NCBI GenBank assembly: GCA_035509415.1 | Contig: DATJLQ010000096.1 | Location: 24,919 to 88,918, forward strand | Length of the DNA stretch: 64,000 bases | Origin: Alphaproteobacteria bacterium | Lineage (GTDB): Bacteria > Pseudomonadota > Alphaproteobacteria > JACZXZ01 | Direction of reading: 5' to 3' | Shown here: in pieces, positions 1 through 64,000 of the stretch | Layout: every line of letters starts with the position of its first letter | Position numbering within the stretch: the stretch's first letter is position 1 | The notes under the pieces: model-generated | The model's input: only the letters and a program-made list of their open reading frames with translations | Database searches by the model: none | Told to the model about the DNA's origin: nothing | Made by a program: the position numbers and the translations under genes

Positions 1-1118
1 AAGATCATGGCCGACGGAATCTGGCGTCCGATGATTTGCGCATCGTGCCCCGCCGCCGACGCCATCGTTTGGGACGGGAGCGCAAGTGCCTGCGCCGACG
101 CGTTGAGAATGCCGCGCAGCCGCGCATCCATCGCGGCGGGCTCGGACTGGTAGATCCGTCGACATTGCACCTCGAGGCCGTGCGTTGCGGCCGCGTTCCG
201 CGCCTCGCGCTCGACCGCGTCGGTCAACGCGCGCAGACACGCGCCGTCCGTGTCGCGTATCTCGAGCCCGAGGCGCGCAAGCGCGGGCACGACGTTGCCG
301 GCGCCGGGCTCGATCTTGACGATCCCTATGGTCATGACCGCGCGACCCTCGCCGCGCTCGACCACAACCTGCCGCAGCGACGTCGCGAACAAGGCGGCGG
401 CGGCGAACGCATCCTGGCGATCGCCCATCGGCGTCGAGCCGGCATGGTCCGGACGCCCTTCGAACCGGATGGAGAATCGCGCCTGGCCCGCGATCGCATC
501 GATGATGCCGATCGGGAGACCCTTGCGCTCCAGGATCGGACCCTGCTCGATGTGGAGCTCGAGATAGCCGGCGATTTCGTCGACGGGCCGGCGCGCATTC
601 GGGAGCGCCTCGATCGACAGTCCCGCCGACGACAACGCGTCGGCAAGGGTCACGCCGCCCGTGTCGCGCATCCGGGAAAGTTGCGCCGTATCGAGGAACC
701 CCATCATCGCGCGGCTACCCGTGAAGGCGCCGAACCGGCCCTCCTCGTCCTCGAAGGCGACGATCTCGAGCGGCCGCGCCCGGTTCGCCCGCTCGTCCTG
801 GAGCCGGCGCGCGACCTCGAGACCCGCGAGCACGCCGAGCGTGCCGTCGAGCGGCCCGCCGTTCGGCACCGTATCGATGTGAGAGCCGAGCATGAGGACG
901 GCCGGTTCGCCCGTCCCGACAGAAGCGGGCAAGCGCCCGATCACGTTGAAGGCAGGATCGACGCGGGCCACCAAGCCGGCGGCCGCCATTCTTTCCGCAA
1001 GCCAGCGCCGCGCATCGAGATCGGCCGGCGTATAGGCGCGCCGGGTATTGCCCCCGCTCGGCTCGGCGCCGAACCGCGCCAACGCGTCGAGATCGTCGCG
1101 CAGACGGGAATATTTCAC
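1..1118 (-). CDS. N-carbamoyl-amino-acid / beta-ureidopropionase-type amidohydrolase (M20, allantoate amidohydrolase family); 3' end runs off window start
   Basis: Hand translation of the minus-strand frame that is absent from the ORF track gives an uninterrupted reading frame from 1118 to position 1. It contains family hallmarks GSHIDTVPNGGPLDG, VAFEDEEGRFG, ELHIEQG, HAGSTPM and GHDAQ...PSAMIF. GTG start at 1118 overlaps the hydantoinase TGA stop (GTGA). The track probably omits it because of the GTG start and the missing stop. Confidence 0.8.
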   Translation of the reverse strand, partial: MKYSRLRDDLDALARFGAEPSGGNTRRAYTPADLDARRWLAERMAAAGLVARVDPAFNVIGRLPASVGTGEPAVLMLGSHIDTVPNGGPLDGTLGVLAGLEVARRLQDERANRARPLEIVAFEDEEGRFGAFTGSRAMMGFLDTAQLSRMRDTGGVTLADALSSAGLSIEALPNARRPVDEIAGYLELHIEQGPILERKGLPIGIIDAIAGQARFSIRFEGRPDHAGSTPMGDRQDAFAAAALFATSLRQVVVERGEGRAVMTIGIVKIEPGAGNVVPALARLGLEIRDTDGACLRALTDAVEREARNAAATHGLEVQCRRIYQSEPAAMDARLRGILNASAQALALPSQTMASAAGHDAQIIGRQIPSAMI

Positions 1119-2530
1119 GGCGCCGCTCCGACGCCGATGCCCGAGGCGAGATCGGGCTTGCCGCGCTTGATGAAGCGCCCATCGCCCGCGGTGCCGAGAT
1201 AACGACCTTCCTCCACCGCGACCGCGCCGCGCCGGACCGTGCAGACGGGCATGCCGGACAGGTCGACGTCGGGGTAAATGTTGTAGCCGACCGGGCCGTA
1301 ATGCGACTGAGCCGTGAGGCGCGTGCGCCGCTCCGGGTCGATGACGACCAGGTCCGCGTCGCTGCCCGGCGCGATCGTGCCCTTACGCGGCGCGAGCCCG
1401 AACAGCTGCGCCGGCCCCTCGCTCCAGATTCGGACGAGCTGCGGAAGGGTCAGCCGCCCCGTCTCGACGCCGAAGGTATAGATCAGCGGCAACCTGAACT
1501 CGGCGCCGTAGACGCCGTTTACCGTCGTCGCGAACGAGCCCGACGACGCGGTCTTCGCTTCGGCGCTGAAGGACGCATCGTCCGAGCCGACCGCGGCGAG
1601 CGTTCCGTCTTCAAGACCCGCCCAGAGGAGCTTCTGGTCCTCGGCCGTCCTGAGAGGCGGGCTCATGACGTAGAGGGTACCATCGGCGCGCTCGTAGCGG
1701 GAATCGTCGAGCGTCAGATAATGGGGACAGGTCTCGGCGAATACCGGCAGACCGCGCCGACGCGCCGCCCGGATGTTGGGAACTTCGCGGCCCAGCGCCA
1801 GGTGGAAAATGTAAATGCCCGCGCCGGCGGCTTCCGCAAGCGAGATCGCGCGCCGCACCGCTTCGGCCTCGGCGATGGGCGGGCGGGTGAGCGCGTGAAA
1901 ACGAGGCGCGACTTCGCCTTTGGCGAGACAACGCGCGGTCTCGTAAGCGATGATCTTCTCGTTCTCGGCATGGACGCCGACCAGGGCTCCTTCGCGACCC
2001 GCGACGCGCAGCAGCGCCAGCAGGGCGCCGTCATCGAGCATGAGGCCGTCCTTTTCGTACGTCATATAGGTCTTGAACGACGTCACGCCCTCTCGCATGA
2101 CGGCCGGGATCTCGGCCAGCGTCGCTTCGTTCACGTCGGTCACCACGATGTGAAGCCCGTAATCCACCGCGACCCGGGCATCGGCCTGCATGCGCCGATG
2201 CTTGAGCCCGTCCGTCAAGCTCCGGCCCCGGCGCTGGAGCGCGAAATCGACGACCGTGGTCGTCCCGCCTCTCAGCGCCGCGACGCCGCCGGAAAAGAAG
2301 TCGTAAACCGATCGGCACGACATGAACCCGACCAGAAAATGGGTGTGCACGTCGACCCCGCCCGGCAACACGAGCTTGCCCGTGGCGTCGATAACGCGCG
2401 CGGCATCGTGGCGTTCGCCGGGTGCCGCGACGGCGGCGATTTGCTCCCCGCGAATCAGCACGTCGCCACGCTCGGCACCCCTGCCCGTGACGACGGTGCC
2501 GCCGACGACGGCAAGATCGACCTCCGTCAT
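1115..2530 (-). CDS. D-hydantoinase / dihydropyrimidinase (cyclic amidohydrolase)
   Basis: Protein MTEVDLAVVGGTVV...GGVDVHTHF...VHAENE... is typical of metal-dependent dihydropyrimidinase/hydantoinase. The ATG at 2530 is chosen because it overlaps the upstream gene's start region. The longer track ORF (to 2728) would overlap the upstream CDS. Confidence 0.88.
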   Translation of the reverse strand: MTEVDLAVVGGTVVTGRGAERGDVLIRGEQIAAVAAPGERHDAARVIDATGKLVLPGGVDVHTHFLVGFMSCRSVYDFFSGGVAALRGGTTTVVDFALQRRGRSLTDGLKHRRMQADARVAVDYGLHIVVTDVNEATLAEIPAVMREGVTSFKTYMTYEKDGLMLDDGALLALLRVAGREGALVGVHAENEKIIAYETARCLAKGEVAPRFHALTRPPIAEAEAVRRAISLAEAAGAGIYIFHLALGREVPNIRAARRRGLPVFAETCPHYLTLDDSRYERADGTLYVMSPPLRTAEDQKLLWAGLEDGTLAAVGSDDASFSAEAKTASSGSFATTVNGVYGAEFRLPLIYTFGVETGRLTLPQLVRIWSEGPAQLFGLAPRKGTIAPGSDADLVVIDPERRTRLTAQSHYGPVGYNIYPDVDLSGMPVCTVRRGAVAVEEGRYLGTAGDGRFIKRGKPDLASGIGVGAAP

Positions 2531-3693
2531 ACCGCCTCCAACGCCTGCGCCAAGTCGGCGACGATGTCTTCCGCCGCCTCGATGCCAACGGAGAGTCGCA
2601 CCAGATTGTCGGGTATTCCGAGTGCGAGACGTGTCGCCGCGGGCACGCTGTAATGCGACGTCGCGATCGGTTGACTGATCAAGCTTTCGATTCCGCCCAG
2701 ACTCGGGCCGAGCCTGCACAGCTTGCACCGGTCCACCAGGCGGCGCGCGGCATCGCCGTCGCCGCGCACCTCGAAGGACAGCAAGCCGCCGAAGCCCCGC
2801 ATCTGCCGCGTGGCGAGCGCATGCTGTGGGTGGCTCTCGAGACCGGGATAATGGACGCGTTCGACCTTGGGATGCGCCTCCAGGAAACCCGCGAGCGCCG
2901 TGCCATTCTCGTTGTGCTGGCGAATGCGTAGCGCATAGGTGGAGAGGCCGCGATGGACCAGCCAGGCCGCGAGCGGCTCCAGGATCGGCCCGGCGACGAA
3001 TTGCAGATGTCGCACGGCGCGCGTGTGCGCGCGCGCGCCCGCGACCGCGCCCACGATCACGTCGCTGTGGCCGTTCAGGTACTTGGATGCGCTATGCACG
3101 ACCAAGTCGGCGCCGAGCTCGAGCGGACGTTGGTTGAGCGGACTGCCGAGGGTGCCGTCGACGATGAGCGTCACCGCGTTTCGCCGCGCGACCTCAGCCA
3201 CCGCCCGCAAATCGACGATGCGCAACAGCGGATTCGTCGGCGTCTCGACGAAGACGACGCGCGTCGCCGGCGTGATGGCCGCCTCGATCCGGCCGGGATC
3301 GTGCGAATCGCACCAATTCACCTTGATGCCGTGCCGCGGCAGGATCTCGGAGAAGTAATGATGCGTGCCGCCGTAGACGTCGGCGAGGCTGACCATTTCG
3401 TCGCCCGCCTTGAGGCAAGCCCCGACGGCGGCCGCGGTCGCCGCCATGCCGGACGAGAAGGCGACCGCCGATTCCGCTCCCTCGAGGCGCGCGAGCTTCT
3501 CCTCGAGCGCCATCACCGTCGGGTTGCGCAAGCGGGAATAAACGAAGCCCTGCCGCTCGCCGCGATTGATCGCCATGAGCGCCGCGGTATCCGGCGCCGC
3601 GAACGTCACCGTCTGGTAGATCGGCGGGCTGACGGCGCCGAGCTGCCGGTCCGGGTGATTGCCGGCGTGGACCGCGACCGTGTCGATCTTCAT
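2527..3693 (-). CDS. PLP-dependent Cys/Met-metabolism enzyme (cystathionine gamma-synthase / beta-lyase / methionine gamma-lyase family)
   Basis: MKIDTVAVHAG...YSRLRNPT...SASKYLNGHSD is the classic trans-sulfuration fold, with the conserved S-x-S-K PLP-binding lysine motif. Start ATG at 3693 overlaps the ACAD stop (ATGA). The N-terminal 380 residues of the 772-aa track ORF are antisense noise over the ACAD gene. Confidence 0.85.
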   Translation of the reverse strand: MKIDTVAVHAGNHPDRQLGAVSPPIYQTVTFAAPDTAALMAINRGERQGFVYSRLRNPTVMALEEKLARLEGAESAVAFSSGMAATAAAVGACLKAGDEMVSLADVYGGTHHYFSEILPRHGIKVNWCDSHDPGRIEAAITPATRVVFVETPTNPLLRIVDLRAVAEVARRNAVTLIVDGTLGSPLNQRPLELGADLVVHSASKYLNGHSDVIVGAVAGARAHTRAVRHLQFVAGPILEPLAAWLVHRGLSTYALRIRQHNENGTALAGFLEAHPKVERVHYPGLESHPQHALATRQMRGFGGLLSFEVRGDGDAARRLVDRCKLCRLGPSLGGIESLISQPIATSHYSVPAATRLALGIPDNLVRLSVGIEAAEDIVADLAQALEAV

Positions 3694-4832
3694 CGCAGGA
3701 GCTCGCGACCGATCACGAGGCGCAGGATCTCCGGCGTGGGGGCGATTTCGGCGAGCCGGGCATCGCGATAGTGGCGCTGCATGTCGAATTCCATGAGGAA
3801 GCCCCATCCCGCCATGATGCGCATGCCTTCGAGCGCCGCCTTCATGTAGGTCTCCGCGGACTTCAATCGCGCCAGACCGGAGCTGCGGGAATTGTTCGTG
3901 CCGCGGTCGACCTCCCAGGCGCTGCGATGGACGAGCATGCGCGATGCGCTGATCTCCATGTCCATGTCGACCAACTTGCCCTTGATCGGTTGGAATTCGG
4001 AGATCGGCCGCCCGAACTGCTTGCGCTGCTTCGCGTAAGCCAGCGCGAGATCGAAGCACGCCTGCGACGCGCCCACGTTCACCGCCGAAAGACAGCAGCG
4101 TTCGTAGTCGAAGCTCTTGAGGACGTTGGTCCAGCCCTTGTTGACTCCGCCGACGACGTCGTCGCGCGGTACGCGCACATCGGTGAGGAAGATTTCGTTG
4201 ATGTCCATCGGCTTGAGGCCGAGCTTCTTGATCTTGCGCAGCTCCACGCCCGGCGTCCTTGGATCGATCAGGAACATGGTGATGCCCTCTTGCTTGGGCG
4301 CGTCCGGGGCGGTGCGCGCGAGCAGGAGGATGTAGTCCGCTTCCTGCGCGCACGAGCAGAACATCTTCTGACCGTTGACGATCCAATGATCGCCGTCGAG
4401 CTGGGCGCGCGTTCGCAGCGCCGCGGCATCCGATCCGGAATCGGGCTCGGAAACGGAAAAAGCGAACCGGATCTCGCCTTTGGCCAATCTGGGCAATAGC
4501 TTGCGCTTTTGCTCCTCGCTGCCGAAATGGGTCAGCATGTCGGCGCCGATCACGATCGTCGTGTAAAAGATGTTGGCGCCCGCCTCGAAGGTATGCGCGA
4601 ACTCCTCGAGGAACACGATCAGATCCATGCAACTGGCGCCGGTGCCGCCATAGGCTTCGGGAATCGGCAGGCCGAGCCACCCCTGGTCGGCGAGCTTGCG
4701 GAATAGCTCCTCCGGGAACCTCGCCTCTTCGTCGCAGGCGCGAACGTATTCGGGCGGACATTCCTTCCGTAGGAACGAGCGCAGGCCGTCGCGCAAGGCT
4801 TCCTGTTCCGGTGACAGAGAAAAATTCAACAT
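3690..4832 (-). CDS. acyl-CoA dehydrogenase
   Basis: 380 aa with typical ACAD architecture and motifs (FAD-binding region, catalytic Glu region ...YRDARLAEIAPTPEI...). Confidence 0.88.
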   Translation of the reverse strand: MLNFSLSPEQEALRDGLRSFLRKECPPEYVRACDEEARFPEELFRKLADQGWLGLPIPEAYGGTGASCMDLIVFLEEFAHTFEAGANIFYTTIVIGADMLTHFGSEEQKRKLLPRLAKGEIRFAFSVSEPDSGSDAAALRTRAQLDGDHWIVNGQKMFCSCAQEADYILLLARTAPDAPKQEGITMFLIDPRTPGVELRKIKKLGLKPMDINEIFLTDVRVPRDDVVGGVNKGWTNVLKSFDYERCCLSAVNVGASQACFDLALAYAKQRKQFGRPISEFQPIKGKLVDMDMEISASRMLVHRSAWEVDRGTNNSRSSGLARLKSAETYMKAALEGMRIMAGWGFLMEFDMQRHYRDARLAEIAPTPEILRLVIGRELLR

Positions 4833-4890
4833 CCGCTTCCTCCAAAGTTCGTCGTCATTGTCGCAGGACCGGCGCAGCCGCCGGCGCGAG

Positions 4891-5979
4891 CTAGCTTTCC
4901 ACGATGATGGTGCTGTCCTCGGTCCACGACGCCCACACGGTCTGGCCGGCCGCCCAGCTTTCGCTTCCGCGCTCGCCTTCCGCCGACTGGAGCAGGACGT
5001 CGAGCTCGCGGCCGCTCTCGAGGCGCACCTTCAGCTGGCAGAGCGCTCCCTGGAAGATCGTGTCCGTGACGACGCCGCGAAAGCTGTTGCCCGCGCCCCG
5101 TTCGGCCGAGAGCGCGATCTTCTCCGGCCGGACACCGACCGTCGCTTCGGTGCCGCGTCCCATCGGCCCGTTGGCGCGCGCCCGGATCGGCAGGTCCGGT
5201 GCCGCGGCGATCACGACCGTCGAATTCCCCGCCTCGGCAACCGGTCCGCTGAAAATGTTGCACGAGCCGATGAAATCGAGGACGAAGCGGCTCCGCGGCC
5301 GATTGTAGATGCGGGCCGGCGTGTCAAGCTGCTCGAGCACGCCGAGGTTCATGACGGCGATCCGGTCCGAGAGCGTCAGGGCCTCGTCCTGGTCGTGGGT
5401 CACGTAGATGAAGGTGATCCCCAGGCTGCGCTGGATGCGCTTGAGCTCGAGCTGCATGCGCTTGCGCACCCGGAGATCGAGCGCTCCCAACGGCTCATCG
5501 AGCAGCAGAACGGTCGGCTTCCGAATGAGCGCCCGCGCGAGCGCCACGCGCTGCTGCTGGCCCCCCGAAAGCTGGTGCGGAAAGCGCCCCTCCATGCCGG
5601 CGAGGTCGACGACTTCGAGCATTTCCCCGCAGCGACTGCGCATCTCCTGCTTCGGCCGCCGCGCGATGCGGAGCGAGTAGACGATGTTGTCGTATACCGT
5701 GAGGTGCGGGAAGAGCGCATAGTGCTGGAACACCGTGTTCACGTCGCGCTTGTGGGGCGGCACGCCCGCGACCGGCTTTCCCTTCAGCAGGATTTCGCCT
5801 TCGTCCGGCACCTCGAAGCCGGCAACGAGTCGCAACGTGGTCGTCTTGCCGCATCCGCTCGGCCCGAGAACGGAGAGAAATTCGCCATGGTGCACGGCGA
5901 GGGACAAATTATCGACGGCAAGCGTGCCGTTGAACCGCTTGACGATGCCCTTGAGCTCCAGATCGAAGTTTGCGCTCAT
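4891..5979 (-). CDS. ABC transporter ATP-binding protein (PotA/spermidine-putrescine type)
   Basis: Walker [13 protein letters not shown] signature [15 protein letters not shown], Walker [13 protein letters not shown]-terminal TOBE-like domain. Confidence 0.9.
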
Positions 5980-6049
5980 CGCTCGGGTTTTCCGCCTTCA
6001 GTGTCGGGGGTGAATCGAGAGACGGACGGCGCTCGTGCCGCGCGCCCGC

Positions 6050-8251
6050 TCATGGGTTCGACAGCGGCGCCGGCGCCGGCGACCGGGCCGCGGCGGCGGC
6101 GAGCCGGGATCCGTCCGCGGCGGCATTCAGCCTCAGGCGCGCGTCGAGCGCCACGGCGCCCGTGCCGGTCGCGAGGATCGGGTTGATCTCGAGCTCGGCA
6201 ACCTCGGGCGCCTCGGCGAGCCGGCACAGGTCCGTGACGAGCCGAATCAGGGCGGCGCGATCCACCGGGGTTCGGCCGCGATGCCCTTGCAGGAGCGCTG
6301 CCCCCTTGAGCTCGGCGAGCATCTCCGCGACCTCGATCTCGTCGACCGGCAGGAGCCTCAGGCTCACATCCTCGAGCACCTCGACGCTGACGCCGCCGAG
6401 CCCGACCATGACGTACTTCCCGAACTGGGCATCCTCGGAAACGCCGCAGAGGAGCTCGATCCCCTTTTCGAGGATCATGGGCTGCACGCTGACGCCGTCG
6501 AGGCTGACCCCTGCGTCGAGCCGCTCGAACTTCGCCACCAGCGCCCGATAGGCCGAGGCCACCTCGGCCTCGTCGCGCAGGCCGAGCGCGACGCCGCCGA
6601 CGTCCGATTTGTGCGTGACCTGCGCGGATTGGATCTTGAGCGCGACCGGGAAGCCGATCGCCGTCGCGTGCGCGACTGCGCTCTCGACGCTCGTCGCGAG
6701 GCGCGAGGTCGCGACCCGGAGACCCGCCGCGTGGAGCAGCGTCTTCGCGTCATGCTCGGTGACGACCGTCTCCCCCTTTGCCGCCCGCGCCGCGAGGCCA
6801 ACGCGCCACGCCTCGGGCGCGGGCGCGGACGCCGCGCGTCGGCTCCATGCCGCCGCGCCCACGATGCGGCCGCGCGCGACGACGCCGCCCATGATGTGCA
6901 CCGCATCCTCCGGCATTTCCGAGACCGGGACGCCGCGCGCGTGAAACGTCGCCGAGATGCGATCGAACTCGACCCCGCCGGCTTCGTCCATCACCCAGCC
7001 GACCGAGGCTGCGACGCCGCGCGCGATCGCCGCCTCGAGAACCGGCGCGAGATGGGACGCGTAGGCGTCGTTGCCGAACGCCGCCGAGCCGGGCACGCCC
7101 ATGACGAGCGGCACGATGCCATCATATTCGCCGCTGGCCGCGAGGATCTCGACCGTTTGCGCCAGCATCGCCGGCGTCACGTCGCCAGTCAGGTCGATGG
7201 GATTGCGCATGCTCGCCATGGGCGGAAGGACATGCGCGAGAAGCGCCTTGGTCGCCTCGGACGGCGCCGGCAACGCGAGCTTCGCGCGCTCGCACGCGTC
7301 CGACGCGATCACGCCCATGCCGGCGAGGCTCGTCACAATCGCGATGCGGTCGCCCTGCGCCGGCCGCTGGTGCGCGAGGGCGAAGGTCAGCATGCCGAGG
7401 AGGCTTAGGGACTCGGCCGGCACGACACCCGCCTTGCGGAATGCCGCCCGGTAGATCCGCGCCGGACTCGAGATGCTCGCGGTGTGGGAGAAGATGGCGC
7501 CCAGCCCCGCCGCGGTGCGCCCGCCCTTGAGGACGACGATCGGCTTGGTTTCGCTCGCGCGCCTGGCGACCTCGACGAAGTGGCGGCCCGACTTGACGCT
7601 CTCGACGTAAAGGCCGATCGCGCGCACGCGCGGATCGCACGCGAGGAACTCGATGATCTCGGCATCCGAAATGTCGGCCTGGTTGCCGAGGCAGATGAAG
7701 CGGCCGAACTCGATCCCCTTGGCAAGAAGGCCGCGGACGAGCGCATAGCCGACCGAGCCCGCCTGGGAGACGATCGCGAGCGGCCCGCCCCCGACGGGAC
7801 CGCCCGCGAGCGTCGCGACCAGGCTGGCATCGGCGTTGATGAAGCCGGGGATGTTGGGCCCGAGCACGCGCATGGAGCCGCGCGCGCACACGCCTTCGAT
7901 CGCCCGCTGGAGGTCGACGCCGCGGACCCCGCTCTCGGCAAAGCCGCCGGCGGGGATGATGGCGCCCTTGACCCCGCGAGACGCAAGGGTCTCGAGGACG
8001 CCGGGAACCTTCTCCGCCGGCAGCATGACGATCGCCAAATCGACGTTTTCGGGGAGATCGGCGGAGTCCCTCACGCACTCGAGACCGAGGATCGATCCCG
8101 CGGCCGGATTGACGGGGTAGATCTTGCCTCGGTACCCGCCCTTGAGGATGCCCTCGACGCAGGCATAGCCGAGCTTCTCCGGATTCGCCGAGGCTCCCAC
8201 CACGGCGATGCTCCGAGGAAAGAAAATGCCGGCAAGCGGGTGTTCGACCAT
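6050..8251 (-). CDS. NDP(ADP)-forming acyl-CoA synthetase, fused CoA-binding/succinyl-CoA-synthetase-like and ATP-grasp domains
   Basis: N-terminal CoA-binding Rossmann (SIAVVGASANPEKLGY...) and C-terminal ATP-grasp (...GFPVALKIQSAQVTHKSDVGGV...). Start taken at MVEHPL (8251). The upstream 80 aa of the track ORF are low-complexity. Confidence 0.78.
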   Translation of the reverse strand: MVEHPLAGIFFPRSIAVVGASANPEKLGYACVEGILKGGYRGKIYPVNPAAGSILGLECVRDSADLPENVDLAIVMLPAEKVPGVLETLASRGVKGAIIPAGGFAESGVRGVDLQRAIEGVCARGSMRVLGPNIPGFINADASLVATLAGGPVGGGPLAIVSQAGSVGYALVRGLLAKGIEFGRFICLGNQADISDAEIIEFLACDPRVRAIGLYVESVKSGRHFVEVARRASETKPIVVLKGGRTAAGLGAIFSHTASISSPARIYRAAFRKAGVVPAESLSLLGMLTFALAHQRPAQGDRIAIVTSLAGMGVIASDACERAKLALPAPSEATKALLAHVLPPMASMRNPIDLTGDVTPAMLAQTVEILAASGEYDGIVPLVMGVPGSAAFGNDAYASHLAPVLEAAIARGVAASVGWVMDEAGGVEFDRISATFHARGVPVSEMPEDAVHIMGGVVARGRIVGAAAWSRRAASAPAPEAWRVGLAARAAKGETVVTEHDAKTLLHAAGLRVATSRLATSVESAVAHATAIGFPVALKIQSAQVTHKSDVGGVALGLRDEAEVASAYRALVAKFERLDAGVSLDGVSVQPMILEKGIELLCGVSEDAQFGKYVMVGLGGVSVEVLEDVSLRLLPVDEIEVAEMLAELKGAALLQGHRGRTPVDRAALIRLVTDLCRLAEAPEVAELEINPILATGTGAVALDARLRLNAAADGSRLAAAAARSPAPAPLSNP

Positions 8252-8264
8252 CGTTCGCCCCGCC

Positions 8265-9377
8265 TCAGGCCGCCTTGACTTCGGTCCAGGTCTGGACCCA
8301 GTCGTTGAGGTTGAGCGGATAATCGAGGAACAGGACGTCCTTGAGGGTTTCGGCGATGCGATCGTACCCGAGCTCGACTTGCAGCTTCGGCGTGAGGTCC
8401 TTGAGCAGGAGCTCGGACGTGGCGTTGTAGCCCTCGTCGCGGCCCACGGCGGCGCCCCAATACGGCCCAAGCGTCCAGTCGATGAAGGCATAGCCCGTCT
8501 TCACGAGCTTGGTGTCCTTCGACATGACGTAGTAGTGGATGGCGCCGATCCCCTTTTCTTTCGGGATCGCGTATTTCATGTTCATCCCCTCCTTGGCGAG
8601 CGCCCACCACATCGGCCGCCAACCGGAGAGCGCCCAAACCTCGCCGCTGCGGAGCAAGGTCATCGCCTCGGCGTACCCGGTCCAGAGTTTGCGGAAGTTC
8701 TTCTTCTTCGAGATCAGGAACTTTTTGATCTCCAGGAGGTCGGCGGCGGAGAGCACCGACGGATCCTTGTGGCCGAGATACAGCGCGGTGAGCTGAATCG
8801 CGTTCTGCGCGTCGTCGCGCAGCGCCACCTTGCCCGCGTACTTGTCGTCGAACAGGACGCCCCACGAATCGACGTTCGGAATGTGATCGGCGTTATAAAC
8901 GACCGAATCGTAGGTCCATACATAGGGCACGCCGTAAACCTTGCCTTCGTAGTCCGCGAACTTCGCGCGCTTGAAATACGGGAACAGGTGCGCCGCGTTC
9001 GGAATATCGGCCATGTTGAGCGGATGGAGCAGGCCGCGCCGAATGATCGGATAGAGGAACGCATGGTGGACCGCGACCACGTCCCACTCTGCCGTGGCGC
9101 CGGTCGCGAGCTTGGTGAGGGTCGAGAGGTTCGAGGTCCAGCAGGCGCGCGTGACCTGCACGTCCTTGGCCTTCTCGAACACGGCGATGTCGCCTTCCCG
9201 GCACCAGGTCGGGCACAGGCAATGTACGGTGAGGGGCCCGGCAAGGCCGGCGGCCCCGGCACTCGGCATCATCGGAAAGCCCATCGAGAGGAGACTCGCG
9301 CCGGCGCCGATCTGCAGCGCTTGCCCGAGCAGGCCTCGACGTGTCACGGAAAATCCGCGGTCAGTGCGATTCGACAT
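8265..9377 (-). CDS. ABC transporter periplasmic substrate-binding protein (PotD/PotF-like) with Tat-type signal
   Basis: RRGLLGQALQIGAGASLL twin-arginine signal followed by a type-II SBP fold. Sits between the permeases and the ATPase of the same importer. Confidence 0.85.
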   Translation of the reverse strand: MSNRTDRGFSVTRRGLLGQALQIGAGASLLSMGFPMMPSAGAAGLAGPLTVHCLCPTWCREGDIAVFEKAKDVQVTRACWTSNLSTLTKLATGATAEWDVVAVHHAFLYPIIRRGLLHPLNMADIPNAAHLFPYFKRAKFADYEGKVYGVPYVWTYDSVVYNADHIPNVDSWGVLFDDKYAGKVALRDDAQNAIQLTALYLGHKDPSVLSAADLLEIKKFLISKKKNFRKLWTGYAEAMTLLRSGEVWALSGWRPMWWALAKEGMNMKYAIPKEKGIGAIHYYVMSKDTKLVKTGYAFIDWTLGPYWGAAVGRDEGYNATSELLLKDLTPKLQVELGYDRIAETLKDVLFLDYPLNLNDWVQTWTEVKAA

Positions 9378-9414
9378 TTTCCACCTCCATCTGTTTCAGG
9401 TTCTTTGGTTTTGG

Positions 9415-10242
9415 TTACTCCGCACGGTGAGCCTGACGGGAAAGCCGATAACCGACGGTCATCAGCGTCAGGCTGAACACGATCATCAGCGTCGCGATGG
9501 CGTTGGTCTCGGGCGAGACGTTCGCCATGAGCATGGACCAGAGATAGATCGGCAGCGTGTTGTCGACGCCGATCAGGAAGAAGGTCCGGATGAACTCGTC
9601 GAATGACAGCATGAATGCAAACACCGCCGCCGCGACGATACCGGGCATGACGATAGGCATGACGACGGTGCGGAACATTTGAAGCCTGGTCGCGCCGAGA
9701 TCGAGCGCGGCCTCCTCGATCGACGGGTCGAAGCGGTGAAAGCTCGGAAACACGAGGACAAAGATGAACGGCACCGTGTAGGTCACGTGCCCCATGAGGG
9801 TCGACCCGAACAACGACGGGCTCAAGCCCAGGAGGTTCCAGGTCAGATGCTGCGCCACGCCGACGATGATCGGCGGCGCGATCAGAGCCACGAGGATGAG
9901 GTTGAACAACACGCCCCGCAGGCGGAACCAGTGCCGGAAGGCGTAGGCCGCGCCCACGCCGATCGGCAGGGCCACGATCACGGTGACGACGCCGAGCTCG
10001 ATGGAGTTCAGCAGTGCCGTGCGCAGATCGTGATCCCGGAGCGCCACGCCGTACCAATGGAGGGTGAACCCGGCCCAGGGCGGCGTGATGCTCATGGTGT
10101 CGTTGAACGACAAGATCGAGAGACATAGGAGCGGCGCGTAAAGGAACACGTAAACGGCGAGGCCGAAGGTGCCCCAAAGAAGCGGCGCGAACGGGCCGCG
10201 CCGGCCGGGCATCCTCAGGCTTTGAACGCCGCTGCCCCGCAT
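9415..10242 (-). CDS. ABC transporter permease (PotC-like)
   Basis: Six-TM permease with EAA-like loop (IEEAALDLGATRLQMFRTVVMP). Confidence 0.85.
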   Translation of the reverse strand: MRGSGVQSLRMPGRRGPFAPLLWGTFGLAVYVFLYAPLLCLSILSFNDTMSITPPWAGFTLHWYGVALRDHDLRTALLNSIELGVVTVIVALPIGVGAAYAFRHWFRLRGVLFNLILVALIAPPIIVGVAQHLTWNLLGLSPSLFGSTLMGHVTYTVPFIFVLVFPSFHRFDPSIEEAALDLGATRLQMFRTVVMPIVMPGIVAAAVFAFMLSFDEFIRTFFLIGVDNTLPIYLWSMLMANVSPETNAIATLMIVFSLTLMTVGYRLSRQAHRAE

Positions 10243-10245
10243 CTC

Positions 10246-11154
10246 CTACGCCTCGCCGCCGAAGAAGACTTCCTTGAGACCGATCCGGCGCCCCACCACG
10301 AGCAAGACGACGGCAATGATCGCCGTGAACGCGACGGCGAGGCATGCGCCATAGGACCAGTTGAACGTCGCCCCGAACTGGTCGGCGATCATCTCGCCGA
10401 ACATCAGCCCCGATGGCCCGCCGAGCAGCTTGGGCGTCACGTAGGAGCCCGCCGTGAGAATGAATACCAACATCCCGCCGCCGACCGTGCCCGAGGCGCT
10501 CAACGGAAAGATCACGCGCCAGAAGGTCTCGACCCGGCCGGCGCCCAGATCCGCCGAGGCCTCGAGCAGAGAGCGGTCGATGCGGTCGAGTGCCAGATAA
10601 ATCGGGATCACGGCGAACGGGAACCAGACATAGATCAGACCGAGGACGACCGAGAACTGGGTAAACAGGAAACGCTCCGACGGCGCGGACAGAATGCCGA
10701 GCCAGAGCAGGATGGAGTTCAGGACGCCGTTGGTGCCCAGGATCGGATACCAGGCGTAGGTGCGGATCAGGTAGCTGATCCAATAGGGCACCAGGATGAG
10801 CAGCAGGTAGAAATGGCGGTGGCGCGACTGGCGCGAGGCGACCCAGTACGCCATCGGGTAACCGAGCAAGAGAACGATCGCCGTCACCTCGATGCCGATC
10901 CAGATCGACTTGCCGAGGAGCGACGCGTCGGTGCTCGTGGTCAAGAGATGGCGGTAGTTCCCAAGCGTCGGCACCCAGACGATCCCGGCGAACGACGACT
11001 TGAAGAACGAGATGAACACGACGAGGAGGGCGGGGACGATCAGGCACGCGCATAGGAGGAGGCCCGCGGGCAGAGCGGAAAGGGACGGCCAACGCGTCGC
11101 CTGTCTCTCCTCCATTCGATCCGGCCTCGCCTCCTGGTTCGGCGCCGCGCGCAA
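10246..11154 (-). CDS. ABC transporter permease (PotB-like)
   Basis: Permease with EAA loop (LLEASADLGAGRVETFWRVIFP). Alternative start MEERQ at 11115. Confidence 0.85.
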   Translation of the reverse strand: MRAAPNQEARPDRMEERQATRWPSLSALPAGLLLCACLIVPALLVVFISFFKSSFAGIVWVPTLGNYRHLLTTSTDASLLGKSIWIGIEVTAIVLLLGYPMAYWVASRQSRHRHFYLLLILVPYWISYLIRTYAWYPILGTNGVLNSILLWLGILSAPSERFLFTQFSVVLGLIYVWFPFAVIPIYLALDRIDRSLLEASADLGAGRVETFWRVIFPLSASGTVGGGMLVFILTAGSYVTPKLLGGPSGLMFGEMIADQFGATFNWSYGACLAVAFTAIIAVVLLVVGRRIGLKEVFFGGEA

Positions 11155-11200
11155 GATTCTTGGTCGGTTTGGCGCGATTTTAAGCAGCCGCGGCGCTTGC

Positions 11201-11221
11201 GTGTTTCAAATGTTGAAACAC
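11201..11221. promoter_or_regulatory. perfect 9-3-9 inverted repeat GTGTTTCAA-ATG-TTGAAACAC followed by T-rich tract; candidate operator (or weak plus-strand hairpin)
   Basis: Read directly from the sequence. Lies in the AT-rich 290-bp gap between the IclR gene and the first ABC importer gene (the first gene of the importer operon on the minus strand). Confidence 0.35.
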
Positions 11222-11441
11222 CGTTTCTTTTTTAAAGTATCGATGATTTGCGCCCCGTCGTCAAGGTTCCCCGCCCCACGACGGCTTCGGTGCGATAGCG
11301 CGCGTCCGCGTCCGGCACTGGATTGCGCGCGTGGCCGAAATCGATCGATGCCGGCCGGGGGGTTCGGCGGCACGGCCGATGAAATTCGTCAATTTTTCCG
11401 ACGTGCCGGTTCCTCGCGCATGGAAAGCGCCGAGCTTCGGC

Positions 11442-12335
11442 TCAGCGTAGACCTGCGGGCGCGACAGTGCGCCCCTTGCGCGCGCCCGCTTTCGACCTCG
11501 AGGACGAGGGCACGCCACGCCGGCCGCTCGTCGCCCCCTCGCCGTCATGCCAACCCGCGAGCGCGCCGGCGGCTGCGCGGTTCGCGGGCGATGTGATGAA
11601 CCCGAGCTCGGCGGAGATTCGGGCCGCCGAAGCGATCACCAGCGGGCTCATGGCACGCAACGCCGATACCGGCAGCCGGTTCGACGGCCCGGACGCGCCG
11701 ACCGACGCCACCACGGTGCCGACGCGGTCGCGGATCGGCGCCGCCACGCCGGAAATGCCGATGCGCCATTCGCCGACGTTGATCGCATAGCCCTGCTGCC
11801 GAACCGTTTCCAATTCGCGGAGGAGCCGCGCGGGCGCGGTGATCGTGCGCGGCGTGAACGCCTTGAGGTTGCGCCCGACGGAATCGATGAAGGCGGGCGC
11901 CTGGAAGGCGAGAACGCATTTCCCGGTCGAGCCGCAATAAAGGGGGACGCGGCCGCCGATCGGCGTGAAAATCCGCAGCGGGTGGGCACCGTCGGCTTTG
12001 TCGATGTATACGACGTCCTGGCCGTCGGGAATGGCGAGATGCACGGTCTCGCCGGTCTGCCCGGCCAGCTCGCGCAAGATGCCGGTCGCGATCCGGCTCA
12101 CGTCGCGCTGGGCAAGGATATGGGTGCCGATCTCCCACAGCTTCATGGTGAGCTCGTAGGTGCCGGCGCGGTCGCCCTGTTTGACGTAGCCGAGGCGCGC
12201 GAGCCCGTTCAGCAGGCGGTGAACGGTCGTCTTGTTGAGGCCGAGCGCCCGGGCCAACTCGCTGACCCCGTGCGGCGGCGGCTCCCTCGCGAGCGTCTCG
12301 ATCAATCTGATGGCCTTCGCGATGGTCTTCGACAA
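11442..12335 (-). CDS. IclR-family transcriptional regulator
   Basis: wHTH VSELARALGLNKTTVHRLLNGLARLGYV plus IclR effector domain. TTG start at 12335 is proposed, preceded by an AAAGGA Shine-Dalgarno, giving MSKTIAKAIRLIE.... The ATG at 12437 would overlap the upstream molybdoenzyme CDS by 65 nt. Confidence 0.75.
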   Translation of the reverse strand: MSKTIAKAIRLIETLAREPPPHGVSELARALGLNKTTVHRLLNGLARLGYVKQGDRAGTYELTMKLWEIGTHILAQRDVSRIATGILRELAGQTGETVHLAIPDGQDVVYIDKADGAHPLRIFTPIGGRVPLYCGSTGKCVLAFQAPAFIDSVGRNLKAFTPRTITAPARLLRELETVRQQGYAINVGEWRIGISGVAAPIRDRVGTVVASVGASGPSNRLPVSALRAMSPLVIASAARISAELGFITSPANRAAAGALAGWHDGEGATSGRRGVPSSSRSKAGARKGRTVAPAGLR

Positions 12336-12372
12336 TCGACCGGTCCTTTTGCCGCAGGGTGAGCGCGCCGCC

Positions 12373-14694
12373 CTAGGGGCGTCGGGGGCGTTGGACGATT
12401 TGGGGCGCCCTGTGCGCGTTGACCGCGGGAAGCGCACCCCGGTAGCGCTCGATCTCGACGAGACAACTCTCGGCGATCGTTGCCTGCGAGAGTTTCGATG
12501 CCCCTTTGTCGAGTGTCAAGACGTTGGGGTTTCCATGACACTCGAGCGTGCCGGGCACGCCCGGTTCCAAGGGATCGTACCAGGCGCCGGTCGAGAGCAT
12601 CGCGACCCCAGGGCGGATCTTGTCGGTCACGCGCGCACCCGCAAGACAGGCGCCGCGCGCGTTGAAGACGCGCACCACGTCGTTCTCCCGGATTCCGCGC
12701 GGCACCGCATCGGCAGCGCTGATCCAGATCGGCTCGCGGCCCTTGATCTTGCTCCGTTGGCTGACCCGGCCGCCGTCGAGCTGGCTATGGAGCCGGGTTT
12801 TCGGTTGGTTCGAGATCAAATGGAGCGGGTAGCGCTCGGCGAGCGCGCTGCCAAGCCATTCGACCGGCTCCATCCACACGGGGTGGCCCGGGCAGTCGTC
12901 GTAGTCGAAGCCGGCGATCCGCTCGGAAAAAATCTCGATTTTGCCCGACGGAGTCGCGAGCGGGTTCGCGTCCGGGTCGGCACGGAATGCGCCGAGCATG
13001 TCGAAAGGCGCTTCCGGCACCTCGATCTCGACATGCCCCGCAGCCCAGAACACTTCGAAGTCAGGAAGCTCGACCCCGCTCTCCGCCGCACCCTGCCGGG
13101 CGCGGTCGTAAAGATACCTGAGCCATTCCATCTCCGTGCGCCCTTCGGTGAAGGCGTCACGCACGCCGAGACGGCCGGCAAGCTCGGCTAGGATGTCGAA
13201 ATCGCTGCGCGACTCGCCCACCGGCTCGATCGCCTTTTGCATCGCGAGGACGAACCGATCGCGCGAGCAGGCGCCGATATCGTTGCGCTCAAGCGTCGTG
13301 GTCGCCGGGAGCACGATGTCGGCGTGACGCGCCGTCGCGGTCCACCAGGCTTCGTGCACGACGATCGTCTCCGGCCGGCGCCACGCCTCGATCAGCCGGT
13401 TGAGGTCCTGGTGATGGTGGAACGGGTTGCCGCCCGCCCAATAGACCATCCGGATATCCGGATAACGGCGCTTTTCGCCGTTGAAGTCGTACGGCTCGTT
13501 CGGATGCAGGAGCATATCCGTGAGGCGCGAGACGGGAATGTAGCTCCCGGTCTTGTTCGGCCCCGGCCGCAGGTTGGGGACCGGAAGGACGCGCCGAGGA
13601 TAGCCCATCGCCGCGGTCGAGCCGTAGCCGAAGCCGAAACCGCCGCCCGGCAGGCCGATCTGGCCCAGCATCGCCGCGAGCACGATCGTCATCCAATACG
13701 GCTGCTCGCCGTGATCGCAGCGCTGCACCGACCAGCTCGGCGCGACCATGGTTCGGCTCCGCGCCATGCGCCGCGCAAGATCGATGATCACGCCCGGCTC
13801 GAGCGCGGCGATCCGCCCGGCCCAATGGGCGTCCTTCGGAACTCCATCGGTCTCGCCCATGAGATAGGCGCGAAAGCGCTCGAACCCGACCGTATAGCGA
13901 TCGAGAAACGCGCGGTCGTGGAGATTCTCGCGCACCAAGCTGTGCGCCAGGCCGAGCATGATGGCCGCGTCGGTGTTCGGCCGCGCCGCGTGCCATTCCC
14001 CGTCCATGAACGCCGGCAGATCCTCGCGGATCGGGCTGATCACGACGGTCTTCAATCCGCGCTCGGTCAGCCGGCGTAGCCACCGCTCCGTCGCGTGGTC
14101 TCCGAGCCCGCCCGATTCGATCTGGACGTTCTTGAGCGGCACGCCGCCGAAAGAGACCAGAAGCTCGGTGTTGTCCGCCATGCTGTCATAGGTCGTGAGC
14201 GGTCCGTCGACCGAATCCAGATTGCCGATCACGTGCAGGAGGATCGTCATGCCCGCGCCGTAGCTGTAGTTCAGGATTTGTCGCGTGCAGCCGCCGAACG
14301 CGTCGAGGCACCGTTGCAGCTGGGTCCGCGCATGGTGGAACCGGCCCGCGCTCGCCCAACCGTACGAGCCGCCGAAAATGGACGCAGTGCCATGGTCGCG
14401 CTTGACGCGGACGAGCTCGGCCGCGACGAGATCGAGCGCCTCGTTCCAAGAGACAGGGACGAACGGGTCGACGCCCCGCTTGGCGCGATCGCTGTTCTTC
14501 CCGGCCTCGAGCCAGCCGGCGCGCACCATCGGCCGGGCAACGCGGTCGTCGGCATAGGCGACGTCGGCCATCGACTCGATGAGCGGCGACGGGGACGTGT
14601 CCTTCCGGAACGGCCGGATGCGCGCGATCCGGCCGCCCTCGACCTCGACTTCGTAAGCGCCCCAATGGGACGCGGTATGGACGGTCCGGGACAT
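12373..14694 (-). CDS. molybdopterin (bis-MGD) oxidoreductase, biotin-sulfoxide/TMAO/DMSO reductase (BisC/TorA) family, no Tat signal
   Basis: 773 aa; N-terminus MSRTVHTASHWGAYEVEVEGGRIARIRPF is typical of the cytoplasmic BisC type. Molybdopterin-binding domains throughout. Confidence 0.85.
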   Translation of the reverse strand: MSRTVHTASHWGAYEVEVEGGRIARIRPFRKDTSPSPLIESMADVAYADDRVARPMVRAGWLEAGKNSDRAKRGVDPFVPVSWNEALDLVAAELVRVKRDHGTASIFGGSYGWASAGRFHHARTQLQRCLDAFGGCTRQILNYSYGAGMTILLHVIGNLDSVDGPLTTYDSMADNTELLVSFGGVPLKNVQIESGGLGDHATERWLRRLTERGLKTVVISPIREDLPAFMDGEWHAARPNTDAAIMLGLAHSLVRENLHDRAFLDRYTVGFERFRAYLMGETDGVPKDAHWAGRIAALEPGVIIDLARRMARSRTMVAPSWSVQRCDHGEQPYWMTIVLAAMLGQIGLPGGGFGFGYGSTAAMGYPRRVLPVPNLRPGPNKTGSYIPVSRLTDMLLHPNEPYDFNGEKRRYPDIRMVYWAGGNPFHHHQDLNRLIEAWRRPETIVVHEAWWTATARHADIVLPATTTLERNDIGACSRDRFVLAMQKAIEPVGESRSDFDILAELAGRLGVRDAFTEGRTEMEWLRYLYDRARQGAAESGVELPDFEVFWAAGHVEIEVPEAPFDMLGAFRADPDANPLATPSGKIEIFSERIAGFDYDDCPGHPVWMEPVEWLGSALAERYPLHLISNQPKTRLHSQLDGGRVSQRSKIKGREPIWISAADAVPRGIRENDVVRVFNARGACLAGARVTDKIRPGVAMLSTGAWYDPLEPGVPGTLECHGNPNVLTLDKGASKLSQATIAESCLVEIERYRGALPAVNAHRAPQIVQRPRRP

Positions 14695-14805
14695 GGCTCC
14701 TCTCGGCGCGCCGTTCGAGTTCGGCGTTCAGAATGAGAAACGCCGTTTCGAAAATTTAGCAGCGCAGGGCGCGCGGTCAAGCGCCTTCGGAACCGGCGCT
14801 CCGGC

Positions 14806-16092
14806 TCAGCCCGCGAAATGGCGCGGCAGCCAGAGGGAGAGCGCCGGAATGTAGGTCACGAAGATGAGGGTCACGATGCCGAGGGCGATGAAGGGCGCCA
14901 GGGCCCTCACCTGACGCTCGAACGGGATGCCGGCCATGCGCGAGGCGACAAGCGCCGAGGCCCCCACCGGGGGCAGCAGCACGCCGATCTGGAGATTGAC
15001 GATCATCACGATGCCGAAATGGATCAGGTCGATGTTGAGGCTCTTGATCAGCGGCAGCAGGATCGAGCAGCCGAGCAGGATGGACGCGGCCGGCTCCAGG
15101 AACATTCCGAACGCCAGCAGCAGCAGGTTGATCATGAGCAGCGTCTCGTCGCGGCCGAAACCGTGCATGGACGATACAATCAGCTGAGGCAGCTGGCTGC
15201 GCGCGAGCACCCAGCTGAGAAGGCTGGAGCCGCCTATCAGGATCATCACCACGCCGGTATCGATCGCGGTACGGTGGAAGGCGCGTGCAAGCGCGCGCCA
15301 CGGCATGCGCCCGAGAATCAGGCCGCGTACCATCGCGTAGATCAGCGCGTAGAGCGCCGCGGCGCCGGCCGACTCGGTGAGCGTGAAGACGCCCCACACG
15401 ACGCCCGCGACGATGAGCGCCGGGATCACGAGGGCGGGCAACGCCCCGACGAGTGCCGCGGCCGCGCGCCCGAGACTGAAGGTCTCGCTGATCGAGCCGT
15501 AGCTGTGGCGCTTGGACAGCCAGAACGCCACCCCGCCGCACACGATCGAGAGGATCAATCCCGGCACGATGCCGGCGACGAAGAGCTGGGCCACCGACTG
15601 CTCCGCCGCGAAGCCGTAAAGGATCATGAGGATGCTCGGCGGAATGATCGGCCCGACGATGTTCGCGGCCGCCGTGACCGCGCCCGCGAAGGCGGGCGGA
15701 TAACCCTCCTCTATCATCGCCGGGATCATGATCGAGCCGACCGCGGCCGTGTCCGCGAGGCACGAGCCCGAGATGCCGGCGAAGAGTGTCGAGGCGGCGA
15801 CGTTGCCGATGGCGAGCGAGCCGCGCACATGGCCGATGAGCGAGGTCGCGAAGCGCACCAGCGCGCTGGTGACACCGCCCACCGTCATCAGATTCGCCAT
15901 CAACAGGAATAGCGGGATCGCCACCAGCGGAAACGAGTTGATGCCCTGGAAGAATTGCAGCGCCACGATCGACCAGCTCGGCACGCCGAGGAGCAGCAGG
16001 CCCAGCAGCGACGCGAGACCGATGCCGACGAACAGCGGCACCCCCAGCAGCAACAGGGCGACGAAGGTCGCGAGGGTGGCGACGCCGATCAC
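14806..16092 (-). CDS. dctM: TRAP transporter large permease subunit
   Basis: About 429-aa polytopic DctM-type protein. GTG start at 16092 overlaps the dctQ stop (GTGA). The upstream 137 aa of the track ORF are arginine-rich noise. Confidence 0.85.
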   Translation of the reverse strand: MIGVATLATFVALLLLGVPLFVGIGLASLLGLLLLGVPSWSIVALQFFQGINSFPLVAIPLFLLMANLMTVGGVTSALVRFATSLIGHVRGSLAIGNVAASTLFAGISGSCLADTAAVGSIMIPAMIEEGYPPAFAGAVTAAANIVGPIIPPSILMILYGFAAEQSVAQLFVAGIVPGLILSIVCGGVAFWLSKRHSYGSISETFSLGRAAAALVGALPALVIPALIVAGVVWGVFTLTESAGAAALYALIYAMVRGLILGRMPWRALARAFHRTAIDTGVVMILIGGSSLLSWVLARSQLPQLIVSSMHGFGRDETLLMINLLLLAFGMFLEPAASILLGCSILLPLIKSLNIDLIHFGIVMIVNLQIGVLLPPVGASALVASRMAGIPFERQVRALAPFIALGIVTLIFVTYIPALSLWLPRHFAG

Positions 16093-16568
16093 GCTTCCTC
16101 GCCCCCGAACCAGATGGCGGCGATCTGCTCGAGGGAGAAGAGCACCATGAGCGCGCCGGCGATGACCGAGACCGAGTAGAACTGCGCCCAGCTCACGTCG
16201 ATCGGCAATCCTTCCACCTGGGTCGTGCGCGTGACCGCCATCAGCGTGAAGCCCGCATAGCCGAGCATGAGCGCGAACAGCAGCGACGCGAGGTGACAGA
16301 AGGTCATCACGCACTTCCTGGCCGTGCCGCGCAGCATCGTCCAGAAGAAGCGCACCTCCAGATTCTCGTCGCGGCGCACCGCCGCCGTCGCGGCGAGGAA
16401 AGTGAGCCAGGCGAGGGCGCAGGAGGCGACGGTGTCGGACCAAGTGGTCGCGTCGTCGAACACGTAGCGCATGACGACTTGAACCGACACCGAGACGAGG
16501 CATACCGCCACCAGCGCCGCGCTCACCGCGTCGAGCGTCCGCTCGATGCCCTTGAAGAGCCGGCGCAT
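16089..16568 (-). CDS. dctQ: TRAP transporter small permease subunit
   Basis: 159 aa, four-TM DctQ-like protein (MRRLFKGIERTLDAV...). The long track ORF 16089..18065 is an antisense read-through. Confidence 0.8.
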   Translation of the reverse strand: MRRLFKGIERTLDAVSAALVAVCLVSVSVQVVMRYVFDDATTWSDTVASCALAWLTFLAATAAVRRDENLEVRFFWTMLRGTARKCVMTFCHLASLLFALMLGYAGFTLMAVTRTTQVEGLPIDVSWAQFYSVSVIAGALMVLFSLEQIAAIWFGGEEA

Positions 16569-16594
16569 CCTCGCCTGCCGCACCCCGCGCACGT

Positions 16595-17572
16595 CTACCG
16601 GCCGCTGAGGATTTGCGCCCACTTCCAGACGTCGGGCAGCTCCGTCCTGAGCGGCTCCTCCATGGCGCGCATCTGCTCGACCGAGACGGCGGGCTCGACG
16701 AACTTGACGCCCTTGGCCTTGAACGCGGCGATCAGCTTTGCCTCGTCGGCCTTGGTCGTATCGCCGTAGTATTTCGACGCCTCCTCGGCCGCGCGGATGA
16801 AAGCCGCCTTGCTCTTGGGCTTGAGACTGTCGACGAAGGGGCCGTAGGTCAGGAACATCTTGGGCGACAGCACATGCCCGGTCATCACCACGGTCTTCGC
16901 CACGTCCTCGATCGAGAGCGCTGCCATGTCGGTGATCGCGCCTTCGATGCCCTCGACCACGTTCTGCTGCATGGCCGAGAAGGTTTCCGCGATGTTCATC
17001 GGCACCGGACTCAGGCCGAGCAGCTTCAGCTGATCGACGTAGATCGCGGTGCCAGGCACGCGAATCTTCATGCCCTTGAGGTCGGCGAGAGATTTCGCGT
17101 CGCGCGTCGTGTAGATCCAGCGCGGCACGTTCCAGGACGGCGCGAGCATCAGGTACCCGCTGCGCTTTTCGACCTCGGCGACGAGGGCCTTGCCGCCCGG
17201 TCCCCGCCACGCCTTGAGCATCTCGTCCGCGTTCTTGAACAGGAACGGCCACGAATTCGCCGTCACGATCGGGACCTGCTGGCCGAGCGCATCGGGTTGG
17301 ATGAACATGACGTTGACCAGGCCGACCTTCATCTGGGTCGCCATGGTGGCGAAGGTGCCGAGCTGGCTGTTGAAGTAGAGCTGCACCTGGAGCTCGCCGT
17401 CGCTGTACGTCTCGGCGCGCTTCTTGAAGAGCTCGAGCGTGCGTCCTACCACGCTCGTGGCGCTGCTCGTATCGCCGACGATCACCTTCGTGGCCGCGTG
17501 CGAAGCGCTGGCGAGCGCCATACTCGCCGCGAGGCTGAGCGCGAACAGTATCCGATTGACGGTCATGGGCAT
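16595..17572 (-). CDS. dctP: TRAP transporter periplasmic solute-binding protein
   Basis: Signal peptide MPMTVNRILFALSLAASMALASASHA plus DctP fold. Confidence 0.85.
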   Translation of the reverse strand: MPMTVNRILFALSLAASMALASASHAATKVIVGDTSSATSVVGRTLELFKKRAETYSDGELQVQLYFNSQLGTFATMATQMKVGLVNVMFIQPDALGQQVPIVTANSWPFLFKNADEMLKAWRGPGGKALVAEVEKRSGYLMLAPSWNVPRWIYTTRDAKSLADLKGMKIRVPGTAIYVDQLKLLGLSPVPMNIAETFSAMQQNVVEGIEGAITDMAALSIEDVAKTVVMTGHVLSPKMFLTYGPFVDSLKPKSKAAFIRAAEEASKYYGDTTKADEAKLIAAFKAKGVKFVEPAVSVEQMRAMEEPLRTELPDVWKWAQILSGR

Positions 17573-17653
17573 CCTCCCAATTTTGTTGTGATGCGCCGGC
17601 CGATGCCGTGCGCGTCGTGAAGATGGTCGGCGTTCTATGCCGGGCGATCGCCG

Positions 17654-18193
17654 CTAGGCGGCCGCGATGCGGCCCTCGGCGCGCAGCTTGGCGATGCGCT
17701 GCGCCACCATCGGCCTCCAGCCGCCGAGCGCAATGGTCTCGAGCAGGGTCGCGGGCAGCGGCTCGTAGCGGTGCTTGGTGCCGCGCGTGAGGTTCTCGAA
17801 CGAGCCGGTCGCGAAATCGACCCGGAGCTCGTCGCCGGTCTCGCATTCCTTCGTGACGCCGTCGCAATGGGGCAGGATCGGCAGGCCCGCGTTGACCGCG
17901 TTGCGATACGAGCCGCGCGGGATCGATTCCACGACCGCGCCGAGGCTGAGTGCCGCGATCCCGAGCAGGCCCTGGATGTGCGGGTTGCCCTGGGCGAAGC
18001 GCCGGCCGGCGACGACGATGTCGCGGGGCGAAACCTTCTTCGGGAAATCCGGGTCGATCCCGCACATGCAGAACTCGCGCAAGATCTCGGGCCGCGTCTC
18101 GCGCTGGAGCGCGAATTCCTTCTTGGTGAGATCGGCATCGACCGCGAGGTTGTCGCCGAATTTCCAGCAGCGTCCGTGATAAATCCAGTCCAT
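17654..18193 (-). CDS. aconitase-family hydro-lyase small subunit (LeuD-like)
   Basis: 179 aa, GDNLAVD...GRRFAQG swivel-domain motifs. ATG at 18193 sits 9 nt after the large-subunit stop. Confidence 0.8.
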   Translation of the reverse strand: MDWIYHGRCWKFGDNLAVDADLTKKEFALQRETRPEILREFCMCGIDPDFPKKVSPRDIVVAGRRFAQGNPHIQGLLGIAALSLGAVVESIPRGSYRNAVNAGLPILPHCDGVTKECETGDELRVDFATGSFENLTRGTKHRYEPLPATLLETIALGGWRPMVAQRIAKLRAEGRIAAA

Positions 18194-18201
18194 GGCTTCC
18201 C

Positions 18202-19464
18202 TCAGAGATATTTGCGTGGATCGCTGATCTCGCCCGCGACGGCGGAGGCGGCGACCGTGAAGGGCGAGGCGAGATAGACGTCCGCCTTGGTGGTGCCGAG
18301 GCGGCCCGGATCGTTGCGCGTGCCCGTGTTGATCGAGACTTCGCCGGGCGCGATGGGCGCGATGCGCCCGCCGGCGCACGGGCCGCAGCCGGGTGCGGTC
18401 ATCACGGCGCCGCTCTCGAGGAAGATGTTAAGCAGCCCCTCCTGCCCCGCGCGCTGGGCGATTTCCTGGGTCGCGGGCGTGATGAAGAGGCGCACCTCGG
18501 GATGGATCTTGCGCCCGCGCAGGATCCGCGCCGCGTCGCGCATATCCTCGATCGAGCCGTTGGCGCAGGAGCCGATGAAGGCATGGTTCACGCGCACGCC
18601 CGCGACGCTCGACACGCCGACCACGTTGTCGGGCCGCGGCGGCGCCGCGACCTGCGGCTCCATGAGGCCGAGATCGTAGTCGTAGACGGCCTTGAACGTG
18701 GCATCCGGATCGCTCTTCTCGGCCGCGATCGGCCCCTTGAGCCGCGGCGCCAGCCAGGCCTTCGTGACCTCGTCGACCTCGACCAGGGCCGACTTGGCGC
18801 CCATCTCGAGCGGGCTGTTGCAGAGCGTCATGCGGCCCGCGAAGTTCACGTCCTTGAGCGCGGGCCCGCCATACTCGACCACCGCGTAATCGAGATTGTC
18901 CTCGCCGATGTCGACGATCATGCGCTGGGACACGTCGCGGATGGCCATGCCCGGCTTGAGGGCGCCCGTAAGATTGACCCGCACCGTCTCCGGGACGCGG
19001 ATCCAGACCGAGCCGCAGGCGAGCACCTCGGGGATTTCGAACACCACCGCGATGCCGAGGGCGCCGACCGCGCCGTAATTGGTGACGTGGGTGTCGTAGG
19101 CGAGGACGAACATGCCGGGGCGGACGAAGCCCATCTCCATCGGGAAGACGTGGCCGTGGCCGCCGCGGCCGGCGTCGAAGAAGCGCTCGATGCCGTATTT
19201 CTTCACGATCTCGCGCACCGCCTTCTGGCGCTCCGCCGACTGGGGACTGAGCGCCACCGGTTCGTGGTCGGTCGAGATCAGCACGCGCTTGGGATCGTAG
19301 AGCGCGGTCACGCCGAGCTCCTTGAGCGCCTTGTCGAAATTGACCACGTACCAGTCGTGGACCGTCATCAGATCCGGCTCCGGATAGACGGTCTCGCCCG
19401 CCTTGACCGGGCGGCCCGCCGCCCGCGACAGGATCTTTTCCGTGAGTGTCTGTCCCATATCCAT
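18202..19464 (-). CDS. aconitase-family hydro-lyase large subunit (LeuC-like, archaeal-type approx 420 aa)
   Basis: Fe-S cluster cysteines (GSCANGS, ...PGCGPCAGG) and the aconitase catalytic domain. Confidence 0.85.
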   Translation of the reverse strand: MDMGQTLTEKILSRAAGRPVKAGETVYPEPDLMTVHDWYVVNFDKALKELGVTALYDPKRVLISTDHEPVALSPQSAERQKAVREIVKKYGIERFFDAGRGGHGHVFPMEMGFVRPGMFVLAYDTHVTNYGAVGALGIAVVFEIPEVLACGSVWIRVPETVRVNLTGALKPGMAIRDVSQRMIVDIGEDNLDYAVVEYGGPALKDVNFAGRMTLCNSPLEMGAKSALVEVDEVTKAWLAPRLKGPIAAEKSDPDATFKAVYDYDLGLMEPQVAAPPRPDNVVGVSSVAGVRVNHAFIGSCANGSIEDMRDAARILRGRKIHPEVRLFITPATQEIAQRAGQEGLLNIFLESGAVMTAPGCGPCAGGRIAPIAPGEVSINTGTRNDPGRLGTTKADVYLASPFTVAASAVAGEISDPRKYL

Positions 19465-19497
19465 TCCTCTCTTCGATCGGGCGCGCCGCCCGAATTC

Positions 19498-20079
19498 TCA
19501 GTAGCCCAGCACCTGCTTGAAGGTCTCGCCGCGGCGCAGACGCTCCTCGCGCTCGGCATCGAGGTGCGCCTTCGCGACCGCCTTCTCGGCGACCTCCGCC
19601 GCGCGCTCGGCCTGGACGATCACCACCCCATCCTCGTCGCCGAACACAAGATCGCCCGGCTTCACCGGCACGTCCGCGATCGAGATCGGCACCTGGGTCC
19701 AGCCAGGATGGGATTTGACCGTGCCGCGCACGTTGACGCCCGCGGCATAGATCGGGAAGCGCAGCGCCCGGATCTGCGCCATATCGCGCACCGCGGCGTT
19801 GGTGACGCAGCCCGCGATCTTTTTCGCGACGCACGCGGTGGTCGAGGTGCCGCCCCAGATCGTCGCCCTGTCCGTGGCGCCGGCATCGAGCACGATCACG
19901 CTCCCCGGCGGCGCCTCGTCGATCGCGCGGAACACGACCAGATTGTCGCCCGGCATCGCCTTTACCGTGAACGCCGGCCCGGCGAGCCGCACGCCGTCGA
20001 CCAGGAGACGGATCGGCGGGCCGACATCGCCCCATTTCCCCGCCGCCTCGTAGATGGTCGCCGTCGGCAGCGCCGCCAT
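19498..20079 (-). CDS. RraA-family protein (HMG/CHA aldolase / oxaloacetate decarboxylase-like)
   Basis: MAALPTATIYEAAGKWGDV...VLDAGATDRATIWGG... has the RraA/MenG-like fold. Start taken at the ATG at 20079. The track ORF's 82-aa N-terminal extension is low-complexity. Confidence 0.75.
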   Translation of the reverse strand: MAALPTATIYEAAGKWGDVGPPIRLLVDGVRLAGPAFTVKAMPGDNLVVFRAIDEAPPGSVIVLDAGATDRATIWGGTSTTACVAKKIAGCVTNAAVRDMAQIRALRFPIYAAGVNVRGTVKSHPGWTQVPISIADVPVKPGDLVFGDEDGVVIVQAERAAEVAEKAVAKAHLDAEREERLRRGETFKQVLGY

Positions 20080-20126
20080 GATGGCGAGCGGCGAGCCGGG
20101 GCCCGATGCCGATGTCTTCGACGTGC

Positions 20127-20927
20127 TCACGATATGCGCTCCTCCTCCGCCATGCGCCGCGCCACGGTCGCGGCAGCCGTCTTGATCACCTCGCCAAGGT
20201 CCGCGAACCGCTCGCGGGTTACCTGGCTGGTCGCAAATCCGAGGGAGAGCACGCCAAGCAGCTTTCCGTCGGGACCCCGTACCGGCGCCGCGACCGAGCC
20301 CACGCCTTGGGTGTGCTCTTCCCAATTCACCGAATAGCCGCGCGTCACGACGGCACGCAGGGCCGCCTTCAACCTCGGCAAGCTCGTGATCGTGTGCGGC
20401 GTACGCGCCGGCATGCCGGTGCGCCCGATCATCGCGTCGACCTCGAGCGCAGACAGGGTCGAAAGCGCCGCATGGCCGGTCGCGGAGCTGTGCACCGTGA
20501 GCTTCTCGCCGACAGGAATGCTGTATTTGAGCCGGCCCGGCGCCTCGACGGAATGAAGAATCACCATGCGGTCGTCCTGCAGCGCCGAGAGATAGGCGGT
20601 AACACCCTCGTCGGCGACCACGCGCTCCAGGATCGGGGCCGCGATGCGCCGAATGCGATCGCCGCCGGCGAACAAACCGCCGACCCGCGCAACTTCGGTG
20701 CCCGGCTGATAGCGCCTGGTCTTGGGATCGCGCACGACATAGCCGTGCATCTCGAGCGCCTGGATGAACCGGAGCGTGCTGGTCTTGGAGAGTGCCAGCG
20801 CCCGGCTCGCCTCGACCACGCTGAGGGTGCGGCGTTCGTCGCTAAAGAGCGAAAGCAGCGTGAGCGTGCGGCTCGCGCTCAGGGAGAACTCGGGCTTGCC
20901 GTCGGCGGATGCGGCCCTGCTGATCAT
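20127..20927 (-). CDS. IclR-family transcriptional regulator
   Basis: HTH LSVVEASRALALSKTSTLRFIQALEMHGYV plus IclR C-terminal domain. Confidence 0.85.
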   Translation of the reverse strand: MISRAASADGKPEFSLSASRTLTLLSLFSDERRTLSVVEASRALALSKTSTLRFIQALEMHGYVVRDPKTRRYQPGTEVARVGGLFAGGDRIRRIAAPILERVVADEGVTAYLSALQDDRMVILHSVEAPGRLKYSIPVGEKLTVHSSATGHAALSTLSALEVDAMIGRTGMPARTPHTITSLPRLKAALRAVVTRGYSVNWEEHTQGVGSVAAPVRGPDGKLLGVLSLGFATSQVTRERFADLGEVIKTAAATVARRMAEEERIS

Positions 20928-20962
20928 CGTCGCGACGGGCTCCTTCTGGGGGTCGCTTGAGG

Positions 20963-20976
20963 TCCGTTTATCGGAC
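20963..20976. promoter_or_regulatory. inverted repeat GGACT-TTAT-AGTCC in AT-rich divergent intergenic region; candidate operator
   Basis: Read from the sequence. Located between the divergent IclR gene (minus) and the IclR-TAXI fusion gene (plus), next to the AT-rich stretch TGAATTAGGATAATAAAG. Confidence 0.3.
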
Positions 20977-21237
20977 TTTATAGTCCTGAATTAGGATAAT
21001 AAAGAGCGTCACCGAGCGCGTCAACAGCACCTTGCAGGCCGTCGCCTGCGGCGCGAAATTCGGGAAATACTTCAGTGCGATGAACAATCGGCTATGATGG
21101 TGCGCAGGTGCCGAACCGCGGCAAGGCGCTGCCGGAACCAAGGGGCTGGAGATACCCCTCGGGGTCGACCGCGCGCGCCGTGGCGACGCGACCGTGCCAT
21201 CGTTCGCACCCAATTCCCGCCTCCAAAAGGGAGCGTC

Positions 21238-22974
21238 ATGCCGAAGCGAGCGCGCACCAGGACGGCCTTCGGGAAGGACGTGAACTCGGTCACCAAGGCG
21301 GTCGACGTTCTGCGCGCCTTCATCGACGGCCAGGAAAGCTGGGGCGTGCGCGAGCTCGCCAACGCCCTCGGCCAGCCGGGGAGTTCGACCCATCGCGTGC
21401 TGCAAATCCTGCGGCGCGAGGGTTTCGTCGAATGGGACGCGGAGTCGCGCAAGTATGAAACGGGCATGGAATTTTTCCGCTGGTGGGCGATCCTCGGCGG
21501 ACGCCTCAAGGTCGCCGAGGTCGCGCGTCCATTGATGAGCGAGCTTGCGGGCGAGATCGGCGAGACCTGCCTCCTCGGCCTCTACAAGGCGGGCGACCAT
21601 CGCCACGCCTACGTCGCCGAGGCCCTGGCCCACCAAGGCTCGTCCTTCAACGCGCTGATCGGAAATTACGCGCCGCTTTGGAGCTCCGCAGGCGGCCTCT
21701 CGATCCTGGCGCTTCTTCCCGAGCCCGCGCGCCGGGCCGTATTCAAGGCGCGCGCGGCGACCGGCCCGCGCAACCCGCCCCGGTCCCTCGAAGGCCATCT
21801 CGCTGCGGTGCGCGCGGCCGGCTACGGCGTGATGCTCTCATCGGACGACGACGCCCCCGTCACCGTCGGCGCCGCGGTGACCGACGCGCACGGCAACCCC
21901 GTCGGCAGCCTCACGATCGCGGCCCCGCGCGGACGCTACGCCGAGCCCGCGCTGCGCGAGATCGGCGCGCGCGTCTCGAGCTATGCCGGTCGCCTGTCGC
22001 GCATGATCGGCGCCCAGATGCTGGGTGGCGCCGGAGGAATCGGCAGCTGGACGCTCGGCATCGACGTGATCGCGCGCGTGATTCAGCGCGAGATCCCCGG
22101 CATCGGCTCGACCATCTGGAACGCGAGCGGCGATCAGGCGCTTCAGGACCTCCAGAACGGCCGCGGCGGCTACTGCTTCGCCGTCGCGGGGAGCTTGTGG
22201 AGCGCCTATCGCGGCGAGGCGCCGTTCACGCACCCCCATGGCCAGCTGCGCGCCATGTGCAGCCTGTTTCCGATTTTTCTGCATATCGTCACGCGCCGGA
22301 ACAGCGGGATCGGAAGCTTCCGCGATCTGAAGGGCAAGCGCGTCTCGGCCGGCGAAGCGGACTTCACGACCGCGCGGGTAGTGGCCGAGCTGATGCGCCG
22401 CGCCGGCATTCTCGAGCGCGGAAGGGCGGCCGCACGGACGCTCGTCTATCTCAACTACGCCGAGGCGACGCGCGAGTTCGCCGCCGGCAAGCTCGACGTC
22501 ATCATCTCCCTGACCGCCCTTGGCGACCCGGCCTACCGCAAGCTCGCGCGCTCGTTCGACCTGCGCCTCATTCCTTTGGATGCAGCGTCCGCCGGCGCCT
22601 TCGTCGCGCGCCATTCGGCCTACGAGACGGGCGTCATTCCGGCGGCAACCTACGCCGGTGCCGACGAACCCACCGAGACCTTGGCCGTACCCACCGTCCT
22701 CGTCACGACCGCCGAGCGCAGCGACGACGAGGTCTACGCTGCGACGCGCGCGATCTATCGCGAGCGCGACAGGATCGCGGCGGCGCTCGGCGCGCCTGAG
22801 ACGCTCAAGCCCCCGTACCTGTTCCGCGGCATCGACGTGCCGCTGCACCCGGGTGCCGAGCGCTTTTGGCGCGAGCAGGGATTGATCGGACCGCCCGCGC
22901 TGGTCGCGCCGGCTGCCGCAGCGCGGCGCACGGCGCCCGCCGTCGAGCCGCGCCGGTCGAGTTCCCGGCGTTGA
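21238..22974 (+). CDS. IclR-family regulator fused in-frame to a TAXI-family (TRAP-associated) periplasmic-binding-protein-like domain
   Basis: aa 1-257: IclR wHTH (VRELANALGQPGSSTHRVLQILRREGFV) plus effector domain. aa about 262-578: TAXI hallmarks (GIGSWTLGIDVIARVIQREIPGIGSTIWNASGDQALQDLQNGRGGYCFAVAGSLWSAYRGE ... PLHPGAERFWREQG), with no signal peptide. Strong Shine-Dalgarno AAAGGGAG before the ATG at 21238. Single uninterrupted frame. Confidence 0.75.
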   Translation: MPKRARTRTAFGKDVNSVTKAVDVLRAFIDGQESWGVRELANALGQPGSSTHRVLQILRREGFVEWDAESRKYETGMEFFRWWAILGGRLKVAEVARPLMSELAGEIGETCLLGLYKAGDHRHAYVAEALAHQGSSFNALIGNYAPLWSSAGGLSILALLPEPARRAVFKARAATGPRNPPRSLEGHLAAVRAAGYGVMLSSDDDAPVTVGAAVTDAHGNPVGSLTIAAPRGRYAEPALREIGARVSSYAGRLSRMIGAQMLGGAGGIGSWTLGIDVIARVIQREIPGIGSTIWNASGDQALQDLQNGRGGYCFAVAGSLWSAYRGEAPFTHPHGQLRAMCSLFPIFLHIVTRRNSGIGSFRDLKGKRVSAGEADFTTARVVAELMRRAGILERGRAAARTLVYLNYAEATREFAAGKLDVIISLTALGDPAYRKLARSFDLRLIPLDAASAGAFVARHSAYETGVIPAATYAGADEPTETLAVPTVLVTTAERSDDEVYAATRAIYRERDRIAAALGAPETLKPPYLFRGIDVPLHPGAERFWREQGLIGPPALVAPAAAARRTAPAVEPRRSSSRR

Positions 22975-22993
22975 GGGCGAACGGTCTTCCCGA

Positions 22994-24187
<1,194 letters not shown>

Positions 24188-24202
24188 TCGAACGCCGCAC
24201 GC

Positions 24203-25336
24203 CTAAGCGGCTTTGACTTCGCCCCACGCCTGGATCCACGCGTTCATGTTGTTCGGCCAGCTGTAGGGATAGCGCGCGATATTCCTGGTGATCGCGTCGA
24301 AGCCCATCTTCTCCCGCTCCGCGGGCGTGAAGGCGTCGAGCGCGCCCGTGGTGACCGGGCCATAGCTCGATTCCTTGGCGAGGGCGACGCCGTATTCGGG
24401 CGAAAGCATCGCGTTCACGACCGATTCGGCGAGCGGGGCCTTGGACGAATCCTTCGGAATGAACGCCGACTGGTTCCAGATCAGGATGCCCTCCTTGGGC
24501 CAGGCATTGGTGATCGGCAAGTTCTGCTTCAGAAGCGCCGCGCGCATCGAGAGCCAACCGTACATCGCCCACACCTCGCCGCTCGACATCAGATTTACCG
24601 CCTCGGCGAACTGGGACCACATGGTGCGGAAGTTCTTCTTCTTCGAGATCAGGAATTTCTTCACTTCCGCGAGGTCGGCATCCGACATGGTCGCGGGGTC
24701 CTTGATGCCGAGGGTTAGGGCCGCGACCACGATGCCGCCATACGGATCGTCGCGCATCGCGGTCTTGCCCTTGTACTTGTCGTCGAACAGCACGTTCCAC
24801 GTCTGGGTCGATGCCGCATCCTCGGGAATGTGCTCCTTGTTGTAAAGTGGCGAATCGAATCCCCAGAAGATCGGGATCATGTAGGTCTTGCCGTCGCGCA
24901 CCTGGATCTGCTCGGCGAACAGCGACTGCAGGTTCTTCTCGTTCGGCACCTTGCTCAGGTCGAACGGCCGCACTTTCTCGTCGCCCGCATGCGCCCCGAG
25001 GATCGGCCCCTTCACGAAGTCCGTCACGCTGATCATGAGATCGTAGCGCGACGTCCCGCCGGGCGCGAGCAGCTTGGCAATCGTATCGGTCGGCGAGACG
25101 TAGGGCACGTTGTCGACCTTGACGCCCGAGAGCTTCTCCTCGACCGCGCGCGCGCCGGGCGGGATGACCACGCCGGACATCACACCCGTGATCGTCTCCA
25201 TGCCCCAAGCGGACGTGCTTCCCGCCGCCCCGGTTAGCGCGAGCGCTCCCGCAGCACCCGAAAGTGCCAGGAATTCACGGCGATTAAGACCGGACTCGAA
25301 GCCGGGCCCGTATTTTCCCAAGTTTGTTTTGCTCAT
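24203..25336 (-). CDS. ABC transporter periplasmic substrate-binding protein (PotD/F-like), Tat signal
   Basis: MSKTNLGKYGPGFESGLNRREFLALSGAAGALALTGAAG. Paralogous to the SBP at 8265..9377, sharing the KKFLISKKKNFR block. Confidence 0.85.
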   Translation of the reverse strand: MSKTNLGKYGPGFESGLNRREFLALSGAAGALALTGAAGSTSAWGMETITGVMSGVVIPPGARAVEEKLSGVKVDNVPYVSPTDTIAKLLAPGGTSRYDLMISVTDFVKGPILGAHAGDEKVRPFDLSKVPNEKNLQSLFAEQIQVRDGKTYMIPIFWGFDSPLYNKEHIPEDAASTQTWNVLFDDKYKGKTAMRDDPYGGIVVAALTLGIKDPATMSDADLAEVKKFLISKKKNFRTMWSQFAEAVNLMSSGEVWAMYGWLSMRAALLKQNLPITNAWPKEGILIWNQSAFIPKDSSKAPLAESVVNAMLSPEYGVALAKESSYGPVTTGALDAFTPAEREKMGFDAITRNIARYPYSWPNNMNAWIQAWGEVKAA

Positions 25337-25370
25337 GATCGACTCCTCTGTTGAATGTTCATCCCCGTTC

Positions 25371-26207
25371 TCATCGATCCGTCGCGGGGTGCGCGTCGTC
25401 GCGCGTTCGGCGCGAAACCACGAGGCCAATCAAAGACGTTGTGGCCGAAATCAGCATGATGATCACCGCCATCGCCGGAAGATCGGGCGTCAACTGCTCG
25501 ACGATCATCGACCAGAACATCACCGGGATGGTCCGGTCGTAACCGGTCACGAACAGCGTGCGCACGAATTCGTCGAACGACAGACTGAAGGAGAACAGGA
25601 GCGTCGCGATGATCGCCGGACGCACGATCGGCAGCACGACGTGCCAAAAGACCTCGATCGGGCGCGCTCCGAGGTCCATCGCCGCTTCCTCCACGGCGCG
25701 GTCGAAGCGGTGCAGCCGCGGATACAGCGTGAGGAAGGCGAAGGGGAGGACCCAATCGACGTGCGCGATCAGCACCGTCGTCCACAGCGACGGCGGCACG
25801 CCCAGATAGCCGAAGAACATCAGGAGCATGATGCCGCCCACGATGCCCGGCATCACGATCGGCGCCAGGACCAGGTTGAACAAGGCGCCCTTGAACCGGA
25901 ACTCGTGCCGGAATCCCATGGCGAGGAAAAGTGCGAGGGCGGTCGAGATGACGGCGGCGAGGACGCCCACGGCCAGACTGTGGGCCAGCGCGGTCAGGAA
26001 TTCCGGCGTCTTGAACACTTTCGCGTACCAATCGGCGGTGAAGCGCCGGAACGGGAATCCGATGGTCTCCGAATCGTTGAACGACAGCACGACGATCATC
26101 ACGAGCGGCGCGTATAGCAGAACGTAGAACACGCCGGCGTAAATCCACAAAGCGAGGCGATAAGGCGAGACGCGCCCCCGCCTGGGTCCGGTCGCGGCCG
26201 CGATCAT
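25371..26207 (-). CDS. ABC transporter permease (PotC-like)
   Basis: Start MIAAATGP at 26207 overlaps the upstream permease stop (ATGA). EAA loop VEEAAMDLGARPIEVFWHVVLP. Confidence 0.85.
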   Translation of the reverse strand: MIAAATGPRRGRVSPYRLALWIYAGVFYVLLYAPLVMIVVLSFNDSETIGFPFRRFTADWYAKVFKTPEFLTALAHSLAVGVLAAVISTALALFLAMGFRHEFRFKGALFNLVLAPIVMPGIVGGIMLLMFFGYLGVPPSLWTTVLIAHVDWVLPFAFLTLYPRLHRFDRAVEEAAMDLGARPIEVFWHVVLPIVRPAIIATLLFSFSLSFDEFVRTLFVTGYDRTIPVMFWSMIVEQLTPDLPAMAVIIMLISATTSLIGLVVSRRTRDDAHPATDR

Positions 26208-27136
26208 CGACGGCCTCCCGAAACGACCTGCTGCAGCCCGATCCAGCGCCCGAACACGATGAGAAGCAGCAGCACGACCCCGAACAGCACGACGGACAGC
26301 GCGGCGCCGAACGCCCAATTGTTGGTCGAGATGTATTGAATCGCGATCATGTTGCTGTAGAGGATGCCCGACGTCCCGCCCAGAAGCTGCGGCGTCACGT
26401 AGGCGCTGACCGAAAGGAGAAAGACCATGAGCGAGCCCGACAGCACGCCGGGCCAGCTGAGCGGAAGAATGACGCGCCAGAAGATCCAAAACGGCCGCGC
26501 GCCGAGGTCCGCCGCCGCCTCGATCAGCCGCGGGTCGATCTTGTCGATCGAGAGATAGATCGGCAGGGTCATGAACAGCGTATAGACGTAGATCAGGCCG
26601 ATATAGACCGCGCCGCTATCGTAGAGCAGCCAGCCGATCGGGTGGTCGATGAGCCCGAGGTAAAGCAAAAACTGATTGATCGCGCCCGTGGTCCCGAGGA
26701 TGGGCAGCCAAACGAAGGTGCGCACCACGTAGCTGGTCCAGAACGGCAGGAACAGCAGCAGCACGAACCCCGTCTTGGCGGTGCCCCGGAGGGTCGCGAG
26801 GAGATAGGCGATCGGATACGAGATCGCGAGCGAGATCAGGGTCGTGACGAACGATACCCATAGGGTCTTGACGAGAAGGTTGCGGTAGAACGGCGTCGCC
26901 AAGGCCTGGGCGTAGTTGCCGAACTGGAAAGCGGGCGTCGTGCCGAAGATCGTCGAGGTCCAGAACGACATCGCGATCGCGAAGCCGAACGGAACGAGGA
27001 CGAAGACCGCGAGCCAGATCAGCCCCGGCGAGAGCATCAAAAAGGCGGTGCGGCGGGCGCGGCGACGCGCGGCGCCGGTCGCCGCGGTCGGCAACGTGAG
27101 CGACACATGTCCCGTATCCGCCGCCATCGACGCCAT
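26204..27136 (-). CDS. ABC transporter permease (PotB-like)
   Basis: Polytopic permease, IEAAADLGARPFWIFWRVILP. Confidence 0.85.
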   Translation of the reverse strand: MASMAADTGHVSLTLPTAATGAARRRARRTAFLMLSPGLIWLAVFVLVPFGFAIAMSFWTSTIFGTTPAFQFGNYAQALATPFYRNLLVKTLWVSFVTTLISLAISYPIAYLLATLRGTAKTGFVLLLFLPFWTSYVVRTFVWLPILGTTGAINQFLLYLGLIDHPIGWLLYDSGAVYIGLIYVYTLFMTLPIYLSIDKIDPRLIEAAADLGARPFWIFWRVILPLSWPGVLSGSLMVFLLSVSAYVTPQLLGGTSGILYSNMIAIQYISTNNWAFGAALSVVLFGVVLLLLIVFGRWIGLQQVVSGGRR

Positions 27137-27177
27137 CCCTCACCCACCCATCCTTCGCACTCCGATCATTGGGTTCG

Positions 27178-28995
27178 TCATGTCCGCCGCCCGCGCGGCA
27201 CTTTCCCGGAAACGTCGTCGGACGCCGTCTTGGCTCCCCGCATCGTCCCGGTGCGCGCGCGATCGACCTCGAATGTCGCGGCATCGAGCGCGACGCCGTA
27301 ATCCGTCGCCGCCGCCTCGACCGTGACGCGGCCCTCGCGCGCATCCTCGACAACCGATTCGACGGCGCGCTCGAACGGATCGCCGAAACCCCCGCCGCCG
27401 CCGAGCTGGAAGCGAATCCGGTCGCCCGGCAGGAAGCGGCGGTAAATGCCATGCTCGATCGTCTTGCCGTTGAGCCAGAGCCCGCCGCCACGCCCGTTGC
27501 GGCCGCCGCAGCGGCCCTGGAGGGGAAAGTCGCCGCTCTCGCCGCGCCCGTTGAGGCGAACCGAGCCTTCGACGAAATCCTGCGGCCCCTGCGCGCCGCC
27601 CAGAATCTCGAATTCGACCGACTGGCCGAGACCGCCGCGCTGCCGGCCCGGTCCGCCCGAATCCGCGACCAGCTCCTTCTCGAGAAACCGCACCGGCGCC
27701 TCGTTCTCGGTGACCTCGATCGGGATGTTGCGCGTGTTGTTCGGGAAGCACAGGGTCGGATAGCCGTCGTATTTGTGGCTCGCGCCGAAACCGCCGCTAT
27801 GCTGTTGGATCGCGAGGAAGGAGCGGCCGTCGCGCCGCCACTTGCCGTGGAGATAAATCTCGTTGGCGGGACAGCCGCCGTTTGCCGCGAGCACGGCCTC
27901 GGGCATCGCCTTCTCGAGCGCGCCGAAGATGATCTCGGGATAGAGGTGGGAGATCATGGTACGGCCCCAAGTCGCCGCCGGGGGTCGGCAGTTCACGACG
28001 GAGCCCAGCGGCGCGACGATCTCGATCGGGCGCATGCAGCCGTCGTTGTTCGGCACCTCCGGATCGAACGCAAGCTTGATCGGATAGGCGCTATAGGAGC
28101 GCGTCGAGTTGAGGGTACAGTTGATCGCGGCGCCGACCTCGCCCGAGGTGCCCGTGTAGTCGATCGTCACGCGGCCGTCCTTGATCGTGACCGCCGCCTT
28201 GATGCGGACCTCGTCCGGGCAATGGGGGATGCGCGGCAGCACCACTTCGTTGTGGTAGGTTCCCTCGGGCAGCCGCCGCAACTTCGCGCGCAGGCTGCTT
28301 TCGGTGCGCTCGATGATCTCGCGGCCGAGCTCCTCGAGCCCGTCGAGCTGGTACTCGTCGAGGAGGCGCAGGAGGCCCTGGGTGCATACATGGTTGGCGA
28401 CCAGCTGGGCACGCAGGTCGCCCAGCACCTTGTCGGGCACCCGGATGTTCGCCTTCATGAACTCGAAGATCGCCCGGTTGAGGCGCCCCGCCTCGTACAG
28501 CTTGAGGATCGGGATCTTGAGCCCCTCCTCGTAGATGTTCTTCGACTCGAGCGTCGACATGCGTCCACCCATGTCGAGATGGTGGACGATGCAGAGCGTG
28601 TAACCGACGGCGCGCCCGCCGTGGAAGATCGGCGAGGCGACCGATACGTCGATCAGATGGCCGCTCGCGAGCCACGGATCGTTCGTGATGAGAACGTCGC
28701 CCGGCTCAAGCGTTTCCGGCGGATGCGCCTTGAGGAAGTTGCGCATCACCTCGGGCACGATACCGAGGAAGCCGGCGGTCGTGACCGTCGAATGGGAAAG
28801 CATCCTGCCGTCGCGGTCGAACAGCGCGCAGCAGAAATCGTGATACTCCTTGACCGACGGGGTGTAGGCCGTGCGCATCAATCCGGTCGCCGCCTCGTCG
28901 ACGATCGAGATCAGGCGGTTCCAGAGCACTTGGATCGTCACCGCGTCGAGCAGGTTCGAGCGATTGCGCGATGAGGGAATTGAAACGGCGCTCAT
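27178..28995 (-). CDS. hyuB: hydantoinase B / oxoprolinase-family subunit (HyuB)
   Basis: 605 aa; VLWNRLISIVDEAATGLMRTAYTPSVKEYHDF...GGGGFGDP; Hydantoinase_B fold. Confidence 0.9.
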   Translation of the reverse strand: MSAVSIPSSRNRSNLLDAVTIQVLWNRLISIVDEAATGLMRTAYTPSVKEYHDFCCALFDRDGRMLSHSTVTTAGFLGIVPEVMRNFLKAHPPETLEPGDVLITNDPWLASGHLIDVSVASPIFHGGRAVGYTLCIVHHLDMGGRMSTLESKNIYEEGLKIPILKLYEAGRLNRAIFEFMKANIRVPDKVLGDLRAQLVANHVCTQGLLRLLDEYQLDGLEELGREIIERTESSLRAKLRRLPEGTYHNEVVLPRIPHCPDEVRIKAAVTIKDGRVTIDYTGTSGEVGAAINCTLNSTRSYSAYPIKLAFDPEVPNNDGCMRPIEIVAPLGSVVNCRPPAATWGRTMISHLYPEIIFGALEKAMPEAVLAANGGCPANEIYLHGKWRRDGRSFLAIQQHSGGFGASHKYDGYPTLCFPNNTRNIPIEVTENEAPVRFLEKELVADSGGPGRQRGGLGQSVEFEILGGAQGPQDFVEGSVRLNGRGESGDFPLQGRCGGRNGRGGGLWLNGKTIEHGIYRRFLPGDRIRFQLGGGGGFGDPFERAVESVVEDAREGRVTVEAAATDYGVALDAATFEVDRARTGTMRGAKTASDDVSGKVPRGRRT

Positions 28996-28998
28996 CCT

Positions 28999-31140
28999 TC
29001 AGTTCTCCACGACGGTCGCTTCGGGACCCAACGCCCCCTTACCGGCGGGCAAACCCGGCCGGACCTCAACGTCGAGGCAGCCATAGGCATCGACCACGAC
29101 GCGGTCGCCGATACCGATGATGGTCGTCGATTCGCGCTCCTCGATCACCGCCGGACCGACCAAGATCTGGCCGACCTGAAGGGACGACCGCTCGAACACG
29201 GGTGCGCGCCGGAACGCCGCGCTGCCGACGACGTAGATGTCCCGGAATGCCTTGGGCGCCGCGTCGGTCATGGCGGCCGGCCGCGAGATGGCTGGCGCGC
29301 GCACGCGTCGCTGGAGCTGGATCCGGGCGGTTGCGACCTCGATCGAGTTTTCCTCGTCGACCTTGCCGTAGAGCGTCGCATAAAGCTCGAGGAAGGCTGC
29401 GCTCCACGCCGCAACCGCAGTCTCGGCCTGGATCGGCCGCTCGATCGGAATTTCCAGCGAATAATCCTGTCCCGCGTAGCGCAAGTCGAGGAAGCGCATG
29501 TACTGCGCCTCGGAGAGTTCGGGCAGGAGTGCTGCGGCATCGCGCTCGATCTCCTCGAAGATCGTTTCCAGCGCCTCGAGATCGACGGTCGTGAGCAACG
29601 CGCCCACCGTGCGGCTGCGCTCGATCGCCATCGGCGCCGCGAGCAGGCCGAGAGACGACATGACGCCCGAGAATGGCGGGATCACGACGCGTCCGATTCC
29701 GAGCTTGCGCGCGAGCTCGACCGCGTGCACCGGGCCCGCGCCGCCCGAGGCGACCAGGGCGAGATCGCCGCTCGATTTCCCCTTGTCGGTGACGTAGATG
29801 CGCGCCGCCGCCGCCATGGTTTCGCTCACCAGGCCGAAGATGCCTGCGGCTGCGGCGGCGATATCGAGTCCGGTCGGGACGGCGATCTTGGTCTTGATCG
29901 CGCGCTCGGCGGCGGCGCGATCGAGCGGCATCTCGCCGCCGAGAAAATAATCCGGATTGAGATAACCGAGCACGAGATCGGCGTCGGTCACGGTCGGATC
30001 CTTACCGCCGAGCCCGTAGCATGCCGGCCCCGGATCCGAGGCGGCGCTATTGGGCCCGACCTGCAGCAGATCGAGATCGTTCACGCGCGCGATGCTGCCG
30101 CCGCCGGCGCCGATTTCGAGCAGATCGTAAACCGGGAGCGAGACCGGATATCCGCTGCCGGCCTTGAATCGGTGCACGCGGCCGACCTCGAACGAGCGCG
30201 TGCGCGCGGCGTGACCGTTCTCGATGATGCAGAGCTTCGCCGTCGTGCCGCCCATGTCGAAGGCGAGCATGGTGTCGAGGCCGATCAGGCGGCCGAAGAA
30301 GCCGACCGCCTCGACGCCCGCGGCCGGTCCGGATTCGAGGATCTGGACCGGGAAACGCTTTGCGGTGTCGACCGTCGCGGTGCCGCCGTTGGACAGCATG
30401 AGGAACAGACTGCGTGCGAAGCCGCGCTTTTTGAGGCCCTCGTCGAGCCGCTCGATATAGGCGCTCGCGGTGCGCTTCACGTAAGCGTCGATCACCGTGG
30501 TCGAGGTGCGCTCGAATTCCTTGGGCTCCGGCAAGACCTCGTGGGAAAGCGAGAGATCGACGCCCGGGAGTTCGGCGGCCAGGATTTCGGCAGCGCGCTT
30601 CTCGTTCGCAGGATTCCGATAGGAATGGAGGAAGCAAATCGCGACCGCCTCGACCCCCTCGCGCCGGAACAGGGCCGCCGCTTCTTTCAGCTCCTGCTCA
30701 TTCACCGCCTCGGTCACGCTGCCGTCGGAGAGGGTGCGCTCGGATATGCCGACCCTCAGCCGGCGCGGCACGAGCGGCGGCGGGAACCGGATGAACATGT
30801 CGAAGACGGTGTATCGAACCTCGCGCCCGATCTCGAGGATATCGCGGAAGCCCTTGGTGGTGATCAGCCCGGTACGGCTGCCCTTGCCCTCGAGGATCAC
30901 GTTGGTCACGAGAGTGGTCGCGTGGATGATGTCGTTGGTCGTAGGCAGGAGATCGGGCAAGGCCTCGGCGAGCCGCTTGAGGCCGGCATAGACCGCCAAA
31001 TCCGGCCGCTCGGGCGTGGTGAGCGTCTTTTCGATCCGAATCCGGCCGCTCGACTGGTCGGTCACCGTGAAGTCGGTGAACGTCCCGCCGATGTCGATGC
31101 CGATACGATATTTGCCGCTTGCCACCCGCGCATCCAACAT
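28999..31140 (-). CDS. hyuA: hydantoinase A / oxoprolinase-family ATPase subunit (HyuA)
   Basis: MLDARVASGKYRIGIDIGGTFTDF... sugar-kinase/ASKHA-like N-terminus and hydantoinase_A domains. Start ATG at 31140. Confidence 0.9.
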   Translation of the reverse strand: MLDARVASGKYRIGIDIGGTFTDFTVTDQSSGRIRIEKTLTTPERPDLAVYAGLKRLAEALPDLLPTTNDIIHATTLVTNVILEGKGSRTGLITTKGFRDILEIGREVRYTVFDMFIRFPPPLVPRRLRVGISERTLSDGSVTEAVNEQELKEAAALFRREGVEAVAICFLHSYRNPANEKRAAEILAAELPGVDLSLSHEVLPEPKEFERTSTTVIDAYVKRTASAYIERLDEGLKKRGFARSLFLMLSNGGTATVDTAKRFPVQILESGPAAGVEAVGFFGRLIGLDTMLAFDMGGTTAKLCIIENGHAARTRSFEVGRVHRFKAGSGYPVSLPVYDLLEIGAGGGSIARVNDLDLLQVGPNSAASDPGPACYGLGGKDPTVTDADLVLGYLNPDYFLGGEMPLDRAAAERAIKTKIAVPTGLDIAAAAAGIFGLVSETMAAAARIYVTDKGKSSGDLALVASGGAGPVHAVELARKLGIGRVVIPPFSGVMSSLGLLAAPMAIERSRTVGALLTTVDLEALETIFEEIERDAAALLPELSEAQYMRFLDLRYAGQDYSLEIPIERPIQAETAVAAWSAAFLELYATLYGKVDEENSIEVATARIQLQRRVRAPAISRPAAMTDAAPKAFRDIYVVGSAAFRRAPVFERSSLQVGQILVGPAVIEERESTTIIGIGDRVVVDAYGCLDVEVRPGLPAGKGALGPEATVVEN

Positions 31141-31167
31141 GTTCAATATTGTTGAACAGCACTGTTC
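31141..31167. promoter_or_regulatory. two overlapping inverted repeats GTTCAA-TATTG-TTGAAC and GAACAG-CA-CTGTTC at the divergent hyuA / Rieske promoter; candidate operator
   Basis: Read from the sequence. Starts immediately at the minus-strand hyuA start codon, about 90 bp upstream of the Rieske alpha ATG. The half-site resembles the palindrome at 11201. Confidence 0.35.
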
Positions 31168-31252
31168 CATAAGCCAGGATGGGACGCAAGCGCGAATCGC
31201 GCCATGTCGGAACCGCCGGCGGCCGGCACGGCGCGTGGAAGGAGGGGCGCAC

Positions 31253-32524
31253 ATGACGCTCGTCAATGACCCGGGATTCACGGTCGACTGGCCGCGCGAC
31301 GATTATTCGCGCATTCCCTACTGGCTGTTCCACGATCCCAAGGTCTACGAACTGGAGCGCGCGCGCATCTTCCGCGGCCCGGTATGGAATTATCTTGGGC
31401 TCGAGGCGGAGATCCCGAAGCCCGACGATTTCCGCACCACCTTCGTGGGCGACATTCCGGTCGTCGTCGCTCGCGCCGGCGACGGCACGGTCCACGCGTT
31501 CGTCAACCGCTGCGCCCACCGCGGCGCCCAGATCGTCCGCACGACGCACGGCAGCGCCAAGGATTTCGTCTGCATTTATCATCGCTGGTGCTATTCGCTC
31601 GAAGGCGATCTCATCGGCATCCCGTTCAAGCGCGGCCTCAAGGGCCAGGGCGGCATGGCCGATTTCGACATGGCGGCGAACGGCCCCGAGAAGCTGCGCG
31701 TGGCGAGCCTGAGCGGCATGATATTCGGCACTTTCTCCGCCCATACCGAGCCGCTGGAGGGTTACCTGGGCGCCTTCGGTTGCGGCCTGATCGAGCGCCT
31801 GCTGGGGAAGCCGATCCGCATCTATGGCTACCAGCGCCAGGTGATTCACGCGAACTGGAAATTCTACGCGGAGAACTTGCGCGATACCTACCATGCGAGC
31901 CTGCTGCACACCTTCCTGTCGTCCTACGGCATCGATCGGGCGACCCAGAAAGGGGGCGTCAAGATGGACGGCCGCCACCGCCACAGCATGAATTATGCCT
32001 TCGCGGCGACCGACGGCCAGGATGAGGCGCGCGCCGCCTATGCCGGCAATTCGGGCGTCTCTCTCGATCGGCTCAAGCTGCGCGACGGCTCCCTGATGCG
32101 CTACGTGCCGGAGTTCGAGGACGGCATGAACCTCGCGACCCCGACATTCTTCCCCAATGTCCTGCTGATCCAGGTCAACAACGTCCTCTCGACGCGCCAG
32201 ATCCGGCCGAAGGGCAAGGACGCGTTCGAGGTGTTCCAGACCCTGTTCGGCTATGCCGACGACGACGAGGCCATGACGCGCCATCGCCTGAAGCAGTCGA
32301 ACCTGGTTGGGCCGGCGGGCTATGTCTCGATGGAGGACGGCGAGGCGATCGAGCTCGCCCACCGCGCGAGCGCCTCCTCGCAGGGCTTTACCTCCGTGAT
32401 CGAGATGGGAGGGCGCGGGCCGATCCGCGACCTCGAGCACCGGGTTACCGACGTGCCGGTGCGCGGCTTCTGGTCTTATTGGTCGGAGCTCATGGGCGTC
32501 GAGCCCGTTTGCGGGGTGCGATGA
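31253..32524 (+). CDS. Rieske non-heme iron ring-hydroxylating oxygenase, alpha subunit
   Basis: Rieske CAHRG...(17)...CIYHRW and mononuclear iron site DTYHASLLH. Shine-Dalgarno GGAAGGAGGGG before the ATG. Confidence 0.9.
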   Translation: MTLVNDPGFTVDWPRDDYSRIPYWLFHDPKVYELERARIFRGPVWNYLGLEAEIPKPDDFRTTFVGDIPVVVARAGDGTVHAFVNRCAHRGAQIVRTTHGSAKDFVCIYHRWCYSLEGDLIGIPFKRGLKGQGGMADFDMAANGPEKLRVASLSGMIFGTFSAHTEPLEGYLGAFGCGLIERLLGKPIRIYGYQRQVIHANWKFYAENLRDTYHASLLHTFLSSYGIDRATQKGGVKMDGRHRHSMNYAFAATDGQDEARAAYAGNSGVSLDRLKLRDGSLMRYVPEFEDGMNLATPTFFPNVLLIQVNNVLSTRQIRPKGKDAFEVFQTLFGYADDDEAMTRHRLKQSNLVGPAGYVSMEDGEAIELAHRASASSQGFTSVIEMGGRGPIRDLEHRVTDVPVRGFWSYWSELMGVEPVCGVR

Positions 32525-32988
32525 GCCGGCGCGAGGCGGTGCGCGATCTGGTCGTCGAATATGGCGCGCTCATCGACGCGGACCGTCTCGAGGATTGGGT
32601 CGAGCTCTTCGCTTCCGACTGCCGGTACAGCGTCATCAGTGCGGAAAATCTGGCGCAAGATCTGCCGCAAACGCTCATGGCGTGCGACAGCAAGGACATG
32701 CTGCGCGATCGGGTGACCGCGTACCGGGAAGTGAACGAATACAATTTCCACAGCGACCGCCACGTAATCGGCGGCGTGCGCTTCCGCGACGAGAGCACGG
32801 GCGGTCCCTGGCGCATCGAGGCGAACTACAGCCTGTTCCAGACCGACGTGGAGGGAGTCACGCGCTTGTTTCTCGTCGGTCAGTACGACATGTCGGTCGT
32901 GTTCGAGGACGAGCGGCCGCGCTTTGCCGATGTGCGCGTGGTGGTCGACACTGCCTCGATCCCGACCCTCCTCGCGACACCGATATAA
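32521..32988 (+). CDS. ring-hydroxylating oxygenase beta subunit (NTF2/SnoaL-like)
   Basis: MSRREAVRDLVVEYGALIDADRLEDWVELFASDCRY... is a typical small subunit. ATGA overlap with the alpha stop. Confidence 0.8.
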   Translation: MSRREAVRDLVVEYGALIDADRLEDWVELFASDCRYSVISAENLAQDLPQTLMACDSKDMLRDRVTAYREVNEYNFHSDRHVIGGVRFRDESTGGPWRIEANYSLFQTDVEGVTRLFLVGQYDMSVVFEDERPRFADVRVVVDTASIPTLLATPI

Positions 32989-33079
32989 GTGTCCACGACG
33001 ACGGCGCTTCTCTCGAGACGGTTCTCGATCCGCGCCCAACCTGCCTAGGCCTCGACGACGCACCCCTCTTGGAAACCTC

Positions 33080-35155
33080 ATGACTTCTGGACGCACCCTG
33101 GACAATCCTCGACAGCCGAGCGAGCGCGCGGTCGATCCCGTGACGCTTCAGGTCTTTCAACAGCGCTTGATCGGCATCGTGCGCGAGATGCGCGCGACCA
33201 TGGTCCATTCCGCCTTCTCGGCCGCGATTTGCGAGCTGTTCGATCTCTCCTGCGCGCTCTTGAGCGCGCGCGGCGAGTTGATCGTCCAGTCCGAGGACAA
33301 CCCGCAGCACATTTTCCCGCTCCTCTGGTCGGCCCAGGAAGTGATGCGCCGCTACGGCAACGACATACGGCCCGACGACGTTTTCCTCCACAACGACCCC
33401 TACGAGGGCGGAACACACCTCAACGACATCGCGATCATCGTACCCTTTTTCGTCGACGGCCAGCTCGTTGCATTCCCGGTTGTGCGCGCTCATTGGGAGG
33501 ATGTCGGCGGCTCGACGCACGGCAGCATATCGGGCCAGAACCGCGAGATCTTCCAGGAAGGCCTGCGCATCCCGCTCACGCGCCTCAAGGCGAACTCGCC
33601 CGAGTTCGAGGCGTTCATGGCGCTGCTGTTCTCGAACATGCGCATTCCCAACGAGCGCCGCGGCGATTTCGACGCCATGATGGGGACTTCCGAGATCGGG
33701 CGGCGCCGGCTCGCCGAGGTCGTGGACCGCTATGGCGTGGGCCAGGTGCTGCGCTTCATGGACCGACTCCTCGACCAGGAGGAGACGCGCATGAGGGCAA
33801 AATTGAGGGCGCTTCCCGAGGGCGCTTTCACGTTCGAGAACTATCTCGATCCTCGGCCCGATCTCGGCGTGGCCCAGAAGATCGCCGTGCGCGTCGCGAT
33901 CGCGGACGGCCGCATCGAGGTTTCGTTCGACGGCTCGAGTCCCCAGATCGACGGACCCTTCAATATCGGCCCCTCGGGCGCGCCGACCGGCGTCTTTATC
34001 ATCGCGAAGTCGCTGCTCGACCCGAAAGGACCGGTCAATTCCGGGAGCTTCCGGCCCATTTCGGTCGACGCGCCGGCGGGCTCGTTCGTCAATGCCGTCT
34101 ACCCCGCTGCGGTGGGCGCCATGGGCGACGTCCGGCGGTCCTTGGAAAGCACCGTCATGGCGGCCCTGGCATCGGTCCTGCCCGACCGCGTCACCGGCGA
34201 CACGAAGGGCACGTCGAACCAGCTTTTGATCGGCGGACGCCGGCCTGGCACCGGCCATGCCTGGCTTCTTTACGAGGCGCCTGCCGGCGGTACCGGCGGC
34301 TTCGAGGGCGGCGACGGCAATTCCACCTTGCGCACATTTGCCGAGGGCGACTTCAGCGCGGTCCAGCCGGTCGAGGCGATCGAGCAGAAATTTCCGCTGC
34401 GCGTCGAGGAAGTGTGTCTGCGCGCCGATTCCGCGGGCGACGGCAAATATCGCGGCGGTCTCGGCATGCGTCGCGTGATCCGCCTTCTGGTCGAGAGCGC
34501 GTCCCTGTCGAGCGTGTCGGACAAGAACGTGGTCCCGCCTTATGGACTTTTCGGCGGCACCGGTGGTGCCCAGAACAAAATCTCGGTCGAGCGCGGCGGC
34601 AAATCGATCGCACCGTCGCGGGCGCCGGGCAAGATCTCCAACTTCCACCTGCGCAAGGACGACCGCGTCATCTTCGAGTCGAGCGGCGGCGGCGGCTATG
34701 GCGATCCGCTCGATCGCGATCCGGACGACGTCGCGCGCGACGTGAGCCTGGGATACGTCTCCGCGTCGCGGGCGCGCCAGGTCTATGGCGTCGTCGTGAG
34801 CCGCGGCAAAGCATCGGCCGCGAAGACCGGCGTCCGGCGCCGCGCGCTTCTGAACGCGCGCGTGACTTTATCGGTTGCGCTCGGCGAGGTACCGGCAAAT
34901 GCGCTCAAGCTGCCGACCGCGCTTGTCCATCCCGCGACTGCGCGCAAGGCAAACTTGCGCGCGGGCCAGATCGGCGAACTCCTTTCGGCGCGCAAGCCCG
35001 CCGCTCCCATTCGGATCGTGATCGCGACATCGGCCGGGCTCGCGCGCGGCAAGATCGTCGTCGCGAGGAGCGCGGCGCGCTTTCACGGATGGGCATCGGG
35101 CCACGGCGTGCGGTTGCGCGCGCTGCCGCGGCACGTCGATGCGTTTCAGGAGTGA
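33080..35155 (+). CDS. hyuB: hydantoinase B / oxoprolinase-family subunit (HyuB) with approx 130-aa Ala/Arg-rich C-terminal extension
   Basis: Core like the minus-strand HyuB (VFQQRLIGIVREMRATMVHSAFS...GGGGYGDPLDRDP), then extra residues ...GKIVVARSAARFHGWASGHGVRLRAL. Total 692 aa versus 605 aa for the paralog. Confidence 0.82.
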   Translation: MTSGRTLDNPRQPSERAVDPVTLQVFQQRLIGIVREMRATMVHSAFSAAICELFDLSCALLSARGELIVQSEDNPQHIFPLLWSAQEVMRRYGNDIRPDDVFLHNDPYEGGTHLNDIAIIVPFFVDGQLVAFPVVRAHWEDVGGSTHGSISGQNREIFQEGLRIPLTRLKANSPEFEAFMALLFSNMRIPNERRGDFDAMMGTSEIGRRRLAEVVDRYGVGQVLRFMDRLLDQEETRMRAKLRALPEGAFTFENYLDPRPDLGVAQKIAVRVAIADGRIEVSFDGSSPQIDGPFNIGPSGAPTGVFIIAKSLLDPKGPVNSGSFRPISVDAPAGSFVNAVYPAAVGAMGDVRRSLESTVMAALASVLPDRVTGDTKGTSNQLLIGGRRPGTGHAWLLYEAPAGGTGGFEGGDGNSTLRTFAEGDFSAVQPVEAIEQKFPLRVEEVCLRADSAGDGKYRGGLGMRRVIRLLVESASLSSVSDKNVVPPYGLFGGTGGAQNKISVERGGKSIAPSRAPGKISNFHLRKDDRVIFESSGGGGYGDPLDRDPDDVARDVSLGYVSASRARQVYGVVVSRGKASAAKTGVRRRALLNARVTLSVALGEVPANALKLPTALVHPATARKANLRAGQIGELLSARKPAAPIRIVIATSAGLARGKIVVARSAARFHGWASGHGVRLRALPRHVDAFQE

Positions 35156-35164
35156 TCGCGCGCC

Positions 35165-37222
35165 ATGCTCGTCCTCGGCATCGACATCGGCGGCACGTTC
35201 ACGGACCTGATCCTCTACGACACCGAGGCGGGGACATTCTCGGCCGGCAAAGTCCCTTCCGTACCCGGACGGCAGTGGGAAGGGCTCGCGGCCGGCCTTG
35301 CGGCACTCGACCTCGATGCGGGTCGACTCGCAAGCGTGGTGCACGGCACCACGGTCGGGACCAACGCAATCCTCGAAGGCAAGACCGCGCGCACGGCGCT
35401 CGTCACCACCAAGGGTTTCCGCGACGTGCTCGAAATCGGGCGCAGCATGCGCTTGACTCCCGGCAGCCTGTTCGACACGCGCTTCAAGCGCCCCGCGCCG
35501 CTGGTGCCGCGCAATCTGCGCCTCGAGCTCAAGGAGCGCATCGGCGCGCGCGGCGAGGTGGTGACGCCGCTCGAGCCGCCCACGCTCGAGGCGCTCGCCC
35601 GCGCGCTGCGCGCGTCGAAGACCGAGGCGGTCGCGGTCTGCCTGATCAATGCGTACGCCAACCCCGATCACGAGAAGCGCGTCGTGGATTTCCTCTCGCA
35701 CGCGAATCTCGACGCCGCAATCTATCCCTCCCACGAGATCTCTCCCGAATATCGCGAATACGAGCGGACTTCGACCACGGTCATCAACGCCGCCGTGAGC
35801 CCGATCATCGACCGATACCTCGAGGCCTTCGAGGGTACGTTGCGCGAGCGGGGCTTCGCCGGCTCGCTGTTCATCATGGCGTCCAATGGCGGCACGCTCC
35901 CGCGCCGTGTCGTGAGCCGCTCGGGCGCGCACACGATCCTTTCCGGGCCCGTGGGCGGCGTCCGGGGGGCGCTTTTGGTCGCGAAATCGATCGGCCGGTC
36001 GCGCGTGATCACGCTCGACATGGGCGGCACCAGCACCGATGTCGCCCTGATCGACGGGCACGAGCCCGAAATGGCCGACGTGACGGTGATCAACGGCATG
36101 CCCTTGCGCCTGCCTCAACTCAACATCGTGACCGTGGGCGCGGGCGGCGGAAGCCTGGCCAAGATCGACGAGGGCGGCGGGGTCGATGTGGGCCCGGAGA
36201 GCGCGGGCGCGCGTCCCGGTCCGGCCTGCTACGGCTTCGGCAATGCCACGCCGACGGTGACCGACGCGAATCTGGCGCTCGGCCGCCTGGGCGTCGAGTT
36301 GATCGGCGGCGCCATGCGCATGCAGCCCGAGCTCGCGACCGCGGCGATCGAGCGCTTGGCGGCGGCGGCCGGCGTCGAGCCCATGCACCTCGCCTCGGGC
36401 ATCGTCGAGATCGCGGTCGCGCGCATGGCGAATGCGATCCGCGAGGTCTCGGTCGAGCAAGGCGCCGACCCGCGCGGCTTCGCGCTGTTCGCCTTCGGCG
36501 GCGCGGGACCGCTGCATGGCTGCGCGGTCGCGTCCGAGCTCGGCATCGCCGAGGTGATCGTGCCGCCGTATCCCGGCCATGTCTGCGCCTATGGGCTGCT
36601 TGCCTCGGAGCTGCGCCAGGATCGCGCACGCACGTGGCTGCGCGCGTTCGCCGATGTCGACCGGAAGACGCTACGGCAGGCGCTCGAGAAGGAGGGCGAT
36701 GCGCTGCGAAAATCGGTTCGTCAGGCGGGCTGGCCCCTCGATAGGACCGACCTCCGCTACGCGCTCGATCTTCGCTATGTGGGGCAGTCCTTCGCGGTAC
36801 GGGTCGAGCTGCGCGGCCTCGCGGATGGGGACATCGAGGCGCTGCCGGCGGATTTCGGCGCGCGCCATGAGGAGCTCTACGGTCATCGCCATACGCGCGG
36901 CATCGAGATCGTGACCCTGCGCGTCACGGCGCGCGCGCCGCGAGCCTTCGGTTTCGACTTGCCGAAGGCGACACCGCCAAGCCGCTCGGGGTCGGGTCCG
37001 CGCGCGAGCGTCTCCCGCTTGCGCCGGATTTACGAGCGTGGAGCGTGGGTGGAGTGCCCGGTCGTCGATCGCGCCGATCTTTCGCCGGGCGACACGCTGG
37101 TTGGCCCCGCGATCGTCGAGGAAATCGGATCGACGACTTTCGTCGAGCGCGGATGGACGATGCGCGTCGAGCCGACTCTCGCGATGGTCCTTACGACGCG
37201 GGCCGAGACCGGGAAAGATTGA
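35165..37222 (+). CDS. hyuA: hydantoinase A / oxoprolinase-family subunit (HyuA)
   Basis: MLVLGIDIGGTFTDLILYD.... Gene order B then A; 10-nt gap after hyuB. Confidence 0.9.
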   Translation: MLVLGIDIGGTFTDLILYDTEAGTFSAGKVPSVPGRQWEGLAAGLAALDLDAGRLASVVHGTTVGTNAILEGKTARTALVTTKGFRDVLEIGRSMRLTPGSLFDTRFKRPAPLVPRNLRLELKERIGARGEVVTPLEPPTLEALARALRASKTEAVAVCLINAYANPDHEKRVVDFLSHANLDAAIYPSHEISPEYREYERTSTTVINAAVSPIIDRYLEAFEGTLRERGFAGSLFIMASNGGTLPRRVVSRSGAHTILSGPVGGVRGALLVAKSIGRSRVITLDMGGTSTDVALIDGHEPEMADVTVINGMPLRLPQLNIVTVGAGGGSLAKIDEGGGVDVGPESAGARPGPACYGFGNATPTVTDANLALGRLGVELIGGAMRMQPELATAAIERLAAAAGVEPMHLASGIVEIAVARMANAIREVSVEQGADPRGFALFAFGGAGPLHGCAVASELGIAEVIVPPYPGHVCAYGLLASELRQDRARTWLRAFADVDRKTLRQALEKEGDALRKSVRQAGWPLDRTDLRYALDLRYVGQSFAVRVELRGLADGDIEALPADFGARHEELYGHRHTRGIEIVTLRVTARAPRAFGFDLPKATPPSRSGSGPRASVSRLRRIYERGAWVECPVVDRADLSPGDTLVGPAIVEEIGSTTFVERGWTMRVEPTLAMVLTTRAETGKD

Positions 37223-37622
37223 GCGCCGCCCGCTGCCTCGCAAGTCGCGCCGGGACCCCGGTACCCGCTTTCGTGCGCGGCGCAAGTCCTCGAGGGAAAC
37301 GGTGGGCACGGCAAGGATTGAATTTGCGACCCCTTGACGTGCATCGCGCCTGTCACGGCTCCGCGCCCGATCGCTGGGCTCGGAATTCGGCGCCGCGGAG
37401 CCCTGGCAGATCGATTTTCGATCCGGTCCAGGCCCGCTTGATGCCCAGCGCCGCCGAGGCGCCATATGCAACCGTCGATCTCTCGCGCGATTTCGCGCTC
37501 CCTTGGTCGTGAGCGGTAGGCGACCCATGCACCGGTCATGCCCAAGGGGAGTGTCGAACTCCCGCGTTCCGCGCCTTCGTCCTCTTCGCCGACGGCCGAT
37601 TCAGGCTGGGCCGAAGGCGATG

Positions 37623-39221
37623 TCAGCCGAGGAAACTCTCGACCGTCCTGATCGCGCCGTCGAGCGCCACGCCCTCCTCGTCCCTGAGGGCGGCCTCGCG
37701 CAGGCGGCGCGACCACTCGGCCGCGTCTGGACGCCCGACAAGACGGAGCGAGGTCGTGAGCACGCGCTCGAATTTCCCCTGGCCGCGCGCCGCCGTGTCG
37801 GAATAACCCTTCACCAGACGCCGGCAGCGCAAAAGCTCGACCGCGAGCGCATAATCCCGAGGCGCCGTCGCCATCACGGTGTCGAGCCAGCGCTTCCAAT
37901 GGGCGCGTTCGCGCGCGTGGCGCAACGTGCCGCGGCGCCAGCGCTTGAGGCCGCCGAGCGAATACAGGATGAGGAACCAGCCGAGCGTCCCGGTGCGCAC
38001 GCGCCGCCCGCGGTTGACCGACCGGTCGAGTGCGCGCATCAATCGGGGCCGGGCCTCGATGAAGCGGCCGAGCAAGGCGGGCAGCGTGCCGCATACCTCT
38101 TCCATGCGCGGATGCATGAACTCGGTCAGGTGCAGGACCTGGTCCGGTGCCGCGCCAACGTCGCGCCGCACGCGCGCGAACCGGCTCGCGCGGGTCTTGA
38201 GGTCGGCGACGCGGATCACGTCGTCATAGGCCATCGCGACGGCGACGTATTTCGCGGCCTCGCGCGTGAGAGCCAAGGCGTCCGCTCCCGGCGCCTGCAT
38301 CCGGTCGAGGGCAAGCATCGGCTCGAGCGTATCGAGATACTCCGCGCCATAGGCGATATCTTGGAAGTCGACGACGCGGCGCAGCCCGGCTGCGAGCATG
38401 TCATGAACGGATGCCGGAAAGCGCTCGGCAGCTCGCGCGACGAGGGCATCGAAGCTCGGATGCCCGACGGGCGCGAGGGTCGCCGCCGCCCGGCGCTCCG
38501 CGGCCGGATCGGGAGTCTCGAACGTCTGATCGCGGCCCGAGCGCTCGGCACGCGCCGCCTCGAAGCCGAGAGCGAAAGCGCGCAAGCTCGCTTCGACGCC
38601 GACGCCGGTCGCGCGGATGGTCTCCTCGAACGAGGCGCGCTCGAATTGCGTCGCCCCTGAACCCGCGAGGGCCCCGAACATGACCGCGGAGATGACGCTC
38701 CCCGCGCGCGTCGCGAGCGCGGCCATGTCGAAGGCGAAGACGCGCTTCGCCGCCTCGCGCGCCGCGCGGCCGACGGCCGCCGGATCGCCGATCCCGTCGC
38801 CGGGCACCATTTTCTCCTGGACCGCGTAGGCGCGGTGGGTCGAGACGATGAGCGTGGTGCGATCCGGTGTCACGTAGCCGCGCAGGATCGCGCGGCCAGC
38901 TTCCATGAGCTCGGCGCCGATCACCACGTCGACGTCGCCCGGCGCCGGCATGAGCGAGAGCACCGGCCGCCGCGTGCCCAAGCCGCCCGCGGGCATCGGG
39001 ACCATCTCGACGTAATAGACCGTGGCGCCCGTGCGCTGCGCGACGCCCGGCACGGAAGTCGCCTGGACGATCCAGCCCGCGCGTTCGGCGAGTGCCACGA
39101 TCCAGTCCATCAGCACGCCGCCGCCCTGGCCGCCGAGGGCCAAGATCGCGATCGTGAGGGGACGCGTCGGATTGAGCCCGACCCGCCCTCGTTCCCTGGT
39201 CGCAACGTGGATTTCGTTCAT
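37623..39221 (-). CDS. iorB: indolepyruvate:ferredoxin oxidoreductase beta subunit
   Basis: 532 aa; LTIAILALGGQGGGVLMDWIV... is the IorB/2-oxoacid:ferredoxin oxidoreductase gamma-like fold. Confidence 0.8.
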   Translation of the reverse strand: MNEIHVATRERGRVGLNPTRPLTIAILALGGQGGGVLMDWIVALAERAGWIVQATSVPGVAQRTGATVYYVEMVPMPAGGLGTRRPVLSLMPAPGDVDVVIGAELMEAGRAILRGYVTPDRTTLIVSTHRAYAVQEKMVPGDGIGDPAAVGRAAREAAKRVFAFDMAALATRAGSVISAVMFGALAGSGATQFERASFEETIRATGVGVEASLRAFALGFEAARAERSGRDQTFETPDPAAERRAAATLAPVGHPSFDALVARAAERFPASVHDMLAAGLRRVVDFQDIAYGAEYLDTLEPMLALDRMQAPGADALALTREAAKYVAVAMAYDDVIRVADLKTRASRFARVRRDVGAAPDQVLHLTEFMHPRMEEVCGTLPALLGRFIEARPRLMRALDRSVNRGRRVRTGTLGWFLILYSLGGLKRWRRGTLRHARERAHWKRWLDTVMATAPRDYALAVELLRCRRLVKGYSDTAARGQGKFERVLTTSLRLVGRPDAAEWSRRLREAALRDEEGVALDGAIRTVESFLG

Positions 39222-39228
39222 CGCCGGC

Positions 39229-41424
39229 TCAAGCGAAGTCGAGTGCGCGGCGCGCGCGACGGCGCTGGAGGAAGCCGATCGCGCCCCCGCGCAGCCGGGC
39301 GAGGACGCGGTCGAGCCAGGACGGATTGTAAACGATGTCGGCGCGATAGAAGGACGGGCATAGCACCGCCGCCTCCGCCACCTCGCCGCAATTGCCGCAG
39401 CCGACGCAGCTCTCGTCGATCGCGGCGACCGGGTCGTCCTTCAAGGGATCGTCGGTCCGCTTCACCGAAAGGGACGGGCAGCCCGAGAGGCGGATGCAGG
39501 CGTGATCGCCCGTGCATACATCCTCGTCGACGCCGAAGCGTTGGCGCACCGCGCGCGCGCCTTCCTTGACCGCCTTGTTGAAGAGCGGCCGCACCCGACG
39601 CTGCTTGTTGAGCATGCATTCGGAGGAGGCGACGATGACCTTGGGTCCCGGCGCCTTCGAGGTGAGCGCCTCCCGCAGCGTATCGCGCATCTTGGCGACG
39701 TCGTAAGTGCGGTCGATCTGGCGCACCCAATCGACGCCGACCCCTTTGACCGCACGCGCGATCGAGTGGGCCGTCGAGCGCGAGCGATTCTCGGCGCGCG
39801 ACGAGAGGACATCCTGCCCGCCGGTCGCGGCCGAGTAGTTGTTGTCGATCACCAGGGTCACGCCGTCGTGCTTGTTGAAGACGGCATTGCCGATACCCGA
39901 GGTGAGCCCGTTGTGCCAGAAGCCGCCATCGCCCACGACCGAGATCGAGCGCTTGCCGGCCACGACGTTGAAGGCCGAGGCCGAGGCGGGGCCGAGGCCG
40001 TAGCCCATGGTCGTGGTGCCGATGTTGAAGGGCGGCAGCGCCGAGAAAATATGGCAGCCGATGTCGCCAGACACGTGGTGAGGGCCGAGCTCGCGCTCGA
40101 CCAGTTTCATGGCGGCGAACACCGGCCGCTCGGGGCAGCCGACGCAGAAGCCCGGCGGCCGGCCCGGCACCGCCGCTGCGAGGGCCGCGATGCTCTCGCT
40201 CGGGGCCGCGTCGGGCGCGTTCGGCGCACGGAGCGAAGGGGCAAGCAGGCTCGGCCCGCGCTCGGCGAGGAATGCGCGCGCGCCCGCCGCCACGGCCTCC
40301 ACCGTGTATTCGCCCGCCATCGGCAGCACGTCCTTGCCGACGATCGCGGCCCCAACGCCCGCGCGGCGCAGAATCTTGTGGAGCGACTGCTCGATGAAAT
40401 CGGGCTGACCCTCCTCGACCAGCAGCACGGCCTTCTTGCCGCGGCAGAAGTCGGCGAGCTCGTCGTCGATCAAGGGGTAGGTGACGTTCATGACGTAGAG
40501 CGGGAGGCGCGTGGTGCCCCACACGTCGGCGAGGCCCATGGTCTGGAGTGCTCGCAGCACGGTGTTGTACATGCCGCCCTGGAGCACGACGCCGAGCTCC
40601 TCGACGTCGCCCGGGAAGGTCTCGTTGAGCCGGTGGCGCCGCACATAGTCGACGGCGGCGGGCCAACGCTGCTCGATTTTTTCCTTCTCGTGGAGGTAGG
40701 TCGCGGGCGGCAGCACGACGCGGCTCGTGTCCCGCCGCGGCGTCTCCATCGCCTCTCTGAGCGTGAAGCGCGGCGGCCGGTTGTCGCGCGCCGAGAAGCT
40801 TCCATGCACGTGGCAGCCGCGGATGCGCACCTCGAGCATCACCGGCGTGTGCGACGCCTCGGAGAGCTCGAAGCCGTGCTCCACCGCGCGCACGATCGAT
40901 TCGAGGTTGGGGCGCGGATCGAGCAGCCAGATCTGGGACTTCATCGCGAAGGCGTGGCTGCGCTCCTGCATGATCGAGGAGCCTTCGCCGTAATCCTCGC
41001 CCACGATGATGAGCGCACCCCCCTCGACCCCGCCCGAGGCGAGGTTGGCGAGCGCGTCCGATGCGACGTTGGTGCCGACCGGCGACTTGAAGGCGACCGC
41101 ACCCCGGATCGGGTACATGACCGAAGCCGACAGCATCGCCGCCGCCGCGGCCTCGTTGGCGCTCGATTCGAAGTGGACGCCGAGCTCGCCCAAAATCTCC
41201 TGGGCGTCCGACAGCACGTCCATCAAATGCGAGATGGGGGCGCCCTGGTAACCGCCCACATAGCCCACCCCCGCCTCGAGCAGCGCCTTGGTGATCGCGA
41301 GGATGCCTTCGCCGTGGAACTCGGCGCCCGCGCCGAGCTTCAGGTCTGCGATCTCGCGCTTGAAGGAACGTTCCGCCACGCGGGACTCCGTCCGCTGCGC
41401 CGGCCGCGCGACTTTCGCACCCAC
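39229..41424 (-). CDS. iorA: indolepyruvate:ferredoxin oxidoreductase alpha subunit (TPP and 4Fe-4S)
   Basis: 731 aa; TPP motif GDGGFWHNG and a ferredoxin-like cysteine cluster CVGCGNCGEVAEAAVLCP. The 900-aa track ORF extension is antisense to the VOC gene. Confidence 0.85.
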   Translation of the reverse strand: MGAKVARPAQRTESRVAERSFKREIADLKLGAGAEFHGEGILAITKALLEAGVGYVGGYQGAPISHLMDVLSDAQEILGELGVHFESSANEAAAAAMLSASVMYPIRGAVAFKSPVGTNVASDALANLASGGVEGGALIIVGEDYGEGSSIMQERSHAFAMKSQIWLLDPRPNLESIVRAVEHGFELSEASHTPVMLEVRIRGCHVHGSFSARDNRPPRFTLREAMETPRRDTSRVVLPPATYLHEKEKIEQRWPAAVDYVRRHRLNETFPGDVEELGVVLQGGMYNTVLRALQTMGLADVWGTTRLPLYVMNVTYPLIDDELADFCRGKKAVLLVEEGQPDFIEQSLHKILRRAGVGAAIVGKDVLPMAGEYTVEAVAAGARAFLAERGPSLLAPSLRAPNAPDAAPSESIAALAAAVPGRPPGFCVGCPERPVFAAMKLVERELGPHHVSGDIGCHIFSALPPFNIGTTTMGYGLGPASASAFNVVAGKRSISVVGDGGFWHNGLTSGIGNAVFNKHDGVTLVIDNNYSAATGGQDVLSSRAENRSRSTAHSIARAVKGVGVDWVRQIDRTYDVAKMRDTLREALTSKAPGPKVIVASSECMLNKQRRVRPLFNKAVKEGARAVRQRFGVDEDVCTGDHACIRLSGCPSLSVKRTDDPLKDDPVAAIDESCVGCGNCGEVAEAAVLCPSFYRADIVYNPSWLDRVLARLRGGAIGFLQRRRARRALDFA

Positions 41425-41450
41425 CGGCGCATTTGACTCTAGAAACGGAA

Positions 41451-41466
41451 ATTTGATATGTCAAAT
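41451..41466. promoter_or_regulatory. inverted repeat ATTTGA-TATG-TCAAAT (plus upstream TTTGAC half-site) in divergent iorA / VOC intergenic region; candidate operator
   Basis: Read from the sequence. AT-rich island with three TTTGAY/RTCAAA half-sites between 41431 and 41470. Confidence 0.3.
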
Positions 41467-41545
41467 ATCTCCCGGACGCGGCGGCTGCGGGCCGATGCGC
41501 GTCCCCGGCCTCGGTCGGCGGCCCGCGCGAGTATGGAGACGGCCA

Positions 41546-41947
41546 ATGGCGAAGCTTCGTCACATCGCGATCCAGGTGCCGGACCTCGAGAAGGCGGCCG
41601 GGTTCTACGAAACGGCGCTCGAGCTCAAGCGCGTCGCCCAGACCGAAAGCCCGGTCGGCAACGCGATCATGCTGTCCGACGGCGTGATGAACCTCACCCT
41701 CCTCAATTTCCCCGAGGGCACCAAGGGCGGCATCAACGGGCCCGGCTGGGCGGGGCTGCATCATTTCGGCTTCGTGGTCGAGGACGCCGAGGCGACCGCG
41801 AAGAAGATCGAGCATCTGGGCGGCCGCTTCTTCATGCGCCTCCCCGACTCCTATCCGGGGGTCGACGCCGAGACCAAGTACAAGGACCCGCTCGGCATCG
41901 TGTTCGACGTATCGGAGCACGACTGGACCCAGGCCAAGGAGCCGTGA
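41546..41947 (+). CDS. VOC / glyoxalase-bleomycin-resistance-dioxygenase superfamily protein
   Basis: 133 aa; MAKLRHIAIQVPDLEKAAGFYETALELK... is the classic VOC betaalphabetabetabeta N-terminus. Confidence 0.75.
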   Translation: MAKLRHIAIQVPDLEKAAGFYETALELKRVAQTESPVGNAIMLSDGVMNLTLLNFPEGTKGGINGPGWAGLHHFGFVVEDAEATAKKIEHLGGRFFMRLPDSYPGVDAETKYKDPLGIVFDVSEHDWTQAKEP

Positions 41948-42597
41948 CCGGCGCGACGCCAGAGGGCGGGCCGATGCGCGGCAAGACGGTGTCGGAATTC
42001 GTGATTCCGGCGCGCGTCGGGCACGCGCTTGTCGTGCCCAAGGGCCACGTCTTGCGCATCCATCAGATCGAAGGCGGGCAGGTCGGCGACTGCGCCTTCT
42101 TCAACGCGAACGACACGCGCGAGTGGTTCCATGTCGGCCAGAGCTGGGCCCTCAACGTCATGCTCGGCACCGGCACGAGCAAGGGCTTCAAGCATTTCTA
42201 TTCGAAACCGCCGCGCGAGAACGTGATGCTCACGACGGTCGAGGACACGCTCGGCAACCATTGGGGCAACATGGGCGGACGCTGCTCGACGCGCCTCTAC
42301 GCGCTGCGCGACGGCATCTCCGGTCACCGCTCGTGCCAGGAGAATCTCGCCGAAGCGCTCCAGCCTTTCGGCCTCACGGGCGACGACGTGGGCGACATCT
42401 TCAACGTTTTCATGAATGTCGAGCTCGACGCCGCGGGTGGGTTCCGGATCCGGCCGACCGAGGTCGGCCCCGACGATTACATCGACTTGCGCGCCGAGAT
42501 GGACGTGCTTGCCGCGATCTCCGCGTGCCCGGCCGACGCCAATGCCACCAACGGCGGCCGCTGCAAGCCGCTCGGCATCAAGGTCTTCGCGTCGTGA
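41944..42597 (+). CDS. DUF1989-family protein (urea-carboxylase-associated-like)
   Basis: Matches the DUF1989 pattern (IPARVGHALVVPKGHVLRIHQIEGGQVGDCAFFNAND...LRAEMDVLAAISACPAD). GTG start at 41944 overlaps the VOC stop (GTGA). Alternative ATG at 41974. Confidence 0.7.
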   Translation: MTGATPEGGPMRGKTVSEFVIPARVGHALVVPKGHVLRIHQIEGGQVGDCAFFNANDTREWFHVGQSWALNVMLGTGTSKGFKHFYSKPPRENVMLTTVEDTLGNHWGNMGGRCSTRLYALRDGISGHRSCQENLAEALQPFGLTGDDVGDIFNVFMNVELDAAGGFRIRPTEVGPDDYIDLRAEMDVLAAISACPADANATNGGRCKPLGIKVFAS

Positions 42598-42628
42598 TCG
42601 GGCGCCGCGGCTGAGAACGCGGCGAGCG

Positions 42629-43801
42629 ATGCGCATCCTCGCGATCCGCGAGAAGACCGTCCCGCTCGCCTCCTCGTTGCGGAACGCGAATATCGGCTTC
42701 GGCGCCATGACCGCGAGCGCCCTCGTCGTCGCAACCGACGCGGTGCGCGAGGGAAAGCCGGTCAACGGCCTCGCCTTCGATTCGATCGGACGCTACGGCC
42801 ATGGCGGCCTGCTGCGCGAGCGCTTCATTCCGCGCCTCTTGGCGGCGAAGCCCGAGGATTACGCCGACGCGCGCGGCGACAATATCGATCCCGCGAAGCT
42901 CTGGGCGATCGCGATGCAGGACGAGAAGCCCGGCGGCCACGGCGAGCGGCCGGGGGCCCTGGGCCTGATCGACGCGGCGGCTTGGGACATCGTAGCCAAG
43001 CTTGAGGGGAAGCCGCTGTGGCGCGTCCTCGCCGAGCGCTTCGGCGCGGACGGCATGGCACCTGACGGCACGGTCGCGGTATACGCGAGCGGCGGCCATT
43101 ATCGCCCGAGCGGCGACCTCGACGGGCTCAAGGACGAGATCCGCCGCTACGTCGATCTCGGCCACATGCGCATCAAGATCAAGATCGGCGGCGCGCCGCT
43201 CGCGGCCGACCTGAAGCGCGTCGAGGCGGCGCTCGCGATCCTCGGCACGGGCTCGGCGCTCGCCCTCGATTGCAACGGAACCTTCGATCGCGCGCGCGCC
43301 TTCGAGTACCTCGACGCTCTCGCGCCCTATGGGCTCGCCTGGCTCGAGGAGCCGGTCGACCCGCTCGATTTCGAGCTTCACCGCGAGCTCGCGGCGACGA
43401 CCCCGATGCCGCTTGCGACCGGCGAAAACATCTTCTCCGTCGCCGACGCGCGCAATCTCTTGCGTCACGGTGGCTTGAGGCCGGCGCGCGATTGGCTGCA
43501 GATGGACATTTCGCTCAGCTACGGCATCGTCGAGTATCTGCGCATGCTCGAAGTCATGGCGGCGCATGGATGGTCGCGCCGCCGCGCCTTGCCGCACGCG
43601 GGCCATTTGCTCGCGCTCCACGCGGCCGCGGGCCTCGGCCTCGGCGGCCATGAATCGGCCCCCGACCCGACCCATCTCATCGGCGGCTTTCCGGACGGCG
43701 TTTCGGTCGAACACGGCACCGTGCGCGCGCCCGAAGATCCCGGCGTCGGCATCGAACGCAAGGCCAATCTCTACGCCGTGTTCCGCGATCTCCTCGATTG
43801 A
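42629..43801 (+). CDS. enolase-superfamily enzyme (mandelate racemase / muconate lactonizing enzyme family)
   Basis: 390 aa; metal-ligand region LALDCNGTF...LEEP.... Start at MRILAIREK. Confidence 0.78.
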   Translation: MRILAIREKTVPLASSLRNANIGFGAMTASALVVATDAVREGKPVNGLAFDSIGRYGHGGLLRERFIPRLLAAKPEDYADARGDNIDPAKLWAIAMQDEKPGGHGERPGALGLIDAAAWDIVAKLEGKPLWRVLAERFGADGMAPDGTVAVYASGGHYRPSGDLDGLKDEIRRYVDLGHMRIKIKIGGAPLAADLKRVEAALAILGTGSALALDCNGTFDRARAFEYLDALAPYGLAWLEEPVDPLDFELHRELAATTPMPLATGENIFSVADARNLLRHGGLRPARDWLQMDISLSYGIVEYLRMLEVMAAHGWSRRRALPHAGHLLALHAAAGLGLGGHESAPDPTHLIGGFPDGVSVEHGTVRAPEDPGVGIERKANLYAVFRDLLD

Positions 43802-44400
43802 GGCGGGCGTGCGGACTGCCGGCGCGCGGGCGGGCCCAGGATCATGTCGCACACGGTCTCGATCAGCGCCCCGATGTCGCGCGTATCGCCGAGGCGCCGG
43901 TTGATCACGAAGCCGTCATAGGCCATGAGCAGGAGATGGGCGAGAAGATCGCCCTCAAGGAAGTGCTGTCGCGCGCGCGGTACGATGGTCTCGAGAATCA
44001 CGGTGAGACGGCGCTCTGTGACGCGGAGAAGATCGTCGGGCTTGCCCTCGCGCGGGTCGGCCGATGCGAGCGCCTCCATGAGGCTGTTGGCGAGCCCGGT
44101 ATTGCGCGCCGGGATATCGCGCCAGATGCATAGGAGGAAGAGACGCAGCTTCTCGCGCGGCGCGCGCTTGCCCGCGAGCGAGCGCTCGAGCCGGTCGATA
44201 TGACCGAGGAGCCAGGGCCGGTAGACCTGATAGAGGAGCGCGAGCTTCGAGGGAAAATAGGAATAGATGCTGCCGACCCCGACCTTGGTCGCCTTCGCGA
44301 TGTCGGCGAGCGTCGTCTCGTGATAGCCGTGCGCGGAGAACAACGCATCCGCGTTGCGGACGATCGCGTCGTGTACCGATCTTTTCTTGACCTGGACCAA
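43771..44400 (-). CDS. TetR-family transcriptional regulator
   Basis: N-terminal HTH TTLADIAKATKVGVGSIYSYFPSKLALL. Confidence 0.85.
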   Translation of the reverse strand: MVQVKKRSVHDAIVRNADALFSAHGYHETTLADIAKATKVGVGSIYSYFPSKLALLYQVYRPWLLGHIDRLERSLAGKRAPREKLRLFLLCIWRDIPARNTGLANSLMEALASADPREGKPDDLLRVTERRLTVILETIVPRARQHFLEGDLLAHLLLMAYDGFVINRRLGDTRDIGALIETVCDMILGPPARRQSARPPQSRRSRNTA

Positions 44401-44503
44401 GCCGACCCTCGCGCGCTCAGACGATCGCGCGCCGCGGCCGCGGCACCGGCGTGCGCCTCGTTCCCGGCCCGTCCCGGCCCCTGTCGGGTTCCCGATCCAT
44501 GGC

Positions 44504-45031
44504 CTAGAACGGAATCGACATTGCCTGGTGGACGCCGTCGCAGTCGATCAGATCGACGCGCTTCGATGCGATCTTGAAGCCGCCGTCCGCGAGCCGAAGT
44601 ATATGACTGTAGCGGCCGCTGAACACGCGCCGGCTTTCCTCCCGAAATTCGGACATCAGGAACGCGGACTCGACCGTGCACTCGCGCCGTGCCGGCTCGA
44701 GCGCGGTCACGTCCACGTTGGTGACGAGGTGGGTGGTGCGCGGCATGGGTGCGAGCACGTGGGCGCGCGGGTGCGTGAGGCGGCGCACGCGCATCGCAAG
44801 AAGCGGCAGGTCCTCGTAGACAATGGACGCGACCGCGCGCGGATCGGTCTGACCCGGCCGGCTCGGGACCCAATAGACCGCGTCCGGCGCGAAGAGAGCG
44901 AGCCATTCGTCGAACCGGCCGGCGTCGAGAAGGCGCGCCTCGAGGAACAGAAAGCGCTCGATCTCGTGGCGCCGCTCGGCGCCGACAGTCATCGGATCGT
45001 CGACCGGCGCATGGTCGCGCAGCGAGCTCAT
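44504..45031 (-). CDS. ring-hydroxylating oxygenase beta subunit
   Basis: 175 aa; RHEIERFLFLEARLLDAGRFDEWLALFAPDAVYWVP is a typical small subunit. ATGA overlap with the alpha stop. Confidence 0.8.
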   Translation of the reverse strand: MSSLRDHAPVDDPMTVGAERRHEIERFLFLEARLLDAGRFDEWLALFAPDAVYWVPSRPGQTDPRAVASIVYEDLPLLAMRVRRLTHPRAHVLAPMPRTTHLVTNVDVTALEPARRECTVESAFLMSEFREESRRVFSGRYSHILRLADGGFKIASKRVDLIDCDGVHQAMSIPF

Positions 45032-46380
45032 TGGGCAGCCTGCCTGACGCCGGCGCCGGCCAGCCGCTCGTCCACCATGAAGCGGAGCCAGGCCGCGAAC
45101 TGCACCCGGGTCGGAAGCTCGCTCGCCGTCGCAATCCGGAGCCCCGGACCGAAGTCCCGATCGCGTCCAAAGCCGCGTTCGACGTCGATCCAGTCGGCCG
45201 CGCCGGAGGTCAGTCCGCTCTGGCAGCGCGCGAACATCTCGACGTCGTCCGAAAAGATCATCGAGGCGGGCGAGCCGAGATTGGTGAGGAACCGCACCGC
45301 GCGGTGGAAGATGCCATCGGGCGCGCCCGCGAGCCGGAAGCAGTAACTCGTGACGAGGGTACGATCGGCCGCGAGCGGATGCACGACCCGGAGCTGGTGG
45401 TATTGCGCGTTCACGCTGATGTTGGGGTAGATCAGATTGTTGAACCGATCGAGGCCGAGGATCTCGGCCGCGCGCACCTCGCCGTGGCGGCGCGCGAGGC
45501 ACGCGCGGTATTCGGCGCGCACCGCATCCTCCTCGGTGGGGGCGAGGATGCCGCTCTTGTAAAAGCCGCTCATGTAGCTGTGGCCCGCCTCCGATCCCAC
45601 CAGCTCGACGTTCTCCCATTCGCGGCGCGTGAAGTTGTTCGCGAACAGCATCTCGCGCGTCTGGTCGTCGTCGAGTGCCGAGCCCTGGCGCGGCGCCGCG
45701 CGCGCGGTCGCGACCGAGGATTCGTGCACGAAGCTCGGATGGAAAACGTCGTTCGCATTCTCCATGTGCATTTTCCAGTTGCCCGGGTATTCGAGCGTGA
45801 AAACGCTTTCGGCGATCTCGATCTCGCCGCCCGGCGCGCGCTCGATCAAATTGTCGAACGCGTCGGTCATGGTGCCGAGGTGCTCGCCGAGCGACGGGCC
45901 GTCCGGTGCGAGACTCGCGAACACGAAACCGCGATAGCTCGCGACGCGCGGCGCCTGGGCGAGACGGTTGCGCGGCTCCTCCAGGCTAAAGCCCTCGGGA
46001 TAACTCTCGCGGTGCGGTACGGCTTCGAGGCTGCCGTCGCCGCGGAACGACCAGCCGTGATAAGGACAAACGAAGGATGTGCGCTTGCCGCTCGGGCTCG
46101 CGCAGATACGCGCGCCGCGATGCGCGCATCGATTGTGGAGCGCGTGCAGCGTGCCGTCCTTGTGGCGCGTGACCAGCACTTCGTAACGGCCGAGCCGGCT
46201 GCGCACGAAGTCGCCCGGCGCCTTGAGCTGGCTCTCGTGCGCGACGTAGAGCCACGCGCGCCCGAAGATGCGGTCCATCTCGAGTTCGAAGATCGCCGGG
46301 TCGATGTAGAGGCGCCGGTGGACGCGATCGGGCTGAACCAGCGCGCGAATCTCCGCCGCACCGATCTCGGTCCCTGCCAT
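45028..46380 (-). CDS. Rieske non-heme iron ring-hydroxylating oxygenase, alpha subunit (second paralog)
   Basis: Rieske CAHRG...CPYHGW; catalytic domain NANDVFHPSFVHE. Confidence 0.9.
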   Translation of the reverse strand: MAGTEIGAAEIRALVQPDRVHRRLYIDPAIFELEMDRIFGRAWLYVAHESQLKAPGDFVRSRLGRYEVLVTRHKDGTLHALHNRCAHRGARICASPSGKRTSFVCPYHGWSFRGDGSLEAVPHRESYPEGFSLEEPRNRLAQAPRVASYRGFVFASLAPDGPSLGEHLGTMTDAFDNLIERAPGGEIEIAESVFTLEYPGNWKMHMENANDVFHPSFVHESSVATARAAPRQGSALDDDQTREMLFANNFTRREWENVELVGSEAGHSYMSGFYKSGILAPTEEDAVRAEYRACLARRHGEVRAAEILGLDRFNNLIYPNISVNAQYHQLRVVHPLAADRTLVTSYCFRLAGAPDGIFHRAVRFLTNLGSPASMIFSDDVEMFARCQSGLTSGAADWIDVERGFGRDRDFGPGLRIATASELPTRVQFAAWLRFMVDERLAGAGVRQAAQ

Positions 46381-46665
46381 CCGCCCTCCCCTCGCGGCCC
46401 GCGCGCGCTATCCGGCAACCGTGAATTCGCTCCCGGGCCGCATCGGACGAGTATTCCGAACCGTCGGCGTTTTGTCAAAGTCGAATCTTGTTCGGTTATG
46501 AGGAAGGCGATAAGATGGCCGCGTGAGAGGCTAACGCCGCGCCGGCGGCGCCCGAATCCCGCTCATTTCGACCTCGCGGGATCGACGGGTCCAGGCGCGG
46601 CGGCCAGGGGGAGAGATGGCAGCACGCGTGCCGTGCCACGGCGCCGTCATGAGCGGTGCGTGGCC

Positions 46666-47520
46666 ATGAAGGCGCCCGCCTTCGACTACGTCCGTCCGTC
46701 CGATCTCGACGGCGCGCTCGCGTTGCGCGCGCGCTACGGCGACGCCGCGCAATATCTCGCGGGCGGCCAGAGCCTGATGCCCTCCCTTCATTTCCGCGTC
46801 GCGTCACCCCGGCTCTTGATCGACATCAACCGCATCGGGTCGCTCCGCGGCATCGAGCGCCGCGGCGATTTCGTGCGCATCGGCGCGCTCGCGCGTCACG
46901 CCGAGGTCGAGGCATCCGAAATCGTGCGCGCCGACCTGCCGCTGATCGCCGAAGCCGTGCGCCATGTCGCCCATCCCGCGATCCGCAGCCGCGGCACCTT
47001 CGGCGGGAGCCTGGCGCTCGCGGACCCGGCCGCGGAACTGCCGGCTTGCGCGGTCGCGTTGGGTGCCGAAATCGTGGTCGCGGGCCAAGGCGGCATGCGC
47101 CGCGTCGCGGCGCGGGATTTCTTCCGCGGCTTGTTCGAGACCGCGCTCGCGCCGGGCGAAATCGTGGTCGAGGCGACGATTCCACGCCAGGAGGCGCGCC
47201 AGCGCAGCGCGTTCCTGGAGCTCAGCCCCCGTCGCGGCGATTTCGCGACCGTCGGCGTCGCCTGCCAAGCGGATCTCGAGGGCGACAAAGTGTCCGCCCT
47301 GCGCCTCGTCGTGTTCGGCTCCGAGCCCTACCCGCGCGTCGCGCGCCGGGCGCAAGCGGCGGCTGAGGGCGCGCGCTTGGCGCCCGAGCTCGGCGCGCCA
47401 GTCGCCGAGGCGCTCGAGGGGGATCTGGAGCCGATGGCCAACGCGCAAGGCAGTGCCGCCTTCAAACGCCATCTCGCGGCCGTGCTTGCGCGCCGCGCGA
47501 TCGAGCGCATGGCGGCGTGA
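46666..47520 (+). CDS. xanthine-dehydrogenase-family molybdenum hydroxylase, FAD-binding medium subunit (CoxM/CutM-like)
   Basis: 284 aa; LAGGQSLMP...GTFGGSLA is the FAD-binding PCMH fold. Only the C-terminal part of the 829-aa track ORF is real. Confidence 0.85.
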   Translation: MKAPAFDYVRPSDLDGALALRARYGDAAQYLAGGQSLMPSLHFRVASPRLLIDINRIGSLRGIERRGDFVRIGALARHAEVEASEIVRADLPLIAEAVRHVAHPAIRSRGTFGGSLALADPAAELPACAVALGAEIVVAGQGGMRRVAARDFFRGLFETALAPGEIVVEATIPRQEARQRSAFLELSPRRGDFATVGVACQADLEGDKVSALRLVVFGSEPYPRVARRAQAAAEGARLAPELGAPVAEALEGDLEPMANAQGSAAFKRHLAAVLARRAIERMAA

Positions 47521-47527
47521 GCGAAAG

Positions 47528-48073
47528 GTGACGACCATCGAGACCGAGCCCGGCGCCGAGTTCGACATCGCCTGCATGGTCAACGGTCGCGCGGTCCGGG
47601 CGCGCGTGGCGGTGCGCCAGCATCTCGTCGACTTTCTGCGCGAGCGGCTCGGCCTCGCGGGTTCGCGGCTCGGCTGCGAGCACGGGAGCTGCGGCGCCTG
47701 CACGGTGCGGGTCGATGGAGTGCCGGTGCGGGGCTGCCTGATGCTCGCGATCCAGGCCGATGGGGCGGCGATCGAGACCGTCGAGGGCCTGACCGAAAGC
47801 GGCGAGATCGCCGATCTCCAGGCCGCGTTCGTCGCGCGCAACGCGCTCCAATGCGGCTTCTGCACCGCGGGTGTCCTGGTAACCGCGAGCGAACTCCTGC
47901 GCGGGGAGATCCCTTCGACCGACGTCGCGCGCGCCGCGGTGCGCGATTTCCTCTCGGGCAATTTCTGTCGCTGCACCGGCTATCACGCGATCGTCGATGC
48001 CGTATGCATGACCCTCGAGGGACGCCGCGCCGGCGCGCGTCCCGCCGAGGGAACGGGGCTGTGTCATGCTTGA
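47528..48073 (+). CDS. molybdenum hydroxylase [2Fe-2S] small subunit (CoxS-like)
   Basis: CEHGSCGACTV and CGFCTAG...CRCTGY iron-sulfur motifs. GTG start at 47528 is inferred from alignment to CoxS N-termini. Rejected alternative: the first in-frame ATG (MVNG) would remove conserved residues. Confidence 0.8.
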   Translation: MTTIETEPGAEFDIACMVNGRAVRARVAVRQHLVDFLRERLGLAGSRLGCEHGSCGACTVRVDGVPVRGCLMLAIQADGAAIETVEGLTESGEIADLQAAFVARNALQCGFCTAGVLVTASELLRGEIPSTDVARAAVRDFLSGNFCRCTGYHAIVDAVCMTLEGRRAGARPAEGTGLCHA

Positions 48074-50465
48074 CCCGGCATCCTCCGCCATTCAGTCGAA
48101 GGCGCCTTTCGGCCAAAGCGTGCCGCGCGCGAACGCGGCGCGTCTCGTCGCCGGACGCGGCCGCTTCACGGACGACGTGCTCGCGCCGCGCATGGTGCAC
48201 CTCGCCTTCCTGCGCAGCCCGATCGCCCACGGACGCCTCCGCGCCCTCGATGCGGGCCGGGCCGCCGCCATGCCCGGCGTGGTGCGCGTCGTGACCGGCG
48301 CCGATCTCGCCGGGAAATTCCATCCCTTCAAGACCGTGCTCGCCCATCTGCCGCACCATCTTTCGCCGGTCCAGCCGCTCCTGGCTGCGGACGAGGTCAC
48401 CTGGCAGGGCGAGCCGATTGCCGCCGTTGCCGCCGAAAGCCGCGCCCTTGCGGAGGACGCCGTCGAGGCGATCGAAATCGAGTGGGAGGCGCTGCCCGCC
48501 GTCGGCAACCCCGAGGCGGCGCTCGCGCGCGGCGCCCCCGCGGCCCATTCGACGCTCGCGAGCAATCTCGTCTTCGCGGCGCGCTTCGGCTCGGGCGACG
48601 TCGATGCGGCGAGCGCCGGCGCCGCCCACATCGTCGAGCAGCGTTTCGATTTCAGCCGCCTTGCGGGCGTGCCGCTCGAGCCGCGCTCGATTCTCGCCGA
48701 TTACGATCCCGCGGCCGGCACGCTCACGGTTCATCAGTCGCACCAGTCTCCCCATCTGATGCAACTCCTGTTCGCGCGCCATCTCGGCCTTCCGGCCCAC
48801 AAGGTGCGGGTGATCGCGCCGGACGTGGGCGGCGCCTTCGGCATCAAGCTTCATGCCTATGGCGACGAAATGGCGGCCGCCGCGATCTCGGTCCTGCTCG
48901 GCCGGCCGGTCAAGTACGTGGCCGACCGGCTCGAGGCGTTCCAGTCGGACTGCCACGCGCGCGAATGCATCGTCGAAGGCCGCCTCGCGGTCGACCGCGA
49001 CGGGCGCTTGCTGGCGCTCTCGGCCGACGTGCTTCTCGGCATCGGTCCCTATTCGATCTACCCGCGCTCGAGCCTGGGCGACGGGCTCCACGCGGCGACG
49101 CTCCCGGGGGCTGCCTACGATCTTGCGGCCTTCCGCGGCGATCTCAGGGTCGCGGCGCAGAACAAGGTGCCGACCGGCGCTTTCCGCGGCATCGGCCAGC
49201 CACTCGCCTGCGTGGTTGCGGAGCTGCTGCTCGATCGCGCGGCGGCCGCCCTCGCGATCGATCCCGCCGAGATGCGCCGGCACAATTACCTCAAGCCCGG
49301 ACAGTTCCCGGCCGTCTCGAAGGGCGGGCTCAAGATGAATTCGCTTTCCCTCGAGCCGTGCCTCGACAAGCTGCTCGCGCTCATGGATTACGAGCGCCTC
49401 CGGCACGAGCAGACCGAGCTCCGGGTGCGCGGCGTCCATCGCGGCATCGGGCTTGCGACCTTCGTCGAGCAGACCGCGCCGGGTGCCGGCCTCTATGGCC
49501 CGGGGGCGATCCCGGTCACGAGTCAGGATTGCTGCATCCTGCGCGTCGAGCCCTCGGGCGCCGTGCGCTGCGAGGTCGGCTGCACCGACCAGGGGCAAGG
49601 AACTGCGACCGGCATTGCGCAGATTGTCGCGGCCACGCTCGGCATTCCCCTCGAGGACGTGGCGGTCGCGACCGGCGACAGCGCGGGTGCGATCGGCGGC
49701 GGCGCCTGGGCGTCGCGCGGCCTTTCGATCGCCGGCGAAGCGGCCTATCGCGCCGCGACGGCGTTGCGCGCGAACCTTCTCGACCTCGCGGCGGCGCTGC
49801 TCCAGTGCCGCGCGGCCGAGCTCGATATCAGCGGCGGCGCCGTCGTCTCGGCGCCGGGCGGCGAGGCGCGCATGAGCCTCGCCGAGCTCTGCGCCACCGC
49901 CCATTTCCGTCAGGATCTGTTGCCGCCGGGGATCGAGCCGGTCCTCGTGGCGAGCGCCCATTTCACGCCGCGCCGCGATCCCTACTTCGTCGCCAACGGC
50001 ATCCAAGCAAGCCATCTCGAGATCGACATCGAGACCGGCTGGATCAAGCTCCTCGGCCATTGGGTGGTCGAGGATTGCGGGCACGCGGTCAATCCCATGC
50101 TGGTCGACGAGCAGATCCGCGGCGGGGTCGTGCAGGGCCTGGGCGCCGCCCTCTTCGAGCGCTGCCTCTACGATCGCGAAGGCCAGCTTCTCACAAGCAA
50201 TCTCGCCGATTATCTCGTGCCCATGGCGGCCGAGATGCCCGACATCGTCGTCGCGCACGTGACGACGCCGCAGCCCGGCACGGCGCTCGGCGTCAAGGGC
50301 GTGGGCGAGGCGGGTACCATCGGCGCCTCGGCCGCCGTCTGGTGCGCGGTGCATGACGCGCTCAGGCCCTTCGGCGCGCGCCCCGAGCGACAGCCCTTTA
50401 CCCCCGACGTCATCCTCGCGGCGTTGGGTCGCGTTCCGAGCGAGGACAAATCCATCGTGACTTGA
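48066..50465 (+). CDS. molybdenum hydroxylase large (molybdopterin-binding) subunit, XDH/aldehyde-oxidase family
   Basis: 799 aa. The active-site loop GAFRGIGQP is not the CODH loop VAYRCSFR, so this is not a CO dehydrogenase. 8-nt overlap with the small subunit. Confidence 0.88.
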   Translation: MLDPASSAIQSKAPFGQSVPRANAARLVAGRGRFTDDVLAPRMVHLAFLRSPIAHGRLRALDAGRAAAMPGVVRVVTGADLAGKFHPFKTVLAHLPHHLSPVQPLLAADEVTWQGEPIAAVAAESRALAEDAVEAIEIEWEALPAVGNPEAALARGAPAAHSTLASNLVFAARFGSGDVDAASAGAAHIVEQRFDFSRLAGVPLEPRSILADYDPAAGTLTVHQSHQSPHLMQLLFARHLGLPAHKVRVIAPDVGGAFGIKLHAYGDEMAAAAISVLLGRPVKYVADRLEAFQSDCHARECIVEGRLAVDRDGRLLALSADVLLGIGPYSIYPRSSLGDGLHAATLPGAAYDLAAFRGDLRVAAQNKVPTGAFRGIGQPLACVVAELLLDRAAAALAIDPAEMRRHNYLKPGQFPAVSKGGLKMNSLSLEPCLDKLLALMDYERLRHEQTELRVRGVHRGIGLATFVEQTAPGAGLYGPGAIPVTSQDCCILRVEPSGAVRCEVGCTDQGQGTATGIAQIVAATLGIPLEDVAVATGDSAGAIGGGAWASRGLSIAGEAAYRAATALRANLLDLAAALLQCRAAELDISGGAVVSAPGGEARMSLAELCATAHFRQDLLPPGIEPVLVASAHFTPRRDPYFVANGIQASHLEIDIETGWIKLLGHWVVEDCGHAVNPMLVDEQIRGGVVQGLGAALFERCLYDREGQLLTSNLADYLVPMAAEMPDIVVAHVTTPQPGTALGVKGVGEAGTIGASAAVWCAVHDALRPFGARPERQPFTPDVILAALGRVPSEDKSIVT

Positions 50466-50486
50466 GGCTTTGCAAGGAATGGGAGA

Positions 50487-51674
50487 ATGCACATGAAACG
50501 TTGGCTAATGACGATCGCGGCGCTCGGCGTCGGCCTGATGGCGATGTCGGCGGCGCAAGCGGCCGAACCGGTCAAGATCGGCTTCTCGATCTCCAAGACC
50601 GGCCTGTTCGCGGCCGGCACGGGTTCGCAGATGGACACCTACGAGCTTTGGAAGGACGAGGTCAACGCGGCCGGCGGGCTCGACGTGAAAGGCGTCAAGC
50701 GCCCGATCGTGTTCGACTACTACGACGACCAGTCGGACCCGAGCAAGGCGGTGCAGATCTACGAGAAGCTGATCACCCAGGACAAGGTCGACCTCCTGCT
50801 CGCACCCTGGGGCACCCCCATGCACATCGCGGTCGCGGGCATCGCCGAGCGCTACAAGTTCCCGATCGTGGGCAATTCGGCCGCCTCGGTTAAGCTGCGC
50901 GAAATCAAGTCGAACTACATGTGGTTCACGACCGCCGAGATGCCCGACCGCTTCGCGCACGCGCTCACGGCGCTCCTGAAGTCGGTCCATAAGACCAAGG
51001 TCGCGCTGATCGCGAACCAGCTGCCCTTCGCCCTCGAGGTGCGCAGCTACCTCGTGCCCGACCTCGAGAAGGCGGGCTTCAAAATCGCGGTCAACGAGGC
51101 CTATCCGCCGGGAATCAAGGACATGACCTCGCTCTTGACCGAGGTGAAGGCGGCCAAGCCCGACGCCGTGCTGGCGTTGACCTACCCCGCGGACACCAGC
51201 CTCTACATGAAGCAGGCGCGCGAGCTCGGCATCGATGCGCCGTTCCAGATGGTGTTGATCGGCGCCACCGAGTCCTGGTTTCCGAAGGAGTTCGGCGCCG
51301 CCGCCAACGGCATCGTGACCATGGCCCACTGGGCGCCGCGCAAGGAATGGCCCAAGGCCCAGGCGTTCTTCGACGCCTATGAGAAGAAGTTCCACGAGGC
51401 TCCCGATTATCTCGACTCCGCCCTCGCCTACATGTCGTGCGAGATCCTGCAGCAGGCGGTGGCGAAGGTCGGGCTCGACCGCGTGGCGATTCGGAACATG
51501 ATCGCGACCCACACCTTCGAGACCATCAACGGTCCGGTCAAGTTCAAGGGCCCGGAGAACATCACCACGCCTGCCGGGATCGTGCAGATCCAGGGCAAGA
51601 ACATGGAGCTGATCTGGCCGCCGAGCATCGAGACGGCGAAGTTCATGCCCAAGCCCGCCTGGCCGGCTCACTGA
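50487..51674 (+). CDS. ABC transporter substrate-binding protein, LivK/branched-chain-amino-acid (type I PBP) family, signal peptide
   Basis: MHMKRWLMTIAALGVGLMAMSAAQA signal plus Leu/Ile/Val-binding-protein fold. Confidence 0.85.
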   Translation: MHMKRWLMTIAALGVGLMAMSAAQAAEPVKIGFSISKTGLFAAGTGSQMDTYELWKDEVNAAGGLDVKGVKRPIVFDYYDDQSDPSKAVQIYEKLITQDKVDLLLAPWGTPMHIAVAGIAERYKFPIVGNSAASVKLREIKSNYMWFTTAEMPDRFAHALTALLKSVHKTKVALIANQLPFALEVRSYLVPDLEKAGFKIAVNEAYPPGIKDMTSLLTEVKAAKPDAVLALTYPADTSLYMKQARELGIDAPFQMVLIGATESWFPKEFGAAANGIVTMAHWAPRKEWPKAQAFFDAYEKKFHEAPDYLDSALAYMSCEILQQAVAKVGLDRVAIRNMIATHTFETINGPVKFKGPENITTPAGIVQIQGKNMELIWPPSIETAKFMPKPAWPAH

Positions 51675-51786
51675 CGCGTGACGCCGGCGCCGGAATCGTG
51701 CTCTCATCCGCGGTGCGGACGGGAGCCGGTCCCGGCGCCGGGTCGCTCGGCGGGCCGCGCTCGAAAATCGGGCGTCGGGGTTTTTC

Positions 51787-52677
51787 GTGCAGATCATCTT
51801 CTCCACGCAATTGCTGTTCGCGGCCCTCGTGATCGGTTCGATCTACGTGCTGGTCGCGGTCGGGCTCAACATGGTGTACGGCACCATGCGCCTCCTCAAC
51901 ATCGCCCATGGCGAGATGGTGATGGCGGGGGCATATACGAGCTACTGGCTGTTCACGCTCGCCGGCGTTTCGCCGCTGCTCTCCATGCTCGTCGCGGCCG
52001 TGCTTTGCGCGGGATTCGGGGCGCTGCTCTATCGCGGCCTATTTCGGCGTCTCCTCAACGACTCCAAGTTCCTCGCCCGGCTCGAGGGCAATTCGCTTTT
52101 GCTGTTCTTCGGCATTTCGATCGTGCTGCAGAATGTGGCGGCACTCCTGTTCCAGCCGACTCCGCGCGGCTATCAGTATCTTGACGGCGTGATCCAGGTC
52201 GCCGACGCATCGATCACCGAGAACAATCTTCTGGCGCTCGTCGTCGCCCTGGTGCTGTGCGGCGCCATCGTGCTGTTCCTCCGCTTCCACATCTACGGGC
52301 TCGCGATCAAGGCGTTGATTCAGCACCGCCAGGGCGCCATGGTGGTCGGCATCGACGTCGAGCGCATTCAGCTGCTGAGCTTCTGCATCGGCTTCGGCAC
52401 CGCCGGCCTCGCCGGCTCGCTGCTCAGCATGATGCAGCAGATCACGCCCTTCATGGGCTTTCCCTTCACGATCGCCTCCTTCGTCGTCGTGATCCTGGGG
52501 GGACTCGGCAATCTCCTGGGCGGCATGGCGGCGGGCGTGCTGCTCGGGGTTCTCGAGACCTACGGCGTCGCCCTCACCTCGCCGAGCCTGCGCTCGGTCC
52601 TGATCTACGGCGTGTTCATTCTCGTGCTGCTGGTGCGGCCCCAGGGCCTCTTGGGCGGGCGGAGGCTCGCGCGATGA
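51787..52677 (+). CDS. ABC transporter permease (LivH-type)
   Basis: 296-aa polytopic BPD_transp_2 protein. Confidence 0.85.
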   Translation: MQIIFSTQLLFAALVIGSIYVLVAVGLNMVYGTMRLLNIAHGEMVMAGAYTSYWLFTLAGVSPLLSMLVAAVLCAGFGALLYRGLFRRLLNDSKFLARLEGNSLLLFFGISIVLQNVAALLFQPTPRGYQYLDGVIQVADASITENNLLALVVALVLCGAIVLFLRFHIYGLAIKALIQHRQGAMVVGIDVERIQLLSFCIGFGTAGLAGSLLSMMQQITPFMGFPFTIASFVVVILGGLGNLLGGMAAGVLLGVLETYGVALTSPSLRSVLIYGVFILVLLVRPQGLLGGRRLAR

Positions 52678-53585
52678 AGCTCCTGCCTGCCGGACTCGGT
52701 CTTGCGTTCCTGCTCGCCGCCATGGCGGCGGTGCCCCAGTTCGCCGACGAGTACATCGTCGGCGTCGCCCTCTCGCTCGCCATGTGGATCGCGCTCACCG
52801 AGAGCTGGGTGCTGCTGTCGGGTCTCACGGGTTACGTCTCGCTCGGCCACGTGGTGTTCTACGGCATCGGCTCCTACGTCGGCGTGCTCGTTTGGCAGCA
52901 GGTGCCGATGTGGCAGATGATCGCGCTCGCCGGTCTCTCGAGCGGGCTGTTCGCGCTCGTGGTGGGGTATCCGGTGCTGCGCGTGCGCGGGCCCTATTTC
53001 GTCATGCTCACCTTCGGCATCGCCGAGCTCGTCAAATTCGTCGTCATCGACATCGAGGCGCAGCTCGGCGAATTCAGCCGGCTCGTCCTCGGCGGTCCGT
53101 CGGTTACCGACCTCTACTACGTCATGCTCGGCATGGCGGCGGCCGCGGTCGTCCTGACCTACGCCGTCGGACGCTCGCGCGCCGGCTACGCGCTGCGCGC
53201 GATCCGCGAGAACGAGGAGGCGGCCGAAACGGTCGGCGTGCCGGTCGCGCGCTACAAGCTCGCGGTGTTCGCGCTCTCGGCCGTGATTCCGGGCATGGTG
53301 GGGGCGGTGATGGCGGTGCGCTCGTCCTATTTCGAGCCGAGCCAGGCGTTCGATCCGGTGATTTCGTTCACCATCGTGACCATGGCGATCATCGGCGGCA
53401 GCGACAACGCGCGTGGCCCGCTCGTGGGCTCGGCGTTCCTCGTCATTCTCTCCGAGCTTCTGTGGGACCGCGCCCCCCAGATGTACATGATCCTGCTCGG
53501 CCTGCTCCTGATCGCGTTCGTGCTGTTCGCGCCGGGCGGCGTGACGGCCTGGCGGCTGCCGCGCTTCGGCGGAGCGCGCCGATGA
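52674..53585 (+). CDS. ABC transporter permease (LivM-type)
   Basis: 303 aa; ATGA overlap with the upstream permease. The track ORF's upstream extension is noise. Confidence 0.85.
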   Translation: MKLLPAGLGLAFLLAAMAAVPQFADEYIVGVALSLAMWIALTESWVLLSGLTGYVSLGHVVFYGIGSYVGVLVWQQVPMWQMIALAGLSSGLFALVVGYPVLRVRGPYFVMLTFGIAELVKFVVIDIEAQLGEFSRLVLGGPSVTDLYYVMLGMAAAAVVLTYAVGRSRAGYALRAIRENEEAAETVGVPVARYKLAVFALSAVIPGMVGAVMAVRSSYFEPSQAFDPVISFTIVTMAIIGGSDNARGPLVGSAFLVILSELLWDRAPQMYMILLGLLLIAFVLFAPGGVTAWRLPRFGGARR

Positions 53586-54310
53586 ACATTCTCGAAGTCG
53601 AAGACCTCTCGATGTCGTTCGGCGGCTTGCAGGCGCTGCGCGACATCAATTTTGCGGTCCCCGCGGGCGAAATTCTGGGCATCATGGGCGCCAATGGCGC
53701 GGGAAAGACCACGCTGTTCGGCCTGATCGCGGGTCACGCCAGGCCGACCGGTGGCGCCATCCGCTTCGAGGGAGTCCGCATCGACGGGCTCAGGCCCGAC
53801 AAGCTGAGCCGCGCCGGAATCGCACGCACCTTCCAGATCGTGAAGCCGTTCGCCGCCATGTCGGTGCTCGACAACGTCGTGGTCGCGGCCCTGTTCGGCG
53901 CACGCCGCGAGCGGCGCCACGCGGCAGCGGAGGCGCGCGCGCGCGAGATCCTCGCCGAGGTCGGGCTCGAGGCGCGCGCGGGCGACCTCGCCGCGTCGCT
54001 CACGCTCTCGGGCCAGAAGCGGCTCGAGATCGCGCGCGCGCTCGCGACCGAGCCGAAGCTCATCATGCTCGACGAGGTGATGGCGGGCCTCACCGCGACC
54101 GAGGTCAACGAGATGTTGGACGCGATCCGCGCGATCAAGGCGCGACGCACGCTCACGATCCTCATTGTCGAGCATGTGATGCGCGCGCTCATGCGCCTTT
54201 CGGACCGCATCCTCGTGCTGCACCATGGCGAGATGATTGCGGAGGGGCCGCCCGCCACGATCGCCGGGGACGCGCGCGTGATCGAAGCCTATCTCGGGCA
54301 GGAGGAATGA
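53582..54310 (+). CDS. ABC transporter ATP-binding protein (LivG-type)
   Basis: GANGAGKTT, LSGQKRLEIARALA. ATGA overlap. Confidence 0.9.
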   Translation: MNILEVEDLSMSFGGLQALRDINFAVPAGEILGIMGANGAGKTTLFGLIAGHARPTGGAIRFEGVRIDGLRPDKLSRAGIARTFQIVKPFAAMSVLDNVVVAALFGARRERRHAAAEARAREILAEVGLEARAGDLAASLTLSGQKRLEIARALATEPKLIMLDEVMAGLTATEVNEMLDAIRAIKARRTLTILIVEHVMRALMRLSDRILVLHHGEMIAEGPPATIAGDARVIEAYLGQEE

Positions 54311-55023
54311 TGGCGCCGCTGCTCTCCCTCGCCGACATCGTCTCGGGTTACGGCGACGTGCTGGTGCTGCACGGCGTCTCCCTCGACGTCGCGCCCGGCT
54401 CGATTACCGCGCTCCTGGGGAGCAACGGCGCGGGCAAGACGACGTTGCTCAAGACGATCGCGGGCCTGATCGTTGCGCGCGCGGGCGTCATGCGCTTCGA
54501 GGGCGCCGAGATCGGCGCGTTGCGCAGCAGCCAGCGCGTCGAGCACGGCATCGTGCTGGTGCCGGAGGGGCGCATGATCTTTCCCGACATGAGCGTCGAG
54601 GAGAATTTGCGCGTGGGCGCCTTCGCGCCCAAGGCGCGCGTCGGCACGGCACGCGGACTCGAGCGCGTCTATGCGAAGTTCCCGCGCCTCAAGGAACGGC
54701 GCAACCAGGCGGGCGGCACGCTGTCGGGCGGCGAGCAGCAGATGCTTGCGCTCGGCCGTGGCCTCATGGCCGAGCCGCGCCTCCTGCTCCTCGACGAGCC
54801 GACGCTCGGTCTAGCGCCGATCGTGACGCGCGCCATCTTCGATACCATCCAGGAGCTGCGCGGCGAGGGTTTGACCATCTTCCTGGCCGAGCAGGATGCG
54901 CGCCGCACGCTCGCGATCGCGGACCGCGCCTACGTGCTCGAGAACGGCCGCGGCGTCATGGCGGGAACCGGGGCCGAGCTCCTCGCCGACCCGCAGATCA
55001 ACGCGGCTTATCTGGGCATATGA
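54307..55023 (+). CDS. ABC transporter ATP-binding protein (LivF-type)
   Basis: GSNGAGKTT, LSGGEQQMLALGRGL. ATGA overlap. Confidence 0.9.
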   Translation: MMAPLLSLADIVSGYGDVLVLHGVSLDVAPGSITALLGSNGAGKTTLLKTIAGLIVARAGVMRFEGAEIGALRSSQRVEHGIVLVPEGRMIFPDMSVEENLRVGAFAPKARVGTARGLERVYAKFPRLKERRNQAGGTLSGGEQQMLALGRGLMAEPRLLLLDEPTLGLAPIVTRAIFDTIQELRGEGLTIFLAEQDARRTLAIADRAYVLENGRGVMAGTGAELLADPQINAAYLGI

Positions 55024-55946
55024 TCCTTATCTTCCGCGCTGCGCGCCGGAGACGGGATGGACACATGGCGGGACCGAAGATATTTCTCGATTACGACCAG
55101 GCGGCGCTCGATGCGGCCTACGATCAGCTCGCCTACGCGCCGAACCGCGACCAGGTGCTGGCGCGCTATGCGGCGGCGAGCGAGGCGATGCGGGCGCGAC
55201 TGGGCGAGCCCCAGCGTCTTGCCTATGGACCGAGCGAGGTCGAGCGCCTCGACTTCTATTCGGCGCGAACCGCGCGCGCGCCGATCGAGATTTTCCTCCA
55301 CGGCGGCGCCTGGCGCCGCGGCCGCGCGCGCGATTACGGCTTCCCCGCCGAGATGTTCAATGCCCACGGCTTGCATTACGCCGCACTCGATTTCGTCGCC
55401 GTCGAGGCCGCGCCCGACGGTCTGCGCACCATGGCGGACCAGGTGCGGCGCGCGATCGCCTGGCTCCACGCCCACGCGGCCGAGTTCGGCGGGGATCCGG
55501 ATCGGCTCTATCTCACGGGTCATTCCTCGGGCGCGCACCTCGCGGCCGTCCTGCTCACGACCGATTGGACGACGCAACACGGGTTGCCGCGCGATCTCGT
55601 CAAGGGCGGCCTGTGCGTGAGCGGCATGTACGACCTTCTGCCGGTGAGCCTCTCCGCGCGCAGCCGCTACGTGCCGTTCGACGACCGGGTGATCGAGAGC
55701 CTGAGCCCCCGGCGCCATGTAAGCCGTCTCGCGGCCGCCCTCGTGGTCGCGCACGGTTCCCTCGAGACGCCCGAGTTCCAGCGCCAGGCGCAGGATTTCG
55801 CGGCTGCGGTCGCGGGCGCGGGGAAGCCGGTCGAAAGCCTGCGTCTCGAGGGCTACAATCATTTCGAGATGCTCGAGACCTACGGCAGTCCCGATGGCGT
55901 CCTGGGCCGCGCGGCACTCGCGCGCGCGCACGCGCAAGCACCTTAA
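55020..55946 (+). CDS. alpha/beta-hydrolase (esterase/formamidase-like; NicD / N-formylmaleamate-deformylase-like or arylformamidase-like)
   Basis: HGGAW oxyanion motif and nucleophile elbow GHSSG. ATGA overlap with the LivF-type ATPase stop. Alternative start MAGPKIF at 55065. Confidence 0.75.
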   Translation: MILIFRAARRRRDGHMAGPKIFLDYDQAALDAAYDQLAYAPNRDQVLARYAAASEAMRARLGEPQRLAYGPSEVERLDFYSARTARAPIEIFLHGGAWRRGRARDYGFPAEMFNAHGLHYAALDFVAVEAAPDGLRTMADQVRRAIAWLHAHAAEFGGDPDRLYLTGHSSGAHLAAVLLTTDWTTQHGLPRDLVKGGLCVSGMYDLLPVSLSARSRYVPFDDRVIESLSPRRHVSRLAAALVVAHGSLETPEFQRQAQDFAAAVAGAGKPVESLRLEGYNHFEMLETYGSPDGVLGRAALARAHAQAP

Positions 55947-55964
55947 CGCGAGTATTGCTCGTTA

Positions 55965-55992
55965 TTGACCGCGGCGGCGCGCGTGCTAGAAT
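55965..55992 (+). promoter_or_regulatory. sigma70-like promoter: -35 TTGACC, 16-nt spacer, -10 TAGAAT
   Basis: Read from the sequence, about 70 nt upstream of the ATG at 56065. It is the only near-consensus -35/-10 pair found in the long plus-strand array. Confidence 0.35.
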
Positions 55993-56064
55993 GGCGCCGT
56001 CGGTCGGCGCGGCGGGACGCGACCCGCGCCGCCGTCCGGATCACCAGCGACGGGGGAGGACGAG

Positions 56065-57144
56065 ATGCACCAGGCCGGCCTGCGCGCGCAGGAGCTCAAC
56101 CCGGGCAAGCTCACGGGCTTGTTCGTGCGCCAGTTCAAGCTCTGCAACGTCAAGAAGGGCGAGACGGTCGCTTGCGTGACCGATCTTGCGACCCGGCGCG
56201 AATTCGTCGAGGCGGCCTTCGCCGCGAGCGAGGAGCTCGGCGCCGACGTCTACGAAATGTGCGTCAACCTGGTTCCCGGCTGGACCAAGGTGGGCGTGCC
56301 CACGATCGGGCGCTGCAAAGGCACGCTCGAGGCGCTCGCCAAGGCGGACATCATCGTCATCTTCCACGTGCCGCTGTTCTCGAGCTGGCTCAAGGACGTG
56401 CGCAAAGCGGGCGTGCGCGTGCTCATGATCATCGACGCGCCGGACGATCTCGAGGAGCTCATGTCGCCGCCCGGCCTCAAGGAGGCGGTACAGCACGGCC
56501 ACGAGCTGTATGCGCGCACCAAGACCGCGCGCGTCACCTCGGACGCCGGCACCGATCTCCACTGGACCTGCGGCGACTTCCCGGTGATGAGCCAATACGG
56601 CTATGCCGACCTTCCGGGCCGCTTCGACCACTGGGGCGCCGGACACGTGCACACGTTCCCGAACGAGGGCACCGCCAACGGCACGGTCGTGATGCAGCCG
56701 GGCGACATCGTGATCCTGCCCTATTGCCGCTACGTCCAGGACCCGGTGCAGCTTACGATCCGCGACGGCTTCATCGTCAAGGTCGAAGGCGGGCTCGATG
56801 CGAAGCTCATGACCTCCTGGCTCGACGACAACAAGCTCGCGTCCGACGATCGCGATCCCTACGCGGTATCCCATCTCGGCTGGGGCCTCAATCCGCAAGC
56901 GCCCTGGTACTGGATGGGGCTCCAGGGCGACGTGCCCGAGCGCGCGCGCGCGGCGGCGCGCGTCTTCGCCGGAAATTTCCTGTTCTCGACCGGCCCCAAC
57001 AGCGAGGGCGGCGGCAATCGACGCACGCGCGGTCATTACGACGTGCCGATGCGCGACTGCTCCTTCTTCCTCGACGGAACGATGATCATCGACAAGGGCC
57101 GCGTCGTCGATCCCAAGATGATCGTCGAGCGCGTTCGGCACTGA
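56065..57144 (+). CDS. hypothetical protein, tentatively NicX-like (2,5-dihydroxypyridine 5,6-dioxygenase / aminopeptidase-T-fold family)
   Basis: 359-aa ORF with good coding statistics and its own promoter. The family assignment rests on size, the His/Asp-rich C-terminal half (HWGAGHVHTFPNEG...HLGWG) and the gene context (formamidase-like hydrolase plus Mo-hydroxylases). It is not verified. Confidence 0.5.
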   Translation: MHQAGLRAQELNPGKLTGLFVRQFKLCNVKKGETVACVTDLATRREFVEAAFAASEELGADVYEMCVNLVPGWTKVGVPTIGRCKGTLEALAKADIIVIFHVPLFSSWLKDVRKAGVRVLMIIDAPDDLEELMSPPGLKEAVQHGHELYARTKTARVTSDAGTDLHWTCGDFPVMSQYGYADLPGRFDHWGAGHVHTFPNEGTANGTVVMQPGDIVILPYCRYVQDPVQLTIRDGFIVKVEGGLDAKLMTSWLDDNKLASDDRDPYAVSHLGWGLNPQAPWYWMGLQGDVPERARAAARVFAGNFLFSTGPNSEGGGNRRTRGHYDVPMRDCSFFLDGTMIIDKGRVVDPKMIVERVRH

Positions 57145-57213
57145 AATGGGCGCCGGCGCCCCGGCCCCGCGCGCGGCGCTCGTCCGACGGGGATTGCCGA
57201 TGAGGACCGCCCG

Positions 57214-57714
57214 ATGAGGATCGAAGGCGCCTTCCGGATCGCCGCCCCGCGCGCCGAGGTGTGGAAGCGCATCACCGACCCCGCGCTCATGGCCTCCTGC
57301 GTCCCCGGCTGCGAGGCGATCGAGCGGCAGTCGCCGACGCGCTACGGCGCGCGCGTCAAGCTCGCGGTCGGGCCGATCAAGGCGAGTTTCAACCTTGTCG
57401 TCGAGGTCGTGCGCGAGGAACCGCCCGAGCGCGTGCGGTCGACGACGCGCGGCGAGGAGGGAAGCCGCGCCAGCATCGTCTCGGCCGAGAACGTGGTGGC
57501 GCTCGTCGAAATCGACCCGGTGACGACCGAGGTGAGTTACAGCTCGGACGTCTCCGTGACGGGCCGGCTTGGAAAGTTCGGCCTCGGCGTCATGAGGAAA
57601 AAGGCGGAATCCATGGGGGCCGACTTCGTCGCGGCCTTTCGCGCGCGCGTCGAAGACGCCGGGGCGGCCGCCGGCGCCGCGCCGGCGGGCGCCGTCGCCG
57701 AAGGTGGCCGATGA
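57214..57714 (+). CDS. SRPBCC-family CoxG-like protein (carbon-monoxide-dehydrogenase subunit G family)
   Basis: MRIEGAFRIAAPRAEVWKRITDPALMASCVPGCEAIE is the CoxG signature N-terminus. Confidence 0.75.
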   Translation: MRIEGAFRIAAPRAEVWKRITDPALMASCVPGCEAIERQSPTRYGARVKLAVGPIKASFNLVVEVVREEPPERVRSTTRGEEGSRASIVSAENVVALVEIDPVTTEVSYSSDVSVTGRLGKFGLGVMRKKAESMGADFVAAFRARVEDAGAAAGAAPAGAVAEGGR

Positions 57715-58559
57715 GCGGGGTCGCGCTCGCCCGCGCGCGCAGCCTCGAGGAAGCGCTCGAGCTTCTCGCGGCCGATCCCGAGGCCAGGCCGCTCGCGGGC
57801 GGCGCCTCGCTGGTCGCGATGATGAATGCGGGCCTCGTCGCCCCCACCACACTGGTGAGCTTGCGCGACGTCGAAGCTCTCCGCGGCATCCGCCCGCGCG
57901 AAGACGGCACGGTCCGCATTGGCGCCATGACGCGCCACTGCGAGAGTGCCGCGGCGGCCGAGCTCTCGGGCACGCTGGCGACCTTGCGCGCGGCGGCGCG
58001 CCGCATCGCCAATCCGGTCGTGCGCAACATGGGTACCATCGGAGGCTCGATCGCGCTCTCCGACCCGGGCGCCGATTATCCGCCCGCCCTCGTGGCCCTC
58101 GATGCCGAGATCGAGATCGCGTCCCTTACCGGCGCCCGGCGCGTCCCGGCACGCGCGTTCTTCGTCGACTGGTACGCGACCGCGCTCGAGCCCGGCGAGC
58201 TCGTGACGGCGATCCATCTGCCGGCGCCCCGGCCCGGGATCGGGATCTACCGCAAGCTCGCGCGCGTCGCGGGCGATTTCGCGACCGTCTCGGTCGCCCT
58301 GAGCGCCGGCGAGGATGGTCGCGTCTCGGTCGCGATCGGCGGCTCTGGGCCGGCTCCGGTCGTGAGCGACGAGGCGAACGAATTGCTTTCCGAGACGCTC
58401 GACGATCCGCGCGCCGTCGCGCGCGCGGGCGAGAGCTTGGCGGCGCGATCCGATCCGGTCGACGACGTGCGCGCGAGTGCGGCGTATCGCCGGCGCGTCA
58501 TCCCACGCCTTCTCGCCGAGGTCGCCCGGGCCGCGCGTCTGCAAGGCGCCGCGGCGTGA
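57711..58559 (+). CDS. molybdenum hydroxylase FAD-binding medium subunit (second set)
   Basis: 282 aa; ATGA overlap with the CoxG-like gene's stop; AGGASLVAMMN...GTIGGSIA. Confidence 0.85.
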   Translation: MSGVALARARSLEEALELLAADPEARPLAGGASLVAMMNAGLVAPTTLVSLRDVEALRGIRPREDGTVRIGAMTRHCESAAAAELSGTLATLRAAARRIANPVVRNMGTIGGSIALSDPGADYPPALVALDAEIEIASLTGARRVPARAFFVDWYATALEPGELVTAIHLPAPRPGIGIYRKLARVAGDFATVSVALSAGEDGRVSVAIGGSGPAPVVSDEANELLSETLDDPRAVARAGESLAARSDPVDDVRASAAYRRRVIPRLLAEVARAARLQGAAA

Positions 58560-59023
58560 GCGCCTTCATTCTCAACGTCAACGGGTCGCAGCGCCAGGTC
58601 GAGGCCGCGGGCGACGCGACCCTGCTCACGGTGTTGCGCGACGGGCTCGAGCTCACCGGCGCGAAGCGCGGCTGCAACCAAGGTGTGTGCGGCGCCTGCA
58701 CGGTGGCGCTCGACGGCGCGCCGGTGCGCGCCTGTCTTTCGATCGCGGCCAATTGCGAGGGCCAGGAGATCGTGACCGTCGAGGGCCTCGCGCGCGACCC
58801 GATCGGTGCCGCGCTCCGGAAATCCTTCGCCGAGTGTGGCGCCGTGCAGTGCGGCTTCTGCACGCCCGGCATGTTGATGGCGGCACGGCGCCTCCTCGCC
58901 GATGGCCTGCGGCCCGACACGGACCAAATCCGCGCCGGTCTTTCGGGCAACCTGTGCCGCTGCTCGGGCTATCGCAAGATCGTCGACGCGGTGCATCGCG
59001 CGGCGGAGGCGTTGGCCCCATGA
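58556..59023 (+). CDS. molybdenum hydroxylase [2Fe-2S] small subunit (second set)
   Basis: GTG start overlapping the medium-subunit stop (GTGA); CNQGVCGACTV and CGFCTPG...CRCSGY. Confidence 0.82.
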   Translation: MSAFILNVNGSQRQVEAAGDATLLTVLRDGLELTGAKRGCNQGVCGACTVALDGAPVRACLSIAANCEGQEIVTVEGLARDPIGAALRKSFAECGAVQCGFCTPGMLMAARRLLADGLRPDTDQIRAGLSGNLCRCSGYRKIVDAVHRAAEALAP

Positions 59024-61344
59024 GCGTCGCCGGTCTCGGCCAGCGCCTGCCGCGCCTCGAGGTCGCCGAGAAGCTCGCCGGCCGGGCACAGTACATCGCC
59101 GATCTCAGCCGGCCCGGCATGCTCCATGGCGCGATCCTCGGCTCGCCCCATGCGCATGCGCGCATCAAGGGCTACGACACCGCGGCCGCGTGCGCGATGC
59201 CGGGCGTCCACGCTGTCCTCACCGGCGCCGATTTCCCCGACGGCCGCATGGGAGCCTTCATCAAGGACGAGCACGCGATCGCGAAGGACAAGGTGCGCTA
59301 TCTGGGCGAGCCGGTGGCCGCGGTCGCGGCCGAAACGGAAGCCGCGGCGCGCGCCGCGGCGCAGGCCATCATCGTCGAATACGAGGAATTGCCGTCGATT
59401 CTCACGCCCGAGGCGGCGCTCGAGCCCGGGGCAGCCGTGATCCACGAGGAGCTCGCCGGCTATTTCAAGGTGTTCGACGCGGGAAGCGAGGGGAACGTCT
59501 GCTCGCGTACTTTCTTCTCCGAGGGCGACGTGGAGGCAGCCTGGGCCGACTGCGACCTCGTGCTCGAGGACCGCTACGAGACCCCGCCCCAGGCCCATGT
59601 CGCGATCGAGCCTTGCGGTGCCCTCGCCGAAGTCGACGCCCAGGGACGCGTGACGCTCTGGTCCGCCAACCAGTCGGTGTTCCGGGTCCAGGCGAATGTC
59701 TGCGAGAGCCTGAAGCTGCCGATGACGCGCCTGCGCTCCCTGACGCCGCGTGTCGGCGGCGGGTTCGGCAACAAGATGGAGCCGCACATCCAACCCATCG
59801 CCGTGCAACTGGCGCTCGCGACCGGCCGACCGGTCAAGCTGATCCTCAGCCGCGAGGAGGATTTCGAGATCGTGCGCGCGCGCCACCCCTTCAAGCTCCG
59901 GGTCAAGACCGGCGCCAAGAAGGACGGCACCTTCGTCGCGCGCGAGGTCGAGGTGCTGCTCGACGGCGGCGCCTACGCCGACGACAGCCCGGGCGTGCTC
60001 GGCTACAGCCTCCTCATGTCGCGCGGGCCCTACCGGTTTCCGCACGCGAAGGCGCACGGCACCCTCGTCTATACCAACAAGCTGCGCTTCGGCGCCTTCC
60101 GCGGCTTCGGCCAGCCCCAGGTTCAGTTCGGCGCCGAGCAGCAGATCGACGAGATCGCGCGCTGTCTCGGCATCGACCCATTCGACATTCGGCGCATGAA
60201 CGCGCTCGCACCCGGCGATCCCTGGTTCGGCGGCGCGCGCGTCGGCTCGAACGGCCTCGGCCAGTGCCTCGATGCGGTCGAGACGGCGAGCGGGTGGAAG
60301 GACCGAGCGGCGCGCAAATCGAAACCCGGCAAGCGCCGCGCCATGGGCGTGGCGGCCAGCGCGCATATTTCGGGGCTGCTCGGAACCGGTGCCATCGTCC
60401 GCATGCTCGAGGACGGCACGATCGTTCTCAATACCGGGGCCGTCGACATTGGCCAGGGGTCGGATACGGTCCTCACCCAGCTCGTGTGCGAGACGCTCAA
60501 GCTGCCGCTCGAGCGCGTCTCGATCGCGAGCCCGGACACCGACGGCTCGCCCTTCAATTGGGGCACGACCGCAAGCCGCGTCACCTTCACGACCGGCCGC
60601 TCCGTGGTCGGCGCCGCGCGCGAGGTCGAGACGCGCATTCTCGAGCACGCGGCCGAGATCTTCGAATGCGCGGCCCAGGATGTCGAGCTGCGCGACGGCG
60701 GCCGGGTCGGCATCAAGGGCGTGGCCGGGAAGGAGCTGCCCTTCGCCGCGATCGCGGCGCGCGCGCATTGGGCCAAGGGAGGCCCGATCGTGGGCACCCA
60801 TAGCTGGGTCTACGACCAGAAGACCATCGACCCGAAGCGCGCGGTCGCGCGCGGCGTGCCGTTCCCGCAAATCGGTGCTTTCGCGTTCGGCGCCATTGCG
60901 GTCGAGCTCGAGGTCGACGAGGCGACCGGCGAGGTCGAGCCGCTCGAGGCCTGGTCCGCGGTCGATGTGGGAAAGGCGATCAACCCGCAGGCGGTCGAGG
61001 GTCAGATCGAGGGCGCCTTCGCCCAGGGGCTTGGCTTCGCGCTCTCGGAGGAGATGGTGTGGGACGGCGCGCGCCTCGCGAACCCGACCATGATGGACTA
61101 CAAGATCCCGACCGCGCTCGACGTGCCCTATGGCATCCATTCGATCATCGTCGAAGCGCCCGATCCGGACGGTCCCTTCGGCGCCAAGGGTTGCGGCGAG
61201 ATCGGCATCAACGGCGTCGCGGCCGCGGTCGCGAACGCGGTCGCGGCGGCGATCGGCAGGCGCCTCCATAGGTTGCCGCTCAAGCCCGAGCGCGTGCTCG
61301 CGGCCCTGCTCGGCGACGAGCACGGCGATGGCGCGGGCGATTGA
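59020..61344 (+). CDS. molybdenum hydroxylase large subunit, XDH/aldehyde-oxidase family (second set)
   Basis: 774 aa. Loop GAFRGFGQPQ is not the CODH type. ATGA overlap with the small subunit. Confidence 0.88.
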   Translation: MSVAGLGQRLPRLEVAEKLAGRAQYIADLSRPGMLHGAILGSPHAHARIKGYDTAAACAMPGVHAVLTGADFPDGRMGAFIKDEHAIAKDKVRYLGEPVAAVAAETEAAARAAAQAIIVEYEELPSILTPEAALEPGAAVIHEELAGYFKVFDAGSEGNVCSRTFFSEGDVEAAWADCDLVLEDRYETPPQAHVAIEPCGALAEVDAQGRVTLWSANQSVFRVQANVCESLKLPMTRLRSLTPRVGGGFGNKMEPHIQPIAVQLALATGRPVKLILSREEDFEIVRARHPFKLRVKTGAKKDGTFVAREVEVLLDGGAYADDSPGVLGYSLLMSRGPYRFPHAKAHGTLVYTNKLRFGAFRGFGQPQVQFGAEQQIDEIARCLGIDPFDIRRMNALAPGDPWFGGARVGSNGLGQCLDAVETASGWKDRAARKSKPGKRRAMGVAASAHISGLLGTGAIVRMLEDGTIVLNTGAVDIGQGSDTVLTQLVCETLKLPLERVSIASPDTDGSPFNWGTTASRVTFTTGRSVVGAAREVETRILEHAAEIFECAAQDVELRDGGRVGIKGVAGKELPFAAIAARAHWAKGGPIVGTHSWVYDQKTIDPKRAVARGVPFPQIGAFAFGAIAVELEVDEATGEVEPLEAWSAVDVGKAINPQAVEGQIEGAFAQGLGFALSEEMVWDGARLANPTMMDYKIPTALDVPYGIHSIIVEAPDPDGPFGAKGCGEIGINGVAAAVANAVAAAIGRRLHRLPLKPERVLAALLGDEHGDGAGD

Positions 61345-61348
61345 GGCA

Positions 61349-62176
61349 ATGCGCGAGTCCGACTACCCGCCCCAGGAGCCGCTCTCGGACTTTGCCCGTC
61401 CCTACCGGGACGCGTGCGTCGAGCGCTCCACGGGCATCTCGTTCGACGAGATCGCCTATGGCGACGATCCCTATCAGCGCGTCGCGATCTATCCCGCGCC
61501 GCGGCCGAACGGGACCGTGCTCGCCTTCGTCCATGGCGGCGGCTGGACCAGCGGATACAAGGAGTGGATGGGCTTCATGGCGCCGGCGCTCGCGACGCAA
61601 GGCGTTCTGTTCGCCTCGATCGGCTATCGCCTGGCGCCCGCGCACGTCTTTCCCACAGGCCTCGACGATGTCGCGGCGGCGATCGCGGCGATCGAAAAGT
61701 CGGCGTCGCGCTGGGGCGGCGACGGGCGACGGCTCTTCATCGGCGGCCATTCGGCGGGCGGTCATTACACGTCGCTGCTCGCGGTGCGCCGCGATTGGCA
61801 GAGCCTCCACGGCTTGCCCCACGACGCGATCCGGGGCTGTCTTCCGATCTCGGGCGTATACCGTTTCGGCGCGGGCTCGGGCCTCTCGATGCGACCGCGC
61901 TTCCTCGGGCCCGAGAGCGCGGCGCTCGAGCGCGCGGCGAGCCCGATTCTCAATATCCAGGGCACGCCGCCGCCGTTTTTGATCGCCCACGGCGACAGGG
62001 ACTTCCCTCATCTCGTAACCCAGGCCGTCGAGATGGAGGCGGCGCTACGCGCGGCTGGAGGCGCGGTCGAGCGGCTCGTGCTCGCGGGCTGCGACCATCT
62101 CGGCGCGAGCCTCGCGGCGGGCGACGCGAACGGGCCGTGGGTCCCGCGCGCCGCCGACTTCATGGCGCGACATTAG
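61349..62176 (+). CDS. alpha/beta-hydrolase (HGGGW / GHSAG esterase-type)
   Basis: Paralogous in motif layout to the hydrolase at 55020. Alternative start at 61328 would overlap the large-subunit gene by 17 nt. Confidence 0.72.
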   Translation: MRESDYPPQEPLSDFARPYRDACVERSTGISFDEIAYGDDPYQRVAIYPAPRPNGTVLAFVHGGGWTSGYKEWMGFMAPALATQGVLFASIGYRLAPAHVFPTGLDDVAAAIAAIEKSASRWGGDGRRLFIGGHSAGGHYTSLLAVRRDWQSLHGLPHDAIRGCLPISGVYRFGAGSGLSMRPRFLGPESAALERAASPILNIQGTPPPFLIAHGDRDFPHLVTQAVEMEAALRAAGGAVERLVLAGCDHLGASLAAGDANGPWVPRAADFMARH

Positions 62177-62793
62177 GGCCGCGCGCCGTCCTTCCCGAGG
62201 ATCAGGTCGCACATCGCCTCGATCGTCGCGTCGGGGCAGACGCGCTCGGGCGCGAGGTGAGCCTGCATGACGAAGCCGTCATAGGCCATCATCAGCACGT
62301 GGGCGAAACCGCTTGCTGCGAGCTTCCGATAGCGCGCGGGCGGCACCGCGTCCTTGATCATTGCCTCGATGCGCGCCTCGACCCAGGCGAGCAGCTCGGG
62401 GCGGTAGCGATCCGGCCGGCCGAGCGTGCTCAGCGCCTGCATGAGATTGTTGGTGAAGCCGTTATCCTCGCGCGGCAGGTCGCGCCAGAGCGCCTCGAGG
62501 AGGCGCCGAAGCCGCGCGCGCGGCTCGGGCACGCGCGCGACCGCGCCCTCGAGACGCGCGATGCGCGCGCGCAGCCAGGGCTCGAAGAGATGGGAGAGGA
62601 TGTCGAATTTCGAGTCGAAATAATTATAGAGATTGGCCTCGGCGATGTGCGCGCCGGCCGCGACCTGGGCCGTGGTGGTCGCGACGTATCCCTTGCGCTT
62701 GAAGAGGCGATAGGCGCTCTTGAGGATCGCCTCCCGCACTTCGGTCTTCTTGGTCTGCGCCACGGGGCCCCCGTCGGCAAAAGCGAGCGGCAC
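62173..62793 (-). CDS. TetR-family transcriptional regulator
   Basis: HTH TTAQVAAGAHIAEANLYNYFDSKFDIL. Convergent 4-nt overlap with the hydrolase. Confidence 0.8.
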   Translation of the reverse strand: MPLAFADGGPVAQTKKTEVREAILKSAYRLFKRKGYVATTTAQVAAGAHIAEANLYNYFDSKFDILSHLFEPWLRARIARLEGAVARVPEPRARLRRLLEALWRDLPREDNGFTNNLMQALSTLGRPDRYRPELLAWVEARIEAMIKDAVPPARYRKLAASGFAHVLMMAYDGFVMQAHLAPERVCPDATIEAMCDLILGKDGARP

Positions 62794-62851
62794 TCGCCGT
62801 CGGCCGCGAGATTAGCATGGCGGCGCGCACGGCGTCGCGGCGCGCAGGCGC

Positions 62852-64000
62852 TCAGGACGCGGGCTCGGGCTCCCAGTCGGGTGCGGTGAGCCGGCGCTTC
62901 CCGTCCGGCGTGAGGGCCATGCCCGGGCGCTTCAGGTCTTCCTTGTCCCAGAGCTGGCAGGTGACCGGCTTGTGCTTCTGGTCGAGGCCCTCGCAATAAT
63001 TCGTGTATTCGCAGAGGCGGATCTCCGCGCCGCGGCCGAGGGCGAGCTTCCGGAACCAATCCGGATCGGCGAGCGTCTGGCGCGCGGCACCCACGATGTC
63101 GCACACGCCGTCGGCGAGCATGGCCTCGGCCATGTCGAAATTATGCACGCCGCCGGTGCACACCACGGGCGTCTCGAAGCCCTCCGCGCGCAGCGCCGCG
63201 CGGATCGCTTGGGTCGCGTCGCGATTGCGTCCGAAGGGCCCGCGCGCGTCGGAGATGTACTGCGGCATGCATTCGTAGCCGCTCGGGCCCGTATAGGGAT
63301 AGGCGGCCCAGCCGACGGCCGGCTGCTTCGCGTCGTCGAACTTGCCGCCGCGCGAGGTCGAGAGGAAATCCATGCCCGCGCGCGCGAAGGCGACGCCGAA
63401 GAAGCGCGCATCCTCGACGTCGCTGCCGCCCGGGACGCATTCCTCGGCAAGAAAGCGGCAGCCGACCGCGAAATCGGCGCCGACCCGCGCGCGTACCGCC
63501 TGGTAGACCTCGAGCGGCAGGCGCGCACGCCGCTCCCGCGCGCCGCCGTAGCCGTCGTCGCGCGTGTTGGTGCGCGAGAGGAAGGACGCCATCGTGTAGG
63601 CATGGGCGTAATGGAGCTCGACGCCGTCGAAGCCCGCTTCCGACGCGTGCGCGGCCGCGTCGGCGAAAAGATCCGGCAGCACCGCGGGCAGCGCCCGGAT
63701 ATGATCGAGGTGCATGTCGGTTACGCGCTCGCGCAGTCCGTAGTCGAGCGCCTCGAGCTCGGAGGGTGAAAGCACGCGCACGAGCGCGTCGCGGCCGAGG
63801 GACGCGAGGCGCGCGCGCACGAGAGCCTCGTCGGCGCCCGCCATGCCGAGAGCCGCGCGATGCGCATCCGAAATCGCGAGGTATTGGGCGAAGAACCTCG
63901 CGGGCTCGGGCCGGCGTCGAATCGAGAGAAAGTCGATGAGCTGGATGAAGAGGCGCGTCTCGCCGCCGCTCGCAGCGCGCACCGTCTCGACCAGTCGCTT
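62852..64000 (-). CDS. Old-Yellow-Enzyme family NADH:flavin oxidoreductase, N-terminus beyond window end
   Basis: FIQLIDFLSIRRR aligns with the OYE QLxHxGR region, and AGFDGVELHYAHAYTMASFLSRTNTRDDGYGG is an OYE hallmark. The usual roughly 60 N-terminal residues are missing, so the ATG at 63982 in the track is probably internal. Confidence 0.72.
   Translation of the reverse strand, partial: KRLVETVRAASGGETRLFIQLIDFLSIRRRPEPARFFAQYLAISDAHRAALGMAGADEALVRARLASLGRDALVRVLSPSELEALDYGLRERVTDMHLDHIRALPAVLPDLFADAAAHASEAGFDGVELHYAHAYTMASFLSRTNTRDDGYGGARERRARLPLEVYQAVRARVGADFAVGCRFLAEECVPGGSDVEDARFFGVAFARAGMDFLSTSRGGKFDDAKQPAVGWAAYPYTGPSGYECMPQYISDARGPFGRNRDATQAIRAALRAEGFETPVVCTGGVHNFDMAEAMLADGVCDIVGAARQTLADPDWFRKLALGRGAEIRLCEYTNYCEGLDQKHKPVTCQLWDKEDLKRPGMALTPDGKRRLTAPDWEPEPAS

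Follow-up and report, generated by a model that had tools for sequence, protein, structure and literature searches.

Organization of the locus

We analyzed a 64-kb stretch of DNA (the window), in which two HyuA/HyuB gene pairs lie on opposite strands on either side of a short intergenic region (Table 1). On the minus strand, hyuA1 and hyuB1 head an operon whose genes, among them those of a PotD-type ABC transporter, lie close together, and the hyuA1-hyuB1-ABC transporter order is the same in L002, L004, L166, L167 and L086. The hyuA1 product, which carries the motif IGIDIGGTFTD in the HyuA alignment, is 713 aa long when read from the ATG at 31140 and 708 aa from a conserved GTG at 31125. A companion operon headed by a short iclR gene is linked to hyuA1B1 in L002, L004, L167 and the P0009 contig; in L002 its genes are RraA-like and aconitase-like, and TRAP genes were not found in this set within the fetched locus. 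The gene calls of L001 and L002 concur on the Rieske beta-subunit gene, which the original prediction had overlooked.

Table 1. Positions of genes and sequence elements in the window.
Feature	Position	Strand	Description
Companion operon (iclR-rraA-leuCD-like-TRAP), genes after short iclR	14806-20110	-	Domain/family matches
DctQM	14806-16503	-	
DctP	16595-17572	-	
LeuD-like	17654-18205	-	
LeuC-like	18202-19464	-	
RraA-like aldolase	about 19498-20110	-	
Short IclR regulator	20127-20927	-	266 aa; heads the companion operon; domain/family matches
op2	20962-20986	.	GTCCG-TTTAT-CGGAC overlapping GGACT-TTAT-AGTCC; by short iclR; conserved in L002, L167 and L004
IclR::TAXI-type (NMT1_3) fusion regulator	21238-22974	+	578 aa; HTH_IclR, IclR_C and NMT1_3 domains
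PotD-type ABC transporter	22994-27136	-	3' of hyuB1; Pfam and NCBIfam matches
ABC transporter ATPase	22994-24187	-	
ABC transporter binding protein	within 24203-25429	-	
Second ABC transporter permease	about 25371-26207	-	
ABC transporter permease	26204-27136	-	
hyuB1	27178-28995	-	HyuB-type subunit, 605 aa; Hydantoinase_B domain, E 2.7e-143
hyuA1	28999-31140	-	HyuA-type ATP-binding subunit; Hydant_A_N, Hydantoinase_A and Hydant_A_C domains
op1	31140-31158	.	TGTTCAA-TATTG-TTGAACA; perfect 7-nt arms, 5-nt spacer, 100% complementary
Intergenic region, hyuA1 ATG to Rieske alpha	31141-31252		112 bp
Overlapping imperfect palindrome	31149-31172		TTGTTGAACAG/CTGTTCCATAA, 82%
Predicted extended -10	31161-31169	-	TGG AACAGT; invariant T, G, G, A, T alignment columns
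Predicted -35	31184-31189	-	TTGCGT, 17 nt from -10; TTGC invariant at fixed distance in 7/7 loci
GCGCGA-A-TCGCGC block	31190-31202	.	L002 version GCGTGAATCGCGC; conserved only in the Rieske-bearing lineage
Rieske oxygenase alpha subunit	31253-32524	+	423 aa; Rieske and Ring_hydroxyl_A domains
Rieske oxygenase beta subunit	32521-32988	+	155 aa; SnoaL_4 and Ring_hydroxyl_B domains
hyuB2	33080-35155	+	Long HyuB, 691 aa; Hydantoinase_B domain
hyuA2	35165-37222	+	685 aa; HyuA domains

A conserved palindrome at the predicted hyuA1 promoter

Within the window op1 is unique: no second copy of GTTCAA-N5-TTGAAC was found in the 64 kb, even when two mismatches were allowed. Because 5.3% of spacer shuffles yield a perfect inverted repeat whose arms reach 7 nt or more, the palindrome is marginally non-random when the window is taken alone, and the window by itself argues weakly for op1. 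Genome and metagenome scans extended the comparison to other loci. Among the matches listed, GTTCA(A/G)-N5-(C/T)TGAAC stands as a single copy 10-50 nt before hyuA1 in at least seven independent orthologous loci (n = 7; HyuA identity 62-100%). Six of these (the window, L002, L088, L004, L166 and L167) carry exact GTTCA-N7-TGAAC once per locus and L086 carries it with one mismatch, with just one stray exact match in 2.31 Mb of fetched loci; hyuA1 loci L003 and L007 are without it. The spacer differs in every locus and the arms vary symmetrically (A/G...C/T). The upstream neighbor may be iclR (L004), an aldo-keto reductase gene (L167), another hyuB (L166) or TRAP-transporter genes (L086), and since op1 is kept before hyuA1 whatever adjoins it upstream, we assign it to the hyuA1B1-ABC operon. 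The original prediction had proposed a palindromic control element here, against which absence from orthologous loci would have counted; the palindrome is present in seven, with position and sequence kept before hyuA1, and looks functional. We conclude that op1 is an evolutionarily conserved element that goes with the hyuA1 promoter region, and a putative protein-binding site.

Only three islands are invariant in the seven-locus alignment: TTGC, TGG.A...T and the operator arms. Based on this conservation, TTGC-N14-TGGnAnnnT, invariant ahead of op1, is predicted to be the -35 and extended -10 of hyuA1, its invariant columns mapping to the TG and to positions 2 and 6 of the hexamer; a sigma-70 consensus scan detected nothing in the hyuA1 promoter region. 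Lying directly downstream of the predicted promoter, op1 would therefore cover the transcription start. The palindrome had been described as sitting exactly at the start codon, which relied on an ATG at 31140 that is not conserved (ATA in L002). The window, L002 and L088 share the GTG 15 nt downstream, which is probably the hyuA1 start; op1 would then lie some 15 nt upstream of the start codon. The overlapping palindrome, too, is more plausibly an operator arm beside the conserved, predicted extended -10 than an element of its own, and its spacing shifts by 2-3 nt between loci. The arm originally written CTGTTC is the predicted extended -10.

The Rieske cassette and the question of shared control

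The palindrome had also been presented as a feature of a control region shared by the Rieske and Hyu operons. It is kept at Rieske-less hyuA1 loci, and the motif was not found at the Rieske homolog loci L169-L171. The Rieske cassette adjoins op1 only in the window and its 85% relative, and Rieske homologs at 70-73% identity occur in unrelated gene contexts. We infer that the Rieske-alpha/beta-HyuB2-HyuA2 cassette, as a module of its own, was placed beside a pre-existing hyuA1 promoter in this lineage. The GCGCGA-A-TCGCGC block, which was not found in the Rieske-less loci of the seven-locus alignment, may be part of the Rieske promoter.

From proximity only, co-regulation of the Rieske operon through op1 is possible. 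That the divergent hyuA1B1-ABC and Rieske-hyuB2A2 operons share op1 as their operator and answer to a single regulator bound there, we regard as plausible if short of probable. The spacer is just 112 bp, divergent promoters are often controlled by IclR proteins in tetrameric form, and the right arm TTGAAC might double as a plus-strand -35 (TTGAAC, 17 nt, CAGGAT). In addition, the stretch conserved between the window and L002 (31140-31203) makes up half of the spacer, the Rieske-proximal half having diverged freely. Against this stand the distribution of the motif, at hyuA1 in Rieske-less loci and missing at Rieske homologs elsewhere, the distance of at least 95 nt between op1 and the Rieske ATG, and the lack of conservation of the candidate plus-strand -10 in L002 (CGGGAT). 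The Rieske operon could have a control site of its own in the lineage-specific block GCGCGAATCGCGC.

Candidate regulators

Both IclR genes are found in all op1-positive loci whose flanks are long enough to tell (the window, L002, L004 and L167), and both are missing from the op1-negative hyuA1 loci L003 and L007, which bears out the earlier naming of IclR regulators as candidates. The co-occurrence of these genes with op1 is joined by the presence of a 17-19-bp palindrome directly downstream of the predicted -35/extended -10, the arrangement of an IclR-type operator. The best NCBIfam matches of the two regulators are BhcR and PcaR/PcaU, all below the equivalog cutoffs. The IclR::TAXI fusion (TRAP_TAXI match, 170 bits) is encoded in L002, L004 and L167, and since its gene is the last of the hyuA1 operon in L004 and L167, we favor it over the short IclR as the candidate op1 binder, judging from gene position alone.

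The short IclR probably controls the adjacent iclR-rraA-leuCD-like-TRAP operon through its own predicted GTCCG-N5-CGGAC box. We consider it unlikely that this protein binds op1 instead, with the fusion having another role, or that both bind. Its co-occurrence with op1 is as consistent as that of the fusion, and in L004 short iclR is directly divergent from hyuA1 with the intergenic region in common. However, in all four loci (4/4) op2, a distinct conserved palindrome, lies by the start of short iclR as expected for an autoregulated operator, and op1 and op2 are unlike in both arm sequence and arm length.

The two HyuA/HyuB pairs

Both pairs have the domain set and adjacent genes of the HyuA/HyuB hydantoinase/oxoprolinase superfamily, the genes being 3 nt apart in pair 1 and 9 nt apart in pair 2. 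The main domains are full-length in each (E 1e-48 to 1e-151), and the HyuA C-terminal domain match is weaker (E 1e-07 to 1e-09). Pairwise comparison gave 37% identity for A1 and A2 and 29% for B1 and B2, so the pairs are not recent duplicates and a tandem duplication at >90% identity is ruled out; the two divergent, anciently paralogous pairs of the original prediction, on both strands, are thus confirmed. The hyuB1 orthologs are 79-88% identical. HyuB2, to which database protein P0241 (691 aa) is identical, ends in a C-terminal tail (about 100 aa) with weak double-psi-barrel matches. This domain is a widespread subfamily trait, not the local peculiarity that an "extended HyuB" had implied, and pair 2 is part of a different, widespread HyuBA lineage with B-A order and a long HyuB. 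An N-terminal "extension" of HyuB2 was rejected, as it reflects the raw ORF from 32924, which overlaps the beta-subunit gene.

The two pairs had been placed in one pathway, as sequential or alternative ring-opening steps. Pair 2 orthologs in L175 adjoin PotD-type ABC transporter, LeuCD-like, RraA-like and IclR genes, the same kind of kit that accompanies pair 1, which supports the idea of related chemistry; sequential action is less likely. Because the pair 2 lineage elsewhere owns this paralogous transporter/LeuCD-like/RraA-like kit, it is more likely that the pairs open two related rings into one route than that they act in sequence on a single substrate.

HyuA1B1 is predicted to hydrolyze a lactam or cyclic amide in an ATP-dependent reaction, as enzymes of the N-methylhydantoinase/5-oxoprolinase/caprolactamase kind do. 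Caprolactamase NCBIfam models score 512 (HyuA1), 231 (HyuB1), 468 (HyuA2) and 270 bits (HyuB2), and none of the four proteins reaches the 1000-bit CapA/CapB equivalog cutoff. The best solved relatives of HyuB1 are an N-methylhydantoinase and a chain deposited as "Hydantoinase", which we take to be the caprolactamase beta subunit. It is improbable that one or both pairs are ATP-dependent carboxylases similar to acetone or acetophenone carboxylase. Both pairs do match the acetophenone carboxylase models ApcC/ApcA/ApcD, HyuB1 matches the acetone carboxylase alpha subunit, and the long HyuB2 nears carboxylase subunit length (684-776 aa). Yet the Apc scores are 105-312 bits against equivalog cutoffs of 1250-1500, the caprolactamase models score higher for all four proteins, and the best solved matches are the N-methylhydantoinase and presumed caprolactamase chain. 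Such carboxylases are expected to have an additional gamma-type small subunit, and neither between the pairs nor next to them was a gene for one found; the linked importer is of the ABC type, and its binding protein is of the amine type.

The Rieske alpha and beta subunits match anthranilate 1,2-dioxygenase AndAcAd (Burkholderia type) best in NCBIfam, at 420 bits against a cutoff of 750 (AndAc) and 133 against 230 (AndAd). Unlike AndAcAd, the cassette is without an adjacent ferredoxin or reductase gene, and no AndAb/AndAa genes were found in it in either the window or L002.

A model for the locus and its relation to known systems

The explanation that we consider probable is that op1 is the operator of the hyuA1B1-ABC operon under IclR-type control, with the Rieske cassette as a separate module. 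That op1 arose as an inverted repeat by chance, or forms a hairpin in the RNA of the hyuA1 leader, is very improbable: the shuffled spacers do yield equally long perfect repeats and symmetric arm changes would preserve a hairpin too, but op1 keeps its position and sequence in seven loci, its arm bases are invariant beyond mere complementarity, no Rfam family matched the region, and there is no thermodynamic signal of structure (z = -1.15), the minimum-energy fold leaving the palindrome unused. In the preferred model, a dimeric or tetrameric IclR-family repressor on op1 would block RNA polymerase until a pathway substrate or intermediate released it, and HyuA1B1 would act on a compound brought in by the PotD-type ABC transporter. 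The locus is thus an ordinary IclR-style regulated catabolic locus with a few unusual details.

A more far-reaching scenario, which we hold to be doubtful as a whole, is a widespread kit for N-heterocyclic (lactam or imide) carboxylates, composed of a HyuAB ring-opener, PotD-type importer, LeuCD-like hydratase and RraA-like aldolase. The IclR repressor fused to a TAXI-type solute-binding domain would sense the substrate as a new type of one-component regulator. In this lineage the second, paralogous HyuBA might have shed its transporter and been coupled instead to a Rieske oxygenase that makes a lactam in situ from an aromatic N-heterocycle, and both branches could lead into one set of downstream enzymes, perhaps controlled by a single operator.

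Soil and marine genomes are rich in ATP-dependent ring-opening enzymes of the HyuA/HyuB type, few of which have known substrates. The regulatory side of our finding is conventional. The locus is useful in three ways: ligands could be screened with reporters built on its clean, conserved operator and promoter, it encodes two candidate sensors, of which one bears an additional solute-binding domain, and its recurrent gene kit narrows the possible chemistry. The regulator's ligand, once found, would probably reveal what a large group of orphan enzymes acts on.

As in caprolactamase CapAB from Pseudomonas jessenii (PMC6061476), N-methylhydantoinase and 5-oxoprolinase, the pairs have a two-subunit HyuA/HyuB architecture, and caprolactamase is their top NCBIfam family. 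Their scores, far below the cutoff, indicate that they are not CapAB orthologs, and unlike the CapAB neighborhood the locus has PotD-type ABC transporter, LeuCD-like and RraA-like genes. The inducible skt (skatole) cluster of Rhodococcus ruber R1 combines a Rieske large-subunit gene, sktA, with a caprolactamase-like beta/alpha pair, SktIJ, also in B-A order, for which a role is only proposed (bioRxiv 10.1101/2024.12.29.630347). This likeness is by description only, and the skt cluster, unlike the cassette here, is actinobacterial with many extra genes. A literature search did not find GTTCAR-N5-YTGAAC linked to IclR. As for PcaR/PcaU/PobR, KdgR, AllR, IclR and BhcR, HTH_IclR plus IclR_C regulator genes lie beside a catabolic operon, a palindromic operator (15-17 bp in those systems) overlaps the promoter, and a box at the regulator's own promoter suggests autoregulation. 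Unlike those systems, one of the two regulators here has an extra TAXI-type solute-binding domain.

Conservation of the palindrome upstream of hyuA1

The palindrome preceding hyuA1 (op1), TGTTCAA-TATTG-TTGAACA, has perfect 7-nt arms and is overlapped by a weaker repeat that extends to CTGTTCC at 31162-31168. Its core, GTTCAA-N5-TTGAAC, had a single match in the 64-kb window with up to 2 mismatches permitted. When the spacer was shuffled, 5.3% of the shuffles held a perfect inverted repeat of this length, so function was unproven from the window alone. HyuA1 homologs were gathered and their contigs were read, yielding seven independent loci at 62-100% HyuA1 identity with identical loci counted once: the window (identical to L001), L002, L088, L004 (identical to L005), L166, L167 (identical to L168) and L086. 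When genomes and metagenomes were scanned with HyuA1, the matches listed were mostly paralogs of at most 47% identity, and the useful loci were L006, L007 and L086-L089.

Each of the seven loci carried exactly one copy of GTTCA(A/G)-N5-(C/T)TGAAC located 10-50 nt upstream of hyuA1 (in L086 with one mismatch), and across all fetched loci, 2.31 Mb in total, the exact motif appeared one other time. The arms were constant or symmetrically changed, and the five spacer bases were different in every locus. This presence across orthologous loci supports the original prediction of a palindromic control region. We consider op1 to be a genuine and conserved control site of the IclR type, belonging to the operon that encodes HyuAB and a transporter, with regulator binding predicted there. 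No described operator matching the op1 sequence was found in the literature.

Coordinates of genes and sites; strands refer to the window, as do positions unless another locus is named
Feature	Position	Strand	Remark
hyuA1	28999-31140	-	all three HyuA domains
hyuB1	27178-28995	-	full Hydantoinase_B domain
Two ABC permeases, PotD-like binding protein, PotA-like ATPase	downstream of hyuB1, down to 22994	-	practically gapless
Rieske alpha subunit	31253-32524	+	
Rieske beta subunit, small	32521-32988	+	absent from the original prediction
HyuB2	33080-35155	+	
HyuA2	35165-37222	+	
op1	31140-31158		perfect 7-nt arms
Predicted -35	31189-31184	-	invariant TTGC
Predicted extended -10	31169-31161	-	invariant TGG.A...T
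IclR-TAXI fusion gene	21238-22974; L002 18190-19953; L004 14494-16128; L167 16220-17884	+	
op2	20962-20986; L002 20132-20157; L167 6841-6877; L004 about 6115		GTCCG-N5-CGGAC

The palindrome had been proposed as an operator shared by hyuA1 and the divergent Rieske operon. The Rieske operon is the upstream neighbor of hyuA1 in the window and L002; in the other loci this position is occupied by iclR (L004), an aldo-keto reductase gene (L167), another hyuB (L166) or other same-strand ORFs, not annotated (L086). No op1 motif was found at the loci of Rieske alpha homologs (70-73% identity), which lie in unrelated neighborhoods. Since the upstream neighbors vary and the Rieske homolog loci lack the motif, op1 belongs to hyuA1. 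The conserved palindromic control site thus stands, and its proposed sharing is only partly supported, the Rieske-hyuB2A2 cassette having been joined to the op1 site in the window/L002 lineage only. Geometry would permit op1 to act on the Rieske operon as well. Spacer conservation between the window and L002 stops at about 31203, and the conserved part includes an extra block, GCGCGAATCGCGC (31190-31202; GCGTGAATCGCGC in L002), which forms the palindrome GCGCGA-A-TCGCGC and is missing from hyuA1 loci without the Rieske cassette. This block may be part of the Rieske promoter.

Predicted promoter and start codon of hyuA1

Alignment of the seven upstream regions revealed three invariant islands only, namely TTGC, TGG.A...T and the operator arms. 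We predict from this conservation that TTGC is the -35 and TGG.A...T the extended -10 of the hyuA1 promoter, because the invariant T-G, A and T match the TG dinucleotide and positions 2 and 6 of the hexamer, and the spacing comes to 17 nt. A sigma-70 consensus scan detected no promoter, including these two elements, so it is conservation that points to them. With this promoter, op1 would cover about -2 to +16, which is a repressor position. We also considered TGGAAC as a third operator half-site; the extended -10 is preferred, as invariance is limited to T, G, G, A and T, and the distance to the palindrome varies by 2-3 nt. An RNA element as a reading of the palindrome was ruled out, since Rfam held no family matching the spacer and the leader RNA folded no better than shuffles, with a minimum-energy fold that lacked the palindrome.

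The placement of the palindrome exactly at the start codon is probably an accident of annotation. The ATG at 31140 that adjoins the palindrome is ATA in L002, and a GTG at 31125, 15 nt downstream of the ATG and preceded by GGA(T/C), is common to the window, L002 and L088. In more divergent loci, a clear GAGG Shine-Dalgarno separates the operator from the start.

Two IclR-family regulators and a second palindrome

Two IclR-family genes lie beside the hyuA1 operon in every locus with enough flank (window, L002, L004 and L167), and neither regulator occurs within 10 kb of the hyuA1 orthologs without op1 (L003 and L007). The short IclR gene is the first of an iclR-rraA-like-leuC-like-leuD-like-TRAP operon. 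A second palindrome, op2, is directly upstream of it in all four loci, overlapping GGACT-N4-AGTCC in the window and present in two copies in L167. The other regulator, of 544-587 aa, is a fusion of a complete IclR (HTH plus IclR_C) and a TAXI-family TRAP solute-binding domain (NMT1_3), of which no account was found in the literature. Its gene is the last in the hyuA1 operon in L004 and L167, and adjacent but inverted in the window and L002.

Based on gene position only, the simplest assignment is that the fusion regulator would bind op1 and the short IclR would bind op2, both being predicted interactions. Between the regulator genes, where the surroundings have diverged, a 12-nt island, TGAACAATCGGC, is identical in the window (21081-21092) and L002 (about 20022-20033). 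This island includes a single op1-like half-site, and the fusion regulator may use it for autoregulation. A scan of two loci with pair-2 orthologs (L172 and L175) found no op1, and their op2-like matches had one mismatch and were outside the regulatory intergenic region, indicating other control sites there.

Putative functions of the two Hyu pairs

The window, with a G+C of ~68%, is from an Alphaproteobacteria metagenome-assembled genome, and its HyuB2 is identical to HUC61733.1 (144.8-kb contig). The original prediction described the locus accurately, though it overlooked the Rieske beta gene. HyuA1 and HyuA2 share 37% identity and HyuB1 and HyuB2 share 29%; the pairs are therefore ancient paralogs and, as anticipated, not recent duplicates.

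Caprolactamase models were the top scorers for all four Hyu proteins, at scores far under the cutoff. Acetophenone carboxylase models scored lower, which argues against a carboxylase role, a minor alternative. The nearest solved structures to HyuB1 were N-methylhydantoinase and a chain listed under the name 'Hydantoinase', which we take to be caprolactamase. Because of these model scores and solved relatives, we assign the Hyu pairs as putative ATP-dependent lactam or cyclic-amide hydrolases. The binding protein had only distant polyamine-binding relatives among solved structures and thus gives no substrate clue. The plasmid collection contained no HyuB1 ortholog (all <40% identity), and hence no link to opine-catabolic plasmids. 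No literature describing this gene set was found, the relevant reports being those on the skt cluster and caprolactamase only.

The description of HyuB2 as extended applies to a C-terminal tail of ~100 aa relative to HyuB1 (34850-35152), which is common to hundreds of 665-696-aa homologs; the actual protein has 691 aa, the raw ORF of 743 aa being too long because it extends into the beta-subunit gene. Some long-HyuB homologs had sub-threshold CDC48_N matches and the window tail had an insignificant Molydop_binding match (E 0.18). Both Pfam families are double-psi barrel folds, a hint that the tail could be a double-psi beta-barrel domain.

Orthologs of pair 2, likewise arranged B-A, belong to PotD-type ABC operons, with 71%/66% identity in L172 and 63%/58% in L175, where the pair is followed by cupin, LeuC-like, LeuD-like and RraA-like genes with a divergent iclR. 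A paralogous kit is thus the norm for each Hyu lineage. Pair 2 of the window is without a transporter and is coupled to the Rieske oxygenase instead. We favor related substrates of the two pairs converging on one downstream route; of the 'sequential or alternative' ring-opening steps proposed, the separate kits partially support 'alternative'. Multi-pair Hyu loci recur in other genomes with a different partner each time, a second, unrelated HyuA/HyuB pair lying beside a pair-1 or pair-2 ortholog in L166 (827-4575), L003 (14993-18741) and L172 (1435-5588).

The AndAc/AndAd-like Rieske pair (31253-32988) has 70-73% homologs in L169, L170 and L171, neighbored by Liv-type ABC transporters, PhyH dioxygenases or a nitrilase-family gene. 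In these three loci, as in the window, the Rieske pair has neither a ferredoxin nor a reductase gene beside it, which places the genes for its electron donors elsewhere. By description, the window resembles the skatole-induced skt cluster of Rhodococcus ruber R1, which likewise combines a Rieske gene with a caprolactamase-like B-A pair (bioRxiv 10.1101/2024.12.29.630347). To the right of the cassette are indolepyruvate:ferredoxin oxidoreductase-like beta and alpha genes (37623-41424, minus strand), a DUF1989 (urea-amidolyase-associated-like) gene (41458-42597, plus strand) and an enolase-superfamily gene (42416-43801, plus strand). The same position in L002 holds proline racemase-like, ornithine cyclodeaminase-like and asparaginase genes, and because the two sets differ, these genes are not members of the cassette.

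Follow-up and report, generated by a model that had tools for sequence, protein, structure and literature searches.

A conserved alphaproteobacterial gene block linking a Rieske oxygenase to two putative HyuAB-type lactamase pairs

The genes for a two-subunit Rieske oxygenase and an adjacent HyuB-HyuA pair are one arm of a conserved catabolic block of about 22 kb and 17 genes, located at positions 14806-37222 of the window (the whole 64-kb stretch of DNA that was analysed). With about even confidence, we take its most likely function to be degradation of an imported N-heterocyclic, lactam-forming carboxylic acid through ring hydroxylation and ATP-driven ring opening. We rate the cluster as uncharacterised and assembled from known enzyme families. 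The initial annotation had placed the four genes in one operon; they are not a self-contained unit, the block being kept as a whole. A second HyuA/HyuB pair and a Pot-like ABC importer (22994-31140) run divergently from alpha. The features are as follows:

31253-32524, plus strand: Rieske oxygenase alpha subunit (423 aa), assigned to the TphA2/NagG/AndAc aryl-carboxylate clade; Pfam Rieske, Ring_hydroxyl_A
32521-32988, plus strand: Rieske oxygenase beta subunit (155 aa); Pfam Ring_hydroxyl_B/SnoaL_4
33080-35155, plus strand: HyuB1 (691 aa), Hydantoinase_B subunit with a C-terminal extension of about 110 aa; PF02538, 505 bits
35165-37222, plus strand: HyuA1 (685 aa), ATP-binding Hydantoinase_A subunit; Pfam Hydant_A_N, Hydantoinase_A, Hydant_A_C
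31141-31252, no strand: divergent control region of 112 bp between hyuA2 and alpha
31149-31172, within the control region: imperfect inverted repeat TTGTTGAACAG-CA-CTGTTCCATAA
28999-31140, minus strand: HyuA2 (713 aa), second ATP-binding Hydantoinase_A subunit, divergent from alpha; Pfam
27178-28995, minus strand: HyuB2 (605 aa), second Hydantoinase_B subunit; Pfam
22994-27127, minus strand: PotABCD-like ABC importer of four genes, with two permeases (26204-27127 and 25371-26207), an SBP_bac_8 binding protein (24203-25336) and an ATPase with a TOBE domain (22994-24145); Pfam, NCBIfam
21200-22974 (start approximate), plus strand: IclR regulator fused to an NMT1_3 (TAXI-like) binding domain; Pfam
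20127-20927, minus strand: IclR-family regulator, first gene of the RraA-LeuCD-TRAP operon; Pfam
19498-20124, minus strand: RraA-like class II aldolase/decarboxylase; PF03737, 138 bits
17654-19464, minus strand: Fe-S dehydratase subunits (NCBIfam), LeuC-like (18202-19464, 420 aa; aconitase/IPM-dehydratase large-subunit family, 412 bits, cutoff 385) and LeuD-like (about 17654-18196; LeuD/DmdB small subunit, 91 bits)
14806-17653, minus strand: TRAP importer, with DctP (16595-17653) and a fused DctQM (about 14806-16590); Pfam DctP, DctM

The initial annotation missed the second HyuA/HyuB and ABC genes, the RraA, LeuCD, TRAP and IclR genes (14806-22974) and a second Rieske alpha/beta pair within the window (44504-46380).

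The alpha, beta, HyuB and HyuA genes are real and are predicted to be co-transcribed. For all four, GC3-based ORF calling agrees exactly with a public gene call made independently for the source contig (ENA ERZ27256608 k141_4122665, 144,777 bp), and an exact copy of HyuB1 (P0001) is present in NCBI/ENA; the start of HyuA2 was set by alignment to a related locus (L081) and the public gene call. The alpha/beta junction, read directly from the sequence, is a 4-bp ATGA overlap, and gaps of 91 bp and 9 bp separate beta from HyuB and HyuB from HyuA, and the tight co-directional unit proposed at the outset is supported. A scan of the beta-hyuB gap, just 10 bp long in the closest relative, found no terminator-like site. 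JGI 3300044697 and Logan SRR35360253 both contain these four genes in unchanged order, at 79-83% amino acid identity, with a downstream flank unlike that of the window; their order is therefore conserved beyond chance.

Conservation extends well past these four genes. The stretch from DctP to HyuA1, 16 genes in all, is colinear with JGI contig Ga0480559_0000009 (L105), DctQM being left out of the count as it lies beyond the end of L105. Of these, 14 are 79-90% identical at the amino acid level (LeuC-like, 90%; the IclR-family regulator, 81%), and LeuD (67%) and the IclR::NMT1_3 fusion (60%) gave partial alignments only. Past HyuA1 the flank of Ga0480559_0000009 is unlike the window's. The inverted repeat occurs at one site only in the 64-kb window and its sequence block is also kept in L105; it is a candidate operator. 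Additionally, the IclR::NMT1_3 fusion and the TRAP importer hold equivalent positions in L099, L101, and L105, the PotABCD-like importer adjoins HyuA2B2 also in L026, L053, L057, L099-L101, L103, and L105, and 8 of 9 independent HyuA2B2 loci also carry RraA and LeuC. HyuB2 itself belongs to a large family of tightly conserved orthologues, the best 120 of its 2165 homologues (E<=1e-100) being 65-88% identical and derived from alpha- and betaproteobacterial MAGs. The two Hyu pairs of the window are mutually only about 27-37% identical.

The oxygenase family and the Hyu module are joined in operons of three architectures: alpha-beta-HyuB1-HyuA1 divergent from HyuA2B2-ABC (the window and L081), alpha-beta-RraA-LeuC-LeuD-ABC-HyuA'B' with a divergent, fused HyuA2B2 (L026), and HyuA2-HyuB2-ABC-alpha-beta on a single strand (L053 and L057). 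The Hyu-linked alphas occupy at least three separate clades in an 83-sequence tree, and the genes linked to the oxygenase family, when lineages are compared, are more often HyuA2B2 with RraA and LeuCD than HyuB1A1. It is conceivable that the modules are adjacent but functionally independent, joined by nothing more than a catabolic island and common regulation, with the Rieske enzyme acting on an ordinary aromatic acid and the Hyu, ABC, RraA, and LeuCD proteins on an unrelated aliphatic lactam, hydantoin, or imide. Several observations are consistent with this. About 94% of alpha-seeded loci lack Hyu genes and have adjoining LIV-type ABC transporters instead; no Hyu genes flank most alpha/beta homologues at 56-73% identity; Rieske genes are absent within 10 kb in all five HyuB2-seeded loci (L099-L103), for which the seeding was unbiased; HyuB1A1 orthologues elsewhere (47-71% identity) sit in ABC operons lacking an oxygenase, none adjoining a Rieske gene; and the window is crowded with unrelated catabolic genes. 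However, same-strand linkage with gaps of at most 91 bp recurs across the three architectures and the separate alpha clades, RraA-LeuCD directly follows alpha/beta in L026, and adjacency within 10 kb is observed at about 6%, as compared to a rough estimate of about 0.4% per genome that might be expected by chance. We therefore regard independent modules as an unlikely account, albeit one that deserves some weight. Under the preferred reading of a joint pathway, the scarcity of Hyu genes at alpha-seeded loci would mean that the coupling is facultative or that the partner genes are usually unlinked, and the oxygenase looks like an accessory step to the HyuA2B2/RraA/LeuCD module because the five HyuB2-seeded loci lack Rieske genes.

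The initial annotation called for placing alpha among the Rieske clades, and PDB and NCBIfam scores assign it to the terephthalate/salicylate-5/anthranilate (aryl-carboxylate) clade. The closest known Rieske systems are the terephthalate dioxygenase (TPADO) TphA2A3, the salicylate 5-hydroxylase NagGH, the anthranilate dioxygenase AndAcAd, and 6-hydroxypicolinate 3-monooxygenase, to none of which it is orthologous. It aligns end to end with TphA2 (7VJU, 366 bits; 7Q04, 364 bits; see also 7Q05) and NagG (7C8Z, 339 bits), sharing with this clade the translational coupling of alpha to beta, the Rieske motif (encoded at 31511-31582), and the 2-His-1-Asp iron site. Across 83 alpha homologues, neither the iron ligands nor the carboxylate-anchoring Arg vary. 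In TPADO, R309 anchors the carboxylate and R390 contacts the second carboxylate (PMC9060491). Equivalents of both are present in alpha, that of R390 being Arg in 82 of 83 family members by sequence alignment rather than structure, and the TPADO second-carboxylate residues N224 and S243 are replaced by Asp and Asn, respectively. Unlike in TphA2A3-type systems, no TphB-type diol dehydrogenase lies nearby, and the neighbors are predicted ATP-dependent lactamases rather than ring-cleavage dioxygenases.

Both Hyu pairs sit, as judged from their scores, on the lactamase/hydantoinase branch of their superfamily and not on the carboxylase branch. For HyuB1, N-methylhydantoinase (240 bits) and caprolactamase beta (229 bits) outscore acetophenone carboxylase (122 bits) and acetone carboxylase (89 bits), and for HyuA1, N-methylhydantoinase (399 bits) and caprolactamase alpha (375 bits) outscore the carboxylases (about 252 bits). 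HyuA2 matches caprolactamase alpha (370 bits) and N-methylhydantoinase (360 bits), and HyuB2 matches N-methylhydantoinase at 234 bits versus at most 95 bits for the carboxylases. Thus, the comparison proposed earlier gives the same outcome for all four subunits, which match caprolactamase CapAB (6YRA) and N-methylhydantoinase (7HK5) best in both PDB and NCBIfam. As in those enzymes, HyuA is full-length with three domains and the GIDIGGTFTD ATP motif (N-terminal in HyuA1), HyuB is full-length, and there is no gamma subunit. However, the window proteins reach 231-512 bits where the equivalog cutoffs are 1000, which argues for a different substrate; the window further differs in the C-terminal domain of HyuB1 and in having two paralogous pairs. 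The caprolactam pathway includes an aminotransferase, whereas the context here is a Rieske oxygenase, RraA, and LeuCD.

Together these assignments suggest a pathway in which the substrate would enter through the Pot-like ABC importer, the TRAP importer, or both, the binding proteins of which have only remote PDB relatives that give no ligand hint. An alpha3beta3-type oxygenase, of a clade whose characterised members all hold an aryl carboxylate via the conserved Arg, would hydroxylate the ring, creating or modifying a 2-oxo (lactam) tautomer. The endocyclic amide bond would then be hydrolysed by HyuAB, the sole ring-cleaving activity encoded in the conserved block. The two Hyu pairs presumably open different lactams, which could be two isomers or else the compound taken up and the product of the oxygenase. 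The enamine product may lose ammonia spontaneously, making a deaminase unnecessary, and Pfam scans and the relatives' loci indicate that the conserved block encodes no deaminase, aminotransferase, or ring-cleavage dioxygenase. Finally, hydration by the LeuCD-type enzyme and aldol cleavage by the RraA/LigK-like one could turn the resulting unsaturated oxo-polycarboxylate into pyruvate- and oxaloacetate-type products. One speculative route would lead from pyridine-2,4-dicarboxylate to its 6-oxo-1,6-dihydro derivative, an aza-analogue of 2-pyrone-4,6-dicarboxylate, and on through 4-oxalomesaconate and 4-carboxy-4-hydroxy-2-oxoadipate (CHA) to pyruvate and oxaloacetate. The apparent logic of cyclic ester or amide hydrolysis, hydration, and aldol cleavage resembles that of the lower protocatechuate 4,5-cleavage pathway (the PDC hydrolase LigI, OMA hydratase LigJ, and CHA aldolase LigK), from which the window differs in its ATP-dependent HyuAB ring opener in place of LigI, its LeuCD-type Fe-S hydratase in place of LigJ, and its lack of the LigAB dioxygenase. 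The LigK/PcmE CHA aldolases are the nearest curated families to the RraA-like protein, which falls below the equivalog cutoffs (LigK_PcmE, 129 versus 304 bits; NF006731, 141 versus 179 bits). Since equivalog scores across the block are all far below cutoff and none of its enzymes has a characterised orthologue, the substrate named here is a guess.

Contrary to the earlier impression that no pairing of HyuAB with a two-subunit Rieske oxygenase had been described, there is a precedent in Rhodococcus ruber R1, whose skt cluster for skatole degradation holds Rieske oxygenase genes alongside SktIJ, a HyuBA pair resembling caprolactamase, the genes being co-induced about 1000-fold by the N-heterocycle (bioRxiv 10.1101/2024.12.29.630347). 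Text searches pairing HyuAB-type with Rieske terms found no further case. The likeness is one of gene content: skt comes from an actinobacterium, has an oxygenase of aniline-dioxygenase type, additionally encodes a two-component flavin monooxygenase, a peptidase, and an SDR, and lacks RraA, LeuCD, Pot-like ABC, and TRAP genes. Lactam opening is proposed to precede the aniline dioxygenase in skt (bioRxiv 10.1101/2024.12.29.630347), and a similarly reversed order here would have HyuAB open a benzo-fused or aryl lactam or hydantoin (e.g., of oxindole or quinolinone type) to an amino-aryl carboxylate, which an AndAc-like oxygenase would dioxygenate and deaminate. The best NCBIfam model for both oxygenase subunits is indeed the deaminating anthranilate dioxygenase AndAcAd, and IorAB-like genes, present beside the block, mark indole-acetate (iad) loci (PMC9613470). 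Yet the scores are well under the cutoffs (alpha, 420 versus 750 bits; beta, 133 versus 230 bits), alpha is unlike IadD (9O71), which it matches over the Rieske domain only (103 bits), and the lack of a catechol ring-cleavage dioxygenase in the conserved block makes RraA and LeuCD a poor fit, leaving this order quite improbable. A small VOC gene (41546-41947) is not conserved in L081 or L105.

The preferred order, with hydroxylation feeding lactam opening, would draw electrons from an unlinked Rieske-type ferredoxin and reductase. As reported initially, no Rieske ferredoxin or reductase for the oxygenase is encoded in the 64 kb, on which Pfam searches covering essentially all ORFs with GC3 support agree with a motif scan in six frames; Rieske motifs are confined to the two alpha subunits, and the only other Fe-S proteins found by these scans were two subunits of the CoxS type and IorA, with its 4Fe-4S domain. 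This absence had been presented as a notable trait. Unlinked electron-transfer genes are, however, the norm for this oxygenase family, only L072 among about 84 homologous loci scanned having a Rieske ferredoxin after beta, and the absence is thus no special feature of the window. The suggestion that IorAB (37623-41379) supplies reduced ferredoxin to the oxygenase draws on the convergent IorAB-family genes adjoining the cluster and on the IorAB-like iadA and iadB, hallmark neighbors of the Rieske IadDE in Variovorax and Achromobacter auxin loci (PMC9613470). It fares poorly, since IorAB lies outside the conserved block and beside the cluster in neither the syntenic relative, which has proline-racemase-family and ornithine-cyclodeaminase-family genes there, nor any of about 100 related loci, and is therefore no credible dedicated donor. 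Moreover, the iad minimal pathway iadC-K2 runs without iadAB, using its own reductase IadC (PMC12633357), the family member at L072 has a conventional Rieske ferredoxin, the window lacks IadC and IadF-J homologues, and iad loci lack Hyu genes; we consider an IorAB donor very improbable. Scarcely credible is the proposal that the Hyu pairs are acetone/acetophenone-type ATP-dependent carboxylases of an oxygenase-made aromatic ketone, for which a shared superfamily and weak matches to ApcA, ApcC, and ApcD are offset by the absence of a called gamma-subunit gene (a check proposed initially), B-subunit scores of 59-122 bits against carboxylases versus 182-240 bits against N-methylhydantoinase/caprolactamase, and NCBIfam Apc scores of 106-311 bits for cutoffs of 1250-1500.

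Accordingly, of the two outcomes first envisaged for hydroxylation coupled to an ATP-driven step, opening of an N-heterocyclic lactam is favoured and carboxylation of an aromatic ketone is disfavoured by the Hyu scores. The block probably lets soil and freshwater bacteria degrade a nitrogen-containing ring acid.

The initial annotation had read four genes from the sequence as Rieske alpha, beta, hyuB and hyuA, and gene calls, translated junctions, Pfam matches and public gene calls (ENA ERZ27256608, whose 144,777-bp contig k141_4122665, from an alphaproteobacterial MAG, is the source of the window; the boundaries of all four are the same there) place them where it did. The window DNA is 63-72% GC and raw ORF lists were noisy; genes were set by GC3-based calling together with translation of the junctions. 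The genes are indeed tight and co-directional, but the description of a four-gene unit overlooked a second Hyu pair, importers, RraA and LeuCD. The features are as follows:

14806-17653: TRAP importer
17654-19464: LeuC- and LeuD-like dehydratase subunits
19498-20124: RraA-like aldolase
Left of the ABC importer: an IclR::NMT1_3 fusion regulator, then an IclR regulator
22994-27127: PotABCD-like ABC importer, after HyuB2
27178-28995: HyuB2, paired with HyuA2
28999-31140: HyuA2, divergent from alpha over a 112-bp intergenic region
31253-32524: Rieske alpha, preceded by GGAAGGAGG (Pfam Rieske and Ring_hydroxyl_A)
32521-32988: Rieske beta, with an ATGA overlap with alpha (Pfam Ring_hydroxyl_B/SnoaL_4)
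33080-35155: HyuB1 (Pfam Hydantoinase_B, 505 bits)
34760-35155: C-terminal part of HyuB1
35165-37222: HyuA1 (three HyuA Pfam domains)
37623-41379, minus strand, convergent with hyuA1: IorB-family (532 aa, NF006179 703 bits) and IorA-family (716 aa) 2-oxoacid:ferredoxin oxidoreductase

The 91-bp gap between beta and hyuB has no terminator-like hairpin, and in the nearest relative this gap is just 10 bp. Consensus scans of the window for promoters and terminators were uninformative in DNA of such high GC content.

The syntenic relative is JGI contig Ga0480559_0000009, where the 16 genes DctP through HyuA1 are colinear with the window, 14 of them at 79-90% amino-acid identity; LeuD (67%) and the IclR::NMT1_3 fusion (60%) were compared over partial alignments only. 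The stretch of this contig designated L105 ends inside DctP, and the comparison covers DctP to HyuA1. Past HyuA1, the relative has Pro_racemase- and ornithine-cyclodeaminase-family genes where the window has IorAB, and because the flanks differ the right-hand boundary of the unit is drawn at HyuA1, excluding IorAB. In that flank (L081 14443-16450 / L105 1-1552), the Pro_racemase and OCD/mu-crystallin genes follow hyuA1 and are themselves followed by an asparaginase gene. Pro_racemase and OCD/mu-crystallin enzymes typically act in the metabolism of hydroxyproline or pyrroline carboxylates, which hints weakly that chemistry on pyrrolidine or pyrrole carboxylates may be relevant.

A scan seeded with alpha and restricted to one genome per species yielded 80 loci (56-69% identity), nearly all from Burkholderiales and alphaproteobacterial MAGs. 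At three related loci (L026, L053, and L057), HyuA2B2 orthologues (60-70%) and a Pot-like ABC importer adjoin alpha/beta, and RraA and LeuC were also detected by tblastn. In L026, an apparently fused HyuA2B2 diverges from the single-strand series alpha-beta-RraA-LeuC-LeuD-ABC-HyuA'B'; L053 and L057 carry HyuA2-HyuB2-ABC-alpha-beta on a single strand. The Hyu-linked alphas are spread over at least three separate clades of a neighbour-joining tree. Orthologues of HyuB1A1 (L083-L097, 47-71% identity) lie inside Pot-like ABC operons with no Rieske gene. The HyuB2 family is large and tightly conserved, the best 120 of 2165 homologues (E<=1e-100) being 65-88% identical. Among five loci seeded with HyuB2 (L099-L103), RraA, LeuCD and the ABC importer were present in four, two of which also had TRAP genes, and none had the Rieske genes within 10 kb. 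The closest alpha/beta pairs outside the syntenic contig (72-73% identity) adjoin LIV-type ABC transporters. That many family members are unlinked favors the view that the Rieske and Hyu genes are independent modules lying side by side, but their operon-level linkage recurs. What is widespread is a core of HyuA2B2, the ABC importer, RraA and LeuCD, to which TRAP may be added. Several times the Rieske oxygenase has become linked with this core at the operon level, and HyuB1A1 is a lineage-specific addition.

The alpha subunit falls in the TphA2/NagG/AndAc aryl-carboxylate Rieske clade. It matches TphA2 (7VJU/7Q04, 366/364 bits) and NagG (7C8Z, 339 bits) end to end, and a separate beta gene adjoins it, as expected of this clade. 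The Rieske motif, C-x-H...C-x-x-H, is CAHRGAQIVRTTHGSAKDFVCIYH (31511-31582; PF00355, 61 bits). The mononuclear iron triad (H214, H219, D362, aligned to H210, H215, and D356 of the terephthalate dioxygenase TPADO) is invariant in 83 homologues, as is R315 (83/83), the equivalent of TPADO R309 and NagG R323. Characterised members of the clade all use aryl carboxylates, namely terephthalate, salicylate, anthranilate, and 6-hydroxypicolinate, and anchor the substrate carboxylate on R309; in TPADO, a second carboxylate is held by N224, S243, and R390 (PMC9060491). Across the window alpha and 82 homologues, the R390 equivalent is Arg in 82/83 and the N224 position is Asp in 78/83, the window alpha included; the S243 position is Asn or Thr in the family and Asn in the window alpha. 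Assignment as TPADO was rejected on this incomplete set, of which only R390 is kept (N224 to D, S243 to N). At the level of the sequence alignment, these residues would suit a substrate with a carboxylate and, in addition, a second polar or anionic group. Assignment as anthranilate 1,2-dioxygenase AndAcAd (equivalogs NF041684/NF041685) was likewise rejected: AndAc is the best NCBIfam model for alpha, but at 419.8 bits against a cutoff of 750, and beta scores 133 bits against the AndAd cutoff of 230. An AndAc-like deaminating dioxygenation could be envisaged as following, rather than preceding, the opening of a lactam; against this reverse order, the conserved block has no catechol cleavage enzyme downstream.

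Neither Pfam scans of all supported ORFs nor a six-frame motif scan found a Rieske ferredoxin or reductase in the 64 kb, in agreement with the initial annotation. Rieske motifs occur only in the two alpha subunits of the window; its other Fe-S proteins are confined to the CoxS-type subunits of two molybdenum hydroxylases and to IorA, which has a ferredoxin domain. The absence of partners is not peculiar to this locus and concerns linkage rather than family membership: alpha homologues at 72-73% identity likewise lack linked partners, and of about 84 loci of this oxygenase family scanned, the sole one with a linked electron carrier is L072, from a Ramlibacter MAG, where a 102-aa Rieske-type ferredoxin (11734-12039, plus strand; PF00355, 74 bits) directly follows alpha/beta. 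Regex matches to carriers in related loci were mostly spurious ORFs, and L072 alone held up. By analogy with NagGH and AndAcAd, the alpha/beta family probably uses an unlinked Rieske ferredoxin and reductase. A second two-subunit Rieske pair of the benzoate/HcaE type (44504-46380, minus strand; alpha2, 450 aa; beta2, ~175 aa) adjoins a TetR gene (43771-44400), has its best NCBIfam matches far under cutoff (BenA, 239 bits; HcaE, 213 bits), and has no ferredoxin or reductase gene either. The presence of two partner-less terminal oxygenases within 15 kb suggests that shared electron-transfer components are encoded elsewhere. IorAB, which had been pointed to as a nearby source of reductant and which could be envisaged as the electron donor of the oxygenase, is absent at the corresponding position in the syntenic relative and in all other related loci; its adjacency to the cluster is not conserved.

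Both Hyu pairs are placed by their domains and scores in the HyuAB lactamase/hydantoinase family (caprolactamase, N-methylhydantoinase, and 5-oxoprolinase OplAB). Both HyuA proteins contain Hydant_A_N, Hydantoinase_A, and Hydant_A_C, and each has a full-length Hydantoinase_B partner (profile 1-519/519). A GIDIGGTFTD-type motif is found at the N-terminus of HyuA1 (LGIDIGGTFTDL) and HyuA2 (IGIDIGGTFTDF); it is taken here to be an ASKHA-type phosphate-binding motif that binds ATP in HyuA. For all four subunits, scores against N-methylhydantoinase (7HK5) and caprolactamase (6YRA) exceed those against acetone/acetophenone carboxylases, with the widest gap for the B subunits. NCBIfam also favors the lactamase/hydantoinase side, with every score far under the equivalog cutoff. 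Identity as the caprolactamase CapAB was rejected, given that all four subunits fall under the 1000-bit cutoff of models NF050156/NF050157 (HyuA1, 468; HyuA2, 512; HyuB1, 270; HyuB2, 231). Of the two activities initially put forward, lactam opening fits the family; ketone carboxylation, the alternative, is opposed by low carboxylase scores (Apc, 106-311 bits versus 1250-1500; PDB carboxylases below lactamases for 4/4 subunits) and by the lack of any gamma-type small-subunit ORF within or beside either Hyu operon. The two pairs share only ~27-37% identity with each other. Members of the HyuB1 subfamily (665-696 aa; among 2228 homologues, E<=1e-50) have a ~110-aa C-terminal extension past the Hydantoinase_B domain; the homologues P0022 and P0025 have a precomputed CDC48_N (PF02359) match, and the C-terminal 131 aa of HyuB1 gave no Pfam match at E<=1. 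The apparent fusion in L026, a Pseudomonadota MAG, joins the HyuA2 and HyuB2 orthologues in one 1306-aa ORF (5735-9655, minus strand) and resembles the fused N-methylhydantoinase of PDB 7HK5 (1288 aa). A search of a plasmid database with HyuB2 for a cultured, annotated orthologue returned matches below 40% identity only.

Elsewhere in the block, the nearest curated families of the RraA-like protein are the LigK/PcmE 4-carboxy-4-hydroxy-2-oxoadipate (CHA) aldolases, and with scores under the equivalog cutoffs (TIGR02798, 129 versus 304.5 bits; NF006731, 141 versus 179 bits) it is best described from its sequence as an RraA-fold relative of these enzymes and not an orthologue. LeuCD enzymes catalyze the hydration and dehydration of aconitate-like unsaturated polycarboxylates. 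A PDB search with both binding proteins (SBP, 24203-25336, and DctP, 16595-17653) returned remote relatives only, binders of sialic acid or polyamines at <=124 bits, and an Rfam scan for a ligand-naming riboswitch gave no match. The hyuA2/alpha intergenic region contains an imperfect inverted repeat, TTGTTGAACAG-CA-CTGTTCCATAA (31149-31172), that is kept in L105. An operator-motif search found this single copy of it in the window, and it may serve one of the IclR regulators as an operator. Directly 3' of TRAP DctQM on the same strand lies a gene for a BisC-family cytoplasmic molybdopterin S-/N-oxide reductase (12376-14727, minus strand; TIGR00509, 1030 bits, above cutoff), which is absent from that position in L099 and L101; that an N-oxide reductase adjoins a putative N-heterocycle cluster could be coincidental or not. 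A separate catabolic unit (3690-11205, minus strand) adjoins another IclR gene (11445-12515). Besides an acyl-CoA dehydrogenase and an 816-aa ADP-forming acyl-CoA synthetase, it encodes the ATPase, binding protein, and two permeases of another Pot-like ABC importer.

No block protein has a characterised orthologue, but each belongs to a known enzyme family, and the chemistry proposed extends known reactions. The initial annotation was aware of no described pairing of HyuAB with a two-subunit Rieske oxygenase. A Rieske and HyuBA-type pairing is, however, reported in the skt (skatole) cluster of Rhodococcus ruber R1, where a Rieske oxygenase is induced together with SktIJ, a caprolactamase-like pair (bioRxiv 10.1101/2024.12.29.630347), the only published precedent found. 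The literature search found no paper on a HyuAB/RraA/LeuCD module, on the joining of such a module to a Rieske oxygenase, or on a cluster that brings together two HyuAB pairs, Rieske alpha/beta, RraA, LeuCD, and two importers. Because IorAB adjoins the Rieske pair, a relationship to iad auxin-degradation loci was considered, in which IorAB-like iadA/iadB are hallmark genes beside a Rieske oxygenase (PMC9613470). In the window, IorAB-family genes lie at 37623-41379; they are missing from that position in the syntenic relative and all other related loci. IadD (9O71) matches alpha over the Rieske domain only (residues 20-220, 103 bits), iad loci lack Hyu genes whereas the window cluster has two pairs, and, unlike the IadC/IadF-J set, the conserved block has no reductase, AMP-forming CoA ligase, thiolase, or formamidase. 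An iad locus acting in auxin catabolism through oxindole lactam opening was therefore rejected.

No ring-cleavage dioxygenase, aminotransferase, or deaminase gene occurs in the conserved block, and HyuAB is the only activity in it that could open a ring. Because of this, and because of the LigK-like RraA and LeuCD, the most economical reading of the gene content is a five-step lactam route. A heterocyclic carboxylate would be imported; Rieske hydroxylation would yield or modify a lactam tautomer; ATP-driven HyuAB would hydrolyse the endocyclic amide; the resulting enamine would shed ammonia spontaneously; and hydration followed by aldol cleavage would lead to central metabolites. Pyridine-2,4-dicarboxylate, converted via its 6-oxo derivative to 4-oxalomesaconate, fits every enzyme and is a candidate substrate of low probability.

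Further catabolic genes occur in the window. Two CoxS/CoxL-type molybdenum hydroxylases (~47560-50465 and ~58540-61344, both plus strand) each consist of a small 2Fe-2S subunit and a large subunit, with no FAD (CoxM) subunit detected; hydroxylation of N-heterocycles is common among such enzymes. The interval between the two includes genes for a LIV-type ABC transporter and an esterase (50466-55946). Ahead of the second hydroxylase come a 384-aa protein without a Pfam match (55990-57144) and CoxG (57145-57714). Between IorA and TetR, three genes that are not conserved in the syntenic relative (41546-43801, plus strand) encode a VOC/glyoxalase-fold protein (133 aa), a DUF1989 protein (207 aa, 41974-42597), and an enolase-superfamily MR_MLE protein (390 aa). 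The DUF1989 family is often found with urea or guanidine carboxylase systems.

In metagenomes, alpha has over 5000 homologues (E<=1e-80) and HyuB2 over 2000 (E<=1e-100), and both families belong mostly to uncultured Burkholderiales and Alphaproteobacteria of soil and freshwater. It is conceivable, though on balance unlikely, that these genes represent a new type of N-heteroaromatic ring cleavage, in which a TphA2-type Rieske oxygenase makes a lactam tautomer of a pyridine- or pyrrole-type carboxylate, HyuAB hydrolyses the resonance-stabilised amide with ATP in place of a ring-cleavage dioxygenase, and the degradation is completed by a LigK-like aldolase and a LeuCD-type hydratase. The whole would parallel, in aza form, the branch of protocatechuate 4,5-cleavage that runs through 2-pyrone-4,6-dicarboxylate, and the HyuA2B2/RraA/LeuCD core would be a route that is widespread among Alpha- and Betaproteobacteria of soil and freshwater but has gone unrecognised. 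Assignment of the substrate would carry over to the annotation of thousands of genes and could show the mineralisation route of a common nitrogen-containing ring compound. If HyuAB does open a heteroaromatic lactam, an ATP-driven hydrolytic strategy would be added to the known oxygenolytic and reductive modes of ring cleavage.

Follow-up and report, generated by a model that had tools for sequence, protein, structure and literature searches.

The locus studied here raises the question of why a 2-oxoacid:ferredoxin oxidoreductase (IorAB) should be encoded back to back with a VOC protein, a DUF1989 protein and an enolase-superfamily protein, close to Rieske oxygenase genes, and of what pathway such a combination might serve. 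The window, that is the whole stretch of DNA analysed, was 64 kb long. A reading made from the letters and open reading frames of this stretch (hereafter the sequence-only reading) had named six genes, all of which were called correctly as judged by Pfam, and the divergent arrangement that it described, with iorAB on the minus strand and the VOC, DUF1989 and enolase genes on the plus strand, was borne out (Table 1). For the comparison with lower-GC loci, gene calling based on GC3 was unreliable, and tblastn and public gene calls were used instead.

Table 1. Features of the iorAB-VOC locus and its surroundings (positions in the window)
Feature	Position	Strand	Basis or details
Hydantoinase A/B pairs	27178-31302 and 32924-37222		
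iorB/iadB-like gene, beta subunit of 2-oxoacid:ferredoxin oxidoreductase	37623-39221	-	Pfam POR and DUF6537
iorA/iadA-like gene, alpha subunit	39229-41379	-	Pfam TPP_enzyme_C; C-terminal Cys-rich stretch with weak, sub-cut-off Fer4
Predicted sigma-70-type iorA promoter	41436-41464	-	-35 TTGACA (41464-41459), 17-nt spacer, -10 TAGAGT (41441-41436)
VOC/glyoxalase-fold protein, small, one domain	41546-41947	+	133 aa; Pfam Glyoxalase
DUF1989 protein, single domain	41974-42597	+	207 aa; Pfam, E 7.6e-40
Enolase-superfamily protein, relative of D-tartrate dehydratase (TarD-like paralogue)	42629-43801	+	Pfam MR_MLE_C, PDB matches
Enolase catalytic residues aligned with Bll6730			K183/K185 (KxK), D214, E240, E266, D293, H323
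TetR-family regulator	43771-44400	-	Pfam
Rieske oxygenase, beta subunit	44504-45031	-	Pfam
Rieske oxygenase, alpha subunit, IadD family	45028-46380	-	Pfam; best PDB match 7YLS/8H2T
Conserved footprint TTGTCAAAGtCGAATcTTGTTCGGTTATGAG	46472-46502	+	Core CGAA-N5-TTCGG; overlaps divergent promoters
Three-subunit Mo hydroxylase	46666-50465	+	Public gene calls, domain matches
Mo hydroxylase, FAD subunit	46666-47520	+	
Mo hydroxylase, 2x[2Fe-2S] subunit	47528-48073	+	
Mo hydroxylase, MoCo subunit	48066-50465	+	
Solute-binding protein of branched-chain-type ABC transporter	50487-51674	+	Peripla_BP_6
Permease and ATPase genes of the same ABC transporter	after 51674, up to ~55023		

Two gene starts were revised. 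That of iorA most likely lies at 41379 rather than at 41424, because the public gene call is 716 aa long and the IorA homologues measure 715-721 aa (nearly all 715-716 among the about 120 matches listed); the region between iorA and the VOC gene is therefore 166 bp long, not 121 bp. The DUF1989 gene most likely starts at ATG 41974, 26 nt past the VOC stop, since this start is favoured by the public gene call and by the homologue lengths (204-221 aa, nearly all 204-210, among the matches listed). The GTGA coupling of the VOC and DUF1989 genes that had been read earlier would require the in-frame GTG at 41944 to be the start. The three plus-strand genes are co-oriented with gaps of 26 and 31 nt, no terminator-like site was detected between them by terminator scanning, and they are arranged as one operon (41546-43801). 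The TetR gene converges on the enolase gene with an overlap of 31 bp, the same overlap being seen in a related locus (L092), and next to iorAB stands a convergent hyuA gene. Searching positions 37000-47000 with Rfam gave sub-threshold noise only, with no riboswitch or other RNA.

The proposed check of whether DUF1989, VOC and enolase co-occur gave a positive result, as the trio recurs as a unit. Among 80 species-level loci carrying a DUF1989 orthologue, VOC was present in 35 (directly upstream of DUF1989 in 26) and the enolase in 29, each time together with VOC; Mo hydroxylase orthologues were found in 22 and the Rieske alpha subunit in 14. The trio is one arm of a larger conserved, uncharacterised cluster, the core of which consists of VOC, a TarD-like enolase, IadDE-family Rieske alpha and beta subunits, TetR, a quinoline-oxidoreductase-like Mo hydroxylase and a TRAP or ABC carboxylate transporter. 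DUF1989, inserted after VOC, is optional: Beijerinckia (L090) and L092 have the core genes in the order of the window but neither DUF1989 nor IorAB, and VOC adjoins the enolase directly upstream in loci without DUF1989. The commonest extra neighbours were the TRAP genes DctPQM. Carriers of the cluster include dozens of species of Alphaproteobacteria, some members of the Burkholderiales and, among cultured bacteria, at least one Beijerinckia sp. (GCA_900104955.1). A literature search on DUF1989, D-tartrate dehydratase and the enzyme combinations of the cluster found no description of it, and no NCBIfam equivalog reached its cut-off with VOC, DUF1989, the enolase, either Rieske subunit or the Mo hydroxylase.

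The enolase had been taken for a cycloisomerase-type enzyme, which had to be revised. Its closest solved relatives (E 1e-128 to 1e-137) are D-tartrate dehydratase Bll6730 (TarD; PDB 2DW6, 2DW7, 1TZZ) and 4KEM, which we take to be members of the mandelate-racemase subgroup; identity was 53.5% to Bll6730 and 53-55% over the full length across the TarD structures and 4KEM. Bll6730 is said to act on D-tartrate with a kcat/KM of roughly 1e5 M-1 s-1. The window enolase shares with these proteins the KxK motif, the three Mg ligands and the His-Asp dyad, whereas the stretches next to the motifs are changed (FNSNGRY to FDSIGRY, GGYYYPG to GGHYRP, PHGGHQMSLN to PHAGHLLALH, and GGNESYPD to GGHEAAPD). Pocket-lining differences separate every aligned cluster-type enolase from canonical TarD, and in a neighbour-joining tree of all 39 sequences the cluster-type enolases fell outside the canonical TarD clade. 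The genomic context also differs, canonical TarD genes having LysR and TctC binding-protein genes as neighbours and the window enolase those for VOC, Rieske oxygenase and Mo hydroxylase. Judged from these alignments, the enolase is a D-tartrate-dehydratase-like protein with its catalytic residues kept and its pocket systematically altered.

DUF1989 proteins, described by the sequence-only reading as uncharacterised apart from an association with urea carboxylase, include TMAO demethylase and carboxyguanidine deiminase as characterised members (PMC12560246, PMC11271267), and the family has a cyclophilin-like fold (PMC12560246). The window protein scored 136.7 bits against PF09347 (cut-off 27) and matched PDB entries 3DI4, 3ORU and those of TMAO demethylase (9Q59/9Q5A). 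In the orthologue alignment D39, C104, C121 and C185 were invariant and H118 and D188 nearly invariant; the spacing of the three Cys residues matches that of C263, C279 and C343 in Tdm, and the residues of the predicted Zn site are kept. The fold family, the Cys3 Zn site and the neighbouring Asp/His are common to the window protein, Tdm and CgdAB. Tdm, however, has DUF1989 fused to GCV_T in a protein of ~760-800 aa, whereas the window protein has 207 aa and lacks GCV_T (70 bits against the TMAO demethylase model NF053776, cut-off 1100), and CgdAB has two paralogous DUF1989 subunits encoded beside urea/guanidine carboxylase and allophanate hydrolase, whereas the window has one gene. In the VOC protein, residues H6, N49, H72/H73 and D121 were invariant in 39 sequences (the window protein and 38 orthologues), a H/N/H/D site that could fit an epimerase or a dioxygenase.

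The Rieske alpha subunit matched IadD with an E value of 3.9e-90; its identity was 37% to Bradyrhizobium IadD, 71% to the L092 protein and 58% to that of Beijerinckia, and for the beta subunit the values were 39% (IadE) and 49% (protein of the Beijerinckia cluster). The window alpha subunit is a paralogue of IadD; in L099 the identities to IadD and IadE reach 71-72%. Two Rieske alpha/beta pairs are present in the window, both reductase-less, and their earlier description as such stood: neither the 64 kb nor the 8.8 kb past its right end encodes an FNR- or PDR-type reductase or a ferredoxin. For the large subunit of the Mo hydroxylase the best PDB match was quinoline 2-oxidoreductase (1T3Q, E 1.5e-141). 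The solute-binding protein matched IAA-binding IadK2 (7YLT) so weakly (E 1.6e-13) that it is uninformative on a link to IAA. Just past the window lies an aryl-CoA hydroxylase/reductase cluster.

On the other strand, IorA shares 77% identity with IadA, and IorB 64% with IadB, of the complete Bradyrhizobium iad locus L093, in which the neighbours of iadAB are IadC-J and MarR, and at this identity the pair is orthologous to IadAB. The two genes make up a unit by themselves, preceded by a predicted sigma-70-like promoter of their own. Among NCBIfam models only the subfamily model NF006179 was passed (702 bits for IorB, cut-off 348), the archaeal-type IOR equivalogs TIGR03336/TIGR03334 being missed (alpha 281.6 vs 650.9, beta 35.8 vs 205.8), and a PDB search found no solved structure of IorA. 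The genes iadA and iadB have been reported to mark iad-like operons (PMC9613470).

Searching the window by tblastn revealed no homologue of IadC, and none of IadF, IadG, IadH, IadI, IadJ or the MarR repressor IadR. Because IadC and IadF-J are missing, the window is, by its gene content, not an iad locus. What it has in common with the iad loci of Variovorax, Achromobacter and Bradyrhizobium are the IadA/IadB orthologues, the IadD/E-related Rieske oxygenase and the branched-chain-type ABC transporter. The regulator is a TetR protein in the window and a MarR protein (IadR) in iad loci, and VOC, DUF1989, the TarD-like enolase and the Mo hydroxylase are absent from the iad gene content of L093, L099 and the published descriptions. 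Elsewhere the two gene sets approach each other: in L018 and L022, DUF1989 and Mo hydroxylase genes stand in one gene string with orthologues of IadG, IadH and IadI (65-75% identical), and iad side-chain/ring-opening genes lie near DUF1989 in L018, L022 and L079. In anaerobic indoleacetate degradation (iaa, Aromatoleum/Azoarcus) and in quinoline degradation (Qor and Rieske), a Mo hydroxylase oxidises the carbon beside the ring nitrogen, and the next step falls to a hydantoinase-like lactam hydrolase or to a Rieske oxygenase. The likeness of these pathways to the window is one of enzyme families only (Mo hydroxylase, hydantoinase A/B, Rieske), and the window differs from the iaa pathway in having no B12 mutase or CoA-transferase genes. 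In one related locus (L016), hydantoinase A/B genes lie inside the operon.

We propose, with a probability of roughly 0.55, that the region belongs to an island for the degradation of aromatic or N-heteroaromatic carboxylic acids, in which the enzymes would have the following roles. Once imported, the acid would be oxidised by the Rieske oxygenase and the Mo hydroxylase. The enolase would take the proton alpha to the carboxylate, with elimination of a beta-hydroxyl or epimerisation to follow, on a substrate presumably bulkier and less polar than D-tartrate, and DUF1989, as a Zn enzyme, would cleave a C-N bond. On the basis of its chemistry, IorAB would convert an aryl-2-oxoacid to an acyl-CoA by oxidative decarboxylation; the reduced ferredoxin would be a by-product, and the acyl-CoA may feed the aryl-CoA pathway encoded ~20 kb away. 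As a guess, an indole-3-acetate-like acid is the leading candidate for the substrate. The co-occurrence counts, the pocket signature and clade of the enolase, the kept Zn-site residues of DUF1989, the orthology of IorAB and IadAB, IadD as the best solved Rieske relative, the recurrence in Burkholderiales, the Iad genes of L018 and L022, the aryl-CoA cluster past the window and the predicted iorA promoter were counted in favour; counted against were the finding of IorAB with the cluster in two lineages only, the stand-alone orthologues, the lack of IadC and IadF-J in the window, the 37% identity of the Rieske alpha subunit to IadD, and the distance of the solute-binding protein from IadK2.

A part for IorAB in this pathway has to be weighed against the possibility, tentative but the most serious of the alternatives, that its position is incidental, IorAB being the general aromatic/branched 2-oxoacid oxidoreductase of the lineage and sharing only the intergenic region with the VOC operon. 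The pair is highly conserved, with 76-79% identity across roughly 120 homologues in Rhizobiales and Stellaceae, and 76 of the 80 DUF1989 loci lack it. Near-identical iorAB pairs, with orthologues 78% identical, stand alone among unrelated neighbours in L094, L095 and L098. The predicted promoter of its own and the convergent hyuA flank point the same way. The adjacency could thus be incidental, given that IorAB accompanies the VOC/enolase cluster in only two lineages among about 80 and has stand-alone orthologues. This is opposed by the second of these co-occurrences, an independent one in Burkholderiales MAGs, where IorA and IorB are found with the same set of VOC, enolase, Rieske, Mo hydroxylase and DUF1989, and by the documented association of IadAB with oxygenases of the IadDE family in iad loci. 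The trio itself might simply perform known functions of its families, either D-tartrate utilisation by TarD or a CgdAB-like release of nitrogen from guanidine or urea; we consider this very improbable. The 53.5% identity to Bll6730 with all catalytic residues kept and the weak matches of DUF1989 to the UAAP models TIGR03424/03425 would fit it, but the latter scores were far under the cut-offs (97.4 vs 284.7 and 69.5 vs 205.95), and canonical TarD has the LysR and TctC context and another pocket signature. Plain D-tartrate utilisation was rejected as the leading reading on this context and signature. No urea/guanidine carboxylase, allophanate hydrolase or second DUF1989 subunit was found in the 64-kb window, and a CgdAB or urea-carboxylase system was rejected because both the carboxylase and the partner subunit are missing.

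It had also been suggested that IorAB serves the oxygenases, and in this form it would oxidise a 2-oxoacid and reduce ferredoxin, or pass electrons through its own Fe-S centres, and so drive both Rieske oxygenases. We know of no description of an oxygenase that is driven by such a 2-oxoacid:ferredoxin oxidoreductase. The lack of reductase and ferredoxin genes in the window and the adjoining 8.8 kb is in keeping with the idea, as are the gene orders of iad loci: iadAB lies directly upstream of iadC and iadDE in L093, and the Stellaceae iad locus L099 has no iadC, its iadB stop overlapping the iadD start. Moreover, a Burkholderiales locus (L086) has IorAB with two Rieske pairs and no reductase. 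Against it, most copies of the VOC/enolase/Rieske cluster lack both IorAB and a reductase, so that host reductases evidently serve, and there is no ferredoxin gene to bridge IorAB and the Rieske enzymes. IadC and NADH are sufficient for IadDE in vitro (PMC10374108), iadAB is dispensable in that iadC-K2 without it converted IAA fully to anthranilate (PMC12633357), and iadDE alone was slowly active in E. coli (PMC9613470). The near-identical IorAB pairs that stand alone in other genomes also speak against it. We regard this role of IorAB as unlikely. Slightly less likely again is the wider proposal that in reductase-less clusters (the window, L086 and L099) Rieske oxygenases of the IadDE family receive their electrons physiologically from an IadAB-type enzyme; if true, oxidation of an aryl-2-oxoacid downstream would drive the pathway's own first oxygenation, replacing NAD(P)H.

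With the degradation island as the preferred reading, a widespread and unstudied catabolic gene cluster is now defined, which is a lead for enzyme discovery and not a new kind of system. It holds three enzyme subfamilies without an assigned reaction, namely the TarD-like enolase with the remodelled pocket, the stand-alone DUF1989 protein and the small VOC protein. The iadAB genes of auxin-degradation loci, long without an explanation, are now tied to a second cluster type, which gives them two candidate roles, conversion of aryl-2-oxoacids to acyl-CoA or electron supply to Rieske oxygenases. If the substrate is an indole-acetate-type acid, a further aerobic route of auxin turnover would exist outside plant-associated genera.

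The region between iorA and the VOC gene had been described as AT-rich and as carrying a TTTGAY-repeat operator for the TetR protein. Its overall GC is 0.64-0.68; only a core of 45 bp (41429-41473, GC 0.36) is AT-rich, and the remaining 72 bp have 81% GC. The palindrome ATTTGA-TATG-TCAAAT (41451-41466) is real, being the sole exact match in 64 kb with none arising in 100 shuffles, and its arms reach 9 nt with one mismatch (41448-41469). A third copy, ATTTGAC, lies at 41431-41437 on the plus strand, and three of the 18 TTTGAY sites of the window fall within 36 bp. The predicted iorA promoter matches 10 of 12 consensus positions and is the only such site in the 7.4 kb scanned; its -35 hexamer and the palindrome's right arm coincide, and a similar TTGACA-17-TAGATT was read by eye upstream of iadA in L093. 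It is possible that TTGACT within 41431-41437 is the -35 hexamer of a plus-strand VOC promoter with TGaTATGTC as extended -10, a reading that fell short of the promoter-scan criteria. The palindrome was absent from all related loci by exact and then relaxed searching and by reading the regions upstream of iorA orthologues; among all loci compared it was confined to the source organism's own contigs. It may be an operator of some other regulator. The proposed TTTGAY-repeat operator overlaps promoter hexamers, and its palindrome is not conserved; TetR orthologues, found in L022, L024, L041, L090 and L092, adjoin another site, that at 46472-46502. There the CGAA-N5-TTCGG site is conserved beside TetR orthologues in five loci, as no other sequence is, and is a candidate for the TetR operator.

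Profile searches gave Pfam matches for every gene named in the sequence-only reading, indicating that all of them are real. IorA was 716 aa in the public gene call and about 120 homologues were 715–721 aa, nearly all 715–716; for these reasons, its start was set at 41379, leaving an intergenic region of 166 bp before the VOC gene. This region had been described as AT-rich, which holds for a 45-bp core (41429–41473, 36% GC) but not for the whole, with 64–68% GC; 1-kb windows of the stretch, which is part of a 144,777-bp metagenomic contig (ENA ERZ27256608 k141_4122665), had 62–73% GC. A GTGA overlap of the VOC and DUF1989 genes had also been proposed. An in-frame GTG is present at 41944, but the public call and the lengths of the homologues listed (204–221 aa, nearly all 204–210) favor the ATG at 41974, 26 nt downstream of the VOC stop codon. 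The gaps within the VOC-DUF1989-enolase trio are thus 26 and 31 nt, and a scan of the trio found no terminator-like or internal promoter-like site; the three genes look like a single operon.

Features of the cluster and of neighboring modules (window positions unless a locus is named)
Feature	Position	Strand	Remarks
Hydantoinase A/B pair	27178-31302	-	Divergent from second Rieske pair; adjoins spermidine-type ABC transporter
Second Rieske alpha/beta pair	30992-32988	+	
Hydantoinase A/B pair	32924-37222	+	Directly downstream of second Rieske pair, same strand
IorB-like	37623-39221	-	Pfam POR, DUF6537
IorA-like	39229 (3′ end) to 41379 (revised start)	-	Pfam TPP_enzyme_C, weak Fer4 match
VOC	41546-41947	+	Pfam
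DUF1989	41974 (revised ATG start)-42597	+	Pfam
Enolase	42629-43801	+	Pfam MR_MLE_C
TetR	43771-44400	-	Pfam
Rieske beta	44504-45031	-	Pfam
Rieske alpha	45028-46380	-	Pfam
NicX-family protein	within 56065-62176		PF26233 in public record; no match in Pfam search here
CoxG	57145-57714		In 56065-62176 module
Second FAD/FeS/Mo hydroxylase	up to 61344		Followed by alpha/beta-hydrolase esterase
Second TetR	62173-62793	-	After alpha/beta-hydrolase esterase
Aryl-CoA pathway cluster (L100, same contig, past right end)	L100 556-8329 (approximately window 64465-72238)		MarR, SDR, enoyl-CoA hydratase (NF006107), acyl-CoA dehydrogenase, benzoate-CoA-ligase-family enzyme, RidA-like, 775-aa protein

Co-occurrence was surveyed in 80 loci carrying a DUF1989 orthologue (58–78% identity, one genome per species), mostly from alphaproteobacterial MAGs with some from Burkholderiales and Dehalococcoidia, by searching their 10-kb flanks with the window proteins. 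The trio does recur: VOC was found anywhere in the flanks of 35 loci and directly upstream of DUF1989 in 26, and enolase was found in 29, VOC being present every time. The Mo-hydroxylase large subunit was detected in 22, hydantoinase A in 17 and the Rieske alpha subunit in 14. Among the 51 loci with full flanks, VOC and enolase occurred together in 22, accompanied by the Mo hydroxylase or Rieske in 18. The commonest extra neighbors were TRAP DctPQM genes, which points to a carboxylate substrate. Seen from the enolase side, the trio is not the core. In a Beijerinckia sp. (L090) and a JGI contig (L092), VOC is followed directly by enolase, and Rieske alpha/beta, TetR, Mo hydroxylase and a TRAP or ABC transporter are also carried, with neither DUF1989 nor IorAB; the layout of L092 is exactly that of the window, including the 31-bp convergent overlap of the enolase and TetR genes. 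DUF1989 is therefore not obligatory, being inserted behind VOC in some loci only.

A second, separate context for this DUF1989 orthogroup is provided by HyuA-HyuB-DUF1989 strings without VOC. In these loci (L040, L046, L047, L049, L050, L055, L057, L061 and others), DUF1989 (65–71% identity) lies directly downstream of HyuA-HyuB, which are approximately 40% and 30% identical to the window's pair, and neither VOC nor enolase is present. A Zn alcohol-dehydrogenase-family gene recurs there (15 of the loci retrieved, e.g. L050). In another locus, L016, a HyuA-HyuB pair lies between DUF1989 and enolase on one strand.

The closest solved relatives of the enolase were 4KEM (E = 2.5e-137, 55% identity) and Bll6730 (E = 1.1e-128, 53.5% identity), the D-tartrate dehydratase of Bradyrhizobium japonicum. 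The catalytic set is intact, with KxK K183/K185, Mg ligands D214, E240 and E266, and dyad D293/H323. By these residues we take the enzyme to belong to the mandelate-racemase subgroup, of dehydratase or racemase type, and the earlier label "cycloisomerase-type" was abandoned. On plasmids of cultured bacteria, the surroundings of canonical TarD-like genes are simple: LysR, a TctC binding protein and TarD. When the window enolase was aligned with 34 related-locus homologues and four canonical enzymes, the cluster-type enolases (those of the VOC, Rieske and Mo-hydroxylase context) and the canonical ones formed separate clades in a neighbor-joining tree. In the cluster-type proteins shown, the residues flanking the catalytic motifs changed from canonical FNSNGRY, GGYYYPG, PHGGHQMSLN and GGNESYPD to cluster-type FDSIGRY, GGHYRP, PHAGHLLALH and GGHEAAPD, hydrophobic residues or His replacing polar residues. 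We infer that the reaction type is retained in the cluster-type enzyme, which would abstract the proton alpha to a carboxylate from another substrate of lower polarity.

DUF1989 proteins had been regarded as uncharacterised apart from a link with urea carboxylase; however, TMAO demethylase (Tdm), which has a DUF1989 domain with a Cys3 Zn site, and carboxyguanidine deiminase CgdAB are characterised members (PMC12560246, PMC11271267). The window protein matched the 3DI4, 3ORU and Tdm structures. In 27 orthologues, D39, C104, C121 and C185 were invariant and H118 and D188 nearly so, with the spacing of Tdm D198, C263, H276, C279, C343 and D346, suggesting a Zn-dependent C-N cleaving enzyme. Assignment as Tdm or CgdAB itself was rejected: the protein consists of one domain (207 aa), has neither a partner subunit nor a neighboring carboxylase gene, and its NCBIfam scores for the Tdm/CgdAB models were far under the cut-offs. 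Plain D-tartrate or guanidine functions, recalling Bll6730 and CgdAB, are very improbable in view of the altered enolase flanks and these scores. The VOC protein is one domain of 133 aa. Its invariant residues H6, N49, H72/H73 and D121 occupy the sites of the metal ligands in glyoxalase I. This H/N/H/D pattern resembles the H/Q/H/E ligand set of methylmalonyl-CoA epimerase; as an alternative to an epimerase-like role, the protein may be a small dioxygenase.

The best solved relative of the Rieske alpha subunit was 7YLS/8H2T (E = 3.9e-90), presumably the IadD of the IadD/E complex. IadD/E is the Rieske oxygenase that opens indole-3-acetate (IAA) degradation in Variovorax (PMC10374108), and iad loci start with iadA and iadB, the COG4231/COG1014 "indolepyruvate ferredoxin oxidoreductase" genes that have been described as exclusive markers of iad-like operons (PMC9613470). 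IorA and IorB of the window showed 77% and 64% identity to IadA and IadB of Bradyrhizobium L093, a full iad set (MarR, IadG, H, I, F, A, B, C, D, E, J), and by this measure are clear orthologues of them. The window as an iad locus was nevertheless rejected: with 37% and 39% identity, its Rieske alpha and beta subunits are paralogous to IadD and IadE, and IadC, IadF–J and MarR are all missing. The window oxygenase is an orthologue of the cluster-type oxygenases (71% to L092, 58% to Beijerinckia). L018 and L022 have Mo-hydroxylase and DUF1989 genes with an acyl-CoA ligase gene and genes for orthologues of IadG, IadH and IadI (65–75%) downstream of them on the same strand; VOC, enolase, TetR and Rieske beta adjoin this string. 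The cluster, presumably for catabolism of aromatic acids, is widespread and uncharacterised; it is related to iad loci, is not categorically new, and is a good lead for enzyme discovery. Our results largely confirm the observation made in the sequence-only reading and partly support its interpretation.

Two alternatives concern IorAB. Its adjacency to the cluster may be incidental, since IorA was found in only 4 of the 80 loci and orthologues of the pair also stand alone among unrelated neighbors (L094, L095, L098). Others lie within iad loci (L093, L099). A third setting, with the VOC/enolase/Rieske/Mo-hydroxylase/DUF1989 set, is seen in the window and independently in Burkholderiales MAGs, where genes for LysR, an isochorismatase-family protein, TRAP components, IorB and two paralogous IorA proteins are also part of the set; incidental adjacency is considered rather unlikely. 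The other alternative, that IorAB donates electrons to the Rieske oxygenases, was proposed because these lack a reductase. This lack was borne out: no FNR-/PDR-type reductase, Rieske-type ferredoxin or small ferredoxin gene was found in the window by profiles, motif scan or IadC tblastn, and no reductase or ferredoxin gene was found in the 8.8 kb past its right end or in the homologous clusters L086, L090 and L092. In iad loci, iadC and iadDE come directly after iadAB. The Stellaceae MAG locus L099 (GCA_050729815.1, 10001–19432), judged by its genes a true iad auxin locus (IadA 78%, IadB 63%, IadD 71%, IadE 72%, IadG 72%, IadH 50%, IadI 72% and IadJ 57% versus Bradyrhizobium), has no iadC reductase gene, and its iadB stop overlaps the iadD start, so that oxidoreductase and oxygenase are translationally coupled with no reductase between. 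However, IadC and NADH are enough in vitro (PMC10374108), the nine genes iadC-K2 without iadAB complete the conversion of IAA to anthranilate (PMC12633357), and iadDE work by themselves in E. coli (PMC9613470). Moreover, IorAB and a reductase are both missing from most copies of the cluster, and no ferredoxin gene is nearby. An electron-donor role is therefore regarded as improbable.

In the Burkholderiales MAG locus L086 (13602–19206), two tandem IorA paralogues (59% and 51% to window IorA) precede a single IorB, and all three lie downstream of TRAP DctPQM; nearly all of this 19.5-kb contig is a cluster of VOC, enolase, Mo-hydroxylase, two Rieske pairs, isochorismatase and DUF1989.

We favor a catabolic role for IorAB. 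From the observed cluster architecture, family assignments, orthology and conserved residues, the pathway would begin with import of a carboxylated aromatic or N-heteroaromatic acid, which the IadDE-family oxygenase and the Mo hydroxylase (best solved relative, quinoline 2-oxidoreductase) would oxidise before VOC, DUF1989 and the TarD-like enzyme act on it. IorAB would convert a resulting aryl-2-oxoacid, which could be the product of an enolase-type dehydration or an arylglyoxylate such as isatinate, to an acyl-CoA for the aryl-CoA pathway encoded nearby. The best guess at the substrate is an IAA-like compound, with a probability of about 0.25. In the aryl-CoA cluster, the 775-aa protein scored above the cut-off (1342 versus 1078 bits) of the NCBIfam equivalog for bifunctional salicylyl-CoA 5-hydroxylase/oxidoreductase, a family that we take to include 2-aminobenzoyl-CoA monooxygenase/reductase.

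For regulation, a TTTGAY-repeat operator had been proposed between iorA and VOC. The palindrome ATTTGA-TATG-TCAAAT (41451–41466) is real, being the sole exact match in the window and appearing in 0 of 100 shuffles; TTTGAY occurs at 18 sites in the window, three of them within 36 bp. Its right arm, however, is the −35 hexamer of a predicted minus-strand sigma-70-like iorA promoter (TTGACA 41464–41459, 17-nt spacer, TAGAGT 41441–41436, 10/12), the only one found in the 7.4 kb scanned, and the −10 hexamer overlaps the supposed third half-site. At least in part, then, the TTTGAC repeats represent promoter hexamers. The promoter, approximately 50 nt upstream of 41379, also argues for that IorA start, and a similar TTGACA-17-TAGATT precedes iadA in L093. 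The palindrome may also serve as an operator, although it was found in none of the related loci searched.

Loci with TetR orthologues share a site, (T)CAAAg-CGAAt-N4-gTTCGGTTATGAG, located between the Rieske and Mo-hydroxylase genes in the window (46472–46502) and L092, and upstream of VOC in L024, L041 and L090. In the window, the motif alone is statistically unremarkable; because of its conservation rather than its rarity, the 46472–46502 site is a better candidate TetR operator than the palindrome. When the spacers of the window and L092 were aligned, it was one of two conserved blocks, the rest having diverged: 46472–46502 (TTGTCAAAGtCGAATcTTGTTCGGTTATGAG), the candidate operator, and 46450–46461 (AGTATTCCGAAC), which holds the −10 hexamer of a predicted minus-strand promoter. 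Other short AT-rich palindromic patches (e.g. GTGTTTCAAATGTTGAAACAC and TGTTCAATATTGTTGAACA) were seen at 11201–11254 and 31132–31172, which are intergenic beside IclR or oxygenase genes and probably operators of other regulators, and at 62597–62637, inside the second TetR gene.

Elsewhere in the window, 56065–62176 holds a second N-heterocycle module and 27178–37222 two hydantoinase/oxoprolinase A/B pairs. An ADP-forming acyl-CoA synthetase (CoA_binding, Succ_CoA_lig and ATP-grasp_5 domains) and an acyl-CoA dehydrogenase are encoded at 6050–8500 and 3690–5030, approximately 30 kb from iorAB; in archaea, synthetases of this type are partners of IOR.
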